Shown here one piece after another: positions 1 through 64,000 of a DNA stretch of 64,000 nucleotides (the first letter of the stretch is position 1; the number at the start of each line of letters is the position of its first letter). The notes under the pieces were generated by a model, which saw only the letters and a list, made by a program, of their open reading frames with translations, searched no databases and was not told the origin of the DNA. The stretch comes from Octopus vulgaris. Taxonomy: Eukaryota. Both the position numbers and the translations under genes were made by a program. The DNA lies in contig OX597814.1 in NCBI GenBank assembly GCA_951406725.2, positions 174,158,001 through 174,222,000 on the forward strand. The letters run 5' to 3'.

Positions 1-719
1 AAAAAAAAAATGAATCTCTAAACAAATGTAAGAAAGATTAACATGTTTGAAAAGTTCAAAATTTCCAAAGTTTGTAGAGACTTGTAAATAATTATTTTGT
101 TGCAACTTGTAAAATAAAGCCAAAGTGATACAGCTCTCCGTTTTGTTGTTCTTTCAAATTTGCATTAAAACTTTAAAAAACTGCATTAAAATGTTGTAGG
201 CATTTCAGGGGATAGCTCTCAGTGGATAGACTAAAAATGGCCTTCATAGAGAAAACTGTCCCTGTTCCCACTGCAGACAATACATGCACAGCATTACAAA
301 CACGGCCTGCACACCCACCTTCACATTCCATGATTACCATTGGGATCAATCAGGTACACACAAAGATTCTAGATTATTTTTCCGCTTTTTTTTTTTTGTT
401 TTTTTTTAAATTTTTGAGAGTGGTCAGGTTCATTTTTAGTATTCTCGTTTGTGAGAGCAGTTGAGTTTATTTCAGATATTCTCATTTTAAAAATCATCTC
501 CGACTAATTGAGAAGACATTGGTGTTGCCTTGGCAGAGGTTTATACTGAGTGCTCTTGGTACCATTGCTTTGAATCAGTCATTATATCATAGTTAAATGG
601 TTTTGCTGATGTGTTAATTTATTTTTAGAATGTAGGATAAGTATGAAAGGCTGGATCTGGCCTATTTAAATAAATGCTGAAGGGTTAGATGAATAAACAC
701 TTTAACAAAACAAAAGTAA

Positions 720-1132
720 CACAGTTGTATATTCCTTTATTTCAATTCAAGTGATATAAAATTTGAGCATTATATACAACAGTTGAATGGGAGAGAGTTA
801 AAGAAAGATTATTTCAATTTGTATTGTGAAAGCAAATTTACATTCATTCATTGTGAAAGCAGATTTATGTTCACATTCATTCACTCACTGTGAAAGCAGA
901 TTTATGTTCACATTCATTCATTCATTCACTGTGAAAGCAGATTTAGGTGCACATTCATTCACTGTGAAAGATTTAGGTTCGGATTCATTCGTTCACTGTG
1001 GAAGCAGATTTATATTCACATTCACTCGTTCACTGTGAAAGTAGATTTATGTTCACATTCAATCGTTCATTGTGAAAGCAGATTTATGTTCACATTCATT
1101 CACTGTGAAAGCAGATTTAGGTTCACATTCAC
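720..1132 (-). other. ASPM: Probable non-coding terminal 3'UTR exon of ASPM
   Basis: Donor CAG|gtgagg 11 nt after the stop codon (exon ends at 3811). Strong acceptor: T-rich tract then ttctgcag| at 1133. AATAAA on the minus strand at 736-741. The 3' end is approximate. Confidence 0.55.
825..1131. repeat. Tandem repeat, ~8-9 copies of a ~29-37 bp unit (GTGAAAGCAGATTTATGTTCACATTCATTCACT)
   Basis: Directly visible; unit length varies in 4-nt CATT/CACT steps. Confidence 0.9.
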
Positions 1133-2299
1133 CTGCAGAACAAACAAAAAATAAAAATCAGTCATGTTTCCAGAACCCATTTAAAGCAAGTTATACATAG
1201 AACAAAAAAAACATGTCACACCACAACATGAGGAAAGAAAAGAGAATTAGTTATTTCTTGATCATACTGAAACACAAATGCCTGCAAAATTTATTTTATA
1301 AAGTTCAAATACTAAAGTCAATTGCATACAGCATATACTGGTAAAATGTATTCGGACATTTCAAATCTGTATATCCATAACTTAAAAATACACAAATATT
1401 TAATATTTACAAAGAAGAAATTGTCAAAGAATGACAAAAACAGGTAAAATTTCAATATAACAAAATTTCAAATTTGTATTTAATATTTTCAAGAAAACTC
1501 AAACCATTGAATACTTAAAGTTAACACATGATTTTGTTTTTGTTTTTTTTTTTAATCTTGTCCAAACACTAAGAGAAAATAACTTGTATGTAAATTTATC
1601 TGAATAATTAACTGCCCCACTATGGCTCAAAATCTATGCTGGATTATCGTTTAATGCCTGCCTACTTGGCTTACCTTAGCTGCAACTCCGTCATAAAACA
1701 TTACACACAACCACTTAAAGGAATTGCACATTTGTGATCCTAGACAAGATAAGTTTAGCACATCGAGAAAGAGGACTAGAGCTTCGCAATAGCTATCCAA
1801 CAAAAAGTAATATCTACAAATAGTTTGAAGTCACAGCTGCAATTAAATATCAAGGTTATTTACAAAATGAAGTGAAGGACTGGAAAAATCTCAGCAGATA
1901 AAAAGAGAAAAAGTGAAAACATTGAAAATTTCGACTGTGCCAAGAGCCATACCAAAGTTGCACAAAAAAATAAATAAATAAATAAATAAAGTGGAGGTAC
2001 AAGTGAAAGAAATTTTAGAGTTTACAAGCTATCATGGTAATAATGTAACTGAGCAGCAAAGAAAAGGTTTTGAAAATGCTATCACAAGGTTTATCCAGAA
2101 ATGAAACTTCTTTTAAAACCACATACTAACCAACGAACAATGTTGTGCTTGTAAGTACCGTGTGTAGGTGACCTTAACTCTCAATCAAATAACAGCCACA
2201 TAACACTACATCTATTAGTCATCAAACAACTTGTGCTAATGTGAATGTTTTTATACATTCAGCAACTGCCATAAGCTGAATAAAAGAAGGATTTGGAAA

Positions 2300-2790
2300 G
2301 AGCAATGCTAATGTGGAGTTCTGTATTAAATTGTGAATAACTTTTATGAAGACCTCTCTAATGCTGCTGCAGCCCTATATGAAGGACTGGGCAGTACACA
2401 ATGTTACAAGTGGTATCAGCATTTCAAATTGGGAAGATGATGAAAATCAAAGGAAAATCCTAAATCTAGACAAACTTTCATGAAGACAGATGATCACATT
2501 GCAAAAATGTGGGCTGTAGTTTTTTTTGGAAATGTCACTTACTGGAAAGTTTGTGCTTATACATGTTACCACAAAATTTGTCATATCAGCAGATATATGA
2601 ACAAAAACAGTTCTGAGTCAGTCTGTTAGGAGCCTTTTGATTGCTCAAATAAAGATGAAAATTTTTTTGAAAAGTGTAACGATAGGTGACAAAATGTAGG
2701 TGTATGATTAGGATCTTGAAACAAAAAGGCAGGGGCCAATTTCAAATGATAGGAAAGATCAAAATAACTTTGCTATAAGAACTCTGTACT
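2300..2790 (+). mobile_element. Degenerate mariner transposase remnant
   Basis: Traces of the N-terminal 'ANVEFCIKL...TQCYKWYQHFK' and a first-catalytic-D block resembling TGDETWVYxYDPETK at ~2680-2730; stops and frameshifts. Confidence 0.6.
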
Positions 2791-3821
2791 AAACCTGAAA
2801 ACAAGTTCCAACTGCACAAAATAGTCATCATCATATAAAAGAAAAGATAGCATCGTTATCAAGCAATCCTTCATTTGGTATACATATAAGTCTGGTGGTG
2901 TACGAAAGAAGATCTACAAAAGCTAAAATGGATTCAAATCAACCATGAAAATATCAAGTTGTGTGGCCTGTTGAGTATTGAAAGCACTTAACTGGCAAGT
3001 AATAAAGATTCTGAGGGTAAAAGAACCATTTGTTTGAGCAATAACCAGCACATATAGTTATGAATAGTTTAACAGTAACGAAAAAAAAAAAAATTAAAAT
3101 TGCTTTTTGTGGTGGGGAAAAAACCCAGCATTCGAAATACAAAAAGCAAGTAGAATATGTAACAAGGGTGTTTACTCGATAACTGATGATTCAGAATTCT
3201 TTTAAGTTTAGAGAGACAAAAAAAAATCTAAAACAAATATTACTTAAAATATATAATCTCTATGATTATATTTTGCTTGTAATGTCTAACATACACAAAA
3301 AAAGCTATATGACAGAACTCTATTTTCTTTTTTAACCTAATAAACCCAGAAGAAAGGGCTTCCCAAATTTATAACCAAAAATACAAACATCTGTTAAAAC
3401 AGACAGCCAACAGTACTGAAAAAACAATCTAATTCCATTTAAGAAATTGCATTAGTGCTATAAATTTTTTATTGGAGTCAAGATTTTATGTAATTATTAT
3501 TATTATTACTACTGTATCTATTAAAATTACATTGACTATATACATATAGTCAATGTTCCTGAAATGGAACTGTTAAGTTATAAAAGTAAAATGTTAATTC
3601 TAATATCTTTATATTGACTAATTATTTCATTTCAATGTTATTTTTACTTATTTCTGTTAAATTTTAATTATTTAATCCCCCAAATACTTTGTACATGTGC
3701 ATGTGTGTAGAAAAAGTGAAAATGAAATTGGTCACAATTTTGAATGCATTGCACCCATACATGCAGGAATATATGGGTGTAAATGTTTAACAAAAGGTTT
3801 TCTGCCTCACCTGAATTTTTT

Positions 3822-4130
3822 TTACATTTTCAAGTTTTTAGGTAACTGTTTAGGGAGTTTGTCTTGTAGACCAAGACAATATATTAAATATGTCATTGCT
3901 TTTAATGGTTCCTCAAATTCTTGCAATTTTTTCTTGCCAAGCAACCAGTCTGGACCAATCTTAGAAAGAACAGTATTTTCGTAAAATGGGCAAGCATCTT
4001 TTGCAGCTACTAGCCGAGCTCTCGTCACAATTCTAGTTTCTTCTTGCTTGTATTTCCGTACAGTCAATTTATACAGCGACAGGATTTTCTCCACAAACTG
4101 CTGCCGAGATAGTAACTCATCCATTCTACC
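3822..4130 (-). CDS. ASPM: ASPM exon 25 (last coding exon, TAA)
   Basis: GRMDELL...KILSLYKLT...[20 protein letters not shown]...; TAA at 3824-3822. Confidence 0.93.
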   Translation of the reverse strand, partial: GRMDELLSRQQFVEKILSLYKLTVRKYKQEETRIVTRARLVAAKDACPFYENTVLSKIGPDWLLGKKKLQEFEEPLKAMTYLIYCLGLQDKLPKQLPKNLKM

Positions 4131-6861
4131 CTGAAATTATATCCACAAAACCAATAAGAAATCTGTTTCAGTATATGAACATGTATGCATATATGGCTGG
4201 GCTACTATGAAGAGGGAAGAACATAAATTAGCTACATTGCTAGAGAATATCCAAAATGAATTCAAGAATGGAGCAGAGTGAATGACGTGATCACAGAATA
4301 CTAAAAACACAGATTCCAATAGGCTAGATATGTTGGAAGACACTTGCTCAAGGTGCCAAGCAGTGGGACTGAATCCAGAACCATGCCTACTGTATTATTT
4401 GAAAATCAGTAGTAAAAGGTGTGAAAAGAACTATATTTAAGGAAATAGAATTGATGATATCAGATGCAGTAATAGAATTGGAATGAGATGCAGTTAACTA
4501 GTTAACCATTTTTTAATCTAACAATAAAACATGAAAGTAGTAACAGTAATATATATAGGTTTACTAAATGCTAGAAAGCAAAAATATGAAACCACTATGG
4601 CATTTATGTGATGCTTGAGAAAAAGACCAATAGGCTAGATATGTTGCAAAGTTCACAGACAACAGGTGGAGCCTTCCTGTTACCAAGTGGTATCCAAGAT
4701 ATCAGAAAAGGCCACTTGGAAGACCTCCATAGCAATGGGAAGACAATTTAGTTAAACGATTGAGGCCAGGATGGAAGAGAATGGTGCAACCAAGTAAGAA
4801 TTGGAAGTGCATTGTGACCAGCGATGTATAACAGCTGATTGAGTATGCATCGTCATCATTTAACGTCCATTTTCCGTGCTAGCATGGGTTGGATAGTTTG
4901 ACCAGGGTCTGGGAAGCCAGGAGACTGCACCAGGCTCCAGTCTGATCTGGCAGTGTTTCTACAGCTGGATGCCCTTCCTAACGCCAACCACTCCATGAGT
5001 GTAGTGAGTGCTTTTTACACGCCACTGGCACAGGTTCCAGGGGAGGCTGGCAAATGCATGGATATGTACAGATGACTGCACATTAATAGATGAGAGTGTA
5101 CATACATAGATATGAGCACACATGTAGTGCATATATGAGTGTAAGTATGCAGACATGAACAAGTAGAAGAGCAGGATATGCTAACTCCAGCTTATATCAA
5201 CATTTTACTCTCAAAATAAGTGAAAAGCAGCAAAAAAAAATATTTACCTTTTCCTTCAGATCTAAAGCTATACTTCCCAACAATATACAAGATTTGGAGA
5301 AAACCAAGCCCTTTTCTCGGAAAACCATCATGACATTGAGAAGAATGTCTATAGCATCTGGGCGGGAATGATAAACAGACTCAATGGTTGGAGCATACTG
5401 GAAAGAGAAAGACAAGAATTAAATGTTTTTATATTTGTAATCTAACTGAATAAATAAGCTAAAAATATCCAATTACATGAAAAGCCTTTTCAATATAACA
5501 TTTAAATTGGCAAGCTTTACTATGAAGGCTTCATATTTTAACTCATCATCATCGTTTGACGTCCGCTTTCCATGCTAGCATGGGTTGGACGGTTCAACTG
5601 GGGTCTGGGAAGCCCGAAGGCTGCACCAGGCCAGTCAGATCTGGCAGTGTTTCTACAGCTGGATGCCCTTCCTAACGCCAACCACTCCGAGAGTGTAGTG
5701 GGTGATTTTATGTGCCACCGACACAGGTGCCAGACGAGGCTGGCAGACGGCCACGCTCGGATGGTGTTTTCTTATGTGTCACCGACACAGGTGCCAGACG
5801 AGGCTGGCGAACGGCCACGCTCAGATGGTGTTTGTTACGTGCCCTCAGCACGGAGGCCAGCAGTTTGAAAATATATCATCATCATTGTTTAACGTCCGTT
5901 TTCCATGCTAACATGGGTTGGACGGTTCGACCAGGGTCTGGGAAGCCAGGAGGCTGCACCAGGCTCCAGTCTGATCTGGCAGTGTTTCTACAGTTGGATG
6001 CCCTTCCTAATGCCAACCGCTCCATGAGTGTAGTGGGTGCTTATTACGTGCCACTGGCACGGAAGCCGGTCAAGGCGGCGCTGGCATCAGCCACGTTCGG
6101 ATGGTGCTTTTTATGTGCCACCGGTACAGGTATCACAACTACAATTCCCATTTGATTTTTGATGTTAATGTACTTGACTCAATAGGTCTCCTCAAGCACA
6201 GCAGGTCGCCCTACGATCCAAGGTAAGCTCAGCAGGCCGTCCTGCGTTCCAAGGCACTTGGATCGGCTGGGGCTTCTATGTGAAGCTGGTGCAAGAAACA
6301 GCCATGAACTCACATTATTTGTCAGGTCTTCGCAGTCACAGCATATCTCCAGAGGTCTCAGTCTTTCATCATTGTCTCTGTGAGACCCAACGTTCGAAGT
6401 TCAGGCTTGCATCATACATAGTTTTTTTTTTTTTTTTTCAAAATTGATAAGGGTTTCATGGATTAGTTCTAGTACAACATCTCACCACTTGTTAGTCTTT
6501 CTTACAAAAGACTGCAACAGATGGCAACAACAGAATTATTACTCACTTTGCTGCTTTCATTGTGGGTACATATGATGGCATGCAAGCTAAGCAAATAATG
6601 TTATGCTCTCTAGAAAATTATGAGAAACTATCTCATCTTCATTTTAATATCTACTTTTCCATGCAGACTTCTATGGTTGGATGCCCTTCCTGTTGCCAAC
6701 CCTCATCTATTTCCGAGCAAGGTAATATTTCCCCATTGCAAGACATGCTTAGTGAAGAATATTGGAAATGAATGACATTGGTTGTATGACAATGAAAATC
6801 ATTTTACAACTCATGTCATGTCAAAACCAAGATACAGATGTGTGTGTGTGTGTGTGAATCT

Positions 6862-6912
<51 letters not shown>

Positions 6913-9900
6913 GAGTTTTCTTTCAGTTTCCATCAACCAAATCCATTCACAAGGCTATAGTCAGCCAGGGTCCATAGTTGATGCTCATAGAAGATCCATA
7001 TTCTTTAAGATGGAAGGGAAATATCTCTAGCATGCCAAGCAACCACATCAGGGTTCCCTCATTAGCCCCAGATTCATATTGGCAGTGAGACCAGTTATCA
7101 AGGCTTAAGTGTGGAACAGCTGGAAGAGTAACTACCTAATTGATGACTGATAGCTATCTTTCATCTTTTAGTCATTGCAGTCATTATACTGTGGCCATGC
7201 AGAAGCACCACCTTGAGGAATTTTTGTAGAAATCATGCTGAATCAGACTGGAGTCTGGTGTAGCCTTCCAGCTGGTCAGCCCTGGTCAAACCATCCAGCC
7301 CATGCCAACATGGACAACAGATGTTAAATGATGATGACAATCTTAAGTTATGCCTACCACTGAAAATCATAGGTGAATTGTACAAACCTTTGCTAAATTC
7401 AGAAATATTTGTATGCTGTATTTAATGAGTTCCATGTGAGGAACACTGCGGTTACAGCCTTTTACTATGTTGTATATCACCGGAATAGCATTTTCCCTAG
7501 CCAACTGGAGACAACACACGGGAGATAGACGAGAAGCAGCTTCTGCAGGAGAAAAAGATTTTATTCAGATCAGAATATAGTTAGAAAAAAAACTCTGAAG
7601 TATTGCATAATGCAATAACACAAAGTTAGAGGGAAATTCTTTAGAGTGGTAGACAAATAAATTGAGAAATACTATCTATTAAAAGATTCAGGCAGTTATA
7701 TGTATAGTCAAAAGTAAAGAAAGTAAAATAGGTAATTCTCTATGAAAGTAAAGTGTTGTTATCTTGTTCTGTAGAGCAAAATATGCAGGAAGAGAGAGAG
7801 AGTTTTCCTGAGGTGGGGGCATGAAATTATCAGTCAGGTACTTTACATTCTTCTAAAGGCAGTGTTACAAAGATGTGCTAAATACAGGAACAGTTAAGTG
7901 AAATGATAGTATTTCAACTCTGTAGCAAGTTCAAAAATGGATAAAATTCAGAGTAGTGGTGGTTGATTAATATTAATCAAAATAGAGAGAAACTAAAATT
8001 ATTTAAAAATCTAATAAGTGACAAGATTTGACATATGGAGAAAAATGGGACTGGTAAGCTGATGTGACAGTATACAGTCACATTTTAGTATACTAAGAAG
8101 AAGCTAGCTCAATTGGTTATCAAGTACCTAATAAATAATATTGGGTTGGTGCATAATTATTGCGGTTTTTTACAACAAATTTTATTCAACAGAAACAATA
8201 ACAATATTTAACAAAAACATCTTTAAATGACAGTCTGACCATCTGCCAAGCAAATGGGAAGCAGTAATTGAAGTAGATGGTGAATCATCATCATCATCAT
8301 CATTTAACGTCCGCTTTCCATGCTAGCATGAGTTGGACGATTTGACTGAGGACTGGTAAGCCAGTAGGCTGCACCAGGCTCCAATCTGATCGGGCAGAGT
8401 TTCTACAGCTGGATGCCCTTCCTAACGCCAACCACTCCAAGAGCGTAGTGGGTGCTTTAAAAGTGCCACTGGCACGAGGGCCAGTTTGGCAGTACTGGCA
8501 ATGGCCATGCTCAAAAATGGTGTTTTTTGACATGCCACCTGCATAGGGGTCAGTCCAGCAGCACTGGCAACGACCTCGCTCGAACGAGGCGACACTGACA
8601 ACAATCACGCTCAAATGGTGCTCTTTACGTGCCGCTCCAGAATAATCATTTAAAGATGTTTTTGTTACATATTGTTTTTGTGGAATAAAATTTGTTAGAA
8701 AAAAAAAAAGCCGCAATAATTATGCACCAACCCAATAATTATAAAATTTTAACTATGAATTTTAACAGATACAATTTAACAGCAACACCTAGGATAAATT
8801 TGGGCAGGAAGTAAATGAAAACAAGACACACAATTGCAAGTTTAAACCTTACTTTGAAACTTAGAAATGAGCAAGAGAAATAACTGTATGTTTTATTTTA
8901 GTATGTCTCATAAATCAGACTCGTTTCAGTGTTTACTTAAGTAGTTAACTATTAGGAAAAGGCAACCACTATTAAATTAATTGCTCTAACAATATTCAAG
9001 TATTTAAACTCTTAGCATTTTTGAGAAAAGTCTATATTTACGAAGTTATTTCGTTAATTTTAACCAATCAATGACGTGTATTCAGCTAAATAAAATTACT
9101 GCTGTTGTTTGTCAACAACAACTTCCGACGGTTTATGTTTCGTTTGTCACTGTTATTTACGATATATTTCATCTCAGTTACGTTTGTATGAATAAACGAG
9201 TGTATCTGAACCATGTTTACTTCATGGCACCACCATAATCGTTCGTGCTTCATTTTTCATCTTTTCCCGTAACTCCAACCCTAAAACTCCAACACCCCAA
9301 AACCCTAAAGCTAAAACCAGTACAATCGCACAAATGATGCCATAAATAACAGTGACAAATGAAATATACACCGCCTATAGTTCTTGTTGACAAACAACAG
9401 CAGTAATTTTATTCAGCTGAATACACGTCATTGATTGGTTGAAATTACCGAAATACGACAACTTTAAAATGAAATAACTTCGTAAATATAAGTTTTTCTC
9501 AAAAACACTAAGAGTAAACGATATTTTATATGACACATTCTACTAGTGTCCGAAGTTTGAAAGTGTTTAGTTACAAAAAATTATTTTCTAAATCTGCCGG
9601 TCAAAAGGTAAAGATCAAAATCAAACAATATATATAAACAGATTGCAAATTTTCTATTTTCCATATCACTGAAAATTAAAATAGTATCAAATTTTGACTT
9701 AAGGCCAGCAATTTTTGGAGGTAGGGATTAGTAAATTACAGAGACCCCCACCCGTACTTTATGAAGCCCAAAAGGATACCTCAGCAGTATTTGAACTCAG
9801 GATGTACAGTTCCAGAAGAAATACCACAAATCATTCTGATACTCTAATGATTCTGCCAGCTCACTTGCCTTAATAAGGAGAAACAACAAAGATAATTGCC

Positions 9901-10943
9901 ACTAACCGAGGTTCACAAGGGCATGGAGTACATCAGAAAGCTGTTTGAATTTCATTAATTGATCAAAACCCTCAGCAAATCTACTAATTAACTTCTTGTC
10001 CTCAGTTGCTTCCTTTGTTACAGCTAACAAACGTTGCCTCAACTTAGTAATAGTCTGTTTGCTCTGACATCGGACTTTATAACCTCTCCAGCAACTCTGG
10101 AAAAGAAAAGCAAAAAGGAATTAAGAACAATAAATCATTCTGATGCTTTTATGCACAATTTTTTTAAAAAAAGCAGGAGAAAGAGAGAATGTAAGAGACA
10201 AATTGGCACAAAAGCATTTACAAAAATCATCAAACAAAAAATAAAGCTAACTAGATACATATCTGAAACATATGGGAATGAATGAACAGAGACAAGCTCA
10301 TTTAAAGGATTTACAATCAGTACACAAATAAATAAGTGGTTCATAATAATGTGGTCAATGAATATCGTCAGCGCCACCCCGACTGGCCTCCGTGCCGGTG
10401 GCACGTAAAAAGCACCATCCGATTGTGGCCGTTTGCCAGCCTCATCTGGCACCTGTGCAGGTGGCACGTAAAAAGCACCCACTACACTCACGGAGTGGTT
10501 GGCGTTAGGAAGGGCATCCAGCTGTAGAAACGCTGCCAGATCAGACTGGGCCTGGTGCAGTCTTCTGGCTTCCCCGACCCCAGCTGAACCGTCCAACCCA
10601 TGCTAGCATGGAAAACGGACGTTAAACGATGATGATGATGATGTAGCCTAGCTACAAAGGCTTGTGTCACCGTTTATACCTGAACTATGGTTATGCTATT
10701 TGTAGCAATAGCTCAGTGTATATTGTAAACATTCAGAGACATTTGTGCACATGTGTACATGCAATGGATGTTTACGTCCAGCAAATTCCCTCACAAGCCT
10801 GGTCAGCCCAAAGCCATATAGTAAAAGATATTTGTCCAAAGTGCCACATAGTGAAACATCACGATAAGCTGCACCCAGTACACTGGGGTGGTCAGTGTTA
10901 GGAAGGACATCCAAAATATGTCAATGGAAGGCGGACATTAAAC

Positions 10944-10977
<34 letters not shown>

Positions 10978-13900
10978 TCCTTCTGTAGTACATCTAGGAG
11001 GGCAGTGACTTCAAATATGAACTTAAACCATGGCGACTTGTCCAACACATGTAACATTTTTAATTGATTACATGAGGAAGAGCATCCAGCCGTGCAATCT
11101 AAGCCAGATCAGACTGGAACTTGGTGCAGCTCTCCAACCGATGCCAGCATGAAAAGCAGACACTAAATGATGATTTTAACCTAACTGAAATAAACAGGAG
11201 TCAGAGTATTACCTTGGCACACTTCGGTGTTGTGGTCATGAGAAAGTCACACAATTCTGCCTACCTTAGTTTACCCCGATATATTTTAGGGTTGAATGGA
11301 TTACAGTAAAAAAAATAGTAAAAACATGCTGTAATGAAACCCAGGGTCCTGCCTTAGCTAATTGGGACAAATATGAAAAAAGCATACCACAAATAAAACA
11401 AAATAACTTGGCTAATAAAAACAAAACATTTACAATAACTGTATTAAAAAACAGCCATTTACTTGTATAAGAGTAGCATTATGATGTAGTTTTTTGACAC
11501 GCTTTCTGACGATCCACCCTCTCATTATACGTTGAATGAGTTGAGCTGCATGATCTCGCCTTTTCAGATACTGCTGGAGATAACGCTCAATCGTCAAGAT
11601 GGCACTCTTCTTCCTTTCAAAAAGTCTTCTCGCATAAAAAGCACGGATATTTGTCTGAAAAATTTAGAAATAGCATTATATAGTAATCAAGAGGAAGTGT
11701 GAGTATCCATGATGAATGCAGGTCTGAGACTAATGCAGTTGTCGTTCACTATGAACATCTGAAATGGATATCAGAAAGAATTTCAGGAGACTTATGTTCT
11801 ACAATGCTCTGTGATGCCATACAGATTGGCATAACATTTCATATGTACAGGAAAAGGATATAGAAACTGCATAATGCTTGTTTAGAAGAGTGGGGGAAGA
11901 GTAACTAAAGCAAATACTTTAGTCACTAATTTCTACAAAATACAAATTTTAGTGCAGATAAACCCAACTATTCAGTGTTAAGTATTTGCTTTAGTCACTC
12001 CTCCACACTCTGCCATTCATGAAAATAAGATATAGAAGTATATGTGATATATACTTATGTTTCATTCTTGAATGAAGCCATCAAGTACTTGTTTTAATGA
12101 ACTGGTCATTTAGAACAAACTACACAGGCTCATAACAATAGCTATGTGAACACCGGTCAAGTTGTAAAAATAGCAACCAAATTTCCATCAGCACCCTACT
12201 ATCTTAAAGGCAAGATGCATTAAACAGTGTGGACCCTGATATTCAAAAAGATGGAATGGTCATGACTAGAATGTGTATGGATCATACGTATTTAATTACA
12301 GCTGACTGAGTAAAACAAATGAAGGTAATGTATGATATATCTAAATAAACCTAATAAATTCTGCATTTGTTGGTGATTTTATATATTTAACCTTTTCATT
12401 ACTGTATTTATTTTGAGATGTTCTGTGTTTCTTTAAATATAACAAAGAATTTAGTAAAATAACTTAGTTATCATTCAGCTAATGTTAGGAACATAAATTG
12501 TGACTAAGGTTTGGTGGAAGATTTTAATTAAAACCTTATGAAAACAACAGAGCCAGAGCCGGTTTCATCTTGAATTCAGCATATTTTTCTGTTTTGACTC
12601 TTTTTCAATGGTATTTTAATTTCACTTACTGAGTGCAAGCATGGCTGTGTGGCTAAGTTCACTTCCCAATTACATTTCAGGTTCAAAAATATTTATTAGC
12701 AACAGAGGGAGTAATAATTCCGAGAGGTAATATTTATCTCCACTCTAACAAGGACATTCTGTTACAACAAACTTTCCTGCAGTAGTTACAATGAGAAAAT
12801 CTTCATATTGGCTTTTGGTGCAAAATGCATTCTAGTTCATATTGCTTAGCAGAGAGGTAAATCCCCACCACCTTCAGCACAGAGTCTACCACATCACTTG
12901 ATTTCGACCTTCCTTGGTCTTATCAAGGATTAACACTTGACAGCTAGAGATGTTCTAGCAGAACCTCCACATACTAAGTGAGGATAAACATTGCCTCCCA
13001 TCATTTCAAGTTCAGTTTCGCTAAACAGCACCTTGTGCTTTCTACTATAGCCCCGTGCCAACCAAAGACTAGAGAAGATTTAGCAAATAGATACTGAAAA
13101 AATCTTATCATATGTATCATCGTAGTGTCTATTTTTCCATGCTTGTAGAAGTCAGATGAGAGAGTGGTATCTAGTATAATTAAAAATTTTTAGTGCTTTT
13201 TTTTCTATCACTTGTTTCAGTCATTTGACTGCAGCCATGAAGGTTTTGACTGCACCTTGAAAGGTTTTAGTCAAACAAATCAACCTCGTGACTTTCTTTT
13301 TTCAGCCTAGTACTAATTCTGTCTCTTTTGCCAAACTGCTTAGTTATGGGGATGGAAGCACATCACTAGCTGTCAAGCAGTGATTGGGGGGGGGGGACAG
13401 ACAAACACACACACACATTTATGTACACTAACAAGGCTTTGGTCAGCCTGAGGCTATAAGTAAAAGACACTTGCCCAAGGTGCCATGCTGTTGAACTGAA
13501 CCCAGAACCATGTAGTTGCGAAGCAAGCTTCTTACCACAGAACCACACCTGTGCCAATGAGGATAAAAACCAATTAAAATGTTTACATACTTGTATCACA
13601 ATAGCTGCTGCTGTTTGTTTGGCCAAACATTTTCTAACCAGCCAACCACGGATGCAGGACTGTATTACTGTGGCAGCTTGATGCCTACGATGTAACCAGC
13701 GACGACAATATTTCTGCACAGTACAAACTGCATTTAATTTCTTTGTCCGTGTTTTAAGCAACCAATATTCAGCAGGAACCTGAAAGAAATATTACAATCT
13801 TAATCATCTTCAGTGCTTTAAATTGTTTTTCAAGATAAACTGAATCAAAATAATTTGCTGTATATATATATATATAAAAATCATTCCATGTGAGATTCAA

Positions 13901-16900
13901 GCAAATCACATCATCCCAAATATTCCTAGATATACTACCACACATCTTCACAGAAGGAAGCGTTCACATGGTTGCTTAACCCTTTAGCATTTAATCTGAC
14001 CAGATCTGACCCAAATATTCCACCTGTTTTATGTTAAAACTGTCTGGATCCAACCACTCACACCTACCCTACAATGTCATTTTAAAAACATATAGCTACA
14101 CCATTTAAATTTTGAAGTTACAAAATAATATGTGATTAATTCAAAACAGTATGAATAAATAAGCAATAAATTTCACAAAGACGTCTGAATGCTAAAGGTT
14201 AAACTGATAGAAAAAGCAAAACCTCCCTCAAATTACACTCAACTATTTTAGATAAAGAAAAATGTTAGATAATGTAATCGTACACACCCTACAAAGAGAG
14301 GACATCACAGCAAGAATGCCTAAGACCATAGGTTTGTTTGTTCAGAGCAGATCTGGGGCAAAGCAACAACCTTCCACAAATAGATATTTCTATCCAGTCA
14401 ATTTCATTTTGTTCAAACTAATTTGACATCTCTCCTGCATATACTGGTCAATGTCTGATATCTACTCATTACTTCATGCATCCTTTCTCACAAAGTTGTT
14501 CATCTAACATATCAATATCTAAAATTCATTTTTCTTCCATTATAGCAATGTAAGACTACATTTTATACATTATAGATTATTTTCCATTTGGAGAGAGAAA
14601 AAAAAGCCCTTTACAATAAACAGATTAGTTTGATAAACTATTTCTAGAAACATCTTTTACAACACTGAACACCTTTTTGATCTCCATGTGTCTAACACAC
14701 GTAGACATGCCTACAAAGTCAGAAAACAACACAGCTCCCATGACTTTCGGAAACATTTTTTCACTCTCAGAGTTGCTGAAGCATGGAATAAACTGCCTGC
14801 GTCAGTTGTTGACTGCCATGACACTGCATCCTTTAAGGCCCTCATGCTTTCCGAAATCCGCCGAAACTACACCTGATTATATATACACTTTAGATGAGTT
14901 GTAGTGCACCTGAGCACTGTACACAATTATTATTATTATTATTATTATTATTAAATCTGCAACAAGAAATATGGTTTCAATAGGTTTCTACATTCAAACA
15001 TGATAATTCCAATTCAATGTTAAAATTCTTCAAAGTCTGAGCAATCCTTAAAAGTTCTAGTTCAAATTTGGGATTTCTTATCAAGTATGTAAAACCTCCC
15101 CTCAAATATATCAAGTATCATACATTAGAATAATCCCAATTTGCATCTAATCCAGCTCAGTCATCATATTATTAAGGCTGCGAGTTGGCAGAATCATTAG
15201 CATGCTGGTCAAAATGCTTAGCGGTATTTTGCCCATCTGTACGTTCTGAGTTCAAATTATGCTGAGGTTAACTTTGCCTTTCATCCTTTCAGGTTGATAA
15301 ATCAATATATTAAGTACCAGTCAAGTACTAGGGTCGATGTAATCGACTCATCCCCTCTCCCAAAATTGCTGCCCTTGTGATAAAATTTGAAACCATTATC
15401 ATTAAGGCAGCAAGTTGGCAGAATCATTAACGCACCAGCATTTCATCCGTCTTCATATTCTGAGTTCAATATTGCCTTTTATCCTTTCTAGGTCTATAAA
15501 ATAAGAACTAATTGAGTACTGGGGAAGGGTCAACATATTCAACATCCCCCACCCCAAAATTGCTGGCCTTGCACCAAAATTTAAAATCATTATTAGCATT
15601 GTTGATTTAAACACCACATTTATAACTAATCAATTTACTCTTTACTCTTTTTCTTGTTTCAGTCATTTGACTGTGGCCATGCTGGAGCACCGCCTTTAAT
15701 CGAGCAACTCGACACCAGGACTTATTCTTTTGTAAGCCCAGTACGTATTCTATCGGTCTCTTTTGCTGAACCGCTAAGTAACGGGGACAAACACACATAC
15801 GCATATATATATATATATATACATATATACGACGGGCTTCTTTCAGTTTCCGTCTACCAAATCCACTCACAAGGCGTTGGTCGGCCCGAGGCTATAGTAG
15901 AAGACACTTCAACGTGCCACGCAGTGGGATTGAACCCGGAACCATGTGGTTGGTAAACAAGCTACTTACCACACAGCCACTCCTGCACCTATCAATCAAT
16001 TACTTTTTTTTGCTGTACTCTATATCTAATATTGAGGGTAAGTCTACTTGAATAATCTTGCTAACTCAAAATAAGGAAACAGTCTTTTAGGAATAGCAGC
16101 CAAAACAATCTAAAGCAGTTCAAAATTAGAATCAGTCTCAGATTACAACCAATAATCTCATTAACCCATTGAGTGAATAGTGCACCATTCTAATGCTTCA
16201 TTCTTCTAATACCGAAATACTTCAGTTACCACATGAATAAGAAAAAGATATTTTTCAGCATAAAATATTAATTTTCATACTTTGATCAGCAGTAGAGAAG
16301 CAGCAGTACAGCAGTCACAATTCAAGTTGAAAATACTTCTGGCTTTCTGGAAAAGATATGTGAAAGTATTAAGACATTACAAAAGGGACTAAATTACTAA
16401 AAACTTGATTAAAAATAGATTCAGACAAGACAAGTAAAGCAGATTTGACAAAAATTATTATCATAGTTTTAACATCCTCTTTTCCATACTTGCATACATC
16501 AGACAGAATTTGTTGGGGCAGATTTTCTGCAGCCAGCTGCCCTTCCTGTTGCCAACTTCATCCATTACCAAATAAGGTTATATTTCCCCATGGTCAGACA
16601 TGTTGATGAGAATATTAAAAATGAATGACACTACTCATTTAAGAGTGAGTGAGGAGTGAGTGAGTGAGGAGTGAGTGAGTGAGGAGTGAGTGAGTGAGGA
16701 GTGAGTGAGTGAGGAGTGAGTGAGTGAGGAGTGAGTGAGGAGTGAGTGAGTGAGGAGTGAGTGAGTGAGGAGTGAGTGAGTGAGGAGTGAGTGAGTGAGT
16801 GAGTGAGTGAGTGAGTGAGTGAGGAGTGAGTGAGTGAGGAGTGAGTGAGGAGTGAGTGAGTGAGGAGTGAGTGAGGAGTGAGTGAGTGAGGAGTGAGTGA

Positions 16901-17440
16901 GTGAGGAGTGAGTGAGTGAGGAGTGAGTGAGTGGTGAGTGAGGAGTGAGTGAGTGAGTGAGTGAGTGAGTGAGTGAGTGAGTGAGTGAGGAGTGAGTGAG
17001 AGTGAGTGAGTGAGTGAGTGAGTGAGTGAGTGAGTGAGTGAGGAGTGAGTGAGTGAGTGAGTGAGTGAGTGAGTGAGTGAGTGAGTGAGGAGTGAGTGAG
17101 TGAGTGAGGAGTGAGGAGTGAGTGAGTGAGGAGTGAGTGAGCGAGGAGTGAGTGAGCGAGGAGTGAGTGAGCGAGGAGTGAGTGTGTGAGTGTGAGTGTG
17201 TGAGTGTGAGTGTGAGTGTGTGTGTGTGTGTGTGTGTGAGTGTGTGTGTGTGGTGTGTGTGTGAGTGTGTGTGTGAGTGTGTGTGTGAGTGTGTGTGTGA
17301 GTGTGTGTGTGAGTGTGAGTGTGTGTGTGAGTGTGTGTGTGTGTGTGAGTGAGTGTGTGTGTGTGTGTGAGTGTGAGAGTGTGTGTGTGAGTGTGAGAGT
17401 GTGTGTGAGTGTGAGTGTGTGTGAGTGTGTGTGTGTGTGT

Positions 17441-17498
<58 letters not shown>

Positions 17499-20400
17499 AC
17501 ATGGTGGGTCTCTCAGTTTCCATCAAATAGTCACAAGGCTTAGGTCAGACCTGAATTATAGAAGATAATTGCCTAAAGTGGCACACAGTGAGATGAAACT
17601 GGAAACCAGGCAATCAGGAAGCAAACTTCTTAACCACAGAACCACATCCGCATTTATTAATTTGATACAACAGAAAAAGAAAAAAAAAAAACCCCATTAA
17701 AATAAGCTCAAGTTAATTTTATGAATTACTAAAATCCAAGTATTGCAGCAATGTATGTACATAGATATGTACATATACGTGTAAGCATGCACAACTGAAT
17801 GAAATCAGTTTTGCAAACAGTTTGGAACTTGTATGCAAAAAGTTTGCCAGCATAATCAAAAGTGAAGCTCATCACTTTGAAGGCAACAATGTACTCTAAA
17901 ATAGAGGTTTGCAAATTTATATATAAATTATTTATAAAATTTAGCCAAAAAAATAAACATTTTAAAATAAGGCTTTAACCCTTTTGTTACCGTATTTATT
18001 TTGAGATGTTCTGTGTTTCTTTCAATTACGTTAAATATAACAAAGAATTTAGTAAAATAACTTAGTTATCATTCAACTAGTGTTAGGAACATAAATTGTG
18101 ACAGGTTTGGGGAAGATTTTAATTCAAAACTTATGACAATAAGACATTTGTACTTAAAGCAAGTGCCAGTTTCAGGCAGGTTGATAATGAAAGGGTTAAA
18201 AGAATGCTTACTTTTACAGCAATAGCTCTCTTGAACCAGTTCTGAATAAAGGTTGCAGCAGCATGGCGTCTTGCAATTGTTTCTTTGAGTTGTCTAAAAG
18301 AAAAATATGCTTATCTTTCATTTGAAAAAAAATTTGAGGTTTACATCTTTGGTTTTAATGGAATAGCTTTTCAAACAATTTTGTTTCAGTTTGTCATCAG
18401 GTAAGATTTAGTCCCTTATCTTTATTGCACATAGAAATTTCATACTTTCATCCACTATGTTATGGACAGTGTATAAGTAAATGATATCAAATGCTTTTTT
18501 CTTTCCTCCCAATTAAATAAATTCAGTATAATAATTCAACTCTTTGGTATTCAGATTACTCTGTCAAATGTAATACATATTCATTCACATTAGTTTGAAT
18601 TAATCATGCATTATCTTGTAGCTTTGAGATTTCAGTGATGCAATTGCTAATGTTTGAATAACACAGTTACGTATAGGTAGGCAACCAAATTTGGCCAATT
18701 TCAACATAGAAAATTTGGGACCAGAAAAGGCTGGTTTAAATGCTAAAGGGTTAAACTAAAATCATGTTAAATATAACATACTTGAGAGCCAAAACTAAGT
18801 GTATCTGAAACACTAAAGCAAGATTTAAAGTACTAATGGTATTTATTCTTTATAAACATTTATTTTTTACACTTAAATGTTTTATAATGTAATGGTTGAG
18901 CAATCTCCTACAGACGAAACCAACGTTAATTTCAAAAGCTTAATTCACTAAAACAGCATCTGGTAGTACAGATAACAAGACTTAAATTCTATTTCAAAAT
19001 GCAAATTTAAAAAGCTCTAGGTTCAAGAGAAGCTATTTCACATGAAACTGCTAAAAGAAAAATGTAAAATGAAAATACCTGCGAGATTCCAATATTCGAT
19101 ACCATCTTTGGATCTTGATGGCACTAGATCTCTGTGTTAAAAAGCATCTACGTTCCAGCTTCATCCGTACAATTGATTGTAAAAAGACTGTTGAGGTTTT
19201 AAGACTACAATAATTCTTCCTTTCAATCTCCATTTGAATACAAGCTCGGTACCATTGCTGAATTTTAATTACAGAAGACTTTGTTCTTTTGAAATGTCTT
19301 TCTTGAATTGTTCTTCGTAGGTGAGATTGTATTGTTATTACAGAAGCCCTAACCTTTAAATAATCTTCTCTAGCCAGTTTCATTGCAATGAGAGACTGAA
19401 ACCACTGTTGAATAACTCGGATAGCCACTTGCTTTGATAAGTAGCTTTTTCGTTCTGCTCTCATACTTGAAGTAGCTCTCCACCACTCTTGCAGTTTGAC
19501 AGCACACTGTTTTCGTTTATTAAACTTCTTCTGCTCTCTATAGCACCGATATACTGACTGGATCTTTATAACAGCCGTTCGATATTCTATGTATCTTTGC
19601 TGATCACTTCGCATTAAAATAACAGCACGATACCAATTCTGAATTTTCAAGGCACTATCTTTAAGTTCAAGAAATTTCTTCTGCTGTTGCCAGCTACGAA
19701 CATGTGATTGCATTTTGATAGTATATGTCTTAAGGGAGAGATAATAGGCTCTATCAGATTTTGCTACTTTACAAGCCCTAAACCAATTTTGCAGTAAAAC
19801 AACACTTTCTTTTTGTTTGCAGAATTTTTGTCTTGTTAAGAATTGCCGGACATGTGCTTGAATTGTGGTGACAGCAATTCTTTTTTGCAGAAATTGTTGA
19901 CGGCAGATTTTCATACTTCTCAGAGCTCGAAACCTAGCTTGAAGAATCTTGGTATATTTTTTAAGTTCCAAATAATCCTTATGGCATTGTCTCATTTGAC
20001 TGATAGATCTGTACCATTGTTGAATTACAATAGCAGCATTTTTGCAATTTAAATACTTTTTCTGTTGTTGTTTTGCTCTAACTAAAGCCTGCATTCTAAT
20101 AATTGTTCTTTTTTCAGCTTGAAACTTAGTTTTAGCCAAATAAGCACGCCAACGGCACTGAATAATTACAGCAGAGTGGCATTTTAATTGTAACTCTCTT
20201 CGAACTTGACTGCCCCGAAACAAGGCTTGTATCAAGGTAACAGAGGCAATTATATTATTGTATCTTCTTCTGGCAATAAATCCTCGTAGATTGCTTTGGA
20301 TTTTTATGGCAGCATTCTTCTGGGCAATAAAATCATGGCGAACACGTTTCCCAATCAAATAAGCAGACATGTACTGCTGCAGAACACAAGTAGCAGTTTT

Positions 20401-23400
20401 TAATTTGGAGAACTCTTTTTGAGCTACATAACATTTCCATGTTGCCTGTATCAGTTGTGCTGCATTGTTTTGTCTTTTTTCTTCTTGAAGTTGTTTCTCT
20501 CGCAATTCCTGAAGAAACTGCATCCGAAGTTTTCTACTTTCAAGTTTGGATCTATAGAGTTTCTGAATTAAAATTACAGACGAAAGTAACTTTAAATATC
20601 TGGATTGGCAATAATGCTTCCTGAAGCTTGACTGAATAACTACAGCAGCTGCCACTTGACTTTTCAACAATTGGCGCTGCATTGCACCACGCCACATAGA
20701 TTGTATTTGTATAGAAGCTTGCTTTTCTTTCAAGAATTTGTTCCGTTGCTTTCTGCACAAGATAATACCTCTGTACCATCGTTGTATCTGGGTTGTTGAC
20801 TTGCAGAGGGAACGATAGTTTTGACGTTTTTGATGCATTCTTACTGCTGCTTGTAAAACACGGATAGCCTCGAGCTGTTTGTGGTACTTTCTCTGCTGGG
20901 AATACATACGGTAAAAGCTCTGTAGAACTATGACAGCACTTTTCATTCTTTGGTAATCTGAGGCAACACGGTAGCTTTCTTGATGATTCCTATACCATCT
21001 TTGAATTACAATGGCACACTGTTGTTCAAGAACACCCCTAGACACATCTAAAATGTTTGGTCTTGAATCTCCTGCATTAATCTACAAAACAATTTTTGAA
21101 AAATTAAAATCATTACATGATCCTTTTTTAAATGTTTTATAACAGTCATCAATAAGGTTTCTAAGAAAATCTGCATTCTTCATTAAAATTTTCTCCTCCA
21201 ATTTTTAGCATTATGATATTCACATTCTTGGAAAAGGTATTTTGCAGTTTTATTATATCACCAATACAATCTTTTGTGAAACTATTGCCTATTTTTCTGT
21301 TAAATGTAGGGTTTTGCTCAACAAAACACCAATAGCTGTATTGGTAGTAAGCTTGGAATTTTTACCATATAATCACTGTAACTTTGAACCTTGAAAATGA
21401 CCATCATTAAACATCCATGTTCCAATGCTAACATGGGTTGGACAATTTGACAGAATCCAACAGGTTCAATATCTGCATCTTGTGGTTTACTTTGGCATGG
21501 TTTCTATGGCTGGATACACTTCATGACACCAACCACTTTACAATAAGTAATGGGTGCATTTTTCAAGACACTAAGGCCTCCATACAGTTTGCAAGACTAA
21601 GATCCTCTTTGGCTGAGTAGAACTTATGCAAGGAGGTGAGTGTTAAAATAGGAGGGAAGAGGCCAAAATAACACAGGTTGCTTCCTGTAAAGGAGCTACA
21701 TGGCTAATTGCATTATTGAAGAGAGGGTGAGAGCGACTAGGAAGAGTTAAAAGAATAAAGGGTCATAGTGAACCCTTAAGTTATAAGGCAAGTAGGAGTG
21801 GAGGCAAGTAGAAGTGAGTGACAGAAGAACAAAGTGTAGATGAGTAAACAGTGCAAAAGTATACAAAGAATAAAAGATGGTTAAAGATGGAGAATGGGTG
21901 AAGAGCTGAATATAATTAACTGTTGAGGGACAAGTAGGGATGGTAGGAAAGAGCAGGTGACAAATGTAGAGATTAGGTAAGATTGAGGGGTGAATGGTGG
22001 CTGGGAACGTGACTTATGCTGCAAGTTGGGGAGCAAAGGGAGAGTAAGAGATGACTGACAGTAGAGAAAAAGTGGAGATCAGATCATTTCTATGTTGGCT
22101 TTAGTTCCACATATCACATGGAAAACAAAAATTCTAAGATTTCATTTGGATATGAAGCAGCAACAAGCTAAAATCCATAATTTATCAAAAGAACATAAAA
22201 CAAAACCAGACAGGAGGAAAAAAATAAACTTTAAAAAAATTTAAATGCTATATTTACCTGATTCTGAAGTATCAAACTCTTTTCTTCAAAGTCCATATCA
22301 GAATGTGGTTGGAGACTTGTATTGATTTTACTGGAGTTCAGCACCTGGGTACCATCAGCACTGTCACTTTCATCACATTCAACCTGTGACAGGTGTTTGC
22401 TATCATATTTAGAGGAAGAAAGTCTTTCATAATCAACTATTCTGGAATTGTTGGCATCTGTTATAATATTGGCAGTAGAACTAGCAGAGCTGCCTTTCTG
22501 ATCATCACCATTAGAAACCATTGAGAAATCTTGATCACAATGAGAAAATTCATCCTGAAGATCACAGTGTCCATCAGCAGGACAGTCAGCTGATAGATCA
22601 TGGTGACCATCAGTGGAGCCATTTTGTAGACCACGGTCACCGTCAGTGGAGTCATTTAGCAGAAGAACACGGTCACCATCGGCGCAGTCATTTTGCAGAG
22701 GAACATGGTCACCATCAGCGGAGTCATTTTGCAGAGGAACACAGTTACCGTCGGCAGAGTCACATTGCAGAAGAACACGGTTACCGTCAGCGGAGTCATT
22801 TTGCAAAAGAACACGATTACCATCGGCAGAGTCATTTTGCAAAAGAACACGGTCACCATCAGTGGAGTCATTTTGCAGAACACGGTCACCAACAGTGGAG
22901 TCATTTTGCAGACGAACACAGTCACCGTCAGCGGAGTCATTTTGCAAAAGAACACGGTCACCGTCAGTGGAGTCATTTCGCAGGACATGGTCACCGACAG
23001 CAGAGTCATTTCGCAGAACATGGTCACCATCAGTGGAGTCATTTTGCAGGACATGGTCACCGACAGCAGAGTCATTTCGCAGAACATGGTCACCGACAGC
23101 AGAGTCATTTCGCAGAACATGGTCACCGACAGCAGAGTCATTTCGCAGAACATGGTCACCAACAGCAGAGTCATTTCGCAGAACATGGTCACCGACAGCA
23201 GAGTCATTTCGCAGAACATGGTCACCGACAGCAGAGTCATTTCGCAGAACATGGTCACCGACAGCAGAGTCATTTCGCAGAACATGGTCACCGACAGCAG
23301 AGTCATTTCGCAGAACATGGTCACCGACAGCAGAGTCATTTTGCAGAACATGGTCACCGACAGCAGAGTCATTTCTCAGAACATGGTCACCGACAGCAGA

Positions 23401-26400
23401 GTCATTTCGCAGAACATGGTCACCGACAGCGGAGTCATTTTGCAGAAGAACATGGTTACCATCGGTGGAGTCATTTCGCAGAACATGGTCACCGACAGCA
23501 GAGTCATTTCGCAGAACATGGTCACCGACAGCAGAGTCATTTCGCAGAACATGGTCACCGAAAGCGGAGTCATTTTGCAGAAGAACACGGTTGCCATCAG
23601 TGGAGTCATTTTGCAAAAGAACACGGTCACCGTCAGTGGAGTCATTTTGCAGGACATGGTCACCGACAGCAGAGTCATTTCGCAGAACATGGTCACCGAA
23701 AGCGGAGTCATTTTGCAGAAGAACACGGTTGCCATCAGCGGAGTCATTTTGCAGAAGAACATGGTTACCATCGGTGTAGTCATTTTGCAGAAGAACATGG
23801 TCACTGTCAGTGGAGGCAGTTTGCAGAAGAACATGGTCACCATCAGTGGAGTCATTTTGCAGAACACGGTTACAGTCAGTGGAGTCATTTTGCAGATCAT
23901 GGTGACCATCAGTGGAGTCATCTAGCAGATCACGGTGGCTGTTAGTAGAGTCATCTAGCAGACCACGGTGGCTGTCGGTGGAGTCATTTTGCAGGTTATG
24001 TTCATGGTAACAGTCAAGGTTATTTTGTAGATCACAGTGACCATCAGTGGGGTCATCTAGCTGACCACAATTTTCAGCATAAGCATCTGGCTGATCACAG
24101 TGCTCGTTTGTGGTGTCTTTTTTCAAGTCACAATGGACTTTGTTGATTTTTGCTCTCTTCAGAAATTTACCAGAATCATCCAGAGTACTAAGATGTTCCA
24201 ATTCATTCAAAGTCGAAGTCTCTAATCTACTTCTAATCTCAGTTGTGCTGTTTGCTTCACTTTCGTTAATGTTAGCTTTATCATTGAGATCTATATTTCT
24301 ATCTGGTGTACCATCATTCAAGTTCTGATTATGCTCCAAATATTTATTGGGACTACAAACAGATTGTTGTTTAGAGATTGCTTGCACTCCAATATATTCA
24401 GTCACTATCTCATCTCCAGATTTCTCAACACTGCAAATGTTGCTTTGAACACCATTATCAATATCTATAGTCTGATTTAAGAGACGGGAATGGTGAGGTT
24501 TATTGTTATTGTTAATCTCAAAAGTGCCATTAAGGGGATTATTGAAATCTTCATGCTCAAATTCAATAGTTTGATTCAATTTTGATGTTTTTAAACTGAT
24601 ACATCCCTCTCTGGCATTCCGGTTTTCTTGCTTCTGTTGGCCAAGATCATTTGAATCATTTACTTTACGAATGACTAAGTTGAGTGGTGAGTTATTGGTT
24701 TCTGCATCTCTTTGATAGTTGTTCCCGTCAGAAACTAAATCCAGACATGAAACTTCTGCTATTGTGTCCAAATTACACTTTGGCAAGTAACTGTGCTCAG
24801 TATTATTGTGTTTCTGATCACACTGGAATGGTGAAAGAGCCAAATTTTTATTTGAGTGTTCTACCAATGAACTAGTCTTGTTGTATGATCCAACTTGGGG
24901 AGAAAGGACTTGTATTTTATTTATTGTATTACATTGCCATTGGGTTACCACTGCAGATTTACTCTTCATCTAAACCAAATAAAATTAAAAATAAAGCCAA
25001 CTATTAGCAAAAGAAATGTTAAAAATATTTATTTGAAAATTTGGAAGGAAAAATTACATGATATACGTTCATTCAAGCATAAATACTTACCCTCTGTAGC
25101 CTCTGCTTCTTGCGCCAGAGATATTTCCGCCAGGCCATTTGGATAACAATAGCCGCTCTTGCTTCATGTCTTATTTCAAGTAAACGTATGGCAAGGTAAG
25201 TAATATAGGTGATCACTACTTTCTCATCTGGTATAGTATTGGACATGTCCGAGTGACGCAACATAGCTGGTACACCACCAATAGCACTCACCTAAAATAC
25301 ATAAATACTTATTAAATATAAAATATCTGCAACTTTATGTAGTAACAATATTTTCATTAATCAACACAATATTTTCATTAAATATTAGCAAAATTTACAA
25401 AAAATAATTTCAAACTAACAGTTTCAATCAGTTAACTTGCCTTGCTCTCAAGAGTGAGAGCAGCGTAACTGCTAAGACAAATTTAATGACAAGCCTTATG
25501 TCAAAAATTACAATCAAATGCTTATTTCAAAATTAAAACCCTTCAAACATAATTTTTAGTGTACCATGAGAAGAGAATTGTTTCAAGTAGCACTCCCACT
25601 CCTACTGTATATTTTGGGACTACTGAACTACAAGTCTCTTTAAATTGTGATTAGCTGACTTCATGTTAAGCTTCAACTCAAAATCTCAAGTACCCTACCC
25701 CATGTCTTGCCATTTGAACTTGGTCTTTAACTTAGTAAAGGTTATCTGAGTTACATGTAGCCTTACCATAAAACCTCAAATAGAAGAAAAAAAAAGTCAC
25801 AACTTACTTTTTTAGCAATAAGTTTAAAATTTTCGGCTTCATTAGCTAAAAGAGCTTCATAAATTTTAGGTTTCCCTGTTTCTGAAACAAATTTTATAAA
25901 AACAAATATAATTTATTTTTGATAAAAGTAACTCAGTATACAGAAACAGAAATATTGGTGATGTGTCCAAGTACATGAATAAGTAACAGTACAATGCAGT
26001 AAACCAAACTTACTAGGGCTAAACCGAGTGCTGAATGTGAGTTCATCCAAACTCTGATCACTGTCTTGTTGTTGATTTTCACATTCATTGATGTAAGTTA
26101 CTGTTGTGTCCCGTTTGATTTCAGACAGTGGCAGCAATCCAGGATAATAATGATGAATTAGATAACACAAAACACGTCCATCAGAGAAGGATACTGTAAA
26201 ATTCTCAATCTGAAATTTGCAAGGAAAGCAAATAAAAAAAAAAGTTATAATGAAAGTAAATGAAAAATAGAATTAAACTCAAGTATTTCACATATCAGAA
26301 TGTGAAAGTTACTTTGTTACACCCGAGAAAAAGATTAGTCTTGTATAGCAACTTCTAAATGGATGAACTTAATCTGCTCAACCATCACAAATGCAATTCA

Positions 26401-27855
26401 AATTGGAACAAGTTTCTACAGAAATTTTATTTTAACAAATTTGTTTATTAAATTAAAATCTAATTTGTTTAATCAATTTATCGTTTGATCATTGACAACA
26501 AGTGTGATCAATGACAGAGCGGCTAACCAGCTTCAGTGCCAGTGGCACTTAAAAGACACCATTCGAGCATGATCGTTACCAGCGTTGCCTTACTGGCACT
26601 CGAGCCCCGTGCTAGTAGGGTATTAAGAGCACCATCCGAGCATGATCGTTGCCAGAGCAGCTATCTGACCTCCATGCCGGTGGCATGTAAAAGAGACAAT
26701 TCGAGCATGATTGTTACCAGCATCGCCTTACTGGCACCTGTGCCGATGGCATGTGTAAAAGATTCAAGCAAGGTCGTTGCCAGTACCGCCTGACTGGCCC
26801 CGTGCCTGTGGAATGCAAAAGCACCCACTACACTCTCGGAGTGGTTGGCGGTAGGAAGGGCATCCAGCTGTCGAAACTCTGCCAGATCAAGGTTGAAGCC
26901 TGGTGCAGCCATCTGGTTTGCCAGCCCTCAGTCATTCGTCCAACCCATGCTAGCATGGAAAACGGACGTTAAACGACGAACGATTTTGACATATGAAATA
27001 ATTGAAGCAATTGTTCTACAGTATCAAGACAACTACCTACTAGATAATTACCTCCTAATAATTATTAATTATTGTAAATATAGTCCACAGATTTCAGTTT
27101 TAGTGGTGATATAATATAAATCTTATTGGATAACAGCTAAAACAAAAATAAAACTATTTAGTTTCATTAGAATTTATTAGCACCCCAATAGTTGTACTTT
27201 TAATTTTCTCTTAATTTGGATGACTTACCCAGGGTAAATATCTGAAGGTAATTGTCTTATGGGGGTGGGGACAATTACAAAAATATTTTATAACCCTCCA
27301 GACACAATGAAGAACTAACACAATGCAATATCTTAAAGTTTGTTCTCTAGACAATATGATCATTTCACAGTATGAGATGGTCACAACCCTACTCAATTTC
27401 AGTCATAGTGAGAGTGATGGTCAGCATATCATTCCATCCACCACCCCAATGCTCTTGACAACTGAAATCCAAATGCTATTAGTCTATTATAAACTCCATT
27501 AGCAGCTAAGTGCATGTGTCTACATCAAAGGACAATTTTGTTAACACCCTCAGACTACCACTGTATGCTTCTTCTCCAACCTAAACAATGTTGGTACCAG
27601 CAGCCTTAGGCTGGCAGCTCCCATTGCTGCAAAAGCTCTCTATATCATGAAGATGTGGCTTCTCAGTTATAGTGAAAGTAACCATAGGCGCAGGAGTGGC
27701 TGTGTGGTAAGTAGCTTGTTTACCAACCACATGGTTCTGGGCTAAGTCCCACTGCGTGGCACCTTGGGCAAGTGTCTTCTACTATAGCCTCGGGCCGACC
27801 AAAGCCTTGTGAGTGGATTTGGTAGATGGAAACTGAAAGAAGCCCATCGTATATA

Positions 27856-27893
<38 letters not shown>

Positions 27894-30800
27894 TATGTGT
27901 GTGTATATGTTTGTGTATCTGTGTTTGTCCCCCCAACATCGCTTGACAACCGATGGTGGTGCGTTTACATCCCCGTAACATAGCGGTTCGGCTAAAGAGA
28001 CTGATAGAATAAGTGCTGGGCTTGTGGAGAATAAGTCTTGGGGTCGATTTGCTCGACTACAGGCAGTGTTCCAGCATGGCCACAGTCAAATGACTGAAAC
28101 AAGTAAAAGAATAAAAGCAAATACTGCACAAAAAGTGCAAACAACTCTTCTAATGTAGTAAAGATAATGCAAAACAGGAATGCAGATAACATAGGCTCTA
28201 ATGTACAACAAAAGCAACCCATCAGATGAAAAGAACTTTGAATAAGTGATCCAAAACAGAGGGGATTTTTAAGACCTGGTACACAAGCCTTTAATTACAG
28301 AAGCCCAATTAAATTACACTCAGTCCATTTAAAATTGCTGGTGATAAAAAAAAAAGTGACATCTAGCTGCAAGAACAAAATAACCATAACAAAGAGGAGA
28401 GTTTACTCTGTTGCTTGTGGTTGTCAGTTACTGAAGGGATAAAAGCGGCAAAACAGTATCAGAACAAACCTGTCTAACCTATACCATACCAGCATTAAAA
28501 AATAAGAATGAGCTTCAATATATGCAGGTTTCAGTGACAGATGTGCATTAAAAACATCACCATTTAACATCTTCCTTCTATGCTGGAATGTTTTGAACTA
28601 CTACTCATCATCATCGTATAACATCCGTTTTCAATGGGCTGGATGGTTTGACTGGGGACTGGCAAGCCAGGAGGCTGCACCATGCTTTTTACATGCCACT
28701 GGCACAAGAGCCAGTCAGGCAGCACTGCCAATGGCTATGCTCAGATTGTGCCACCGGTATAGGAATCAGTCACGTTTGGATAGTGCTTTTTACGTGGCAC
28801 GGGGAGCCAGTCAGGTGGCACTGGCATCAACTCCTCTAATGTTGTAGTAAAAATAATGCAAAACAGGCATACAGATAAGATGGGCTCTAAAGTACAACAA
28901 AAGCAACCCATCAGATGAAAAGAACTTATTGCAGCACTGGCATCAGCCACAACTACAATTTCCATCTTGATTTCGATTGGAGATTCTGACTGATTTTCAT
29001 TTTACTTGACACAAAAGGTCTCCTCAAGCACAGCATGTCACCCAACGATTCAAAGTTACTTTTTAGACTGGTTATGTGACCCTGGTATAGGTTACGACTG
29101 ATCTCACTTTACTTCCCAGGTTTTCTCAATAACAGCATATCTCCAGAGGTCTAGGTCTCGTCATTGCCTGTGAAGCCCAACATTCAACGGTCATGCTTCA
29201 TCACCTTATCCCAGGTCTTTCTGGGTCTCCCTCTTCCATGGGCTCCCTCCACTGTTAGGAAGTGACACTTCTTCACACAGCTCTCCTCATCCATACGCAG
29301 CACATGACCATACCAACGCAGTCATCTCTCTTCCACACCACATCTGATGCTTCTTATGAATCAAAAGCAGATGATTATGAGACAAGGCGGTGATCTGGCA
29401 GAAACGTTAGCATGCTGGGCAAAATGCGTAGTCGTATTTCGTCTGCCGTTACATTCTGAGTTCAAATTCCACCGAGGTCGACTTTGCCTTTCATCCTTTT
29501 GGGGTCGATAAATTAGGTACCAGTTACGCACTGAGATCGATGTAATCGACTTAATCCGTTTGTCCCCTCTGTGTTTAGCCCCTTGTGAGCAGTAAAGAAA
29601 TAGATTATGAGACATTTAGTAATATTGTCTAAATTTTTCCTCATGTAAATCAACAGGAACCTGTCTTTATATTACCTGTAAGCCATAATGAGCCGAAACT
29701 GCTTGACACCATTCAAAAAGTAGCTGATGTTTCTCATTTTCTGGTTTAAGAAGTCCTTCCACTGAATTACGTTTGACTGAAATAATGGTGAAGAATATTT
29801 TCATTACTCATTTAAAAGGGAAAAAGACCTGTCTAATATAGTGGCAATCAGATTTACTACAATTATAAATATAGTTTTATTATAATTACTCTAATTACAA
29901 ATATACATTGAATATTTGGCTAATTGCAACACCAGTGATTTTTTAAACATTTATTCCTATATCAGTAGAGGCTAAATTTGTAGCTGCTAATGTACATTTA
30001 ATACAATTAAAGTGCTTTTATTACATTTTACTAAAGTCCTGGTTAATTCATTTGTGATGAAGTCAGCACAGGGTGGATGTTTGTGATATTGGCAGGAGAG
30101 AGTAAATCCAATATAGAGAGAGTGGGTACTTGATAGAGAAGGAGTCACAGAATATTCCAAAAAACATATCCTGGTTCACAGACATTGCTAATAGAATATG
30201 TAAGTAATCTATAAATTTGTACAAAAAGACCCTTTATGGATACAAATACCAAGTCTATAACAGAATATGGGCGTAAAATTTCATTCCATAACTGCATGCT
30301 TACATACAACAAAGATCCAAATTGCAAACAACAGTGAACTTAACATCTCTAGGCTAAGGTTATATTCAAAATAACCCATGTTATTTTGGCCAAAAAGTTG
30401 ACATGTTAAAATTTGTCCAGTACGTTTTGGAAATGTTAAAAATGGTTGTCTCCAAAATACTTCAAAAGAAAATTATAGTTTCAAGAGATCAAATGTTAGG
30501 GAAAACAAAGAGGTCAGGTGGCAAGATCAAGTTAAAGTAAATTCAATAGCTTACAAGGATGAAGGATTCATATTTTCTTATAACTGTATTTCAGACGTAC
30601 TGATAAATAGTTCTAACCAATACAGCCAATATTCTTACCCAAATTTTGAGATAAAACATTCGGAGCCACTTACTTGAATAGTCCTCAACACCAGCCAACT
30701 TCCTAACAGACCTTTTCTTCTCAAGGCACCTCTTCAAAAAGTGGACTTCATCTCTAAGCTCATTGATATCCAGAAGTATATCAACCTGAAAAGAGGGCCA

Positions 30801-33800
30801 AAATAAAAGTAACCCAAAACAGAAAACAATGATTCATGCAACAATATTGAATAAAGTACAGATTTGTTTTAACATCAATGACAAAAAATATATTAAGCTT
30901 AAATTTTCGGAGGAAAGGTTTCAAATCATTTATAAACTTAGACAGCCATAACCCTATAATCCACTAAGGATACATCATTGCATACGAAATTGTTACAAAA
31001 TTTCATCTTAACCTGATCATCCCCAGCCTATATAATTTTAGAATTATTTTTTAAAACCATAAACAAGTAACTATATATACATTAATTCAATTTGCACATA
31101 AAAAAAACAAAAAAAACTGTATCCATTACCACCTTCTGCAAGGAAAGGAGACATACATAAAACTGGATTTGCTGATTCTTTGAGATCAAAATGAAATACT
31201 CAAAGAGGTTCCCAACAGTGGTACTTTTTAAACAAGTTGAGTCATAGATAGATCCCTCAAATGAGATTTAATTATTTCATTTTGAAATTATTTCTAATTC
31301 TAAATACATAACAGAATTACCTGAAAACCAGTCACAATTCTCCAAAGAAGAGTCAATGTTTTTTCTCTGTGTCCATCTACAATATCCTTAGCACATATTG
31401 AACCTGAAATATCAAATATTTTAGGATTAAAGATTTCTCAAGAATTTATGAAGAATTGGAAAAAAGAAAATGAATGAAATGAAATTAAAGTCTCCATTAA
31501 AAGATTTCATGTCAATCTACTCACAGAAAAAATAAAAGCTAAGTTACCTTTAGCAAGGCTTAGGTCCATTCCATTGTTCAATAAAGCTTTCAGCACTTTG
31601 TTAACATTGTGGATCTTCTGCAGACGACTAATTGCAGGGGCACGAAGGGAGTCAGTGAGTTCCCATTTACCTGTGAGTATTTCTATAACTCGACTAAACA
31701 AAGAAAAAATATTCTGACATTACTGTTTTGTACATAATAATAATAATAATGAAATTATTGTATACAGTGCTCAGGTGCACCACAACTTGTCAGAAAGTGC
31801 ATATAAAGTACATGCAGTAATGTAGAAATGTCTGGAAAGTGAACATGCTTGTGTGTGTATGGAGGGGAAAAAATCAAGTGTAGTGTTGGCAAATCTCAGG
31901 AAGCATATGGAAGTCTTGAAGGATGCAGTGCTCCGACAACTAACAACCGATGCCAGCAGTTTGTTCCACGCTTCAGCAACTCTTAGCGTGAAAAAATGTT
32001 TCCTAAAGTTATGGGAGCTGTGCTGTTTTCTGACTTTGTAAACATGTCCACGGGTGTTAGACGGGTGGAGTTTGAAAAGGTGCTCAGAGTTATTGTTTGT
32101 AAGATGGTTAATAATTTTATGGGTGTCTGCCAAGTCAGCTGCCAGACGTCGGAGTTTCAATGTGTCCATGCCCAGGGAAGAAAGGCATTCAGAATATGGC
32201 AAATGCCTGATGGAGAGTATTCTCTTGGTTGCACATCACTGAACGGCTTCCAGACGATTAATATCCTGGGCAAGATAGGGGTTCCAGACCAGTGATGCAA
32301 ATTCTAGGTGAGGGCCAATTATATAACAGCAAGGCATTTTCAAGCTGACCTATGTCTTATTAAATTTGGTAGACAGAAACTGCAAGATGCTTGTCAGGTG
32401 TGTGTGGTGTGGGTGTTCATATTCGACACTTGTAACCACTTGGGTGAAGTGTTGACATTCCTTTTGACATTATGACCAGTCACTGTACACTTGGAGACTT
32501 TTAGAATAAAGTATCCCTTATTTGCGAAGCAGATAAGGGCTGGAAATGAAGATCAACTTATCTGGAAACTCCCATCATAAAAATAACTCCTCATGCAACC
32601 AAAGTTAGCATAGAAAAAATGGATGTTAAATGAACAAGTATATGAAAGGATTCAATTGAAAACTTTCCTTAGAAGGGTAAAAATATAAATAACAGTTAAA
32701 TCCATCATAGCCAGTCCCAAATCTGTTTGAAAAAATGGAAGAGTGAGAAGCATAGGATTAGCAGCCCTGCACAATCAGTTCTATACACTGCTACAGAAAT
32801 GCCAATAAGAGAACATGAAAACTGGTGCTAGTAAGGCAAGACAGCCCTCAGAGACTACATATGAAGCAATGTAATGGAAGCACAAACTGGATTTACCTGT
32901 AATTTGGCATTATACTATGATGATTGAGAAAGAAAAAAGAAGTTCTAGATCTCAATCCAAAATTAGTTAAAATGTTAAAAACTTTAGATGATTTCTCATA
33001 CTGGAAGGAGATATAACATTATCAATACCGGATTGATAGATACTGGTAGAAGTGATGTTAAGCATCAAAGATTTGAACTTAGAAGAATGATAAATCTAAA
33101 CACTTCAAAAGCATTTTGTTTAAATGTTAACATTTCTGCCAGCTCAATATCTCAACAAAAATAGGTGTAGCTGCGTGGCTAAAAGGTTCACTTTACAATG
33201 GAGTTTCAGTTTCAATCCTCCTATACAACACCATGGGCAATATCTTTCTTCAGTCGACCAAAGCTTTGTCAATGAAATTGAGTTATATGGAAACTGTAAA
33301 AACCTGTCAGAGACACCATTCTTATGGTGGTAGGCTTAATTTGATGCTTGATTTAACCCTTTAGCATTCAGATTATTCTATCTAATGTAATATTTATCCA
33401 TATTATTTTAACCTAATCATGCATTATTTCATAGCTTCAAGATTTCAACAACGTTATCACCTATTTTTAGAATGACATTATAGGTTGGTGTGAGATACCA
33501 AATCTAGGCAGTTTTAACATAAAATATTATTTGGGCCGGATGTGGCTAGTTTACCCTAAAGGGTTAATATCTCCACCACTACCACCGCCTGGTCCTAAGG
33601 TGTTTAACAAAATCAACTGTTGCAAGCATTAGAGTCAGGCCTCCAGCTGGAGGATAATGTTCTGTCCCATGCCTGTACCCTTTTTCCTCTGATCAAGTTA
33701 AGAAAAAGAAATAAAGAAAGTCCTTACGTTAGACGAATTCCATCTCGTAGATCAACAGCAAGGTTAGAAACTGCGTAATCAAATTCATGCAAAGGTGTTT

Positions 33801-36800
33801 GGACATAGCTGACAGTGTATCCAAAATAAGACAGATGGCGAGCAACATCACCTTCACCTTTAAGAAATATCCTTGCTATATTATAGAGAAGGTCTTTGCT
33901 TGCCTGTGAAAATAAGTAAAATACATCAGCTACATTAGTAACATAGAGATAAAATGTTTATATTCTAAGCTTGTACAGATATTAAAGTAACATTTTCCCC
34001 TCCATTATACAAATATTTTTCATAACATTTTAACCAAAACAAACTGCAAAGACTAAAGAGAAGAACTGAGCAAACCAGTTATGGGATTAAAATGTGGAAC
34101 TAACCAAATAGTTGGGAGTTCAAACTTTCCAACAAATTTTGTTTTCACTCTTGAACAAACCATAGACGGCCACAGGTTTTAATAATTGTTTAAAAGTTAA
34201 CAGTAAGAGAATTTAGTTCTAAAAATCTTCACAGGGTCTTGTGGAAAAATACATGTGAAAACAGACAGAAAAGAGTATTCACATTTGTGATAATAAGAAA
34301 TTATAATCTGTTTACAAGAGTCACATGATAATTGAACTAGTATTCCAGTTAGTCATTTACAATTATATTAATTGTATACCCCCAAATAAACTGTTTACTA
34401 TAAAGAGAAACAAAACAACATGGATAGCTCATTAATACCATTATAGATCAAAATGCTAGAAAAAAAATTTTGAATGGTGTAAATCCTCATCATATCATTG
34501 TTTAACATTCGCTTTCCATGCTAGCATGGGTTGAACGATTTGACTGAGGACTGGTAAACCAGATGGCTGCACCAGGCTTTAATCTTGATCTGTCAGAGTT
34601 TCTACAGCCGGATGCCCTTCCTAATGCCAACCACTCCGAGAGTGTAGCATAAAAGATATGCTAAAACAATCCTAAACACTGAGACAAAATGTATTAACTG
34701 AAAGGGTTTAAACTTGCCTTGATTTCAGCATCTTTGCAGAAAAGACAGGGATCATGTTCTATGAGTCGCTTCCTTTTAGCGTAATCCAGAAAGAAAACCA
34801 GAATCAAATACTTTTTCAAGGTATGTTTAGAGAGGGCGTCTTGGTAACCTGACAAAGATGCAAAATGTTAAAACAATAGATTTACTTCAAAGAAAATACA
34901 GATGTAACAAAATATTGTTTAAATGCTCAAAAGAGTTGAGTAACAGACAGTTCATCTCATTTATGGCATTAGCTAAATCTAACACTGTAGTGGTTTCCAT
35001 AGCAAGAAACAATTCTTTCTTCAGTCCACCCAACCATTTAACCCTTTCCTTACCAACCCGGCTGAAACCGGCTCTGGCTCTGAGTACAAATGTCTTGTTT
35101 TCACAAGTTTTGAATTGAAATCTTCCACTGAACTTAAGTCACAATTTATGTTCCTAACACTAACTGAATGATAACTAAGTTATTTTACTAAATTCTTTGT
35201 TATATTTAAAGTGATTGAAAAAAACACAGAACATCTCAAAATAAATACAGTAACGAAAGAGTTAAAACAGATGCTATGAAGAAGCACAGCTCACCAGCAC
35301 AAACACTGTAAATGATCAGTTTGGTTAGCTTGCAGTGCTGTGCTCAAATTTATATTCTATTGATATTGATACTCAAATGATATTCTATTCAAGAGAATTT
35401 TAACAGCATAGAAATTAGAATAAACTCTCTCCACTTCCATTGACACGTCTATAGTAGAAACAAACATAAAAAGATTTCCAAAATAAGGCATAGCTGTGTG
35501 GTAAGAAGCTTGTTTCCCAACCACATGGTTCCAGGTTCAGTCCCATTGCATGGCACCTTGGGCAAGTGTCTTCTAGTATAGCTTCAGAGTAACCAAAGCC
35601 TTATGAATGGATTTGGTAGATAGAAACTGAAACTAGTCTATCATGTGCGCATGCGTGTGTGTGTTCATTCTCCACATCCCACTTGACAACCAGTGTTGAT
35701 GAGTTTATATCCCCATAACTTAGAGGTCTGGCTAGAGAGACCAATAGAATAAGTACTAAGCTTAAAAAAAAAAAAAAAAAAAAAAAAAAGTCCTGAGATT
35801 GATTTGTTTAAAAACTCAAGGTGGTGTCCCCAGCATGGCTGCAGTCAAATGATTGAAATAAGTAAAAGATAAATAAATACTCTTTCTTAAAAACTTAAAA
35901 TAGGGTAAACTTTTTCATACAGAAATGCTAAGAAATGGAAAAAATTAAGGCAAAAATCCGAAGTTAATGTAAAGCTACCTTCTCTGTAAAGATGTGGCAC
36001 TGTAGGATGAGCATACCGATTGGCAATGTCAGGGTTTCCAAGTAAGCGAGTAACAATAAACCTTGATATGCCCAAGAAGTCAGTATTGGAATCAATAAGC
36101 AAGATTTCTCCAAACACCATCTGTAATAGATCAAATATCACTAAAACATCAAAAAGATAAAATACACACCAATTAAACTTATGTCAACATGGGTTGAAGA
36201 GATCTTAAGTACAGCACCTTCTGGCCTGCATAACTGGACATTAATGTTTCTATAATTATGATTTAAAAAAACCCATACTTTGATTTTAAAAAAAAAACTA
36301 TAAAATTGGATTTGGTCCTTGGATGTTGCCAGATTTCTTTTTTTAATTTGAAGAGAATGGGATCATCATTGTTTAACATCGGCTTTCCATGCTAGCATGG
36401 GTTGGACGATTTAACTGAGGCCTGGCAAACCAGATGGCTGCACCAGGCTCCAATCGTGATCTGGCAGAGTTTCTACAGCTGGATGCCTTTCCTAATGCCA
36501 TTTTTGTATTTAAACGAAATTTAAAATTTCGTGGCTGTGTGGTAAAAAGTTTGCTTCCTAACCACATGGTTCTGGGTTCAGTCCTGCTTGACACTTTGGG
36601 CAAGTGTCTTCTACTACAGCCTCACACTGATCAAAATCTCCTGAGTGGAGTTGATAGACAGAAACTGAAAAAAAAAAAAAAACCCAGTCTCTTGTGTGTC
36701 CATCCCACACCACCACATAGCCACTATTGGTTTGTTTACATCCCCGTAACTTAGTGGTTCAGCAAAACAGACTGAAAGAATAAGTACCAGGTTTAAAAAA

Positions 36801-38190
36801 AAGTACTGGGGTCAGTTCATTCGACTGAACGCTCTTGAAAGCAGTGCCCTGCCACAGTCACAGTCTAATGACAAACAAGTAAAAAAAATAATTCTTACAT
36901 TTTCTTTAAGTGGTAATAATTCTTAAAAATTAGGATGGTGGGGAGGGAAAGGAAATCAGAAGTACCAACCTCTAAACCAATTCGCAACCACAAGGAATTG
37001 TATGAGAGAATCCAGTTCAAGATCATCTGCTTCAAACCGATATCAGCGTGCACAGGACGATCTTTCCTCATGACCAATCTCTGACTGTCGATTTCCACTT
37101 CAAGTCGCCGGACAACTTTTACTATGTCCTCAGTCTGAAACATTTTACAGGCAAGCTTCCTCAGTCTGTTAAGTCTCTTGCGTGCAGCATAAGCTTCAAA
37201 GCTCAACACCTCTTTGGATGGAGCAAGTCTTGCTTCTTGTTTGGTACTGAACAGTAGTGATTTAGCATCAACTAGAAAACATGAATCAAAAACAATGTTT
37301 AGAGAGTAAAATATAACAAAATATGTCGATTGGAACTGTACTGGAAAAAAAAAATTTTCTTTCTTGTATTGAAATATTATTGGTCAGAAGTTCAGAGCTT
37401 GCTATAACAAACAGCTATGTCTTCAAACTAGGAGCATCACTGCCAACTTTATTTTATCTGTATAGAAAATAAGGCAGCAGAGTTTGATTTCTACATCATG
37501 ATTACATATTTGTAACATCCATCTGTAGATGGACTTGTAGTAATAAGCAAGTGTCCAAACTAAAACCTTATCTAATGCATAATTGTTTTACATCCACTTT
37601 CCATGCTGGAATGGGCTGGACAAGATATCACAATCCAAGTCAGTTCTTATTTAGACTTACTGCCCTTCTAGATCAGGCAAGGGACCACATTTCAATCATA
37701 CTTATCTCTGACAATTTTCTGCTATCGGATGCCCTTCCTAACACCAACCAGTTTATAGAGTTTACTAGAAACAATTTATAGTGAGATTGCCTTGTACTTC
37801 AGAAGGCAAAAGGATCCTCACTGCAACATGGCCAATAGGGACTGAGATGACAGTATGGAAGAGGAGAGAAAATGAGAGAGAAATACTGGAAAGATTAATG
37901 AAGAATGACTAATTGCAAGTACATGTTTACCGGTAAAAGAGAACTGCTAAACAGTAAGAGAGCATAGCGGGCGCGACCAGAGAGCAAGGCGGGCGCAGCC
38001 AGAGAGCATGGCATTTTTTTTTAAATAGGCGCAGGAGTGGCTGTGTGGTAAGTAGCTTGCTAACCAACCACATGGTTCCGGGTTCAATCCCACTGCGTGG
38101 CACCTTGGGCAAGCGTCTTCTACTATAGCCTCGGGCCGACCAAAGCCTTGTGAGTGGATTTGGTAGATGGAAACTGAAAGAAGCCCGTCG

Positions 38191-38256
<66 letters not shown>

Positions 38257-40072
38257 CGTGTATGTTTGTGTGTCTGTGTTTGTCCCCCTAGCATTGCTTG
38301 ACAACCGATGCTGGTGTGTTCATGTCCCCGTCACTTAGCGGTTCGGCAAAAGAGACCGATAGAATAAGTACTGGGTTTACAAAGAATAAGTCCTGGGGTC
38401 GAGTTGCTTGACTAAAGGTGGTGCTCCAGCATGGCCGCAGTCAACTGACTGAAACACGTAAAAGAGTAAAAGGTTGACATGTTAGAGTTAATTCTTCAAT
38501 AGTTCCTTTATATCCTATAACTGAAAATTGCTTCACTTGAACATAGAGCATCAAGTTATCTTCCAAGCTACTCATCTGGTTGACCTGCAGAAAGTGGACA
38601 AATCTCCTTCAAATTATGCACCACTGTCTTACAAATGAAGAACACATTAAATGTAGTTTGAACAAAACTGCCTGCGTCAGTTGTTGACTGCCATGACACT
38701 GCATCTTTTAAGGCCCTCATGCTTTCCGAAATCCGCCGAAACTACACCTGATTATATATACACTTTAGATGAGTTGTAGTGCACCTGAGCACTGTACACA
38801 ATTATTATTATTATTATTATTAAAAGATAGGATGATCATAGTTAAATGCCTTTGATCATAGGTTTGCTCAGTATCAACCTTAAGCTATTCAACAAATTCT
38901 GAACAATAAAAGTATTTTAAAAATAAATTAAGAGATCTCACTAAAATCCTGAACACAGATCCACAAAAATAAGACCATATTGAATTACCTTTGACACATT
39001 TTCTGATTTTGTATTCCTCAACGGGAGTTAAGATATAGTTGAACCAATGAGTAAAACTCCATTCTTGTTTCTGCATCCATCTTTCATCATAATAGATATT
39101 CTTACTAGCAAATGGCATAGGATGTTTTGGAATAACTGATAAAGAAAAAAGGAAAATGGAAGAAATCAGTTAAATACAAATTCTTTTTTAACAGGAACAG
39201 AGTTAATTTTTTTTAGCTAGAGAAAGGTGTATGTGAAAATTAATAATGGAAATTGTAGTCAAGATACCTGTGCCGGTGACACGTAAAATGCACCGTCCGA
39301 ATGTGGCAGATGCCAGCACCGCCCAACAGGCATCCGTGTCAGTGACACGTAAAAGCACCAACCGATCGTGGCCGTTTGCCAGCCTCCTCTGGCCCCTGTG
39401 CTGGTGGCATGTAAAATGCACCCACTGCACTCACAGAGTGGTTGGCGTTACAAAGGGTATCCAGCTGTAGAAACACTGCCAGATCAGACTGGAGCCTGGT
39501 GCAGCCTCCTGGCTTCCTAGACCCCGGTCGAACCATCCAACCCATGCCAGCATGGAAAACAGATGTTAAATGATGATGATGATGATGACTTGTAGTAATA
39601 AGCAAGTGTCCAAACTAAAACCTTATCTAATGCATAGTTGTTTTACATCCACTTTCCATGCTGGTATGGGCTGGACAAGATATCACAATCCAAGTCAGTT
39701 CTTATTTAGACACTCCTAGATCAGAGTATGTGAAAATTAATCACAGCTTTTATTTTAATTCATCTGCTTATAAATTATAGAACCTTGTGGTATTAAAATA
39801 GATATACTCATGTATCCTACCCAGCACTGTCACAGAAAGCACTACAGTTTTAAAAAGTGCAATTTCAAATGAGAAAGTAACAGTTAGTTCATGATACATA
39901 TGATACATAAAGGCGCAGGAGTGGCTGTGTGGTAAGTAGCTTGCTAACCAACCACATGGTTCCGGGTTCAGTCCCACTGCGTGGCATCTTGGGCAAGTGT
40001 CTTCTGCTATAGCCTCAGGCCGACCAAAGCCTTATGAGTGGATTTGGTAGACGGAAACTGAAAGAAGCCTGT

Positions 40073-40117
<45 letters not shown>

Positions 40118-43100
40118 GTATGTGTGTGTATATGTTTGTGTGTCTGTGTTTGTCCCTCTAGCATTGCTTGACAACCGATGCTGGTGTGTTTACGTCCCCG
40201 TCACTTAGCGGTTCGGCAAAAGAGACCGATAGAATAAGTACTGGGCTTACAAAGAATAAGTCCTGGGGTCGATTTGATCGACTAAAGGCGGTGCTCCAGC
40301 ATGGCTGCAGTCAAATGACTGAAACAAGTAAAAAAAAAAAAAAAATATGTACATACGTACGTACGTATGCATGCATGCCTGTATGTATGTTGTATGTATT
40401 TAGATAAGTGTGTAGACGTGTCTGTACATGTGAACACACCTAAATACTCATGTACATACATAAGTGCATATGCAGATACGTGCATATGTATGTACATGCA
40501 TGCGTACATACTACATAGAAAGACACTGAGTTTTAATACCACCAGCTGTAATTTCAATTGGCTTAGCTGTATGGCAATTTTAAGTTAAAATTCCATTGTC
40601 AAAACATTTTTTAATAGGTTTCTGCAAAAATTGTTACAAGTCAATGAAACTTACCAGTTTTTTCTCTCTTGCCTAAAATCAGTCTGCTCTGGGCCACAGC
40701 TGGCTTCTTGGGAGACAAAACCGATCTTCTCTTCATTTCTGTAATGAAATGGGTGCAATTATTTACAGCCATATTATAATAGGTGTTAGATGCGTGGGGT
40801 GAGTGGGCTGGAAGTGTGGGGATACCATATTGCAGATCCAGCCTCATTGTGCAAAATAAAAAATTCAAATGACTAGGGTGGAGCTTCATAGCAAATTAAA
40901 AACAATGAAGTAAAAGAAAAAATATAATTCTTCTATTTGTTTCAGTAATAGGACTATGGCCATGCTCTTGATTTGTTCAACTAAAACAGTTTAGAGGGTT
41001 TAGTCAAGTGGTTCACAACCATTTTTTGCCAATGAACCCCTTTAATTCCCATTTTGCTCTACTGGACCCTAATAAGCATTGGAGGTTTAAAGAAAGTCCT
41101 CTTATATTTTGATATTAGAATTATAAAAAAAAAAAAGTTAAATAATTTGTGTACTGTAGAAGTTATATGCACAAATTTTAATTTTATATGGACCCCTTAA
41201 GGGCTATGTAGACCCTGGTTGAAAAGACTGGTTTAGTCCAACAAATCAAACCCAGGACTTATTTTTAAGTCTAGTAATTATTCCATCTGTTTCTTTTGCC
41301 AAAGTGCTAAGTCAAAGGGATGTGAACAAACCAACACTGCTTGTCAAGAAGTGTGGTGAGCTAACACAGACATGTATATACAAAGAGAATCCATACAGTG
41401 TCCATTAACCAAATTCACTCAAAAGGTATAGGTCAACCCAGGACTAAAGTAGAAGACATTTGCCCAAGGTGCAACACATGGAACTGAACCAAAACCCATG
41501 TGGTTACAAGTTTCTTAACCACACAGCCATGAGTGCACCTAAACAGAAATCCCATACAAATACAAATTACAAGTTTGTCAAATTAACCAAAATTTAAGCT
41601 TAGAAACCCCAAAAATATGAATCTTAGTACTCCAAAAACGGTTTTGAATATTTCACATGAACAAGCTAATTTTCTGCCAGAGAGACAATTACAAAATAAA
41701 TTAAGAAAATGCCATTTAAATCAAACCCCACCACCTCAAGAAAAAAAGATTTCATCTTCAGACAAAAATATTTCAACTCTGATATACTGATACTGGTGCC
41801 ACATAAAAAGCCCCCAGTACACTCTAGAGTCTATGTCTTCCCAATAGCGACATATGATGCGAGACCTGGACACTAAAGAAAGCTGACCAGAAGAGAATTA
41901 ATGCATTCGAGCTTTGGTGTTGGAGAAGACTTTTCCGGATTCCATGGACAGCGAGGCTCACCAATGGAGAAGTTCTTAAGCAGATCAGGCCGAAAATGTC
42001 ACTAGAAGCTAGGATCACCAAGCATAGATTGGCATATTTCGGTCATATTATGCGGAGAAAATCCCTGGAGAAGGACATCATGCTCGGAATGGTCAGTGGC
42101 AAGAGAGGAAGAGGCCGACCAAGAACCCGCTGGCTTGACACCATCAAGAGTGATACCGGAATGGACATAACCAATCTGAAAGAAGCGGCCCAGGATAGAA
42201 CTGACTGGAGGACACTGATCCAACGAGTAACCAAGAGTCGACTTTGACTGAGGGGATAGATAGATACACTCTAGAGTGGTTGGCATTAGGAAGGCCATCC
42301 AGCCATAGAGACCATGTCTGAACTGACAATGATACCTAGTGTGGACCCCTGGCCTTACCACCTCCTATCAAACCATCCAACCCATACATGTAAAATAGAT
42401 GTATGATATAAAATAGATGTATATAAACTTTTACAAAATGCTAATATAATATGCAGCACACTAGAAAGAAGCTTACAAAACTAAGGTGGTGTAAGAAGGC
42501 AGCAAAATGGTACATTGTTAAAGCATCAGAATGCTTTGCAAAATTTGTTCTGATTATATTCAGAGTTCAAATCCAAGTCAACTTTGCCTGTCATCCTTTT
42601 GGTCGTTCATCATCATCATCGTTTAACGTCTGCTTTCCATGCTAGCATAGGTTGGACGATTTTGACTGAAGGCTGGCGAACCAGATGACTGCACCAGGCT
42701 CCAATCTTGATCTGGCAGAGTTTCTACAGCTGGATGCCCTTCCTAATGCCAACCACTCTGAGAGTGTAGTGGGTGCTTTTTACGTGCCACCAGCATGGGG
42801 ACCAGTCAGGCAGTACTGGCAACGATGTCGCTCGAATCTTTTTACACATGCCATCGGCACAGGTGCCAGTAAGGTGCTCTTAGCACCCTACTAGCACGGG
42901 CACAAGTGCCAGTAAGGCAACATTGGTAACGATCACACTAGAACGGTGCCTTTTATGTGCCACTGGCATGGAAGCTGGTTAGCCGCTCTGTCAATGATCA
43001 CACTCATATGGTGCTCTTTGCACCCTGCTAGCATGTATGCCAGTCATCGAATTTGATTTTGATCTGGAATGAAGCATGGACTCTCATAAATTATCTTAGA

Positions 43101-45452
43101 TACCCAACAATATATTAGTTCATTTCTGAGCTAAGAAATTATATAACCAGTGGTCTGCTATTGCTAAAAAGGTAGCCATGAACAAAATCAATTTGAACAG
43201 AAGCTATTAAAATGTGATAGGCTTTTAGATAAGATTTTATAAGTAGCTTCTAAAAAATGAATAGAGAGTAGATAGAAACAGAGTTTTATAAGCATATCGC
43301 TCACCTATAGATGATTCTTTAGTAAATCAATGTAATTGAATACTGTAAACTCAAACCTATTAATCATTAATTACAATGCAAATAGAGACCATTATGTATA
43401 TGCTGGTTAATATCCTGTTTGACATGGCCATTACACAACTGTTATTTGGAACTTAACAAAACTGCCATTGAAAAAGATGAAATCTGAACTAATGCCAACA
43501 TTGGTAGTTGCTAACTAGCCAAAAGTAAAGCAGTTGTCAAAGAGAGAGACTGCAATTAATTTTGATTGGAAACTAATGATTTCTAATATAAGTACAAGTA
43601 TAAAAATTTGAGAGGAAACAATTATATCAACCCCAATACTTCATTGGTACTTATTTTATGGGTCCCAAAATAATCTAAATGAAAGTTGACTTTGGCAGGA
43701 TTTGATATCAGAACATGATCTGCAGACCCATATTGGAGTATGGGATTCAAGCCTCTTCTCCTTATCTCCTCAAAGACATACAGCATCTCGAAAGAGTCCA
43801 GAAGCTGGCTACCCGCATGGTTCATGGTCTCAAAAATTTGTCCTACAAAGAAAGGCTGAGGACGCTCGACCTTTATTCTCTTGAAAAACGCCGCCGCCAT
43901 GGTGATCTCATTCTCGCCCACAACATCATAAGCGGAAAGTGTAACCTCTCGAAAGAGCTGTTCTTCACTCCTGCTCCAGAGCGTCGTCGGCTGCGGGGTC
44001 ATTCCGAAAAGCTCTACCTGCGACGATTTCATCTCAATCGAAGGAGAGGAGCTTTCTCCGTCCGGGTTGCAGATCCGTGGAACAAGCTGCCAGACGAGAT
44101 GAAGATGCCGACGACCGCTTTGTTCAAAGCCTCCCTGGACCTCAAGTGGCCTGAACTCTTTACATGAACACCACCCTGTACTTAACTCCATGTCCCCCTA
44201 CATGGCCTTGCTATTTGCTTTTGAGCCAAATTAACTAACTAACTAACTAACTAAATACTGCAAAGTATTTTGTCTGTCACTACTGACTGCCAATTCATTG
44301 GGCTAGATTGAATAATAAACATTTTAAGACAATAATAAAGCTTGGATCTGTGGTGGCATAGAACACTATTAGCTAATACAAATAGGATTAAAAAATTATG
44401 CAATTAAAAATTTGATTAATTGCCTTTTTAAATTCAGTGTTAAGTTCAACATTCACTTTTGTTGAACTGCTTTACAAGGATATGTTCAAACTGCTCATTA
44501 ACACCCAATACTTATCTCGTTACGATCCTGTGGGATGACGTCAGCAGCTGGGGAGCTGACCAGAACTTGGGGATGACTGGAAGAGGAAGGGGCAGGAGTG
44601 ACGTGTGCGAAGGCAGGGGAGCATTGGGCCTTTTCGATCGGGGTAGCCAACAGAGCTGGATGTGAGTGCTTTGTCAAGGTAGGGGAAAAGTAGCTGCTAT
44701 TTCTAGCATTTGGGTCAGGCCACATGGAAGGGTGCATTACCGCTGGAGACGCCTGCATCGACAAAGAGAAGGTAGGTGTCCTTATTTCAAATCTCTCGCA
44801 TACACCACAGATCCTACAAGGGAATCTATGTAGTCACACTATCAGCTGGAAATAACAGTTGAACCATAACCTTCCCACACCATAAAAAAATGATGGTCAT
44901 ACTGGTTGGTGTAGTTTCATCATCATCATTTAACATCTGCCTTCCATGCTGGCATGAGTGAGACAGTTTGACAGGAGCTGGCCAGGCAGAAGCCTGCACC
45001 AGACTTCTGTGATTGTTTTGGCATGATTTTTACAGCTGGATGCCCTTCCTAACACCAACTACCCATGGCTATATATATATATATATAAAGCACCATTCGA
45101 GTGTGGTTGTTACCTGCGTTGCCTTACTGGCACTTGTGCTGGTGGCATGTGAAAAAACATTGGAGCAAGGTCGTTGCCAGTTCCGCTAGACTGGCTCCTG
45201 TGCAGGTGGCACATAAAAAGCACCATTTGAGCGTGGGCGTTGCTAGTACCGCCTGACTGGCCCTCGTGCCGTAAAAGCACCCACTACACTCTCAGAGTGG
45301 TGGCGTTAGGAAGGGCATCCAGCTGTAGAAACTGCCAGATCAGATTGGAGTCTGGTGCAGCCATCTGGTTCGCCTGACCTCAATCAAATCGTCCAACCCA
45401 TGCTAGCATGGAAAGCGGACGTTAAACGATGATGATGATGATTATATATATG

Positions 45453-45495
<43 letters not shown>

Positions 45496-48400
45496 GGCGT
45501 AGAAGTGGCTGTGTGGTAAGTAGCTTGCTTACCAACCACATGATTCCGGGTTCAGGCCCACTGCGTGGCACCTTGGGCAAGTGTCTTCTATAGCCTCTGG
45601 CCAACCAAAGCCTTGTGAGTGGATTTGGTAGACAGAAACTGAAAGAAACCCATCGTATATATGTATGTGTGTGTATATGTTTGTGTGTATATGTTTGTGT
45701 GTGTGTTTGTCCCCCCAACATCGCTTGACAACTGATGCTGGTGTGTTTACATCCCCGTAACTTAGCGGTTCAGCAAAAGAGACCGATAGAAAAAGTACTA
45801 GGCTTACAAAGAATAAGTCCTGGGGTCGATTTGCTCGACCAAAGGCGGTGCTCCAGCATGGCCACAGTCACATGACTGAAACAAGTAAAAGAGTAAAGAG
45901 TATATATATATATATATCCCAAACTACATTAACCAGTATTAAATAAAGAGAATGCTAGAACTCTTTATCAAAGCTGACTTTGAACTAAACAACTACTACT
46001 ACCACCACCAACAACCAATCCTTCAACTAAACATCAAGGCAGTGCTTCAACACATCTGCAGTCTAGTGACTGAAACAAACGATAAGACATGCACACATAG
46101 CTTTATAATAAACAAAAATTACAAAATAAATCAGTGCAAACAAATTTTCTGGTACTTCCATCCTGTCTCTTGACACCTAAGCTTACAATTGCCCTTCAGC
46201 TCACATTGAATTACTCTTTTACTTGTTTCAGTCATTTGACTGCAGCCATGCTGGATAACCGCCTTTAGTCGAGCAAATCGACCCCGGGACTTATTCTTTG
46301 TAAGCCCAGTACTTATTCTATCGGTCTCTTTTGCCGAACCACTAAGTGACGGGGACGTAAACACACCAGCATCGGTTGTCAAGCAATGCTAGGGGGACAA
46401 ATACAGACACACAAACACACACATATATATATATATATATATACATATATACGACAGGCTTCTTTCAGTTTCCGTCTACCAAATCCACTCACAAGGCATT
46501 GGTCGGCCCAGGGGTATAGCAGAAGACACTTGCCCAAGGTGCCACGCAGTGGGACTGAACCCAGAACCATGTGGTTGTTTAGCAAGCTACTTACCACACA
46601 GCCACTCAAAGTACTGAGCTCAGTTTTACTAAAACTTTTAAAAAAGGTCCCAGGATGGATGTTGTACAATGACTGAAACAAGTCGTACTTCTTCCATGCT
46701 GGGATGTAGAACAAACAAACAAAAAAATAAGTGTGCTTGATCAGAGCTGATCTGTAGTTATATATGCACAGGCGTGGCTGTGTTAAGATGCTCGCTTGCA
46801 ACCACATGATTTCAGGTTCAGTCCCACTGCATAACACTTTGGGCAAGTGTCTTCTACTATAGACCTAGACTGACCAATGCTTTGCGAGTGAATTAGGTAT
46901 GTGGAAGCCTATCATACACGTGTGTGTCCTCCAACCACTGCTTGACAACTGGTATTGCTTCATTTATATCCAACTAACTTAGCAGTTAAGCAAATGGGTA
47001 ATAGAATAATAATAATGAGTAGTGGGGGTCAATTTGTTTAACCCTTCAGGAGAGCGCTCCAACATGGCCACAGTCCAATAACAAAGAAAAAAAGATACAA
47101 AAAAAAGGAAACTCACGAGTTTTCTCCTTTTCACAAGGAGCCTTCTCTGTACTTTGTGTAACTCTTTTAGCAGTTCTCACTTTAGAACTCAACGATACTC
47201 TGTCATTCCTCGGAGTAGCATTGGCTCTGATAACTTTACAGTTCACAGGAACTTTCTGCACAGAAGTTGGCATCTTCTCCCAACAAAATAGACTCTTTTT
47301 CTTCAGTACTCCAGCTTTACAGATAATCTTCGGTTCTTTGATAACATGTGTGGATCTTCTAGAAATAGATGTATCTTCTACTGAAATCATAGGAGTTTGA
47401 TGAAGATCGTAAATAATTTCTGAATTGGGAGAGGAGTACCTGCTATTCAAGGAGTCTGAAGATAAACCATTGTCAGATTTAGGAGATGCTTGTTTTTCAA
47501 TGAGATTTGATTCAGAGGGGTGTCCAAGCTGAGAAAGCATTTCGAGTTTTGTATTATCTTCTTTATCTTCCCTTTGGTGCACATCTTGAAAATCACTACC
47601 TGGCAACAGTAAGTTTGATCTGTTAGGACAAGCAGAAGTCTGGTGGTGACTTTCAATGGGAGAACTTGTCAGGAGGAAATTTGTTTGAATAGGGCTCACA
47701 CTGTTAATGCTGAGGGTTGTATTTTTAACAGAATTATCATAGACATGATAAGGAGGAGATAGTTGTGGTGGAGAAAAAGAAGTAACCACTGGTAAGGAAC
47801 CACTTGAAGTGGGAGATTTTTTTAATTTGTTTTTCCAGCTCCGCCTTTTTTGTTTTTTTACCAAATAAGTTTCCCGACGGGGACTCTGTTTACAAAATGA
47901 TGGCCCAGTGACTTCATCTGCCATCTGCTTTTGGCGCTTGGTTGTGACATAACTGTGTTGATATTCATTTGCATTTTCAGCACTTTCTACAGTTACATTC
48001 CTCACACATGTTAATACTTCCACCGCATTGTCAATTTCTATAGTTTTGTTTTCTGGCGAGTCTTCATAGGGCACACAGCTAACATTCTTAGAGATGGATG
48101 AAATTTCCTGTACTGAACACTCAGTTTTTAATTCCAAATTTGTAGTGACATTCTTACAAGAAACAGAATCATTTTTCTTGCAAGAGTAATTCTTGACAGT
48201 ACACTGATTTGGTGAAATTCTCTTCTTTGTAACCATCTTGGTAGAAACTGGTACTGTATTTTCTCGATTGGAAATTGTCTTGCTCTGAGTTCGTTTGGAG
48301 GAAACAGTCTTATACTGAATCTCTGTTGAGTTGTAAGACTTTATATTTGTCAAATTTGGTGTATGTAGAACAGAGAATGGCGTTTTTACACACGACATGA

Positions 48401-51400
48401 TTCCCCTGACCTGAAAGAAAAATGCAGGTTCATTACCTAACAATAACTCAAAACCATGCAACATTATATAGTAGATTACACAAATTACAGTTTATGAAGG
48501 TGACAGAGTTTACTAACCAAAAGGTCAACATTCAATAACTTGCTAATGGTGCTATAATTTATCCAGGGTTCAAGCCTATAGCAGCCAGTGCCTCAGCCTA
48601 TCAAGAAGTAAATAAATACAGCTGCTTATTCCAAGACTACCAAATAATGAACACTTCAGTAACTAGTAGTACTGGAGTCAAGTTATTTCTCCATGTTGAT
48701 AAAGGGTATCTCAAAACCACTTCAGCATAAACTTTAGAAGCAACAGTCACCAGAAATTGAAATTTCCCCACCAAATCTTGTAGCAGCTCTGCCACATGCA
48801 AAGAGACAAGACTTATATTCTTATGGATAAACGAATACACTGCACAGTGTAATATTATAATCAAAACAAACAGCAGTAATCACATGGAACAATCTTTTAA
48901 GAACCAAAAATCCAACACACTAACTCGAACTGTGGAACTAGCACAATGATTTTATTAAAACCACAGGAGTTAAACAAAGAGGGGACAATACACGGGGAAA
49001 ATAGGGGTCGGGGACTAGTTGGATGAGATTACATATAGTGAATAAAAACAATTGCAAATGAAAATGTAAGAATGAATGAACACGGAATGGGTTTGACCCC
49101 ACCAACCATATTCCGTTCACTTCGTCCCCCCCCTCCTCGCTTAATTAGGAATTTACATACCCAACAGTCAGACTACTTTCTTCCATTTTTTTGTACTTTT
49201 TGATGTCAGGCATTTCTTCTCCAGACATGCTTTCCCTCTTAGGTGATATAAAAAGAGGTTAACCAAAGCACACCCGGAGACAAAGGTGCTTGATGCAATA
49301 CCTCCTCCATGCACCTTCCAAATCACCTCTTTCACAGAATTTCTCTTTTAGAGAAGACGTCAGAATGATCTTAATAATCAACTCGGCCAACAGTTGTACT
49401 CTACCCAGCTGTGATAATACCCATTAGGTAGAAACCCACAGGTCAAAGAGACTCGGATACTGCACAATTGCATACAGAACAGTTTTGTTGCTCTGACTGC
49501 AACATGGGCATGTAGGCAAATCCATGACTTCATGCTTCATGAGTTTATCCTGAACTGACAAGGAACTTCAGAAGCACAGCCAAGGCAGGGGCCCCTGGAA
49601 GTTGTCCATAGGTCCTGGGCCGAAAGTGTTTGGCAAGCCAACTTTCCTTGAAACCCAGAGTCTCCCCCCCAGGCTGCCATCACACTTGCCCTCTACTGCC
49701 CATCTATAGTAAGCCGAGATGGTAACCCCTCTGCTGGCATTGCTCATTCAGGAGAGAAGCATGAGCGCTTGTTGACACTTGATGAAAGTCAGTATGTCAG
49801 GAACACTGTAACATGCAAATACTTCATCTAAGAACTTTATAGTTGCCTTAGAGATGGGTTTATAGCACCTGCAAACTTCTGGCCACTTAGTGCAGCTATC
49901 TACTACAATTGGGTAGTATGCACCGTTTACCAGTCCAGCATAGTCAATGTGTAACCTAGACCACGGGTTCTCCAGCTCTGGCCATGATTGATATTTTACT
50001 GGTGGGGCTTTGGCTGCAAGCGCACAACCTCAACATGTTCTCACCAAGTTTTTGATATCTCTGTCCATAGATGGCCAATAGACATAATTCATCATAACCT
50101 TCATCCTTGCCATTCCTGGATGTCCGCTGTGAAATTGTTGCAATACACCTTTTTGTAATGTAGTTGGAGCCACCATCAGAATATTGTCGCAAATTGAGAA
50201 ACTACTGGTATCTGAACTTTTGTTTATGTTTTAAAGCTTCATTTATTTTCATAATCTACTCATCACTTACAGCTTTCATTCTTATATCCTGTGCCATCAC
50301 TGGTAGTTATTGGATAACATTCGTCATAACACTTACTTTCACTTTCTGCCTGCAGGGTGGCTATAACAGTCTCTTCTAGTGGTTCCATAGTTTTTAGAAT
50401 TAATCACAAAAAAAAAATCCACATGACCGATATTTTTCAATGGGATGTATTGTATTTTGAAATTATAATTTAGTAATATTACACCCCAACATTGCAGGCA
50501 GTTCACAGTATCAGTCTAACCCCCTTTTTAGACCCATAAATCGAAAGCAAAGGTCTATGATCTGTTTGCAATAAAAAACTGCTATGCAAAAACCTGTGAA
50601 AATTTTTAACTGCAAAAATAATTGCCAGGGCTTCCTTTTCAATTTGATCATATCTCTTTTCTGCCGCTATTAGCAAGTGCGAAACATGAACCACTGGTTT
50701 TGTACTTCCATCTTCATATTTATGAAGCAGAACTGCTCAGAGGCATCACATATCCATTTCAGATCTGAGATCAGAATTTTTTTTTAATTCTTCAAAAGTG
50801 TTCTGGCATTTAGTAGACCAATTCCACTTTACAAAGAATAAGTCCTGGGGTCGATTTGCTCGACTAAAGGCGGTGCTCCAGCATGGCCACAGTCAAATGA
50901 CTAAAACAAGTAAAAGAGTAATCCTTTTTGTAGAGTAGGCCTCCACAACCATAACACAGATTGGGGCCTGACATTTTTTTTTCCATTGTGCTTCCCAGGA
51001 TGACATGAATTTTTATAGTCTTTATCTTGTATTTATTTCATGTTTAAATTTTACCATAGTCTGACATTCTTCTGTGATGGTCTTCTGAGATAGATCCTGA
51101 TTCATTTGCTCCATTTTCTAGAGAATCCTTATCCAAATTTCTCTATCTTCAGGTGCTTATAGTCCTTGCACAAAGATAAGTCAAGCCAAGTGAGATTGTA
51201 GTCATGGCCTAAGCCAGTGTTGCATAACGGGCCCGTTAAAAGCACCCTTCAATCCTTGGGCGATATGCTGTGCTTGTGGACACCTGTTGAACTGAGTGAA
51301 ATTGTTGTCATGGCTAATGCCAGTGCCACATAAAAAACACCGTTCAAGTGTTGGGCCGCATGGAGGCAGTGACAGGTGACCAAGACTCTTGGTGATATAC

Positions 51401-52563
51401 CATGTTTGTGTTGACCTGTCAAGCCAAGTGAGACCATAGTCGTGGCCAATGTCAGTATCAGGTCAATGGCACCCGTGCTGGTGGCACGTAAAAAACACCC
51501 CTTACACTCTTGAAGTTGGCATGCTTTTGATTATAGTTCAGCTCACGCAGGGTTGACCAGGAGTCAAACAGTGGTGTAACTTAATTAACAAAAATGAATG
51601 TGTCTAAATGTAAAGAACTTCCACTTCTTTTGACTTAAAGGGATGGTAAAAGTTTATTATCATTTAATATCCGTTGTCCATGCTGGCACAGGTTGGACGA
51701 TTTGACCAGGAACTGCACCAGACTCCAGTCTGATTTGACATGGTTTTCTACAGCTGGATGCCCTTCCTAATGCCAATCATCTGAGAGTCTAATGGGTACT
51801 TTTACATGCCACCAGTACAGGTTCCAGTTTGCATGACACCAGTATCTGCCACAACTGTGATTTTGCTCAGCTTGATGAGTCTTCTTCTCAAGCACAACAA
51901 TGCCAAAAGTCTAAGCCATTGGCTCTGTGAGGCCCAACACTCAGCAGGAACTTAGCCACTTTGCCTCCATGAATCCCTTGCCACTATCACTGCCTACTAA
52001 TTGTTTTGGGTTTTTTTTTGGGGGGGGCGAATTTTTGGAATAAGCAAACTACTTGACTGGTCGTCATTATATATATATATCATCATTTAACGTTCGCCTT
52101 CCATGCTGGCATAGGTTGAATGGTTTGAGGGGAGCCAACCAGGTAGAAGATTCCATGGTTTTTATAGTTGGATGCCCTTCCTAACACCAACCATCCCACA
52201 ATCAATAATGTTCAAGGTTTCAAAGAATGCAAAACCTGATAAATATTTTCGGGGGAGGGGGAGGCAAAAACAAAAGTCTATGGAGAGAAGGGAGATGAAC
52301 ATTTCCTCAATTCAAATTTTGAGGTAACATTTTGTAGAACCGTAACCTACGTTTAATACGTACACATTTGAGAGGAAAATCTTAGATTTTGACGAACTAG
52401 ATAACTATAGAATTATGTGTGTGAGTATACACACACACATTATATATATATATGTCTTGCAAACAACTTGCACATGCAAGTGCTACCAGTTAAAAGCTCC
52501 ATATATCGGAAGCTAGCAAGTGTATGGGGTCATCAGGAGAGAATGCGCGCCCAACACACACAT

Positions 52564-52594
<31 letters not shown>

Positions 52595-52723
52595 ACAGGA
52601 TGTCCCAAAAAAATGTATACACATAGTGGTTCGGCAAAAGAGAACGATAGAATAAGTACTACGCTTACAAAGAATAACAAATTTACAATTATTTAAGGCT
52701 TGTATACATTTTTTGGGGACACC

Positions 52724-52791
<68 letters not shown>

Positions 52792-55700
52792 CAAATGAAA
52801 TAAATGAAAAACAGGGCGCAAAGGATTTTGCGGTACATATGTTTCGGGCTTTATAGAACAACTTATTCTTACATCAATGCATAATTGATATAACATAATT
52901 GATGTTTTGCGTACCGCAAAATCCTTTGCGTCCTGTTTTTCATTTATTTCATTTGATACATATATCCTGTCACCTATGCCACTAGCTGGCATATAGAGGT
53001 GTTTACATTTATCAAGTATTCACCCTGAATTTATTATCTATATATATATATATATACACACACAACCAAACATGGGTGCTTGATTGAGAAGTTCGCTTCA
53101 CAATCGCATGACTCCATGTTCAGTCCCACTGCACGGTACCCTGTGCAAGTGTCAACTCTGGGCCAAGCAAAACTTTATGTTCGTAAATCTGCATGTGTGT
53201 ACATGTGCACGAGTGCATACGTCAGTGATTGTTTATACCTTCAGATTGCTTATTAGAAAGTCACGATGCTCGCGTGGTATTCTTGTCAGAGTTTCTCCAC
53301 CCCCTCAAAGTTGTTCCCCTTCATATACCCCAGGCTCCCATCAGGAGAGAGTGCACGACATATGCGCAAACACGTAGGAGCGAGCATCAGTAGTTCCAAC
53401 CTTTTCACTAGCAAGGACCCCTATTTACTTAAACCTAGCATTATCTTAGTAGGCCACCAGATACAGACTCCAACTTAGGGGTATATATTATAGCCATATT
53501 ATACAATAATTAAGAATAACGCAACGCTTTCTCTATACTCAAAACTGACATTTGCCGACACCAATCTATACAAAAACCTAGTTATCTTACTTTTGACATA
53601 AAGAGTATTAAACACCTAACACCGTCAGTAAGAAAAGTTAGGTGGAAGTGTGGCTTTATCAAGCTTTAGACAAAATCATTTGCCTTCCTACTTGCCAAGC
53701 AAGTTTGTGACAATGATACGGACGTTAGATCACTGGTGAAAGGCTCCACCCTCTTTTATATATATTTTTAAAGTATTCTAAATTGATAAAAGAGTACTCT
53801 CCCTTGCCTAAAGGTTTAACGGTTTACTTTTGTAATTGCTCATTTGAACCTATCGCATTCTCAAATGGTTGAATATATTTACAGGTTTTGCAATTTTATA
53901 AACAAATTGGTTTCAAATTAAAATAAACTTATGAACTTTCAGAGACTGGAGAAAGAGCAGTTTTTAATTTTACCACAAGGCCAGCAATTTTAAGAGGGAA
54001 GGGGTGAATCGATTACATCGCTCTCTGTTCAAATGCTACTTTATTTTAACGAGCCCGAAAGGATTAAAAGGTGAAGTTGACCTCGGCAGAATCTGAACCC
54101 AGAACATAAAGAGCAGGCTGCTGTGACAGAGAATTTTAAGTAATTAAGAGGAACACAGTTTTAAGACATTAGACAACTGTTCCCAGTAAAAGCAAGGGAT
54201 TTAACTAAGCCATCATAAAGGAAGGTTTCCAACAAATAAAGTAATGTTTACAAAAAACTACTATATGAAGTTAGAGTATACAAGAAATTCTAAAATATTA
54301 CATAAACTGTCCAACTACAAATCTTTCAAATTACAAAATCCCAGTTAATATTCAACACCCCAAAGAAACTAAAAACTAGGCTTTGTATGCGCTTTCTAGT
54401 TTCCAGTGTCCTGTGAAAGTTTATCTGGTTAAGAGCAGGGTGTTTTCTCGGGCAGATAGTATTAGTTATTACAACTGACAAACGTATCTAATTTCTTCAA
54501 ACAATCGTTTAAATTCATATCTAGTGAGTCTTTGACGCAAACTTATTCCTTAATACTTCAGTGCGGAGAAAATGAAACTGAATGAGTTTTCAATAATGAA
54601 AGTTGATGCTTATTTGACTCAGTCACTCCATTACAAAGTCTTCCCCGTAGGTTGTAACTCCAGTTGTATGCAATGCAGGCAAAATATTATAAAACGACCT
54701 GTATATTTTTCACTATTTCAGTAAAACCTAAATAGTTTTGCGACAAGTAAGCTCGCTTTTTATGCTGCACTGGGGAGATAAAACTGATTTGCTTCTTGCA
54801 AGATGTTACAGGAACACGACTAATGATAACTAATCAACGAACTTTATTAATCTTTTTGGACTGTTTCGACAGAGACAAAAACACCAGGGCTTTTCGCTAA
54901 AACCCAAGAAGCGGACTAGGCAGAGACAAAAACGCCAGGGCCTTTCGCTAAAACCCAAGAAGCGGACTAGGCAGAGACAAAAACGCCAGGGCCTTTCGCT
55001 AAAACCCAAGAAGCGGACTAGGCAGAGACAAAAACGCCAGGGCTTTTCGCTAAAACCCAAGAAGCGGTCTAGGCAGAGACAAAAACGCCAGAGCCTTTCG
55101 CTAAAACCCAAGAAGCAGACTAGGCAGAGACAAAAACGCCAGGGCCTTTCGCTAAAACCCAAGAAGCGGACTAGGCAGAGAAAAAAACGCCAAGGCCTTT
55201 CGCTAAAACCCAAGAAGCGAACTAGGCAGAGACAAAAACGCCAGGGCCTTTCGCTAAAACTCAAGAAGCGGACTAGGCAGAGACAAAAACGCCAGGGCCT
55301 TTCGCTAAAACCCAAGAAGCGGACTAGGCAGAGACAAAAACGCCAGGGCCTTTCGCTAAAACCCAAGAAGCGGTCTAGGCAGAGACAAAAAACACCAGGA
55401 CCTTTCGCTTACTGCATAGGACTACAGTTATAGTTAACTTGAGCAAACAATTGAAAAAAAAAAGTTGGGAGTGGGTGTGAAGGGGCTTTACCTTTGCTTG
55501 ATAAACCTATTTTATTATCAGTACTCGCAAAATCTGTTCGGCCTTGCAAAGAATTTCAAAATAGATTAAATTTTAGCAATTTATTTTAATTCAGTATTCT
55601 TCCTCGTAGAAGATATGCAGTAGAAGACTGGTTAAATGGGTAGGGGTGGATGGTTACCAACTAGCGAGCCAGGTGATAATTAAGGTGGGGTTTGAAAATG

Positions 55701-56389
55701 TAAATAACGAACACGTAGCTGATGTTGAATCTAAAATTCGACCGAAAAACAAACCAAAGCACTTAGATGCGTCTTTATTTTCGAAGTCTTACACGAGTTA
55801 TTCATTTGCCAACCATGCAAACCAATGTATGCATTCCAAATTAACATTAATTAAAATGGAAATAACTATTCTAAAAACTAATAAGACAAATTCTTGAATA
55901 ACAAAAGAAACTTTCATTATCACAATATGAAAAAAGCAAAAGGGAAAAGCTTACCGCAACTTTTTTCTGTCTAGGAACTACAGCAGTTCCATAGAGGACA
56001 GCTTGTAGCCGATAAGATTCGTCAATAAAGAAAAGAATCATCTGCCGACAGCCCCCTTCACGCTCAGGTGTCCAAGAGATATTCAAAGACAATGTTGATT
56101 CAGCTGGTACTTCGAAGTCCATTAACTCCATTTCAAAATGTTCGTCATGTGGAAATTTCTCGACGTGAACAAACTGGTCGAATTCATGGGGGTTTGTAAC
56201 CAGTAACTTTCGATGTATTGTTTTGCCTACTTTAACTTTGCCGAAGCTAATTGTCGGTTTCTTCGTGAAATGCGTCAATAATAAAGTTTCTTCTCTAGCA
56301 ATATCTGCATTTGCAACAGGAGAATTGTCATTCCAAGACTTCCGAGATTTTCTCCTACGAGGACTGCTAGAAACAGAAGAATCCATCAT
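3822..56389 (-). CDS. ASPM: ASPM/Asp orthologue, whole gene span: 25 coding exons, ~3223 aa
   Basis: Exons join in consistent phase with canonical splice sites (one GC donor). Recognisable ASPM motifs: [78 protein letters not shown] array, [18 protein letters not shown]. Confidence 0.96.
4600..4845 (+). mobile_element. RTE-clade LINE 3' ORF fragment
   Basis: Translates [28 protein letters not shown], typical of an RTE C-terminus. Confidence 0.65.
4850..5055 (-). mobile_element. RTE-tail repeat (family C) copy
   Basis: (CAT)n TTAACGTCC...GCTGGATGCCCTTCCTAACGCCAACCACTCC core shared with ~20 copies in the window. Confidence 0.85.
5248..5397 (-). CDS. ASPM: ASPM exon 24
   Basis: YAPTIESVY...[25 protein letters not shown]; phase 0-0. 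Confidence 0.93.
5543..6405 (-). mobile_element. Two tandem family C copies (5543-5862, 5875-6405); the second reaches the RTE ORF end
   Basis: Same core; 6330-6400 resembles the 'DLWRYAV' ORF terminus also seen at 62470-62500. Confidence 0.85.
7388..7542 (-). CDS. ASPM: ASPM exon 23 (ARM/HEAT-like)
   Basis: [11 protein letters not shown]...[24 protein letters not shown]; phase 1 to 0. Confidence 0.95.
8141..8735 (+). mobile_element. Non-autonomous mariner element with a nested family C insertion (8285-8635)
   Basis: TA|TTGGGTTGGTGCATAATTATTGCGG ... CCGCAATAATTATGCACCAACCCAA|TA; internal [16 protein letters not shown] matches a mariner C-terminus. Confidence 0.88.
9007..9617. mobile_element. 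Foldback/MITE-like element with ~150-bp inverted arms and an AACCCTAA-like core
   Basis: 9007-9160 is an imperfect reverse complement of 9343-9515. Confidence 0.75.
9690..9872 (-). mobile_element. SINE family B copy
   Basis: Reverse complement of GGCNAGTGAGCTGGCAGAATC...CTGAGTTCAAAT, shared with 15175 and 29386. Confidence 0.75.
9907..10096 (-). CDS. ASPM: ASPM exon 22
   Basis: SCWRGYKVR...KLRQRL...EDKKL...[13 protein letters not shown]; phase 0 to 1. Confidence 0.92.
10370..10645 (+). mobile_element. Family C copy
   Basis: Ends in GGAAAACGGACGTTAAAC(GAT)n. Confidence 0.85.
11463..11654 (-). CDS. ASPM: ASPM exon 21 (IQ)
   Basis: [18 protein letters not shown]...[16 protein letters not shown]...ATLIQ; phase 0-0. 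Confidence 0.9.
13203..13555 (-). mobile_element. tRNA-head CORE-like SINE (family A), diverged
   Basis: GACACTTGCCCAAGGTGCC core; GTTTCAGTCATTTGACTG tail. Confidence 0.8.
13591..13779 (-). CDS. ASPM: ASPM exon 20 (IQ)
   Basis: VPAEYWLLK...[16 protein letters not shown]...AAAIVIQ; phase 0-0. Confidence 0.9.
13976..14202. mobile_element. piggyBac-type MITE (family also at 18537-18755, 33353-33566, ~570-690)
   Basis: TTAA|CCCTTTAGCATT ... AATGCTAAAGG|TTAA termini. Confidence 0.75.
14663..14953 (+). mobile_element. CR1-clade LINE 3' fragment
   Basis: [36 protein letters not shown] followed by a (TTA)n tail. Confidence 0.9.
15175..15592 (+). mobile_element. Two tandem SINE family B copies
   Basis: GTTGGCAGAATCATTA...CTGAGTTCAA...TTGCCTTT...CCCAAAATTGCTG occurs twice. 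Confidence 0.8.
15637..15990 (-). mobile_element. SINE family A
   Basis: A-box TGGCTGTGTGG and B-box GGTTCAATCCC on the minus strand; internal (TA)n. Confidence 0.9.
16281..16346 (-). CDS. ASPM: ASPM exon 19, candidate 66-nt exon
   Basis: tcttttccag|AAA...AAA|gtatga, phase 0-0; [22 protein letters not shown]. No homology support. Confidence 0.55.
16642..17498. repeat. Compound microsatellite, (GAGT)n/GAG grading into (GT)n
   Basis: Directly visible. Confidence 0.98.
17975..18199. mobile_element. Second piggyBac-type MITE family (also 12387-12570, 35037-35264)
   Basis: TTAA|CCCTTT ... AAAGGG|TTAA; shared internal AAAGAATTTAGTAAAATAACTTAGTTATCATTCA. Confidence 0.78.
18212..18293 (-). CDS. 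ASPM: ASPM exon 18 (IQ)
   Basis: [28 protein letters not shown]; phase 2 to 0. Confidence 0.88.
19079..21081 (-). CDS. ASPM: ASPM exon 17 (main IQ array, 26 IQ-like motifs)
   Basis: Repeated [ILM]Qxx[WFVY]R motifs spaced mostly 23 or 27 aa apart; gttttgtag|ATT and AG|gtattt, phase 0 to 2. Confidence 0.95.
22258..24969 (-). CDS. ASPM: ASPM exon 16: 904-aa acidic insert with coding tandem repeat
   Basis: 2712-nt stop-free frame bounded by tttggtttag|ATG and CAG|gtaaat; phase 0-0 fits both neighbours. More than 300 codons of non-repetitive AT-rich sequence also stay open. Confidence 0.8.
22555..24065 (-). repeat. Coding minisatellite, ~44 units of 33/36 bp ([11 protein letters not shown] / [12 protein letters not shown])
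   Basis: Plus-strand unit CAGAACATGGTCACCGACAGCAGAGTCATTTCG; near-identical in the centre, degenerate at the edges. Confidence 0.97.
25091..25291 (-). CDS. ASPM: ASPM exon 15 (end of CH2 plus first IQ)
   Basis: [29 protein letters not shown]...[12 protein letters not shown]; phase 0-0. Confidence 0.95.
25808..25881 (-). CDS. ASPM: ASPM exon 14
   Basis: [25 protein letters not shown]; phase 1 to 0. Confidence 0.9.
26014..26209 (-). CDS. ASPM: ASPM exon 13 (CH2)
   Basis: [23 protein letters not shown]; phase 0 to 1. Confidence 0.95.
26515..26975 (+). mobile_element. Family C copy with internal ~60-bp repeats
   Basis: Core plus CATGGAAAACGGACGTTAAACG end. Confidence 0.85.
27687..28116 (+). 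mobile_element. SINE family A, full length
   Basis: GGCGCAGGAGTGGCTGTGTGGTAAG head, CACCTTGGGCAAGTGTCTT CORE-like block, AAAAGA tail. Confidence 0.92.
28606..29360 (-). mobile_element. RTE LINE 3' fragment (ORF end plus family C tail)
   Basis: Minus-strand translation [19 protein letters not shown]...[12 protein letters not shown]. Confidence 0.85.
29386..29605 (+). mobile_element. SINE family B
   Basis: GGCGGTGATCTGGCAGAAACGTTAGC...GAGTTCAAATTCC B-box...GTCGACTTTGCCTTTCATCC. Confidence 0.85.
29676..29776 (-). CDS. ASPM: ASPM exon 12 (start of CH2)
   Basis: [34 protein letters not shown]; phase 1 to 0. A second in-frame acceptor would start the exon at 29761. Confidence 0.88.
30674..30785 (-). 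CDS. ASPM: ASPM exon 11
   Basis: [37 protein letters not shown]; donor A|gtaagt, phase 0 to 1. Confidence 0.9.
31321..31403 (-). CDS. ASPM: ASPM exon 10 (end of CH1)
   Basis: [28 protein letters not shown]; phase 1 to 0. Confidence 0.95.
31548..31693 (-). CDS. ASPM: ASPM exon 9 (CH1)
   Basis: [30 protein letters not shown]; phase 2 to 1. Confidence 0.95.
31735..32320 (-). mobile_element. CR1-clade LINE 3' fragment
   Basis: [10 protein letters not shown]...[10 protein letters not shown]...[16 protein letters not shown] with a (TTA)n tail; same family as 14663, 38663 and 58160. Confidence 0.92.
33728..33903 (-). CDS. ASPM: ASPM exon 8 (CH1 region)
   Basis: [24 protein letters not shown]...[19 protein letters not shown]; phase 0 to 2. 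Confidence 0.95.
34718..34848 (-). CDS. ASPM: ASPM exon 7 (ends in a GC donor)
   Basis: [44 protein letters not shown]; donor AAG|gcaagt. Not in the ORF track. Confidence 0.92.
35487..35880 (+). mobile_element. SINE family A, diverged
   Basis: Head and CORE-like block as above; another copy at 36531-36885. Confidence 0.85.
35979..36120 (-). CDS. ASPM: ASPM exon 6
   Basis: MVFGEILL...[19 protein letters not shown]; phase 0 to 1. Confidence 0.95.
36970..37271 (-). CDS. ASPM: ASPM exon 5
   Basis: [12 protein letters not shown]...[25 protein letters not shown]; phase 1 to 0. Confidence 0.95.
38028..38471 (+). mobile_element. SINE family A, full length
   Basis: Near-identical to the copies at 27687, 39912 and 45496. 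Confidence 0.92.
38663..38822 (+). mobile_element. CR1 LINE extreme 3' end
   Basis: Almost identical to 14790-14953. Confidence 0.9.
38989..39135 (-). CDS. ASPM: ASPM exon 4
   Basis: [38 protein letters not shown]; phase 1-1. Confidence 0.95.
39245..39588 (+). mobile_element. Family C copy
   Basis: Core plus (GAT)n tail. Confidence 0.85.
39912..40345 (+). mobile_element. SINE family A, full length
   Basis: Same head, CORE-like block and tail as 27687. Confidence 0.92.
40655..40738 (-). CDS. ASPM: ASPM exon 3
   Basis: (Q)[27 protein letters not shown]; ttacag|AA and G|gtaagt, phase 1-1. Confidence 0.85.
41006..41230. mobile_element. hAT-type MITE nested in a reverse SINE A (40930-41540)
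   Basis: AAGTGGTTCACAACC ... GGTTGAAAAGACTG termini; 8-bp TSD GTTTAGTC at 40998-41005 and 41231-41238. Confidence 0.8.
41831..42264 (+). mobile_element. RTE (BovB-like) LINE, 5'-truncated, with a 13-bp TSD
   Basis: [24 protein letters not shown]...YFGHIMRR...[14 protein letters not shown]; (GATA)n tail; TSD TACACTCTAGAGT at 41818-41830 and 42265-42277. Confidence 0.93.
42607..43065 (-). mobile_element. Family C copy
   Basis: Core plus internal repeats. Confidence 0.85.
43715..44254 (+). mobile_element. CR1-clade LINE 3' fragment (second subfamily)
   Basis: CRPILEYG...[10 protein letters not shown]...[14 protein letters not shown]...LRGHSEKL...WNKLP; (AACT)n tail. Confidence 0.92.
44917..45442. 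mobile_element. Two oppositely oriented family C copies (44917-45063 minus, 45088-45442 plus)
   Basis: Core present in both orientations. Confidence 0.85.
45496..45900 (+). mobile_element. SINE family A
   Basis: Same head, CORE-like block and tail as 27687. Confidence 0.92.
46212..46606 (-). mobile_element. SINE family A, inverted relative to 45496 and 46770-47090
   Basis: Reverse complement of the same consensus. Confidence 0.92.
47117..48410 (-). CDS. ASPM: ASPM exon 2 (large S/T/P/K-rich disordered region)
   Basis: Lies in the 472-aa ORF; acceptor tttctttcag|GTC, donor ACT C|gtgagt, phase 0 to 1. Confidence 0.88.
49790..50830 (-). mobile_element. Gypsy/Ty3 LTR-retrotransposon pol remnant (RNase H, integrase)
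   Basis: [18 protein letters not shown]...LQTDHRPL; [11 protein letters not shown]...YWP; [11 protein letters not shown]; frameshifted. Confidence 0.88.
52596..52726. mobile_element. Tc1/mariner-type MITE inside (TA)n
   Basis: CAGGATGTCCCAAAAAAATGTATACA ... TGTATACATTTTTTGGGGACACCCTG TIRs. Confidence 0.75.
52786..52961. mobile_element. MITE-like hairpin with ~50-bp near-perfect TIRs
   Basis: ATGTATCAAATGAAATAAATGAAAAACAGGGCGCAAAGGATTTTGCGGTAC and its reverse complement. Confidence 0.8.
54870..55409. repeat. 51-bp minisatellite, ~10.5 copies, ASPM intron 1
   Basis: Unit GCAGAGACAAAAACGCCAGGGCCTTTCGCTAAAACCCAAGAAGCGGACTAG. Confidence 0.97.
55955..56389 (-). CDS. ASPM: ASPM exon 1 (start codon, ASH domain)
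   Basis: MMDSS...[20 protein letters not shown]...[17 protein letters not shown]; donor GCG|gtaagc, phase 0. Confidence 0.92.
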
Positions 56390-56594
56390 TTTGCCGATTC
56401 AAATAGTTATATGGTAATTCAAATAATTTTTTTTTTTATGTATAACAATCAATACTCATTAACAAGGAAAATAAATTGACACGCACTAAAATTAATCCAA
56501 AGTAATTACGGCGAGAATAATACTATATTACTAGGAACAATACTATGCAAGCATGTTTTGCGTAAGGACCATGCTAAATTTATATTTGTTGCCG

Positions 56595-56637
56595 TTTGAA
56601 TAACAATTTTCAAATTACCGCCACAGTAACCAATCAG
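56595..56637 (-). promoter_or_regulatory. ASPM promoter: NF-Y CCAAT box plus CDE/CHR-like module
   Basis: AACCAATCAG at 56628-56637; minus strand TGGCGGTAATTTGAA at 56623-56609; a second TTTGAA at 56595-56600; ~210-250 bp upstream of the ATG. Confidence 0.65.
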
Positions 56638-58521
56638 AAGGAGGCATAGCTTTAAAAACCTGGATTATTCCAAACGAATTATATTAATCCAACGAAATGA
56701 AAACATTCTTTATATATATTTTTTTCTGGTAAAACGTAAATTGGATCCATAATTTAAGGAATTTATTAAAAGTAAATATTCAAATATTTAATCATTTAGT
56801 ATTTTTAAAGCTGAAAACTGATTAATATATTTTGGATAGATAAATATTAAACAACGAAAATGACCGTTGCCTGCAACTGAAATTTCGTGTTTTTGAACTA
56901 CTTATATATTTTGAAAATATAAACAAACCGAATTTAAGTCATCTGCAATAAAAATAAATCAACATTTATTTAGGCAGCAAAACAAAGAAAGAGACTCGTC
57001 AGTAGCTACTGATCACTAATGAACATATTTTAATTGTTTATTTACTGAAAATTTTAAAAAATGATTCATCATTTTATTTGAGATGTTTTAGTAGGCAAAT
57101 AAACAACTCTTTTTTTTTTACGGTTATTTTGTATCTTGTTTTGAATCCACCTTACGCCGAGATCGAATTAGGCTTTCGTATATGCGGGTATGAAAATACT
57201 CTCAATTATTCAGTTAACTATACTTTTAACACTACAAAAGCTGGAAACTAGAATAATGTATCAGAAAAAAGTGAATAACATTCCTAAAATTAAATAGAAT
57301 TTCCAGTAATAATCCTGCTCGAAACAGACTTTGCCTCTCACGACACACGAACTAATTTTGATTTAATTTATAAACATATATCTTGTGTCTTGTGAAAAGA
57401 AACATTTAATAATCTATCCGTTTAATTGCTACCAGGGCTTAGTCATGCATACAAAGTGTAGTACACAAGGGTTTGCCAGACGTGTGATGCATCTTATTGT
57501 ACTGGGTAGCAAAATTTGATATAATTACAGTTTGGTGTCTCTGCCCCTTATTTCTTCATAACTTTCTTAATTATGTATATTTTCTCATCCTTTCGGGGTC
57601 GATAAATTCGATCTGGCCCCCTTCCACAAAATTTCGGGCCTTGTGCCTAGAGTAGAAAAGAATTATGTATATTTTCTGAAGAAATGTTTTTGAACGTGTA
57701 GATTTATTCAGAATGAAAAGAATATTATTCAAAATATTTTAATAGATTAGAAGAAAGTCTTTCCCTTGTGTCTATCAATTTTATACTGAAATGAATAGAC
57801 GGGTAAAGATCATGGGCAGGTTATGAAACGGAAAGTTATGAATTTCTTTCTGATTTAAAATTAAATTAATTTCATTAAGATTATCGTTATCTGCACATTC
57901 GAAAACACGGTATGAAGAATCATTTTCCATTTACAGCAAGTCATGGGAAGGAGAGATGTCAGCCAAGAAGTTGAAAAATATTTCATTACTTTTAAGGGAA
58001 CGTTTGTGTCACCAACCAAATACATATCAGTGCAGTTTTATGTGATCACAGAGTATGTGTTGAATTCACTATCGCAAAAGTAGTAGTTGATATTTCATTA
58101 TTATTATTATTTTATTATTAATGGTAACCTGACCTTCTTTGCTTTTGTTTATACGCACTTTTGACAAGTTGTGGTGCACCTGAGCACTGTATACAATAAT
58201 TTCATTATTATTATTATATTTTTTTTTTTATATGACACCGCTATCATTTGCCCGGTATGAATACTATAGATTACTAATGAGTTATGCAATCTTTGAAGGT
58301 TTAACAAGGCATTTAAATTCTAAGATTTTCTTTGTAAACCCAGCATTTATTCAGTGTTATTGAACTATACATAAGATGAAGTAACAAAATGTATAAACAA
58401 ATTCTCGTGTTTTGTCTTACTTCCTACATGTATCCTGTGATATACACAACTGTAGAAGCCAACTGAATGAGACTCAAGATTATAATACAACTCCTTTTCA
58501 TAGTTTATTTCTCTGGATATA

Positions 58522-59065
58522 TCATCACCACCATCATCATCATTTAACGTCCGCTTTCCATGCTAGCATGGGTTGGACGATTTTGACTGAGGGCCGGCGA
58601 ACTAGATGGCTGCACCAGGCTCCAATCTTGATCTGGCAGAGTTTCTACAGCTGGATGCCCTTCCTAAAGCCAACCACTCCGAGAGTGTAGTGAGTGCTTT
58701 TTACGTGCCACCGGCACGGGGGCCAGTCAGTCGGTACTGGCAACGACCTCGCTCGAATCTTTGTACACACGTCACCAACACAGGTACCAGTAAGGCGACA
58801 TTGGTAACGATCACACTCGAATGGTGCCCTTTTACGTGCCACCTGCACAGAAGCCAGTTGGCTGCTCTGGCAACGATCACACTCAGATGGTGCTCTTGGC
58901 ACCCTACTAGCATGGGCACAATGCCAGTAAGGCGACGCTGGTAACGATCACACTCGAATGATACCTTTTATGTGCCACTGGCATGGAAGCCGGTTAGCCG
59001 CTCTACCAACGATCACGCTCGTATGGTGCTCTTTGCACCCCGCTAGTACGGATGCCAGTCATCAA
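58522..59065 (-). mobile_element. Family C copy with multiple internal repeats
   Basis: Core plus repeated ACGATCACACTC units. Confidence 0.88.
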
Positions 59066-59384
59066 ATGGATGGTCTTTTCTTATTCAATTACAATCTGTA
59101 TCACAATATACAACTGCAAGAGTTTGAGGACACAGAAACAAACTCCAAAGAAAGTATATTAAACAGAGGATTACATATAGTTAAAAAAGTGCCAAGACGA
59201 AAATTTGAAACAGCACCAGTTAAAAAAGAATAATTAGACATTAAAGAATATAGCAATAACAACAGAACAGGCTCTTCAGAAACAATGAAAAGAAATTTTA
59301 CCAACACTTGAACATTGAAAATAAATATCAGCAGTGACGTGACAAATGCTGAAGCAGCAAGGAACTTTTAGTCACATACCTGCA

Positions 59385-59640
59385 AGATGACACTTGTTCT
59401 TGTGGCAATTGGTGCACTTAGCATAATGCACAAAATGCTGCCCAAGAAGCTGAAGTATAATGGAATTGAGACTCATGTTGTTGACTTGCAGGAAAGTGCA
59501 GTTCTGTATTCTGCAAAAATACCGAGAAAGGTTTTTGAGATTTGAGGAGACTTGTCATCACCAAACCTCAAAAAAAATTTCTGCTGACTGATAAGCACGT
59601 TCTACTTTTAATTATAATGCAAACGATGATAATAATGATC
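59385..59640 (+). mobile_element. R4/Dong-like (REL endonuclease) non-LTR 3' fragment
   Basis: LVAIGALSIM...LQESAVLYSAKIPRKVFEI* resembles the PVVIGALG...LQKAAL..TARILRK terminus; ATA/GAT-rich tail. Confidence 0.65.
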
Positions 59641-61189
59641 ATCATCATTTAACATCTATATACCATGCTGGTATGGGTTGAACAGTTTGACAAGATTCCA
59701 TGCTTTGACAGGGATTTTATGGCTGGATGGCCTTCCTAATACCAATTACTTTACAGCATGGGCGAGCTACTTTCTTCGTGGCACCTACACTACTGAGGTC
59801 ACCAAAAATTACAAAATATCTACCTATAATTATAAGTATATCTTGACTTTTAAGTCACATCCATAAGTTGTATGAACTGAGTAAAATATACTGAGATCAA
59901 CAACATAGGAACATGGCCATTGTTTTCATTATTTGCTTTTAAAGACAAGATGAACTCCAAACTGCATTGTTTTTATTTTGCAAAAGTTTAGATTATTGGA
60001 GTTGTCCCTGTTGCTCATGGAATTTCTTTTTAGATTTTAAACATTCCTAGAGGGAGTTTTTGTTGCTGATTTCAAGGACAATAATTGAAGTTTTTCATCT
60101 CATTACATTACATTTATAAGACTTTACTGTATATGAAGTTAGTTTGCAAAACACTCCTTTAGTGTATTTCCTTAGCCTTAGAGTCTACTGCTAATATATA
60201 TTTCCATTTTACTGATCGCCAAAATACAGAAGATTAATTGTTAGACACATGTACTATTTATTGCATTACCTGAAATTATCAAAGAGATTCTTAACAAACT
60301 GTTAAGTAGATAAATACATATTTAATGTTTTAAACAGTTGGAGATCAGTAAATGATCACATACCCGTGAGTTTTTGCACAGTCCATCTGCTAATTATGAA
60401 CATTATGATTATGTAATTCTGAGCTTCCTGAAACAGCTGTCGAGTTGAAATCTTATGCATTCTCTTCTTAGTATTCTATATTTTTTATGTAAATTTATTT
60501 ATCTATATATAGCTATATAAATGTCTATATGCTTGTACATATGTGTTTATCTTAACATAGCTAGTTATATGCATCCCTATATGTCTTTGTATATACCTAT
60601 GAGTATCTATGTGTATACATTTATATATATATTAAGACTAATCATGTTTATCTGCCTTCCTATCTACACAAACACAGACACACCATATGTATGTATGTTT
60701 CATGATTATATTTTTTTCAAATTGTAGACTACTTTGATCCTAACTGAAACACTGAGAAGAGGCCTTTGGCTCAGGAGAAAGTGTAGTTTTTAAATGTTTA
60801 CAATTTATCTAAGTTTGTGTTAGAGCAAAATTATTGACCATGTCCCAAAATTTGTAGTCTTACTTTACAATTTCTGTAAGTGCAAAGTCCCATAACCTGA
60901 GGTAGGCAAGTTTCTAAATTTATCTCATCAGTGCTGGCACCAGCACCCAATACACTTTGTTAGGTGGTCAGCATTAGGAAGGGTATCCAGCCATAAAAGG
61001 CCATGCCAAAGCAAACATAAGTTCTCTGGTTAGTGTGCTCCTGTCACACTGTCCAACCTATCCCAGCATGGAAAACAGAAATTAAACATGATGATATATT
61101 CCAGGAGTGACAAATTTGTTGAAACAAAATGTATTTTGTTGGACTAACAATTATGGATTAAAAAATGTGTGTGTTTGTAGGTATGTATG

Positions 61190-62000
61190 TATACAAGGTG
61201 TTTGGGCTAAATTTGATAGTTTGAATAAAAGGAAAAGAAAACACAATACCCAACCCCTGCAAAAAAAAAAAAAAGCATTTTTAAAAAATCAAAAAATATC
61301 AATTAGATTATGGCTGGGAGATAATTTACTCAAAGTAGCTGCCTTCAGCTTCCACCACAACCTCAAAATGCCCCCAGAACCAAGCACGTGCAATCCTCAC
61401 TGTGTCCCTGAGATTTTCAAACACCTCTTGATCTTGGCCATCACCTCAGCCTTGAGGTTCCAGGCAAAGTGTTTGGTGTCTTTCTCAACCATTCCCCACA
61501 CATAGTAATCCGAGGCCAGAAATTGGGGCAGGTAAAGCATTAAAAATTCTCTGACTACTTCTGGCTCTTTATGGCAGTATAGTAAGGAGTTGAATCCTGC
61601 TGTCACACATATAGCCTTCCAGCAGCAAACCCCTCCAGCTAGGGATTGACTACAGTCTCCAGCAGCTTCACATAGCCATATCAATTGAGCCTAAAGCCCT
61701 GTTCATCAGTTGGAAGATTTCCAGTATTCGAACATAGTCAGAATGCTTGTTGTGCCCCTTCCTACTCACTGTCACCTCATAGTCTCTGTTGCAGCTGTCC
61801 ATGTCGCTTCTTACAGCCTCTAGTGTTTATAGAGAATTGGGCAGCAATCACGATGTCAGCATTTTGATACCTGGCATGAACATGAATCATAATCACTAAC
61901 GTAGCTAGAGTGTGTACTAGGGAGTAACATGAAATCTTTACACCTGCGCAGCCTTTCTGTTTGCCACCCCCAGACCCCACAAAAAACACATATTGCCTAC
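61190..62000 (-). mobile_element. Degenerate Tc1/mariner-superfamily transposon
   Basis: DYYVWGMVEKDT (NPLDY.VWG-like) and C-terminal VVEAEGSYFE*. Confidence 0.65.
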
Positions 62001-62369
62001 AACAGACCCAAAAGTGGTGCCCCTTTAAAAGTGCAGCACGGAGCAGACGCCCACTCCTCCAGCTACGTTAGTGATCATAATGAAACAGGCAACTCTTTTC
62101 CAGTATTCAGATGGCTACCAGTCCTCCGTGTCAGCCTTTTCTCAACTTTAATCTTTATGCTCTCCAACGGTGCAGATTGTTCACCAATACACCAAGTTGT
62201 CCCTTAATAAAGGGCACATAAAAAAGCCTGAAAACTCTGGGTAATATATATATATATATAATACAATACAATTGTTCGTTTGTTTTCCACCTGCCTTCGT
62301 CTTTTGTTTATTTTCATAAAGCTTCCCGTTATATATATATATATATACTTTTATAGTGCCACACCCTAG

Positions 62370-63102
62370 CAGTTGAGGGAACCTGTGGAAGAGGTAGACC
62401 CAGGAAGACCTGGGATGAGGTGGTGAAGCATGACCTTCAAACATTAGGCCTCACCAAGGCAATGGCAAGTGACTAAGACCTTTGGAAATATGCTGTGCTT
62501 GAGAAGACCCAGCAAGCCAAGTGAGACCATAACCTGTGGCCTATGCCAGTGGTGTAACCAGCCCACTTATGTGAACCTTTCCTTCATTGGACACTAAACT
62601 CTGCTTGCAAAGACCTGTTCAAACAAGTGAAATCAAATTCGAGGACTGGCATCCGTGCTAGTGGAGCGCTAAAAGCACCATCCGAGCAGGATCGTTGCCA
62701 GAGCAGCTGACTGGCTTCTGTGCCAGTGACACATAAAAAGCACCATTCGAGCGTGATCGTTACCAGCGGCGCCTTACTGGCAATTATGCTGGTGGTACAT
62801 GAAAAAACATTCGAACAAGGTCGTTGCCAGTGCCGCTGGACTGGCTCCTGTGCAGGTGGCACATAAAAAGCACCATTGGAGCGTGGGCATTGCCAGTACC
62901 GCCTGACTGGCCCTCGTGCCGGTGGCACATAAAAGCACCCAACACACTCTGGGAGTAGTTGGCTTTAGGAAGGGCATCCAGCTGTAGAAACTCTGCCAGA
63001 TCAGATTGGAGCATGGTGCAGCCATCTATTTCGCCAGTCCTCAGTCAGATCGTCCAACCCATGCTAGCATGGACAGCGGACGTTAAATGATGATGATGAT
63101 GA
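62370..63102 (+). mobile_element. RTE LINE 3' end: ORF terminus plus long 3'UTR (parent structure of family C)
   Basis: [25 protein letters not shown]...DLWKYAV, then tandem ~60-bp units, the GGAAGGGCATCCAGCTGTAGAAAC core and (GAT)n. Confidence 0.88.
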
Positions 63103-64000
63103 TTCCTGGTTATGCCCCAACCAGGAATGTACAAGTATATATGCTTCTATATTTCTGGTAAAACGAGGTAAAAGTAGAACAATTCAATTTCCTTTTTAGG
63201 ATGTGTTTTGTTTTCCGTAATGAACTACTATTCGATAATGTGTGTGTGTGTGTGTGTGCATGCGTGTGTGCGCGTGCGTACGTGTATGCTCTCATTTTAC
63301 CTTGACTTACAACGAATAGAATTGTGCCTCTGTGGCTATATGTAACTTCCTCCTAGTTTACAAAACTCGCATATAGTAAATTGTAGATGAATGCTAAAAA
63401 AATTATCGGGAAAAGGAAAAAACCGGGAAAACCCGTTTTCCCTTAGTGCTTTATGGAAAACATCATTTCTATTATTGACAGAATTTCTGGTCAAGGGGGG
63501 TAACTCTTCAAGTGACAATCGACTTTTTTTTCTTACTTTCCCTTTCGTTTGTATATACTTATGTGCGTGCATGTCGCAAGTCTGTTCTCCAGCCACATGG
63601 TTTTGCTTTCACTTCCATTGCTTTGCATCTTGGACAAGTATCTTCTTTTATAGCCTCGAACCAACCAAAGCTTTGTGAGTGAATTTGGTAAATGGAAAAT
63701 GAAACAAGCTAATCGCATGTGTGTGTGTGAGGGAAGGATTTTGGACTTTGTTGGTTTGTTAAAGTATTACTTATAATAACAAAAATCATGATGATATAGA
63801 TATATGCTCCTCAAACAGTGTGCTACCCCTCTCACAAAACCCCATTACACATACTCCACGCTCTTTAAACAACTATATCAATGAAGTTGTAACTTGTTAA
63901 GGAGAAGGCTTGTTTTATGTATATGAAAATAATTTATGGCGATCTTTCGTCTCTGGTAGACCTTTCCGTCGATTTCCGTAAAAAAATTTTTTTTTTAGAT

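Follow-up and report, generated by a model that had tools for sequence, protein, structure and literature searches.

Structure of the ASPM locus and its expanded exon

The window, a 64,000-nt stretch of Octopus vulgaris contig OX597814.1, contains the ASPM gene of this species, the product of which is 100% identical to CAI9716381.1 (P0001). The whole coding span (3822..56389) lies on the minus strand, as do all features described below, and encodes in order an ASH domain, an N-terminal disordered region of about 460 aa, the calponin-homology domains CH1 and CH2, the motif IQ1, an expanded exon, the IQ rod and a C-terminal domain. Domain annotation recovered the ASH domain (PF15780, E 1.3e-20, residues 35-129), two calponin-homology stretches (PF00307) and the IQ array (PF00612, E 2.5e-52; 33 regex motifs). 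The C-terminus is 83-95% identical among octopods, and residues 700-1210 are 55-58% identical to those of other molluscs.

The expanded exon (22258..24969) spans 2712 nt and 904 codons with zero stops, is bounded by an AG acceptor at 24971-24970 and a GT donor at 22257, and is in phase 0 at both ends. It is preceded by a GT-AG intron of 121 nt (24970..25090) at an ancestral phase-0 position and by an exon encoding the end of CH2 and IQ1 (25091..25291), and is followed by a GT-AG intron (21082..22257) that is defined by its splice signals and lies outside the coverage of the read test, and by the main IQ-array exon (19079..21081, about 668 codons, pI 10.8), which opens with about 21 non-IQ residues. 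The initial annotation had described an acidic, D/N/S/H-rich exon of this length directly after IQ1, with canonical splice sites, phase 0-0 and a 121-nt upstream intron, and all of these points, including the coordinates, were reproduced, which confirms the exon as real. The encoded sequence contains 15% D, 10.7% N, 10.1% S and 5.2% H, with a net charge of -97 and a pI of 4.5. The open frame is more than chance: the two non-repeat parts (325 codons at the 5' end, 112 at the 3' end) each hold a single open frame, with 21 and 56 stops in the other two frames of the 5' part and 4 and 22 in those of the 3' part, and, given their composition, these parts would be free of stops with a probability of about 2e-11 and 5e-4, respectively. 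The exon matched no Pfam family and no usable ESM Atlas look-alike. AlphaFold predictions, with a mean pLDDT of 32 for the exon alone and 30.5 for the start of the exon together with CH2, showed no confident beta-solenoid and were otherwise uninformative, as even the known CH fold scored below 50. Judged from composition and the lack of a Pfam match, the exon likely encodes an acidic disordered chain.

A length of about 3220 aa had previously been estimated, which holds if a probable 22-codon exon (16281..16346, ends approximate), present in the O. bimaculoides and Argonauta proteins and missing from the O. vulgaris annotation, is joined to the 3201-aa model. The accompanying argument that the protein approaches human length by another route fails, because the octopus protein is exceeded in length by 21 of the 24 ASPMs from other molluscs and is thus not a long one. 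Octopods have 32-33 IQ-like motifs versus 47-69 in 23 of the 24 other molluscs, and their N-terminal disordered region compares with one of about 870-1520 aa in other molluscs. Alignment of the downstream IQ repeats fits many offsets equally and does not single out the repeats that were lost.

Transcript evidence

The joint 25091/24969 was present on unbranched spliced contigs in all four runs, each from a different study, with the 121 nt skipped. These contigs were taken as transcripts because they are spliced, no run being on record as RNA, and they end shortly past entry into the expanded exon, the junction tested being the 5' joint. No skip branch or loose end was observed at 25091 in any of the four runs, the contigs being of a kind that drops rare variants, and for a loose contig end at 24306 (run X18) no place was found within the window. 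All three annotated O. vulgaris isoforms include the exon, as do five of the six octopod protein entries, the exception being an old O. bimaculoides model (P0007) that joins to a weak internal AG at 21018, with the lowest pyrimidine content of nine acceptors, and also loses other in-exon pieces. The proposal that the exon is skippable is not borne out by these observations.

A regulated cassette, skipped by tissue or stage to yield a rigid short form alongside a decoupled long form, is accordingly an improbable reading. The reading frame would survive skipping of a phase 0-0 exon, regulated skipping is known for the adjoining exon 18 in human (PMC10436222, PMC10993532), and the exon is absent from P0007. 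However, the unbranched joint in all runs argues against regular skipping, the phase symmetry is inherited since the ancestral exon described below was already phase 0-0, and P0007 uses its weak acceptor and drops in-exon pieces in the manner of homology-driven models. An assembly or gene-prediction artefact, for which could be cited the tandem repeat that makes up half of the exon, with a copy number open to mis-assembly, and the contigs that stop soon after entering it, is largely refuted and can be given almost no weight, given the spliced joint in four studies and the recovery of the orthologous exon, its ends matching, from three independent assemblies.

Distribution across animals and probable origin from an ancestral IQ exon

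An expanded exon with matching ends is present in O. vulgaris (904 aa), O. bimaculoides (RefSeq protein, 500 aa) and Argonauta hians (764 aa), with net charges of -97, -46 and -109, respectively, such that it is acidic in all three octopods and represents an 8- to 14-fold expansion over a 65-codon ancestor. Among 235 ASPM-like proteins, a sample for which searches and a metagenome scan recovered no squid, cuttlefish, Vampyroteuthis or Nautilus ASPM, the only parallel was a leech gene model, and by sequence comparison the expanded exon is octopod-restricted in this sample, in agreement with the earlier suggestion of lineage restriction. Three further candidates were rejected: L021, put forward as a third case, proved to be a membrane protein of no relation that carries one IQ, while P0231 is a fungal model of low quality and P0247 a short, unnamed fragment. 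The leech protein (Helobdella robusta ESO10779.1, P0193) resembles those of octopods in having an acidic IQ-free region from IQ1 onwards with the C-terminal domain retained, but the stretch is 1267 aa with no similarity to the octopod exon, the IQ array is nearly gone (two motifs), and the gene model is unverified.

The slot of the expanded exon is occupied by a conserved 65-codon phase 0-0 exon in L005, L006 and L018, encoding IQ2, IQ3 and half of IQ4, and its 5' phase-0 intron position is common to L004, L005, L006, L011, L013, L014 and L018. The ape isoforms P0144 and P0145 break at the end of this slot; the designation human exon 17 is derived from the start of exon 18 at aa 1356 (PMC10436222) together with the P0144/P0145 junction. 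The IQ2-IQ4 register is kept in 28 of 38 proteins and its spacing is otherwise retained from cnidarian-like to mammalian ASPM, while in octopods the IQ-free run after IQ1 extends for 534-938 aa and the uninterrupted CH2-IQ1-IQ2-IQ3-IQ4 series that is usual for the family, though not strictly diagnostic of it, was not found. Because the slot corresponds to this conserved exon, the description of the octopod sequence as an inserted exon is not supported; there is no new cassette, and the shared 5' intron position and in-register IQ2 point to the expanded exon as the ortholog of the ancestral IQ2-IQ4 exon, an old exon rebuilt from within.

Traces of the ancestral exon appear to persist at the ends. 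The first ten codons (24940..24969) correspond to the first half of IQ2 in decayed form, keep the register of IQ2 in other animals, and score 11.8 in O. vulgaris (true IQ2, 10.3-24.0), the top of 892 windows, which bears out the initial impression of a decayed IQ; the Argonauta remnant scores 2.3, with 6 of 752 windows as high. The 3' unique acidic part (22258..22594) has a common end with Argonauta. At the 3' boundary the phase (0) matches that of the ancestral exon, with likeness to IQ4 only at a two-codon offset and scores of -0.5 to 3.8, versus 11.9-22.4 for true ends, that lie in the top 0.4-4% of windows; the terminal ten residues are a possible weak remnant of the IQ4 lead-in.

Two other sources were tried and rejected. 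For derivation from part of the N-terminal disordered region by a move, no domain score exceeded 4.1 bits when 45 N-terminal regions were searched with a profile built from the 5' part of the exon (means of -1.9 for molluscs, -3.1 for shuffled and -3.2 for reversed sequence), and BLAST returned two low-complexity-like matches only, so that no support for homology emerged. For duplication within the window, BLASTN gave zero matches outside the exon. The course of events may have been that, before the split of Argonauta and Octopus, IQ2-IQ4 were lost after the tenth codon of the ancestral exon, that this same ancestral octopod exon acquired an 11-residue repeat as well as a unique stretch of acidic sequence, and that the repeat then grew and was homogenised separately in the Argonauta and Octopus lineages.

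Minisatellite and sequence constraint

Half of the expanded exon is a coding minisatellite (22595..23994) of 33/36-nt units (11/12 aa, of the type ND-S-T/A-D/V-G-D), with a tandem array of period 33 and 41 copies, or about 43 units, in O. vulgaris, about 12 units in O. bimaculoides and 29 in Argonauta. This array was unmentioned in the initial annotation. All 41 of 41 head-to-tail units are multiples of 3 nt, keeping the frame. Among repeat units, pN/pS is 0.61 in the coding frame versus 0.44-0.47 in the two other frames, and therefore gives no sign of amino-acid selection. Identity to Argonauta is 41% in the 5' part, 40% in the array and 29% in the 3' part, versus 58% in the N-terminal disordered region and 65% in the IQ exon, making the expanded exon the least conserved part of octopod ASPM.

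Conserved block and candidate regulatory sites

The best-conserved block of the exon (24748..24789) comprises 12 residues identical with Argonauta (permutation P about 0.003). This is the longest identical run (P 0.0026), and the best 15-residue window has 14 of 15 identities (P 0.0032); the N-terminal disordered region likewise shows clustered identity (P 0.016-0.044). Within the block, and above its flanks in conservation, lies LDTIAE (24754..24771), a predicted PP2A-B56 docking site that matches [LMFI]xx[ILV]xE with the preferred L1 and I4 and the invariant E6 in all three species, following the definition and position rules of PMC10970375. The motif was spotted post hoc, the conserved block having been seen first. 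Its flanks have Asp at P2 in two of three species (Gly in O. bimaculoides) and Ser at P8 in all three, with no acidic or phosphorylatable residue at P7 or P9 and no clear upstream basic patch. It is the only strict match in the exon in all three species. When the first 300 exon aa are shuffled, 12-17% of the shuffles yield a strict match by chance, and octopod ASPM has additional loose matches elsewhere. None of the octopod N-terminal disordered regions contains a strict match. The idea of a moved motif is not supported, as other ASPM N-termini have no consistent match, with strict matches in 13 of 35, about the level of chance.

Around this block, two Ser-Pro sites (24834 and 24690) and two N-x-T-hydrophobic sites (24531 and 24477), together spanning 24466..24834, are kept in all three species, and are candidate CDK1 and Plk1 sites by kinase consensus. 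These correspond to two of five S/T-P and two of four Plk1-like sites. S/T-P motifs in the first 260 aa number 5 versus 1.3 expected in O. vulgaris and 2 versus 1.1 in Argonauta; Plk1-like and CK2-like motifs in the O. vulgaris exon showed no enrichment over shuffles.

A possible explanation for the whole region, which we rate as a serious but minority one, is near-neutral expansion, whereby a permissive joint between head and rod accumulated sequence through insertion and slippage, selection keeps only the frame, and the LxxIxE motif is incidental. The lowest identity in the protein, the spread in repeat units (about 12, 29 and 43 across the three species) and the pN/pS of the array all agree with this, and the unrelated 1267-aa leech stretch at the same site suggests a permissive spot. 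However, the 12-residue block and other short motifs persist against a background identity of 42%, strong acidity is maintained in all three species, and a cost-free loss of IQ2-IQ4 is unlikely because their spacing is so widely kept.

Proposed function of the rebuilt exon

The reading we prefer, which we hold to be about evenly poised between right and wrong, is that the ancestral IQ2-IQ4 exon, in an octopod-restricted change within the sample, became a constitutive, acidic and likely disordered linker with predicted PP2A-B56 docking near the microtubule-binding CH domains. The intact CH2-IQ1 head would then have a flexible instead of a rigid tether to the calmodulin-binding rod, itself shortened. 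The first 260 exon residues could act as a phospho-control patch, combining B56 docking with sites of CDK1 and Plk1 type, and would regulate the focusing of poles in the way of the LxxIxE motif in fly Asp, and the minisatellite would be mostly a length-variable acidic spacer under little sequence constraint.

Decoupling of the CH head or masking of the rod, as initially proposed, is a plausible conjecture. Electrostatic masking as the main role is unlikely; in this reading the acidic chain would fold onto the basic IQ rod, or onto the CH domains as a mimic of tubulin tails, and would damp lattice binding or replace calmodulin as counter-ion of the rod until released by phosphorylation or calmodulin. 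The exon charge of -46 to -109 adjoins a rod of +147 to +155, whole-protein charge is +116 to +160 in octopods versus +227 to +411 in 24 other molluscs, and in the fly the CH fragment on its own bundles microtubules to excess and has to be restrained (PMC4674282). Against this, charge differs more than twofold between the two Octopus species, and calmodulin, established as a ligand for IQ motifs (PMC4674283), would already coat the rod in cells.

The link to brain size drawn in the initial annotation found no support, the brain-size function of fly Asp lying outside the IQ region: the N-terminal ASH and unstructured region suffices (PMC4674283, PMC12520113), and the fly LxxIxE mutant shows no microcephaly (PMC12701367). 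It is a long shot that the octopod rewiring, with the joint cut, the rod halved and a PP2A-B56/CDK1/Plk1 switch and length-tunable acidic repeat added, alters spindle-pole behaviour in neural progenitors and aids prolonged, massive neurogenesis, a similar leech swap at the same site maybe being independent.

Comparison with known ASPM proteins and docking motifs

Links to brain size have been drawn for both the length of ASPM and its number of IQ motifs. The largest-brained invertebrates sampled are among the molluscs with the fewest IQ-like motifs (32-33, where freshwater mussels reach 69), and the break in the most conserved IQ joint offers a natural test of rigid head-rod coupling and of the importance of IQ number. 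If the candidate B56 site is real, a phosphatase docking motif was born in new sequence in the very family in which the fly protein carries such a motif at another place; an inert exon would instead reveal striking tolerance in an essential spindle protein.

Octopod ASPM follows the domain order of the ASPM/Asp family (MCPH5), from the ASH domain through the CH pair and the IQ array to the conserved C-terminal domain, and differs in the 500-904 acidic residues in place of IQ2-IQ4. The human exon 18 cassette (isoform 2) is likewise giant and in the same part of the gene, but it consists of the IQ array and undergoes skipping, whereas the octopod exon occupies the preceding slot, is IQ-free and shows no skipping. 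In Drosophila Asp, an LxxIxE motif (aa 350-356) binds the PP2A-B56 subunits Wdb/Wrd, and mutant poles are less robust (PMC12701367). Like the octopod site, it lies in an unstructured part near microtubule-binding regions, but it is N-terminal to the CH domains, whereas the octopod candidate is C-terminal to CH2-IQ1 in new sequence and lacks the Glu of fly Asp at P7-P8, having instead Asp at P2 and Ser at P8; the human ASPM match is placed at the C-terminus (3266-3271; PMC12701367). The BubR1 KARD motif (LSPIIEDS; PMC10970375), in an unrelated protein, agrees with the octopod motif at L1, I4 and E6, in a P2 that is negative or can be phosphorylated, and in Ser at P8, but its P7 Asp is absent from the octopod motif, in which P2 holds a fixed Asp (replaced by Gly in O. 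bimaculoides) instead of a CDK1 site.

Structure and distribution of the expanded exon

The window carries the ASPM gene of Octopus vulgaris, whose product matches CAI9716381.1 at 100% identity and is a variant form of a known protein. The expanded exon of this gene, from 24969 to 22258 on the minus strand, reads open through 904 codons between an AG acceptor and a GT donor, is in phase 0 at either end and lies 121 nt past the exon for the end of the second calponin-homology domain (CH2) and the first calmodulin-binding motif (IQ1), and the initial annotation is confirmed in each of these features. The coding frame is the sole open frame in both the unique 5' part (325 codons; chance near 2e-11) and the unique 3' part (112 codons; chance near 5e-4), and between them lies a tandem array (22595-23994, minus strand; period 33, 41 copies) whose units all keep the frame because they measure 33 nt (25/41), 36 nt (15/41) or 69 nt (1/41). 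The exon is included in all three annotated O. vulgaris isoforms and is 904 aa long in this species, 500 aa in O. bimaculoides (XP_052827235.1) and 764 aa in Argonauta hians (GAB1599350.1), the Argonauta-Octopus split having a fossil minimum of about 29 Ma (PMC12682272); that it is an artefact is scarcely credible. Net charges of -97, -46 and -109, respectively, would suit electrostatic masking of the basic IQ array (the rod) or of the CH domains, which we regard as improbable.

Among 235 proteins with a CH2-IQ1 anchor and a tail of at least 300 aa, an IQ-free run of at least 200 aa was found in 12, comprising five octopod entries, one from the leech Helobdella and six others. In the last six the run is close to neutral (net -15 to +14); three of these runs sit far from IQ1, and the other three, 228-244 aa long, come from unnamed proteins. 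The leech run (1267 aa, net -69) begins directly after IQ1, and sequence comparison revealed no similarity between it and the octopod exon, which is absent from the non-cephalopod ASPMs sampled, a point on which the initial annotation had made the novelty of the exon depend. The searches recovered no ASPM sequence from squid, cuttlefish or Nautilus, so 'octopod-specific' refers here solely to presence in octopods and absence from the sampled non-cephalopods. In the leech model (P0193, ESO10779.1) the acidic region, at residues about 1810-3300, replaces nearly the whole IQ array and leaves the C-terminal domain intact, possibly representing an independent parallel or a faulty gene model. IQ-free runs within the IQ array, far from IQ1, were seen in Strigamia (P0201, about 3180-3890; 712 aa) and Bradybaena (P0020, about 3400-3610; 212 aa). 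A further candidate, L021:893-3391, was rejected as unrelated: its open frame of 833 aa has a single IQ motif and an acidic stretch, together with numerous predicted membrane segments.

Origin from an ancestral exon and effect on protein size

The first ten codons of the expanded exon are in register with IQ2, at an offset shared by 37/39 invertebrate ASPMs, and the Octopus exon start scores 11.8 as IQ2 (true IQ2, 10.3-24.0), above all 892 other windows, bearing out the earlier suggestion of a decayed IQ; the Argonauta start scores more weakly. A phase-0 intron after IQ1 is common to the genomic loci of other ASPMs, and at three of these (L005, L006 and L018) the next exon has 65 codons, is phase 0-0 and codes for IQ2, IQ3 and the opening half of IQ4; two loci (L013 and L014) depart from this arrangement. 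The end of this 65-codon exon is also where two short isoforms from apes break, and the register is kept in 28/38 proteins. Human exon 18 begins at residue 1356 (PMC10436222), which places the octopod exon in the slot of exon 17; the 3' end bears only a weak likeness to the IQ4 lead-in. Judged from the shared intron, slot and register, the octopod exon is an ancient symmetric exon remodelled internally rather than the newly inserted cassette of the initial annotation. No published account of it was found in a search of the open-access literature, and the sequence is in public annotations yet seemingly undescribed. Of two related papers, one treats ASPM exon 18 (PMC10993532) and the other, on heat stress and male fertility in Octopus maya, names ASPM as an up-regulated transcript (PMC6341066).

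The proposal that octopus ASPM approaches human length by a route other than IQ expansion fails, as 21/24 non-cephalopod molluscan ASPMs exceed the 3201-aa octopus protein. By one regular expression, 23/24 of these molluscs have 47-69 IQ-like motifs, compared with 32-33 in octopods. Octopod ASPMs extend 1654-2036 aa beyond CH2 (median 1836 aa in 34 others), suggesting that the expanded exon offsets the shorter rod in residue count, although a disordered chain would not hold its span. The octopod N-terminal disordered region (window 47115-48410) measures about 460 aa, no more than half the length found in other molluscs (about 870-1520 aa), whose acidic segment it lacks. Two contigs carry about 3330-3345 nt ahead of residue 1052, as expected if a short leader precedes 3153 nt of coding sequence; the reduced length of the N-terminal region is thus probably real rather than an annotation gap. 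A probable 22-codon Cys-rich exon at about 16346-16281 (minus strand) is missing from all three isoforms modelled for O. vulgaris, either because the annotation overlooked it or, perhaps, because it is a small cassette; the segment is present in O. bimaculoides and Argonauta ASPM.

Splicing

The stretch is present in 20/24 sequencing runs, none recorded as RNA, and splicing was assessed in contigs of four runs from four studies over 24000-26500. In all four, a single contig lacks three introns, that at 25091/24969 among them, and continues into the expanded exon, so this inclusion junction is seen spliced. The 3' junction (22258/21081) falls outside that stretch and is predicted from canonical sites and from exon ends that agree between the protein models of three species. 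No contig branched at 25091 in any of the four runs, contrary to the earlier description of the exon as skippable; because rare variants are lost from contigs, infrequent skipping could go unseen. One old O. bimaculoides model is without the exon, and other in-exon pieces are missing from it too. A regulated, alternatively skipped cassette is accordingly given very little weight. In run X1 a depth-2 contig spans the 121-nt intron (24970-25090), representing pre-mRNA, intron retention or DNA. In run X18 (one of the four) a 469-nt contig fuses unplaced sequence, not found within the window, to the exon at 24306; about 600 codons separate this point from the next in-frame Met downstream, and the contig is more probably a chimera than evidence of an alternative first exon. 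Elsewhere, intron 1 contains a tandem repeat (54830-55433; 13-residue period, open frames on both strands), and short intronic open frames at 31771-32235, 41858-42247 and 43706-44167 presumably resemble C-terminal fragments of LINE-type reverse transcriptases.

Constraint and possible function

The exon's 5' part is 41% identical to that of Argonauta, its array 40% and its 3' part 29%, compared with 58% for the N-terminal disordered region and 65% for the IQ exon, and the array units carry no frame-specific pN/pS signal. Near-neutral expansion of the exon would be consistent with such divergence and is a possible, if rather unlikely, explanation; the 5' part does contain one block of 12 residues identical between Octopus and Argonauta (permutation P 0.0026). 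Within this block lies the exon's single strict LxxIxE, present in 3/3 species (LDTIAE at 24754..24771, minus strand, in the window), a motif that turns up in 12-17% of shuffles and was recognised only after the block was seen. Ser/Thr-Pro and Plk1-like sites match known kinase consensus sequences, and 2/5 and 2/4 of these candidates, respectively, are kept in all three species. In the octopod motif L1, I4 and E6 are the preferred residues, P2 is Asp in two species and P8 is Ser, features raising affinity for the B56 subunits of PP2A (PMC10970375). No strict LxxIxE was found in octopod N-terminal regions; in other ASPMs these regions hold one in 13/35 cases, about the chance level and not consistently, so relocation of the motif from there is unsupported.

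With roughly even confidence, we propose that the exon would tether head and rod as a flexible acidic linker that is constitutively included; its 5' part may dock PP2A-B56 and bear mitotic kinase sites next to the CH domains, and its tandem array would be a loosely constrained spacer. In the fly, the N-terminal part of Asp suffices for brain size and calmodulin binding is dispensable (PMC4674283, PMC12520113), and the CH fragment cross-links microtubules, with pole focusing needing the remaining protein (PMC4674282); by analogy, a change at the CH2-IQ joint would be more likely to affect pole focusing than brain size. The LxxIxE at 350-356 of Drosophila Asp is a binding site for B56 subunits, and its mutation gives less robust poles and delayed development without microcephaly (PMC12701367); the octopod motif is a predicted docking site within the expanded exon.
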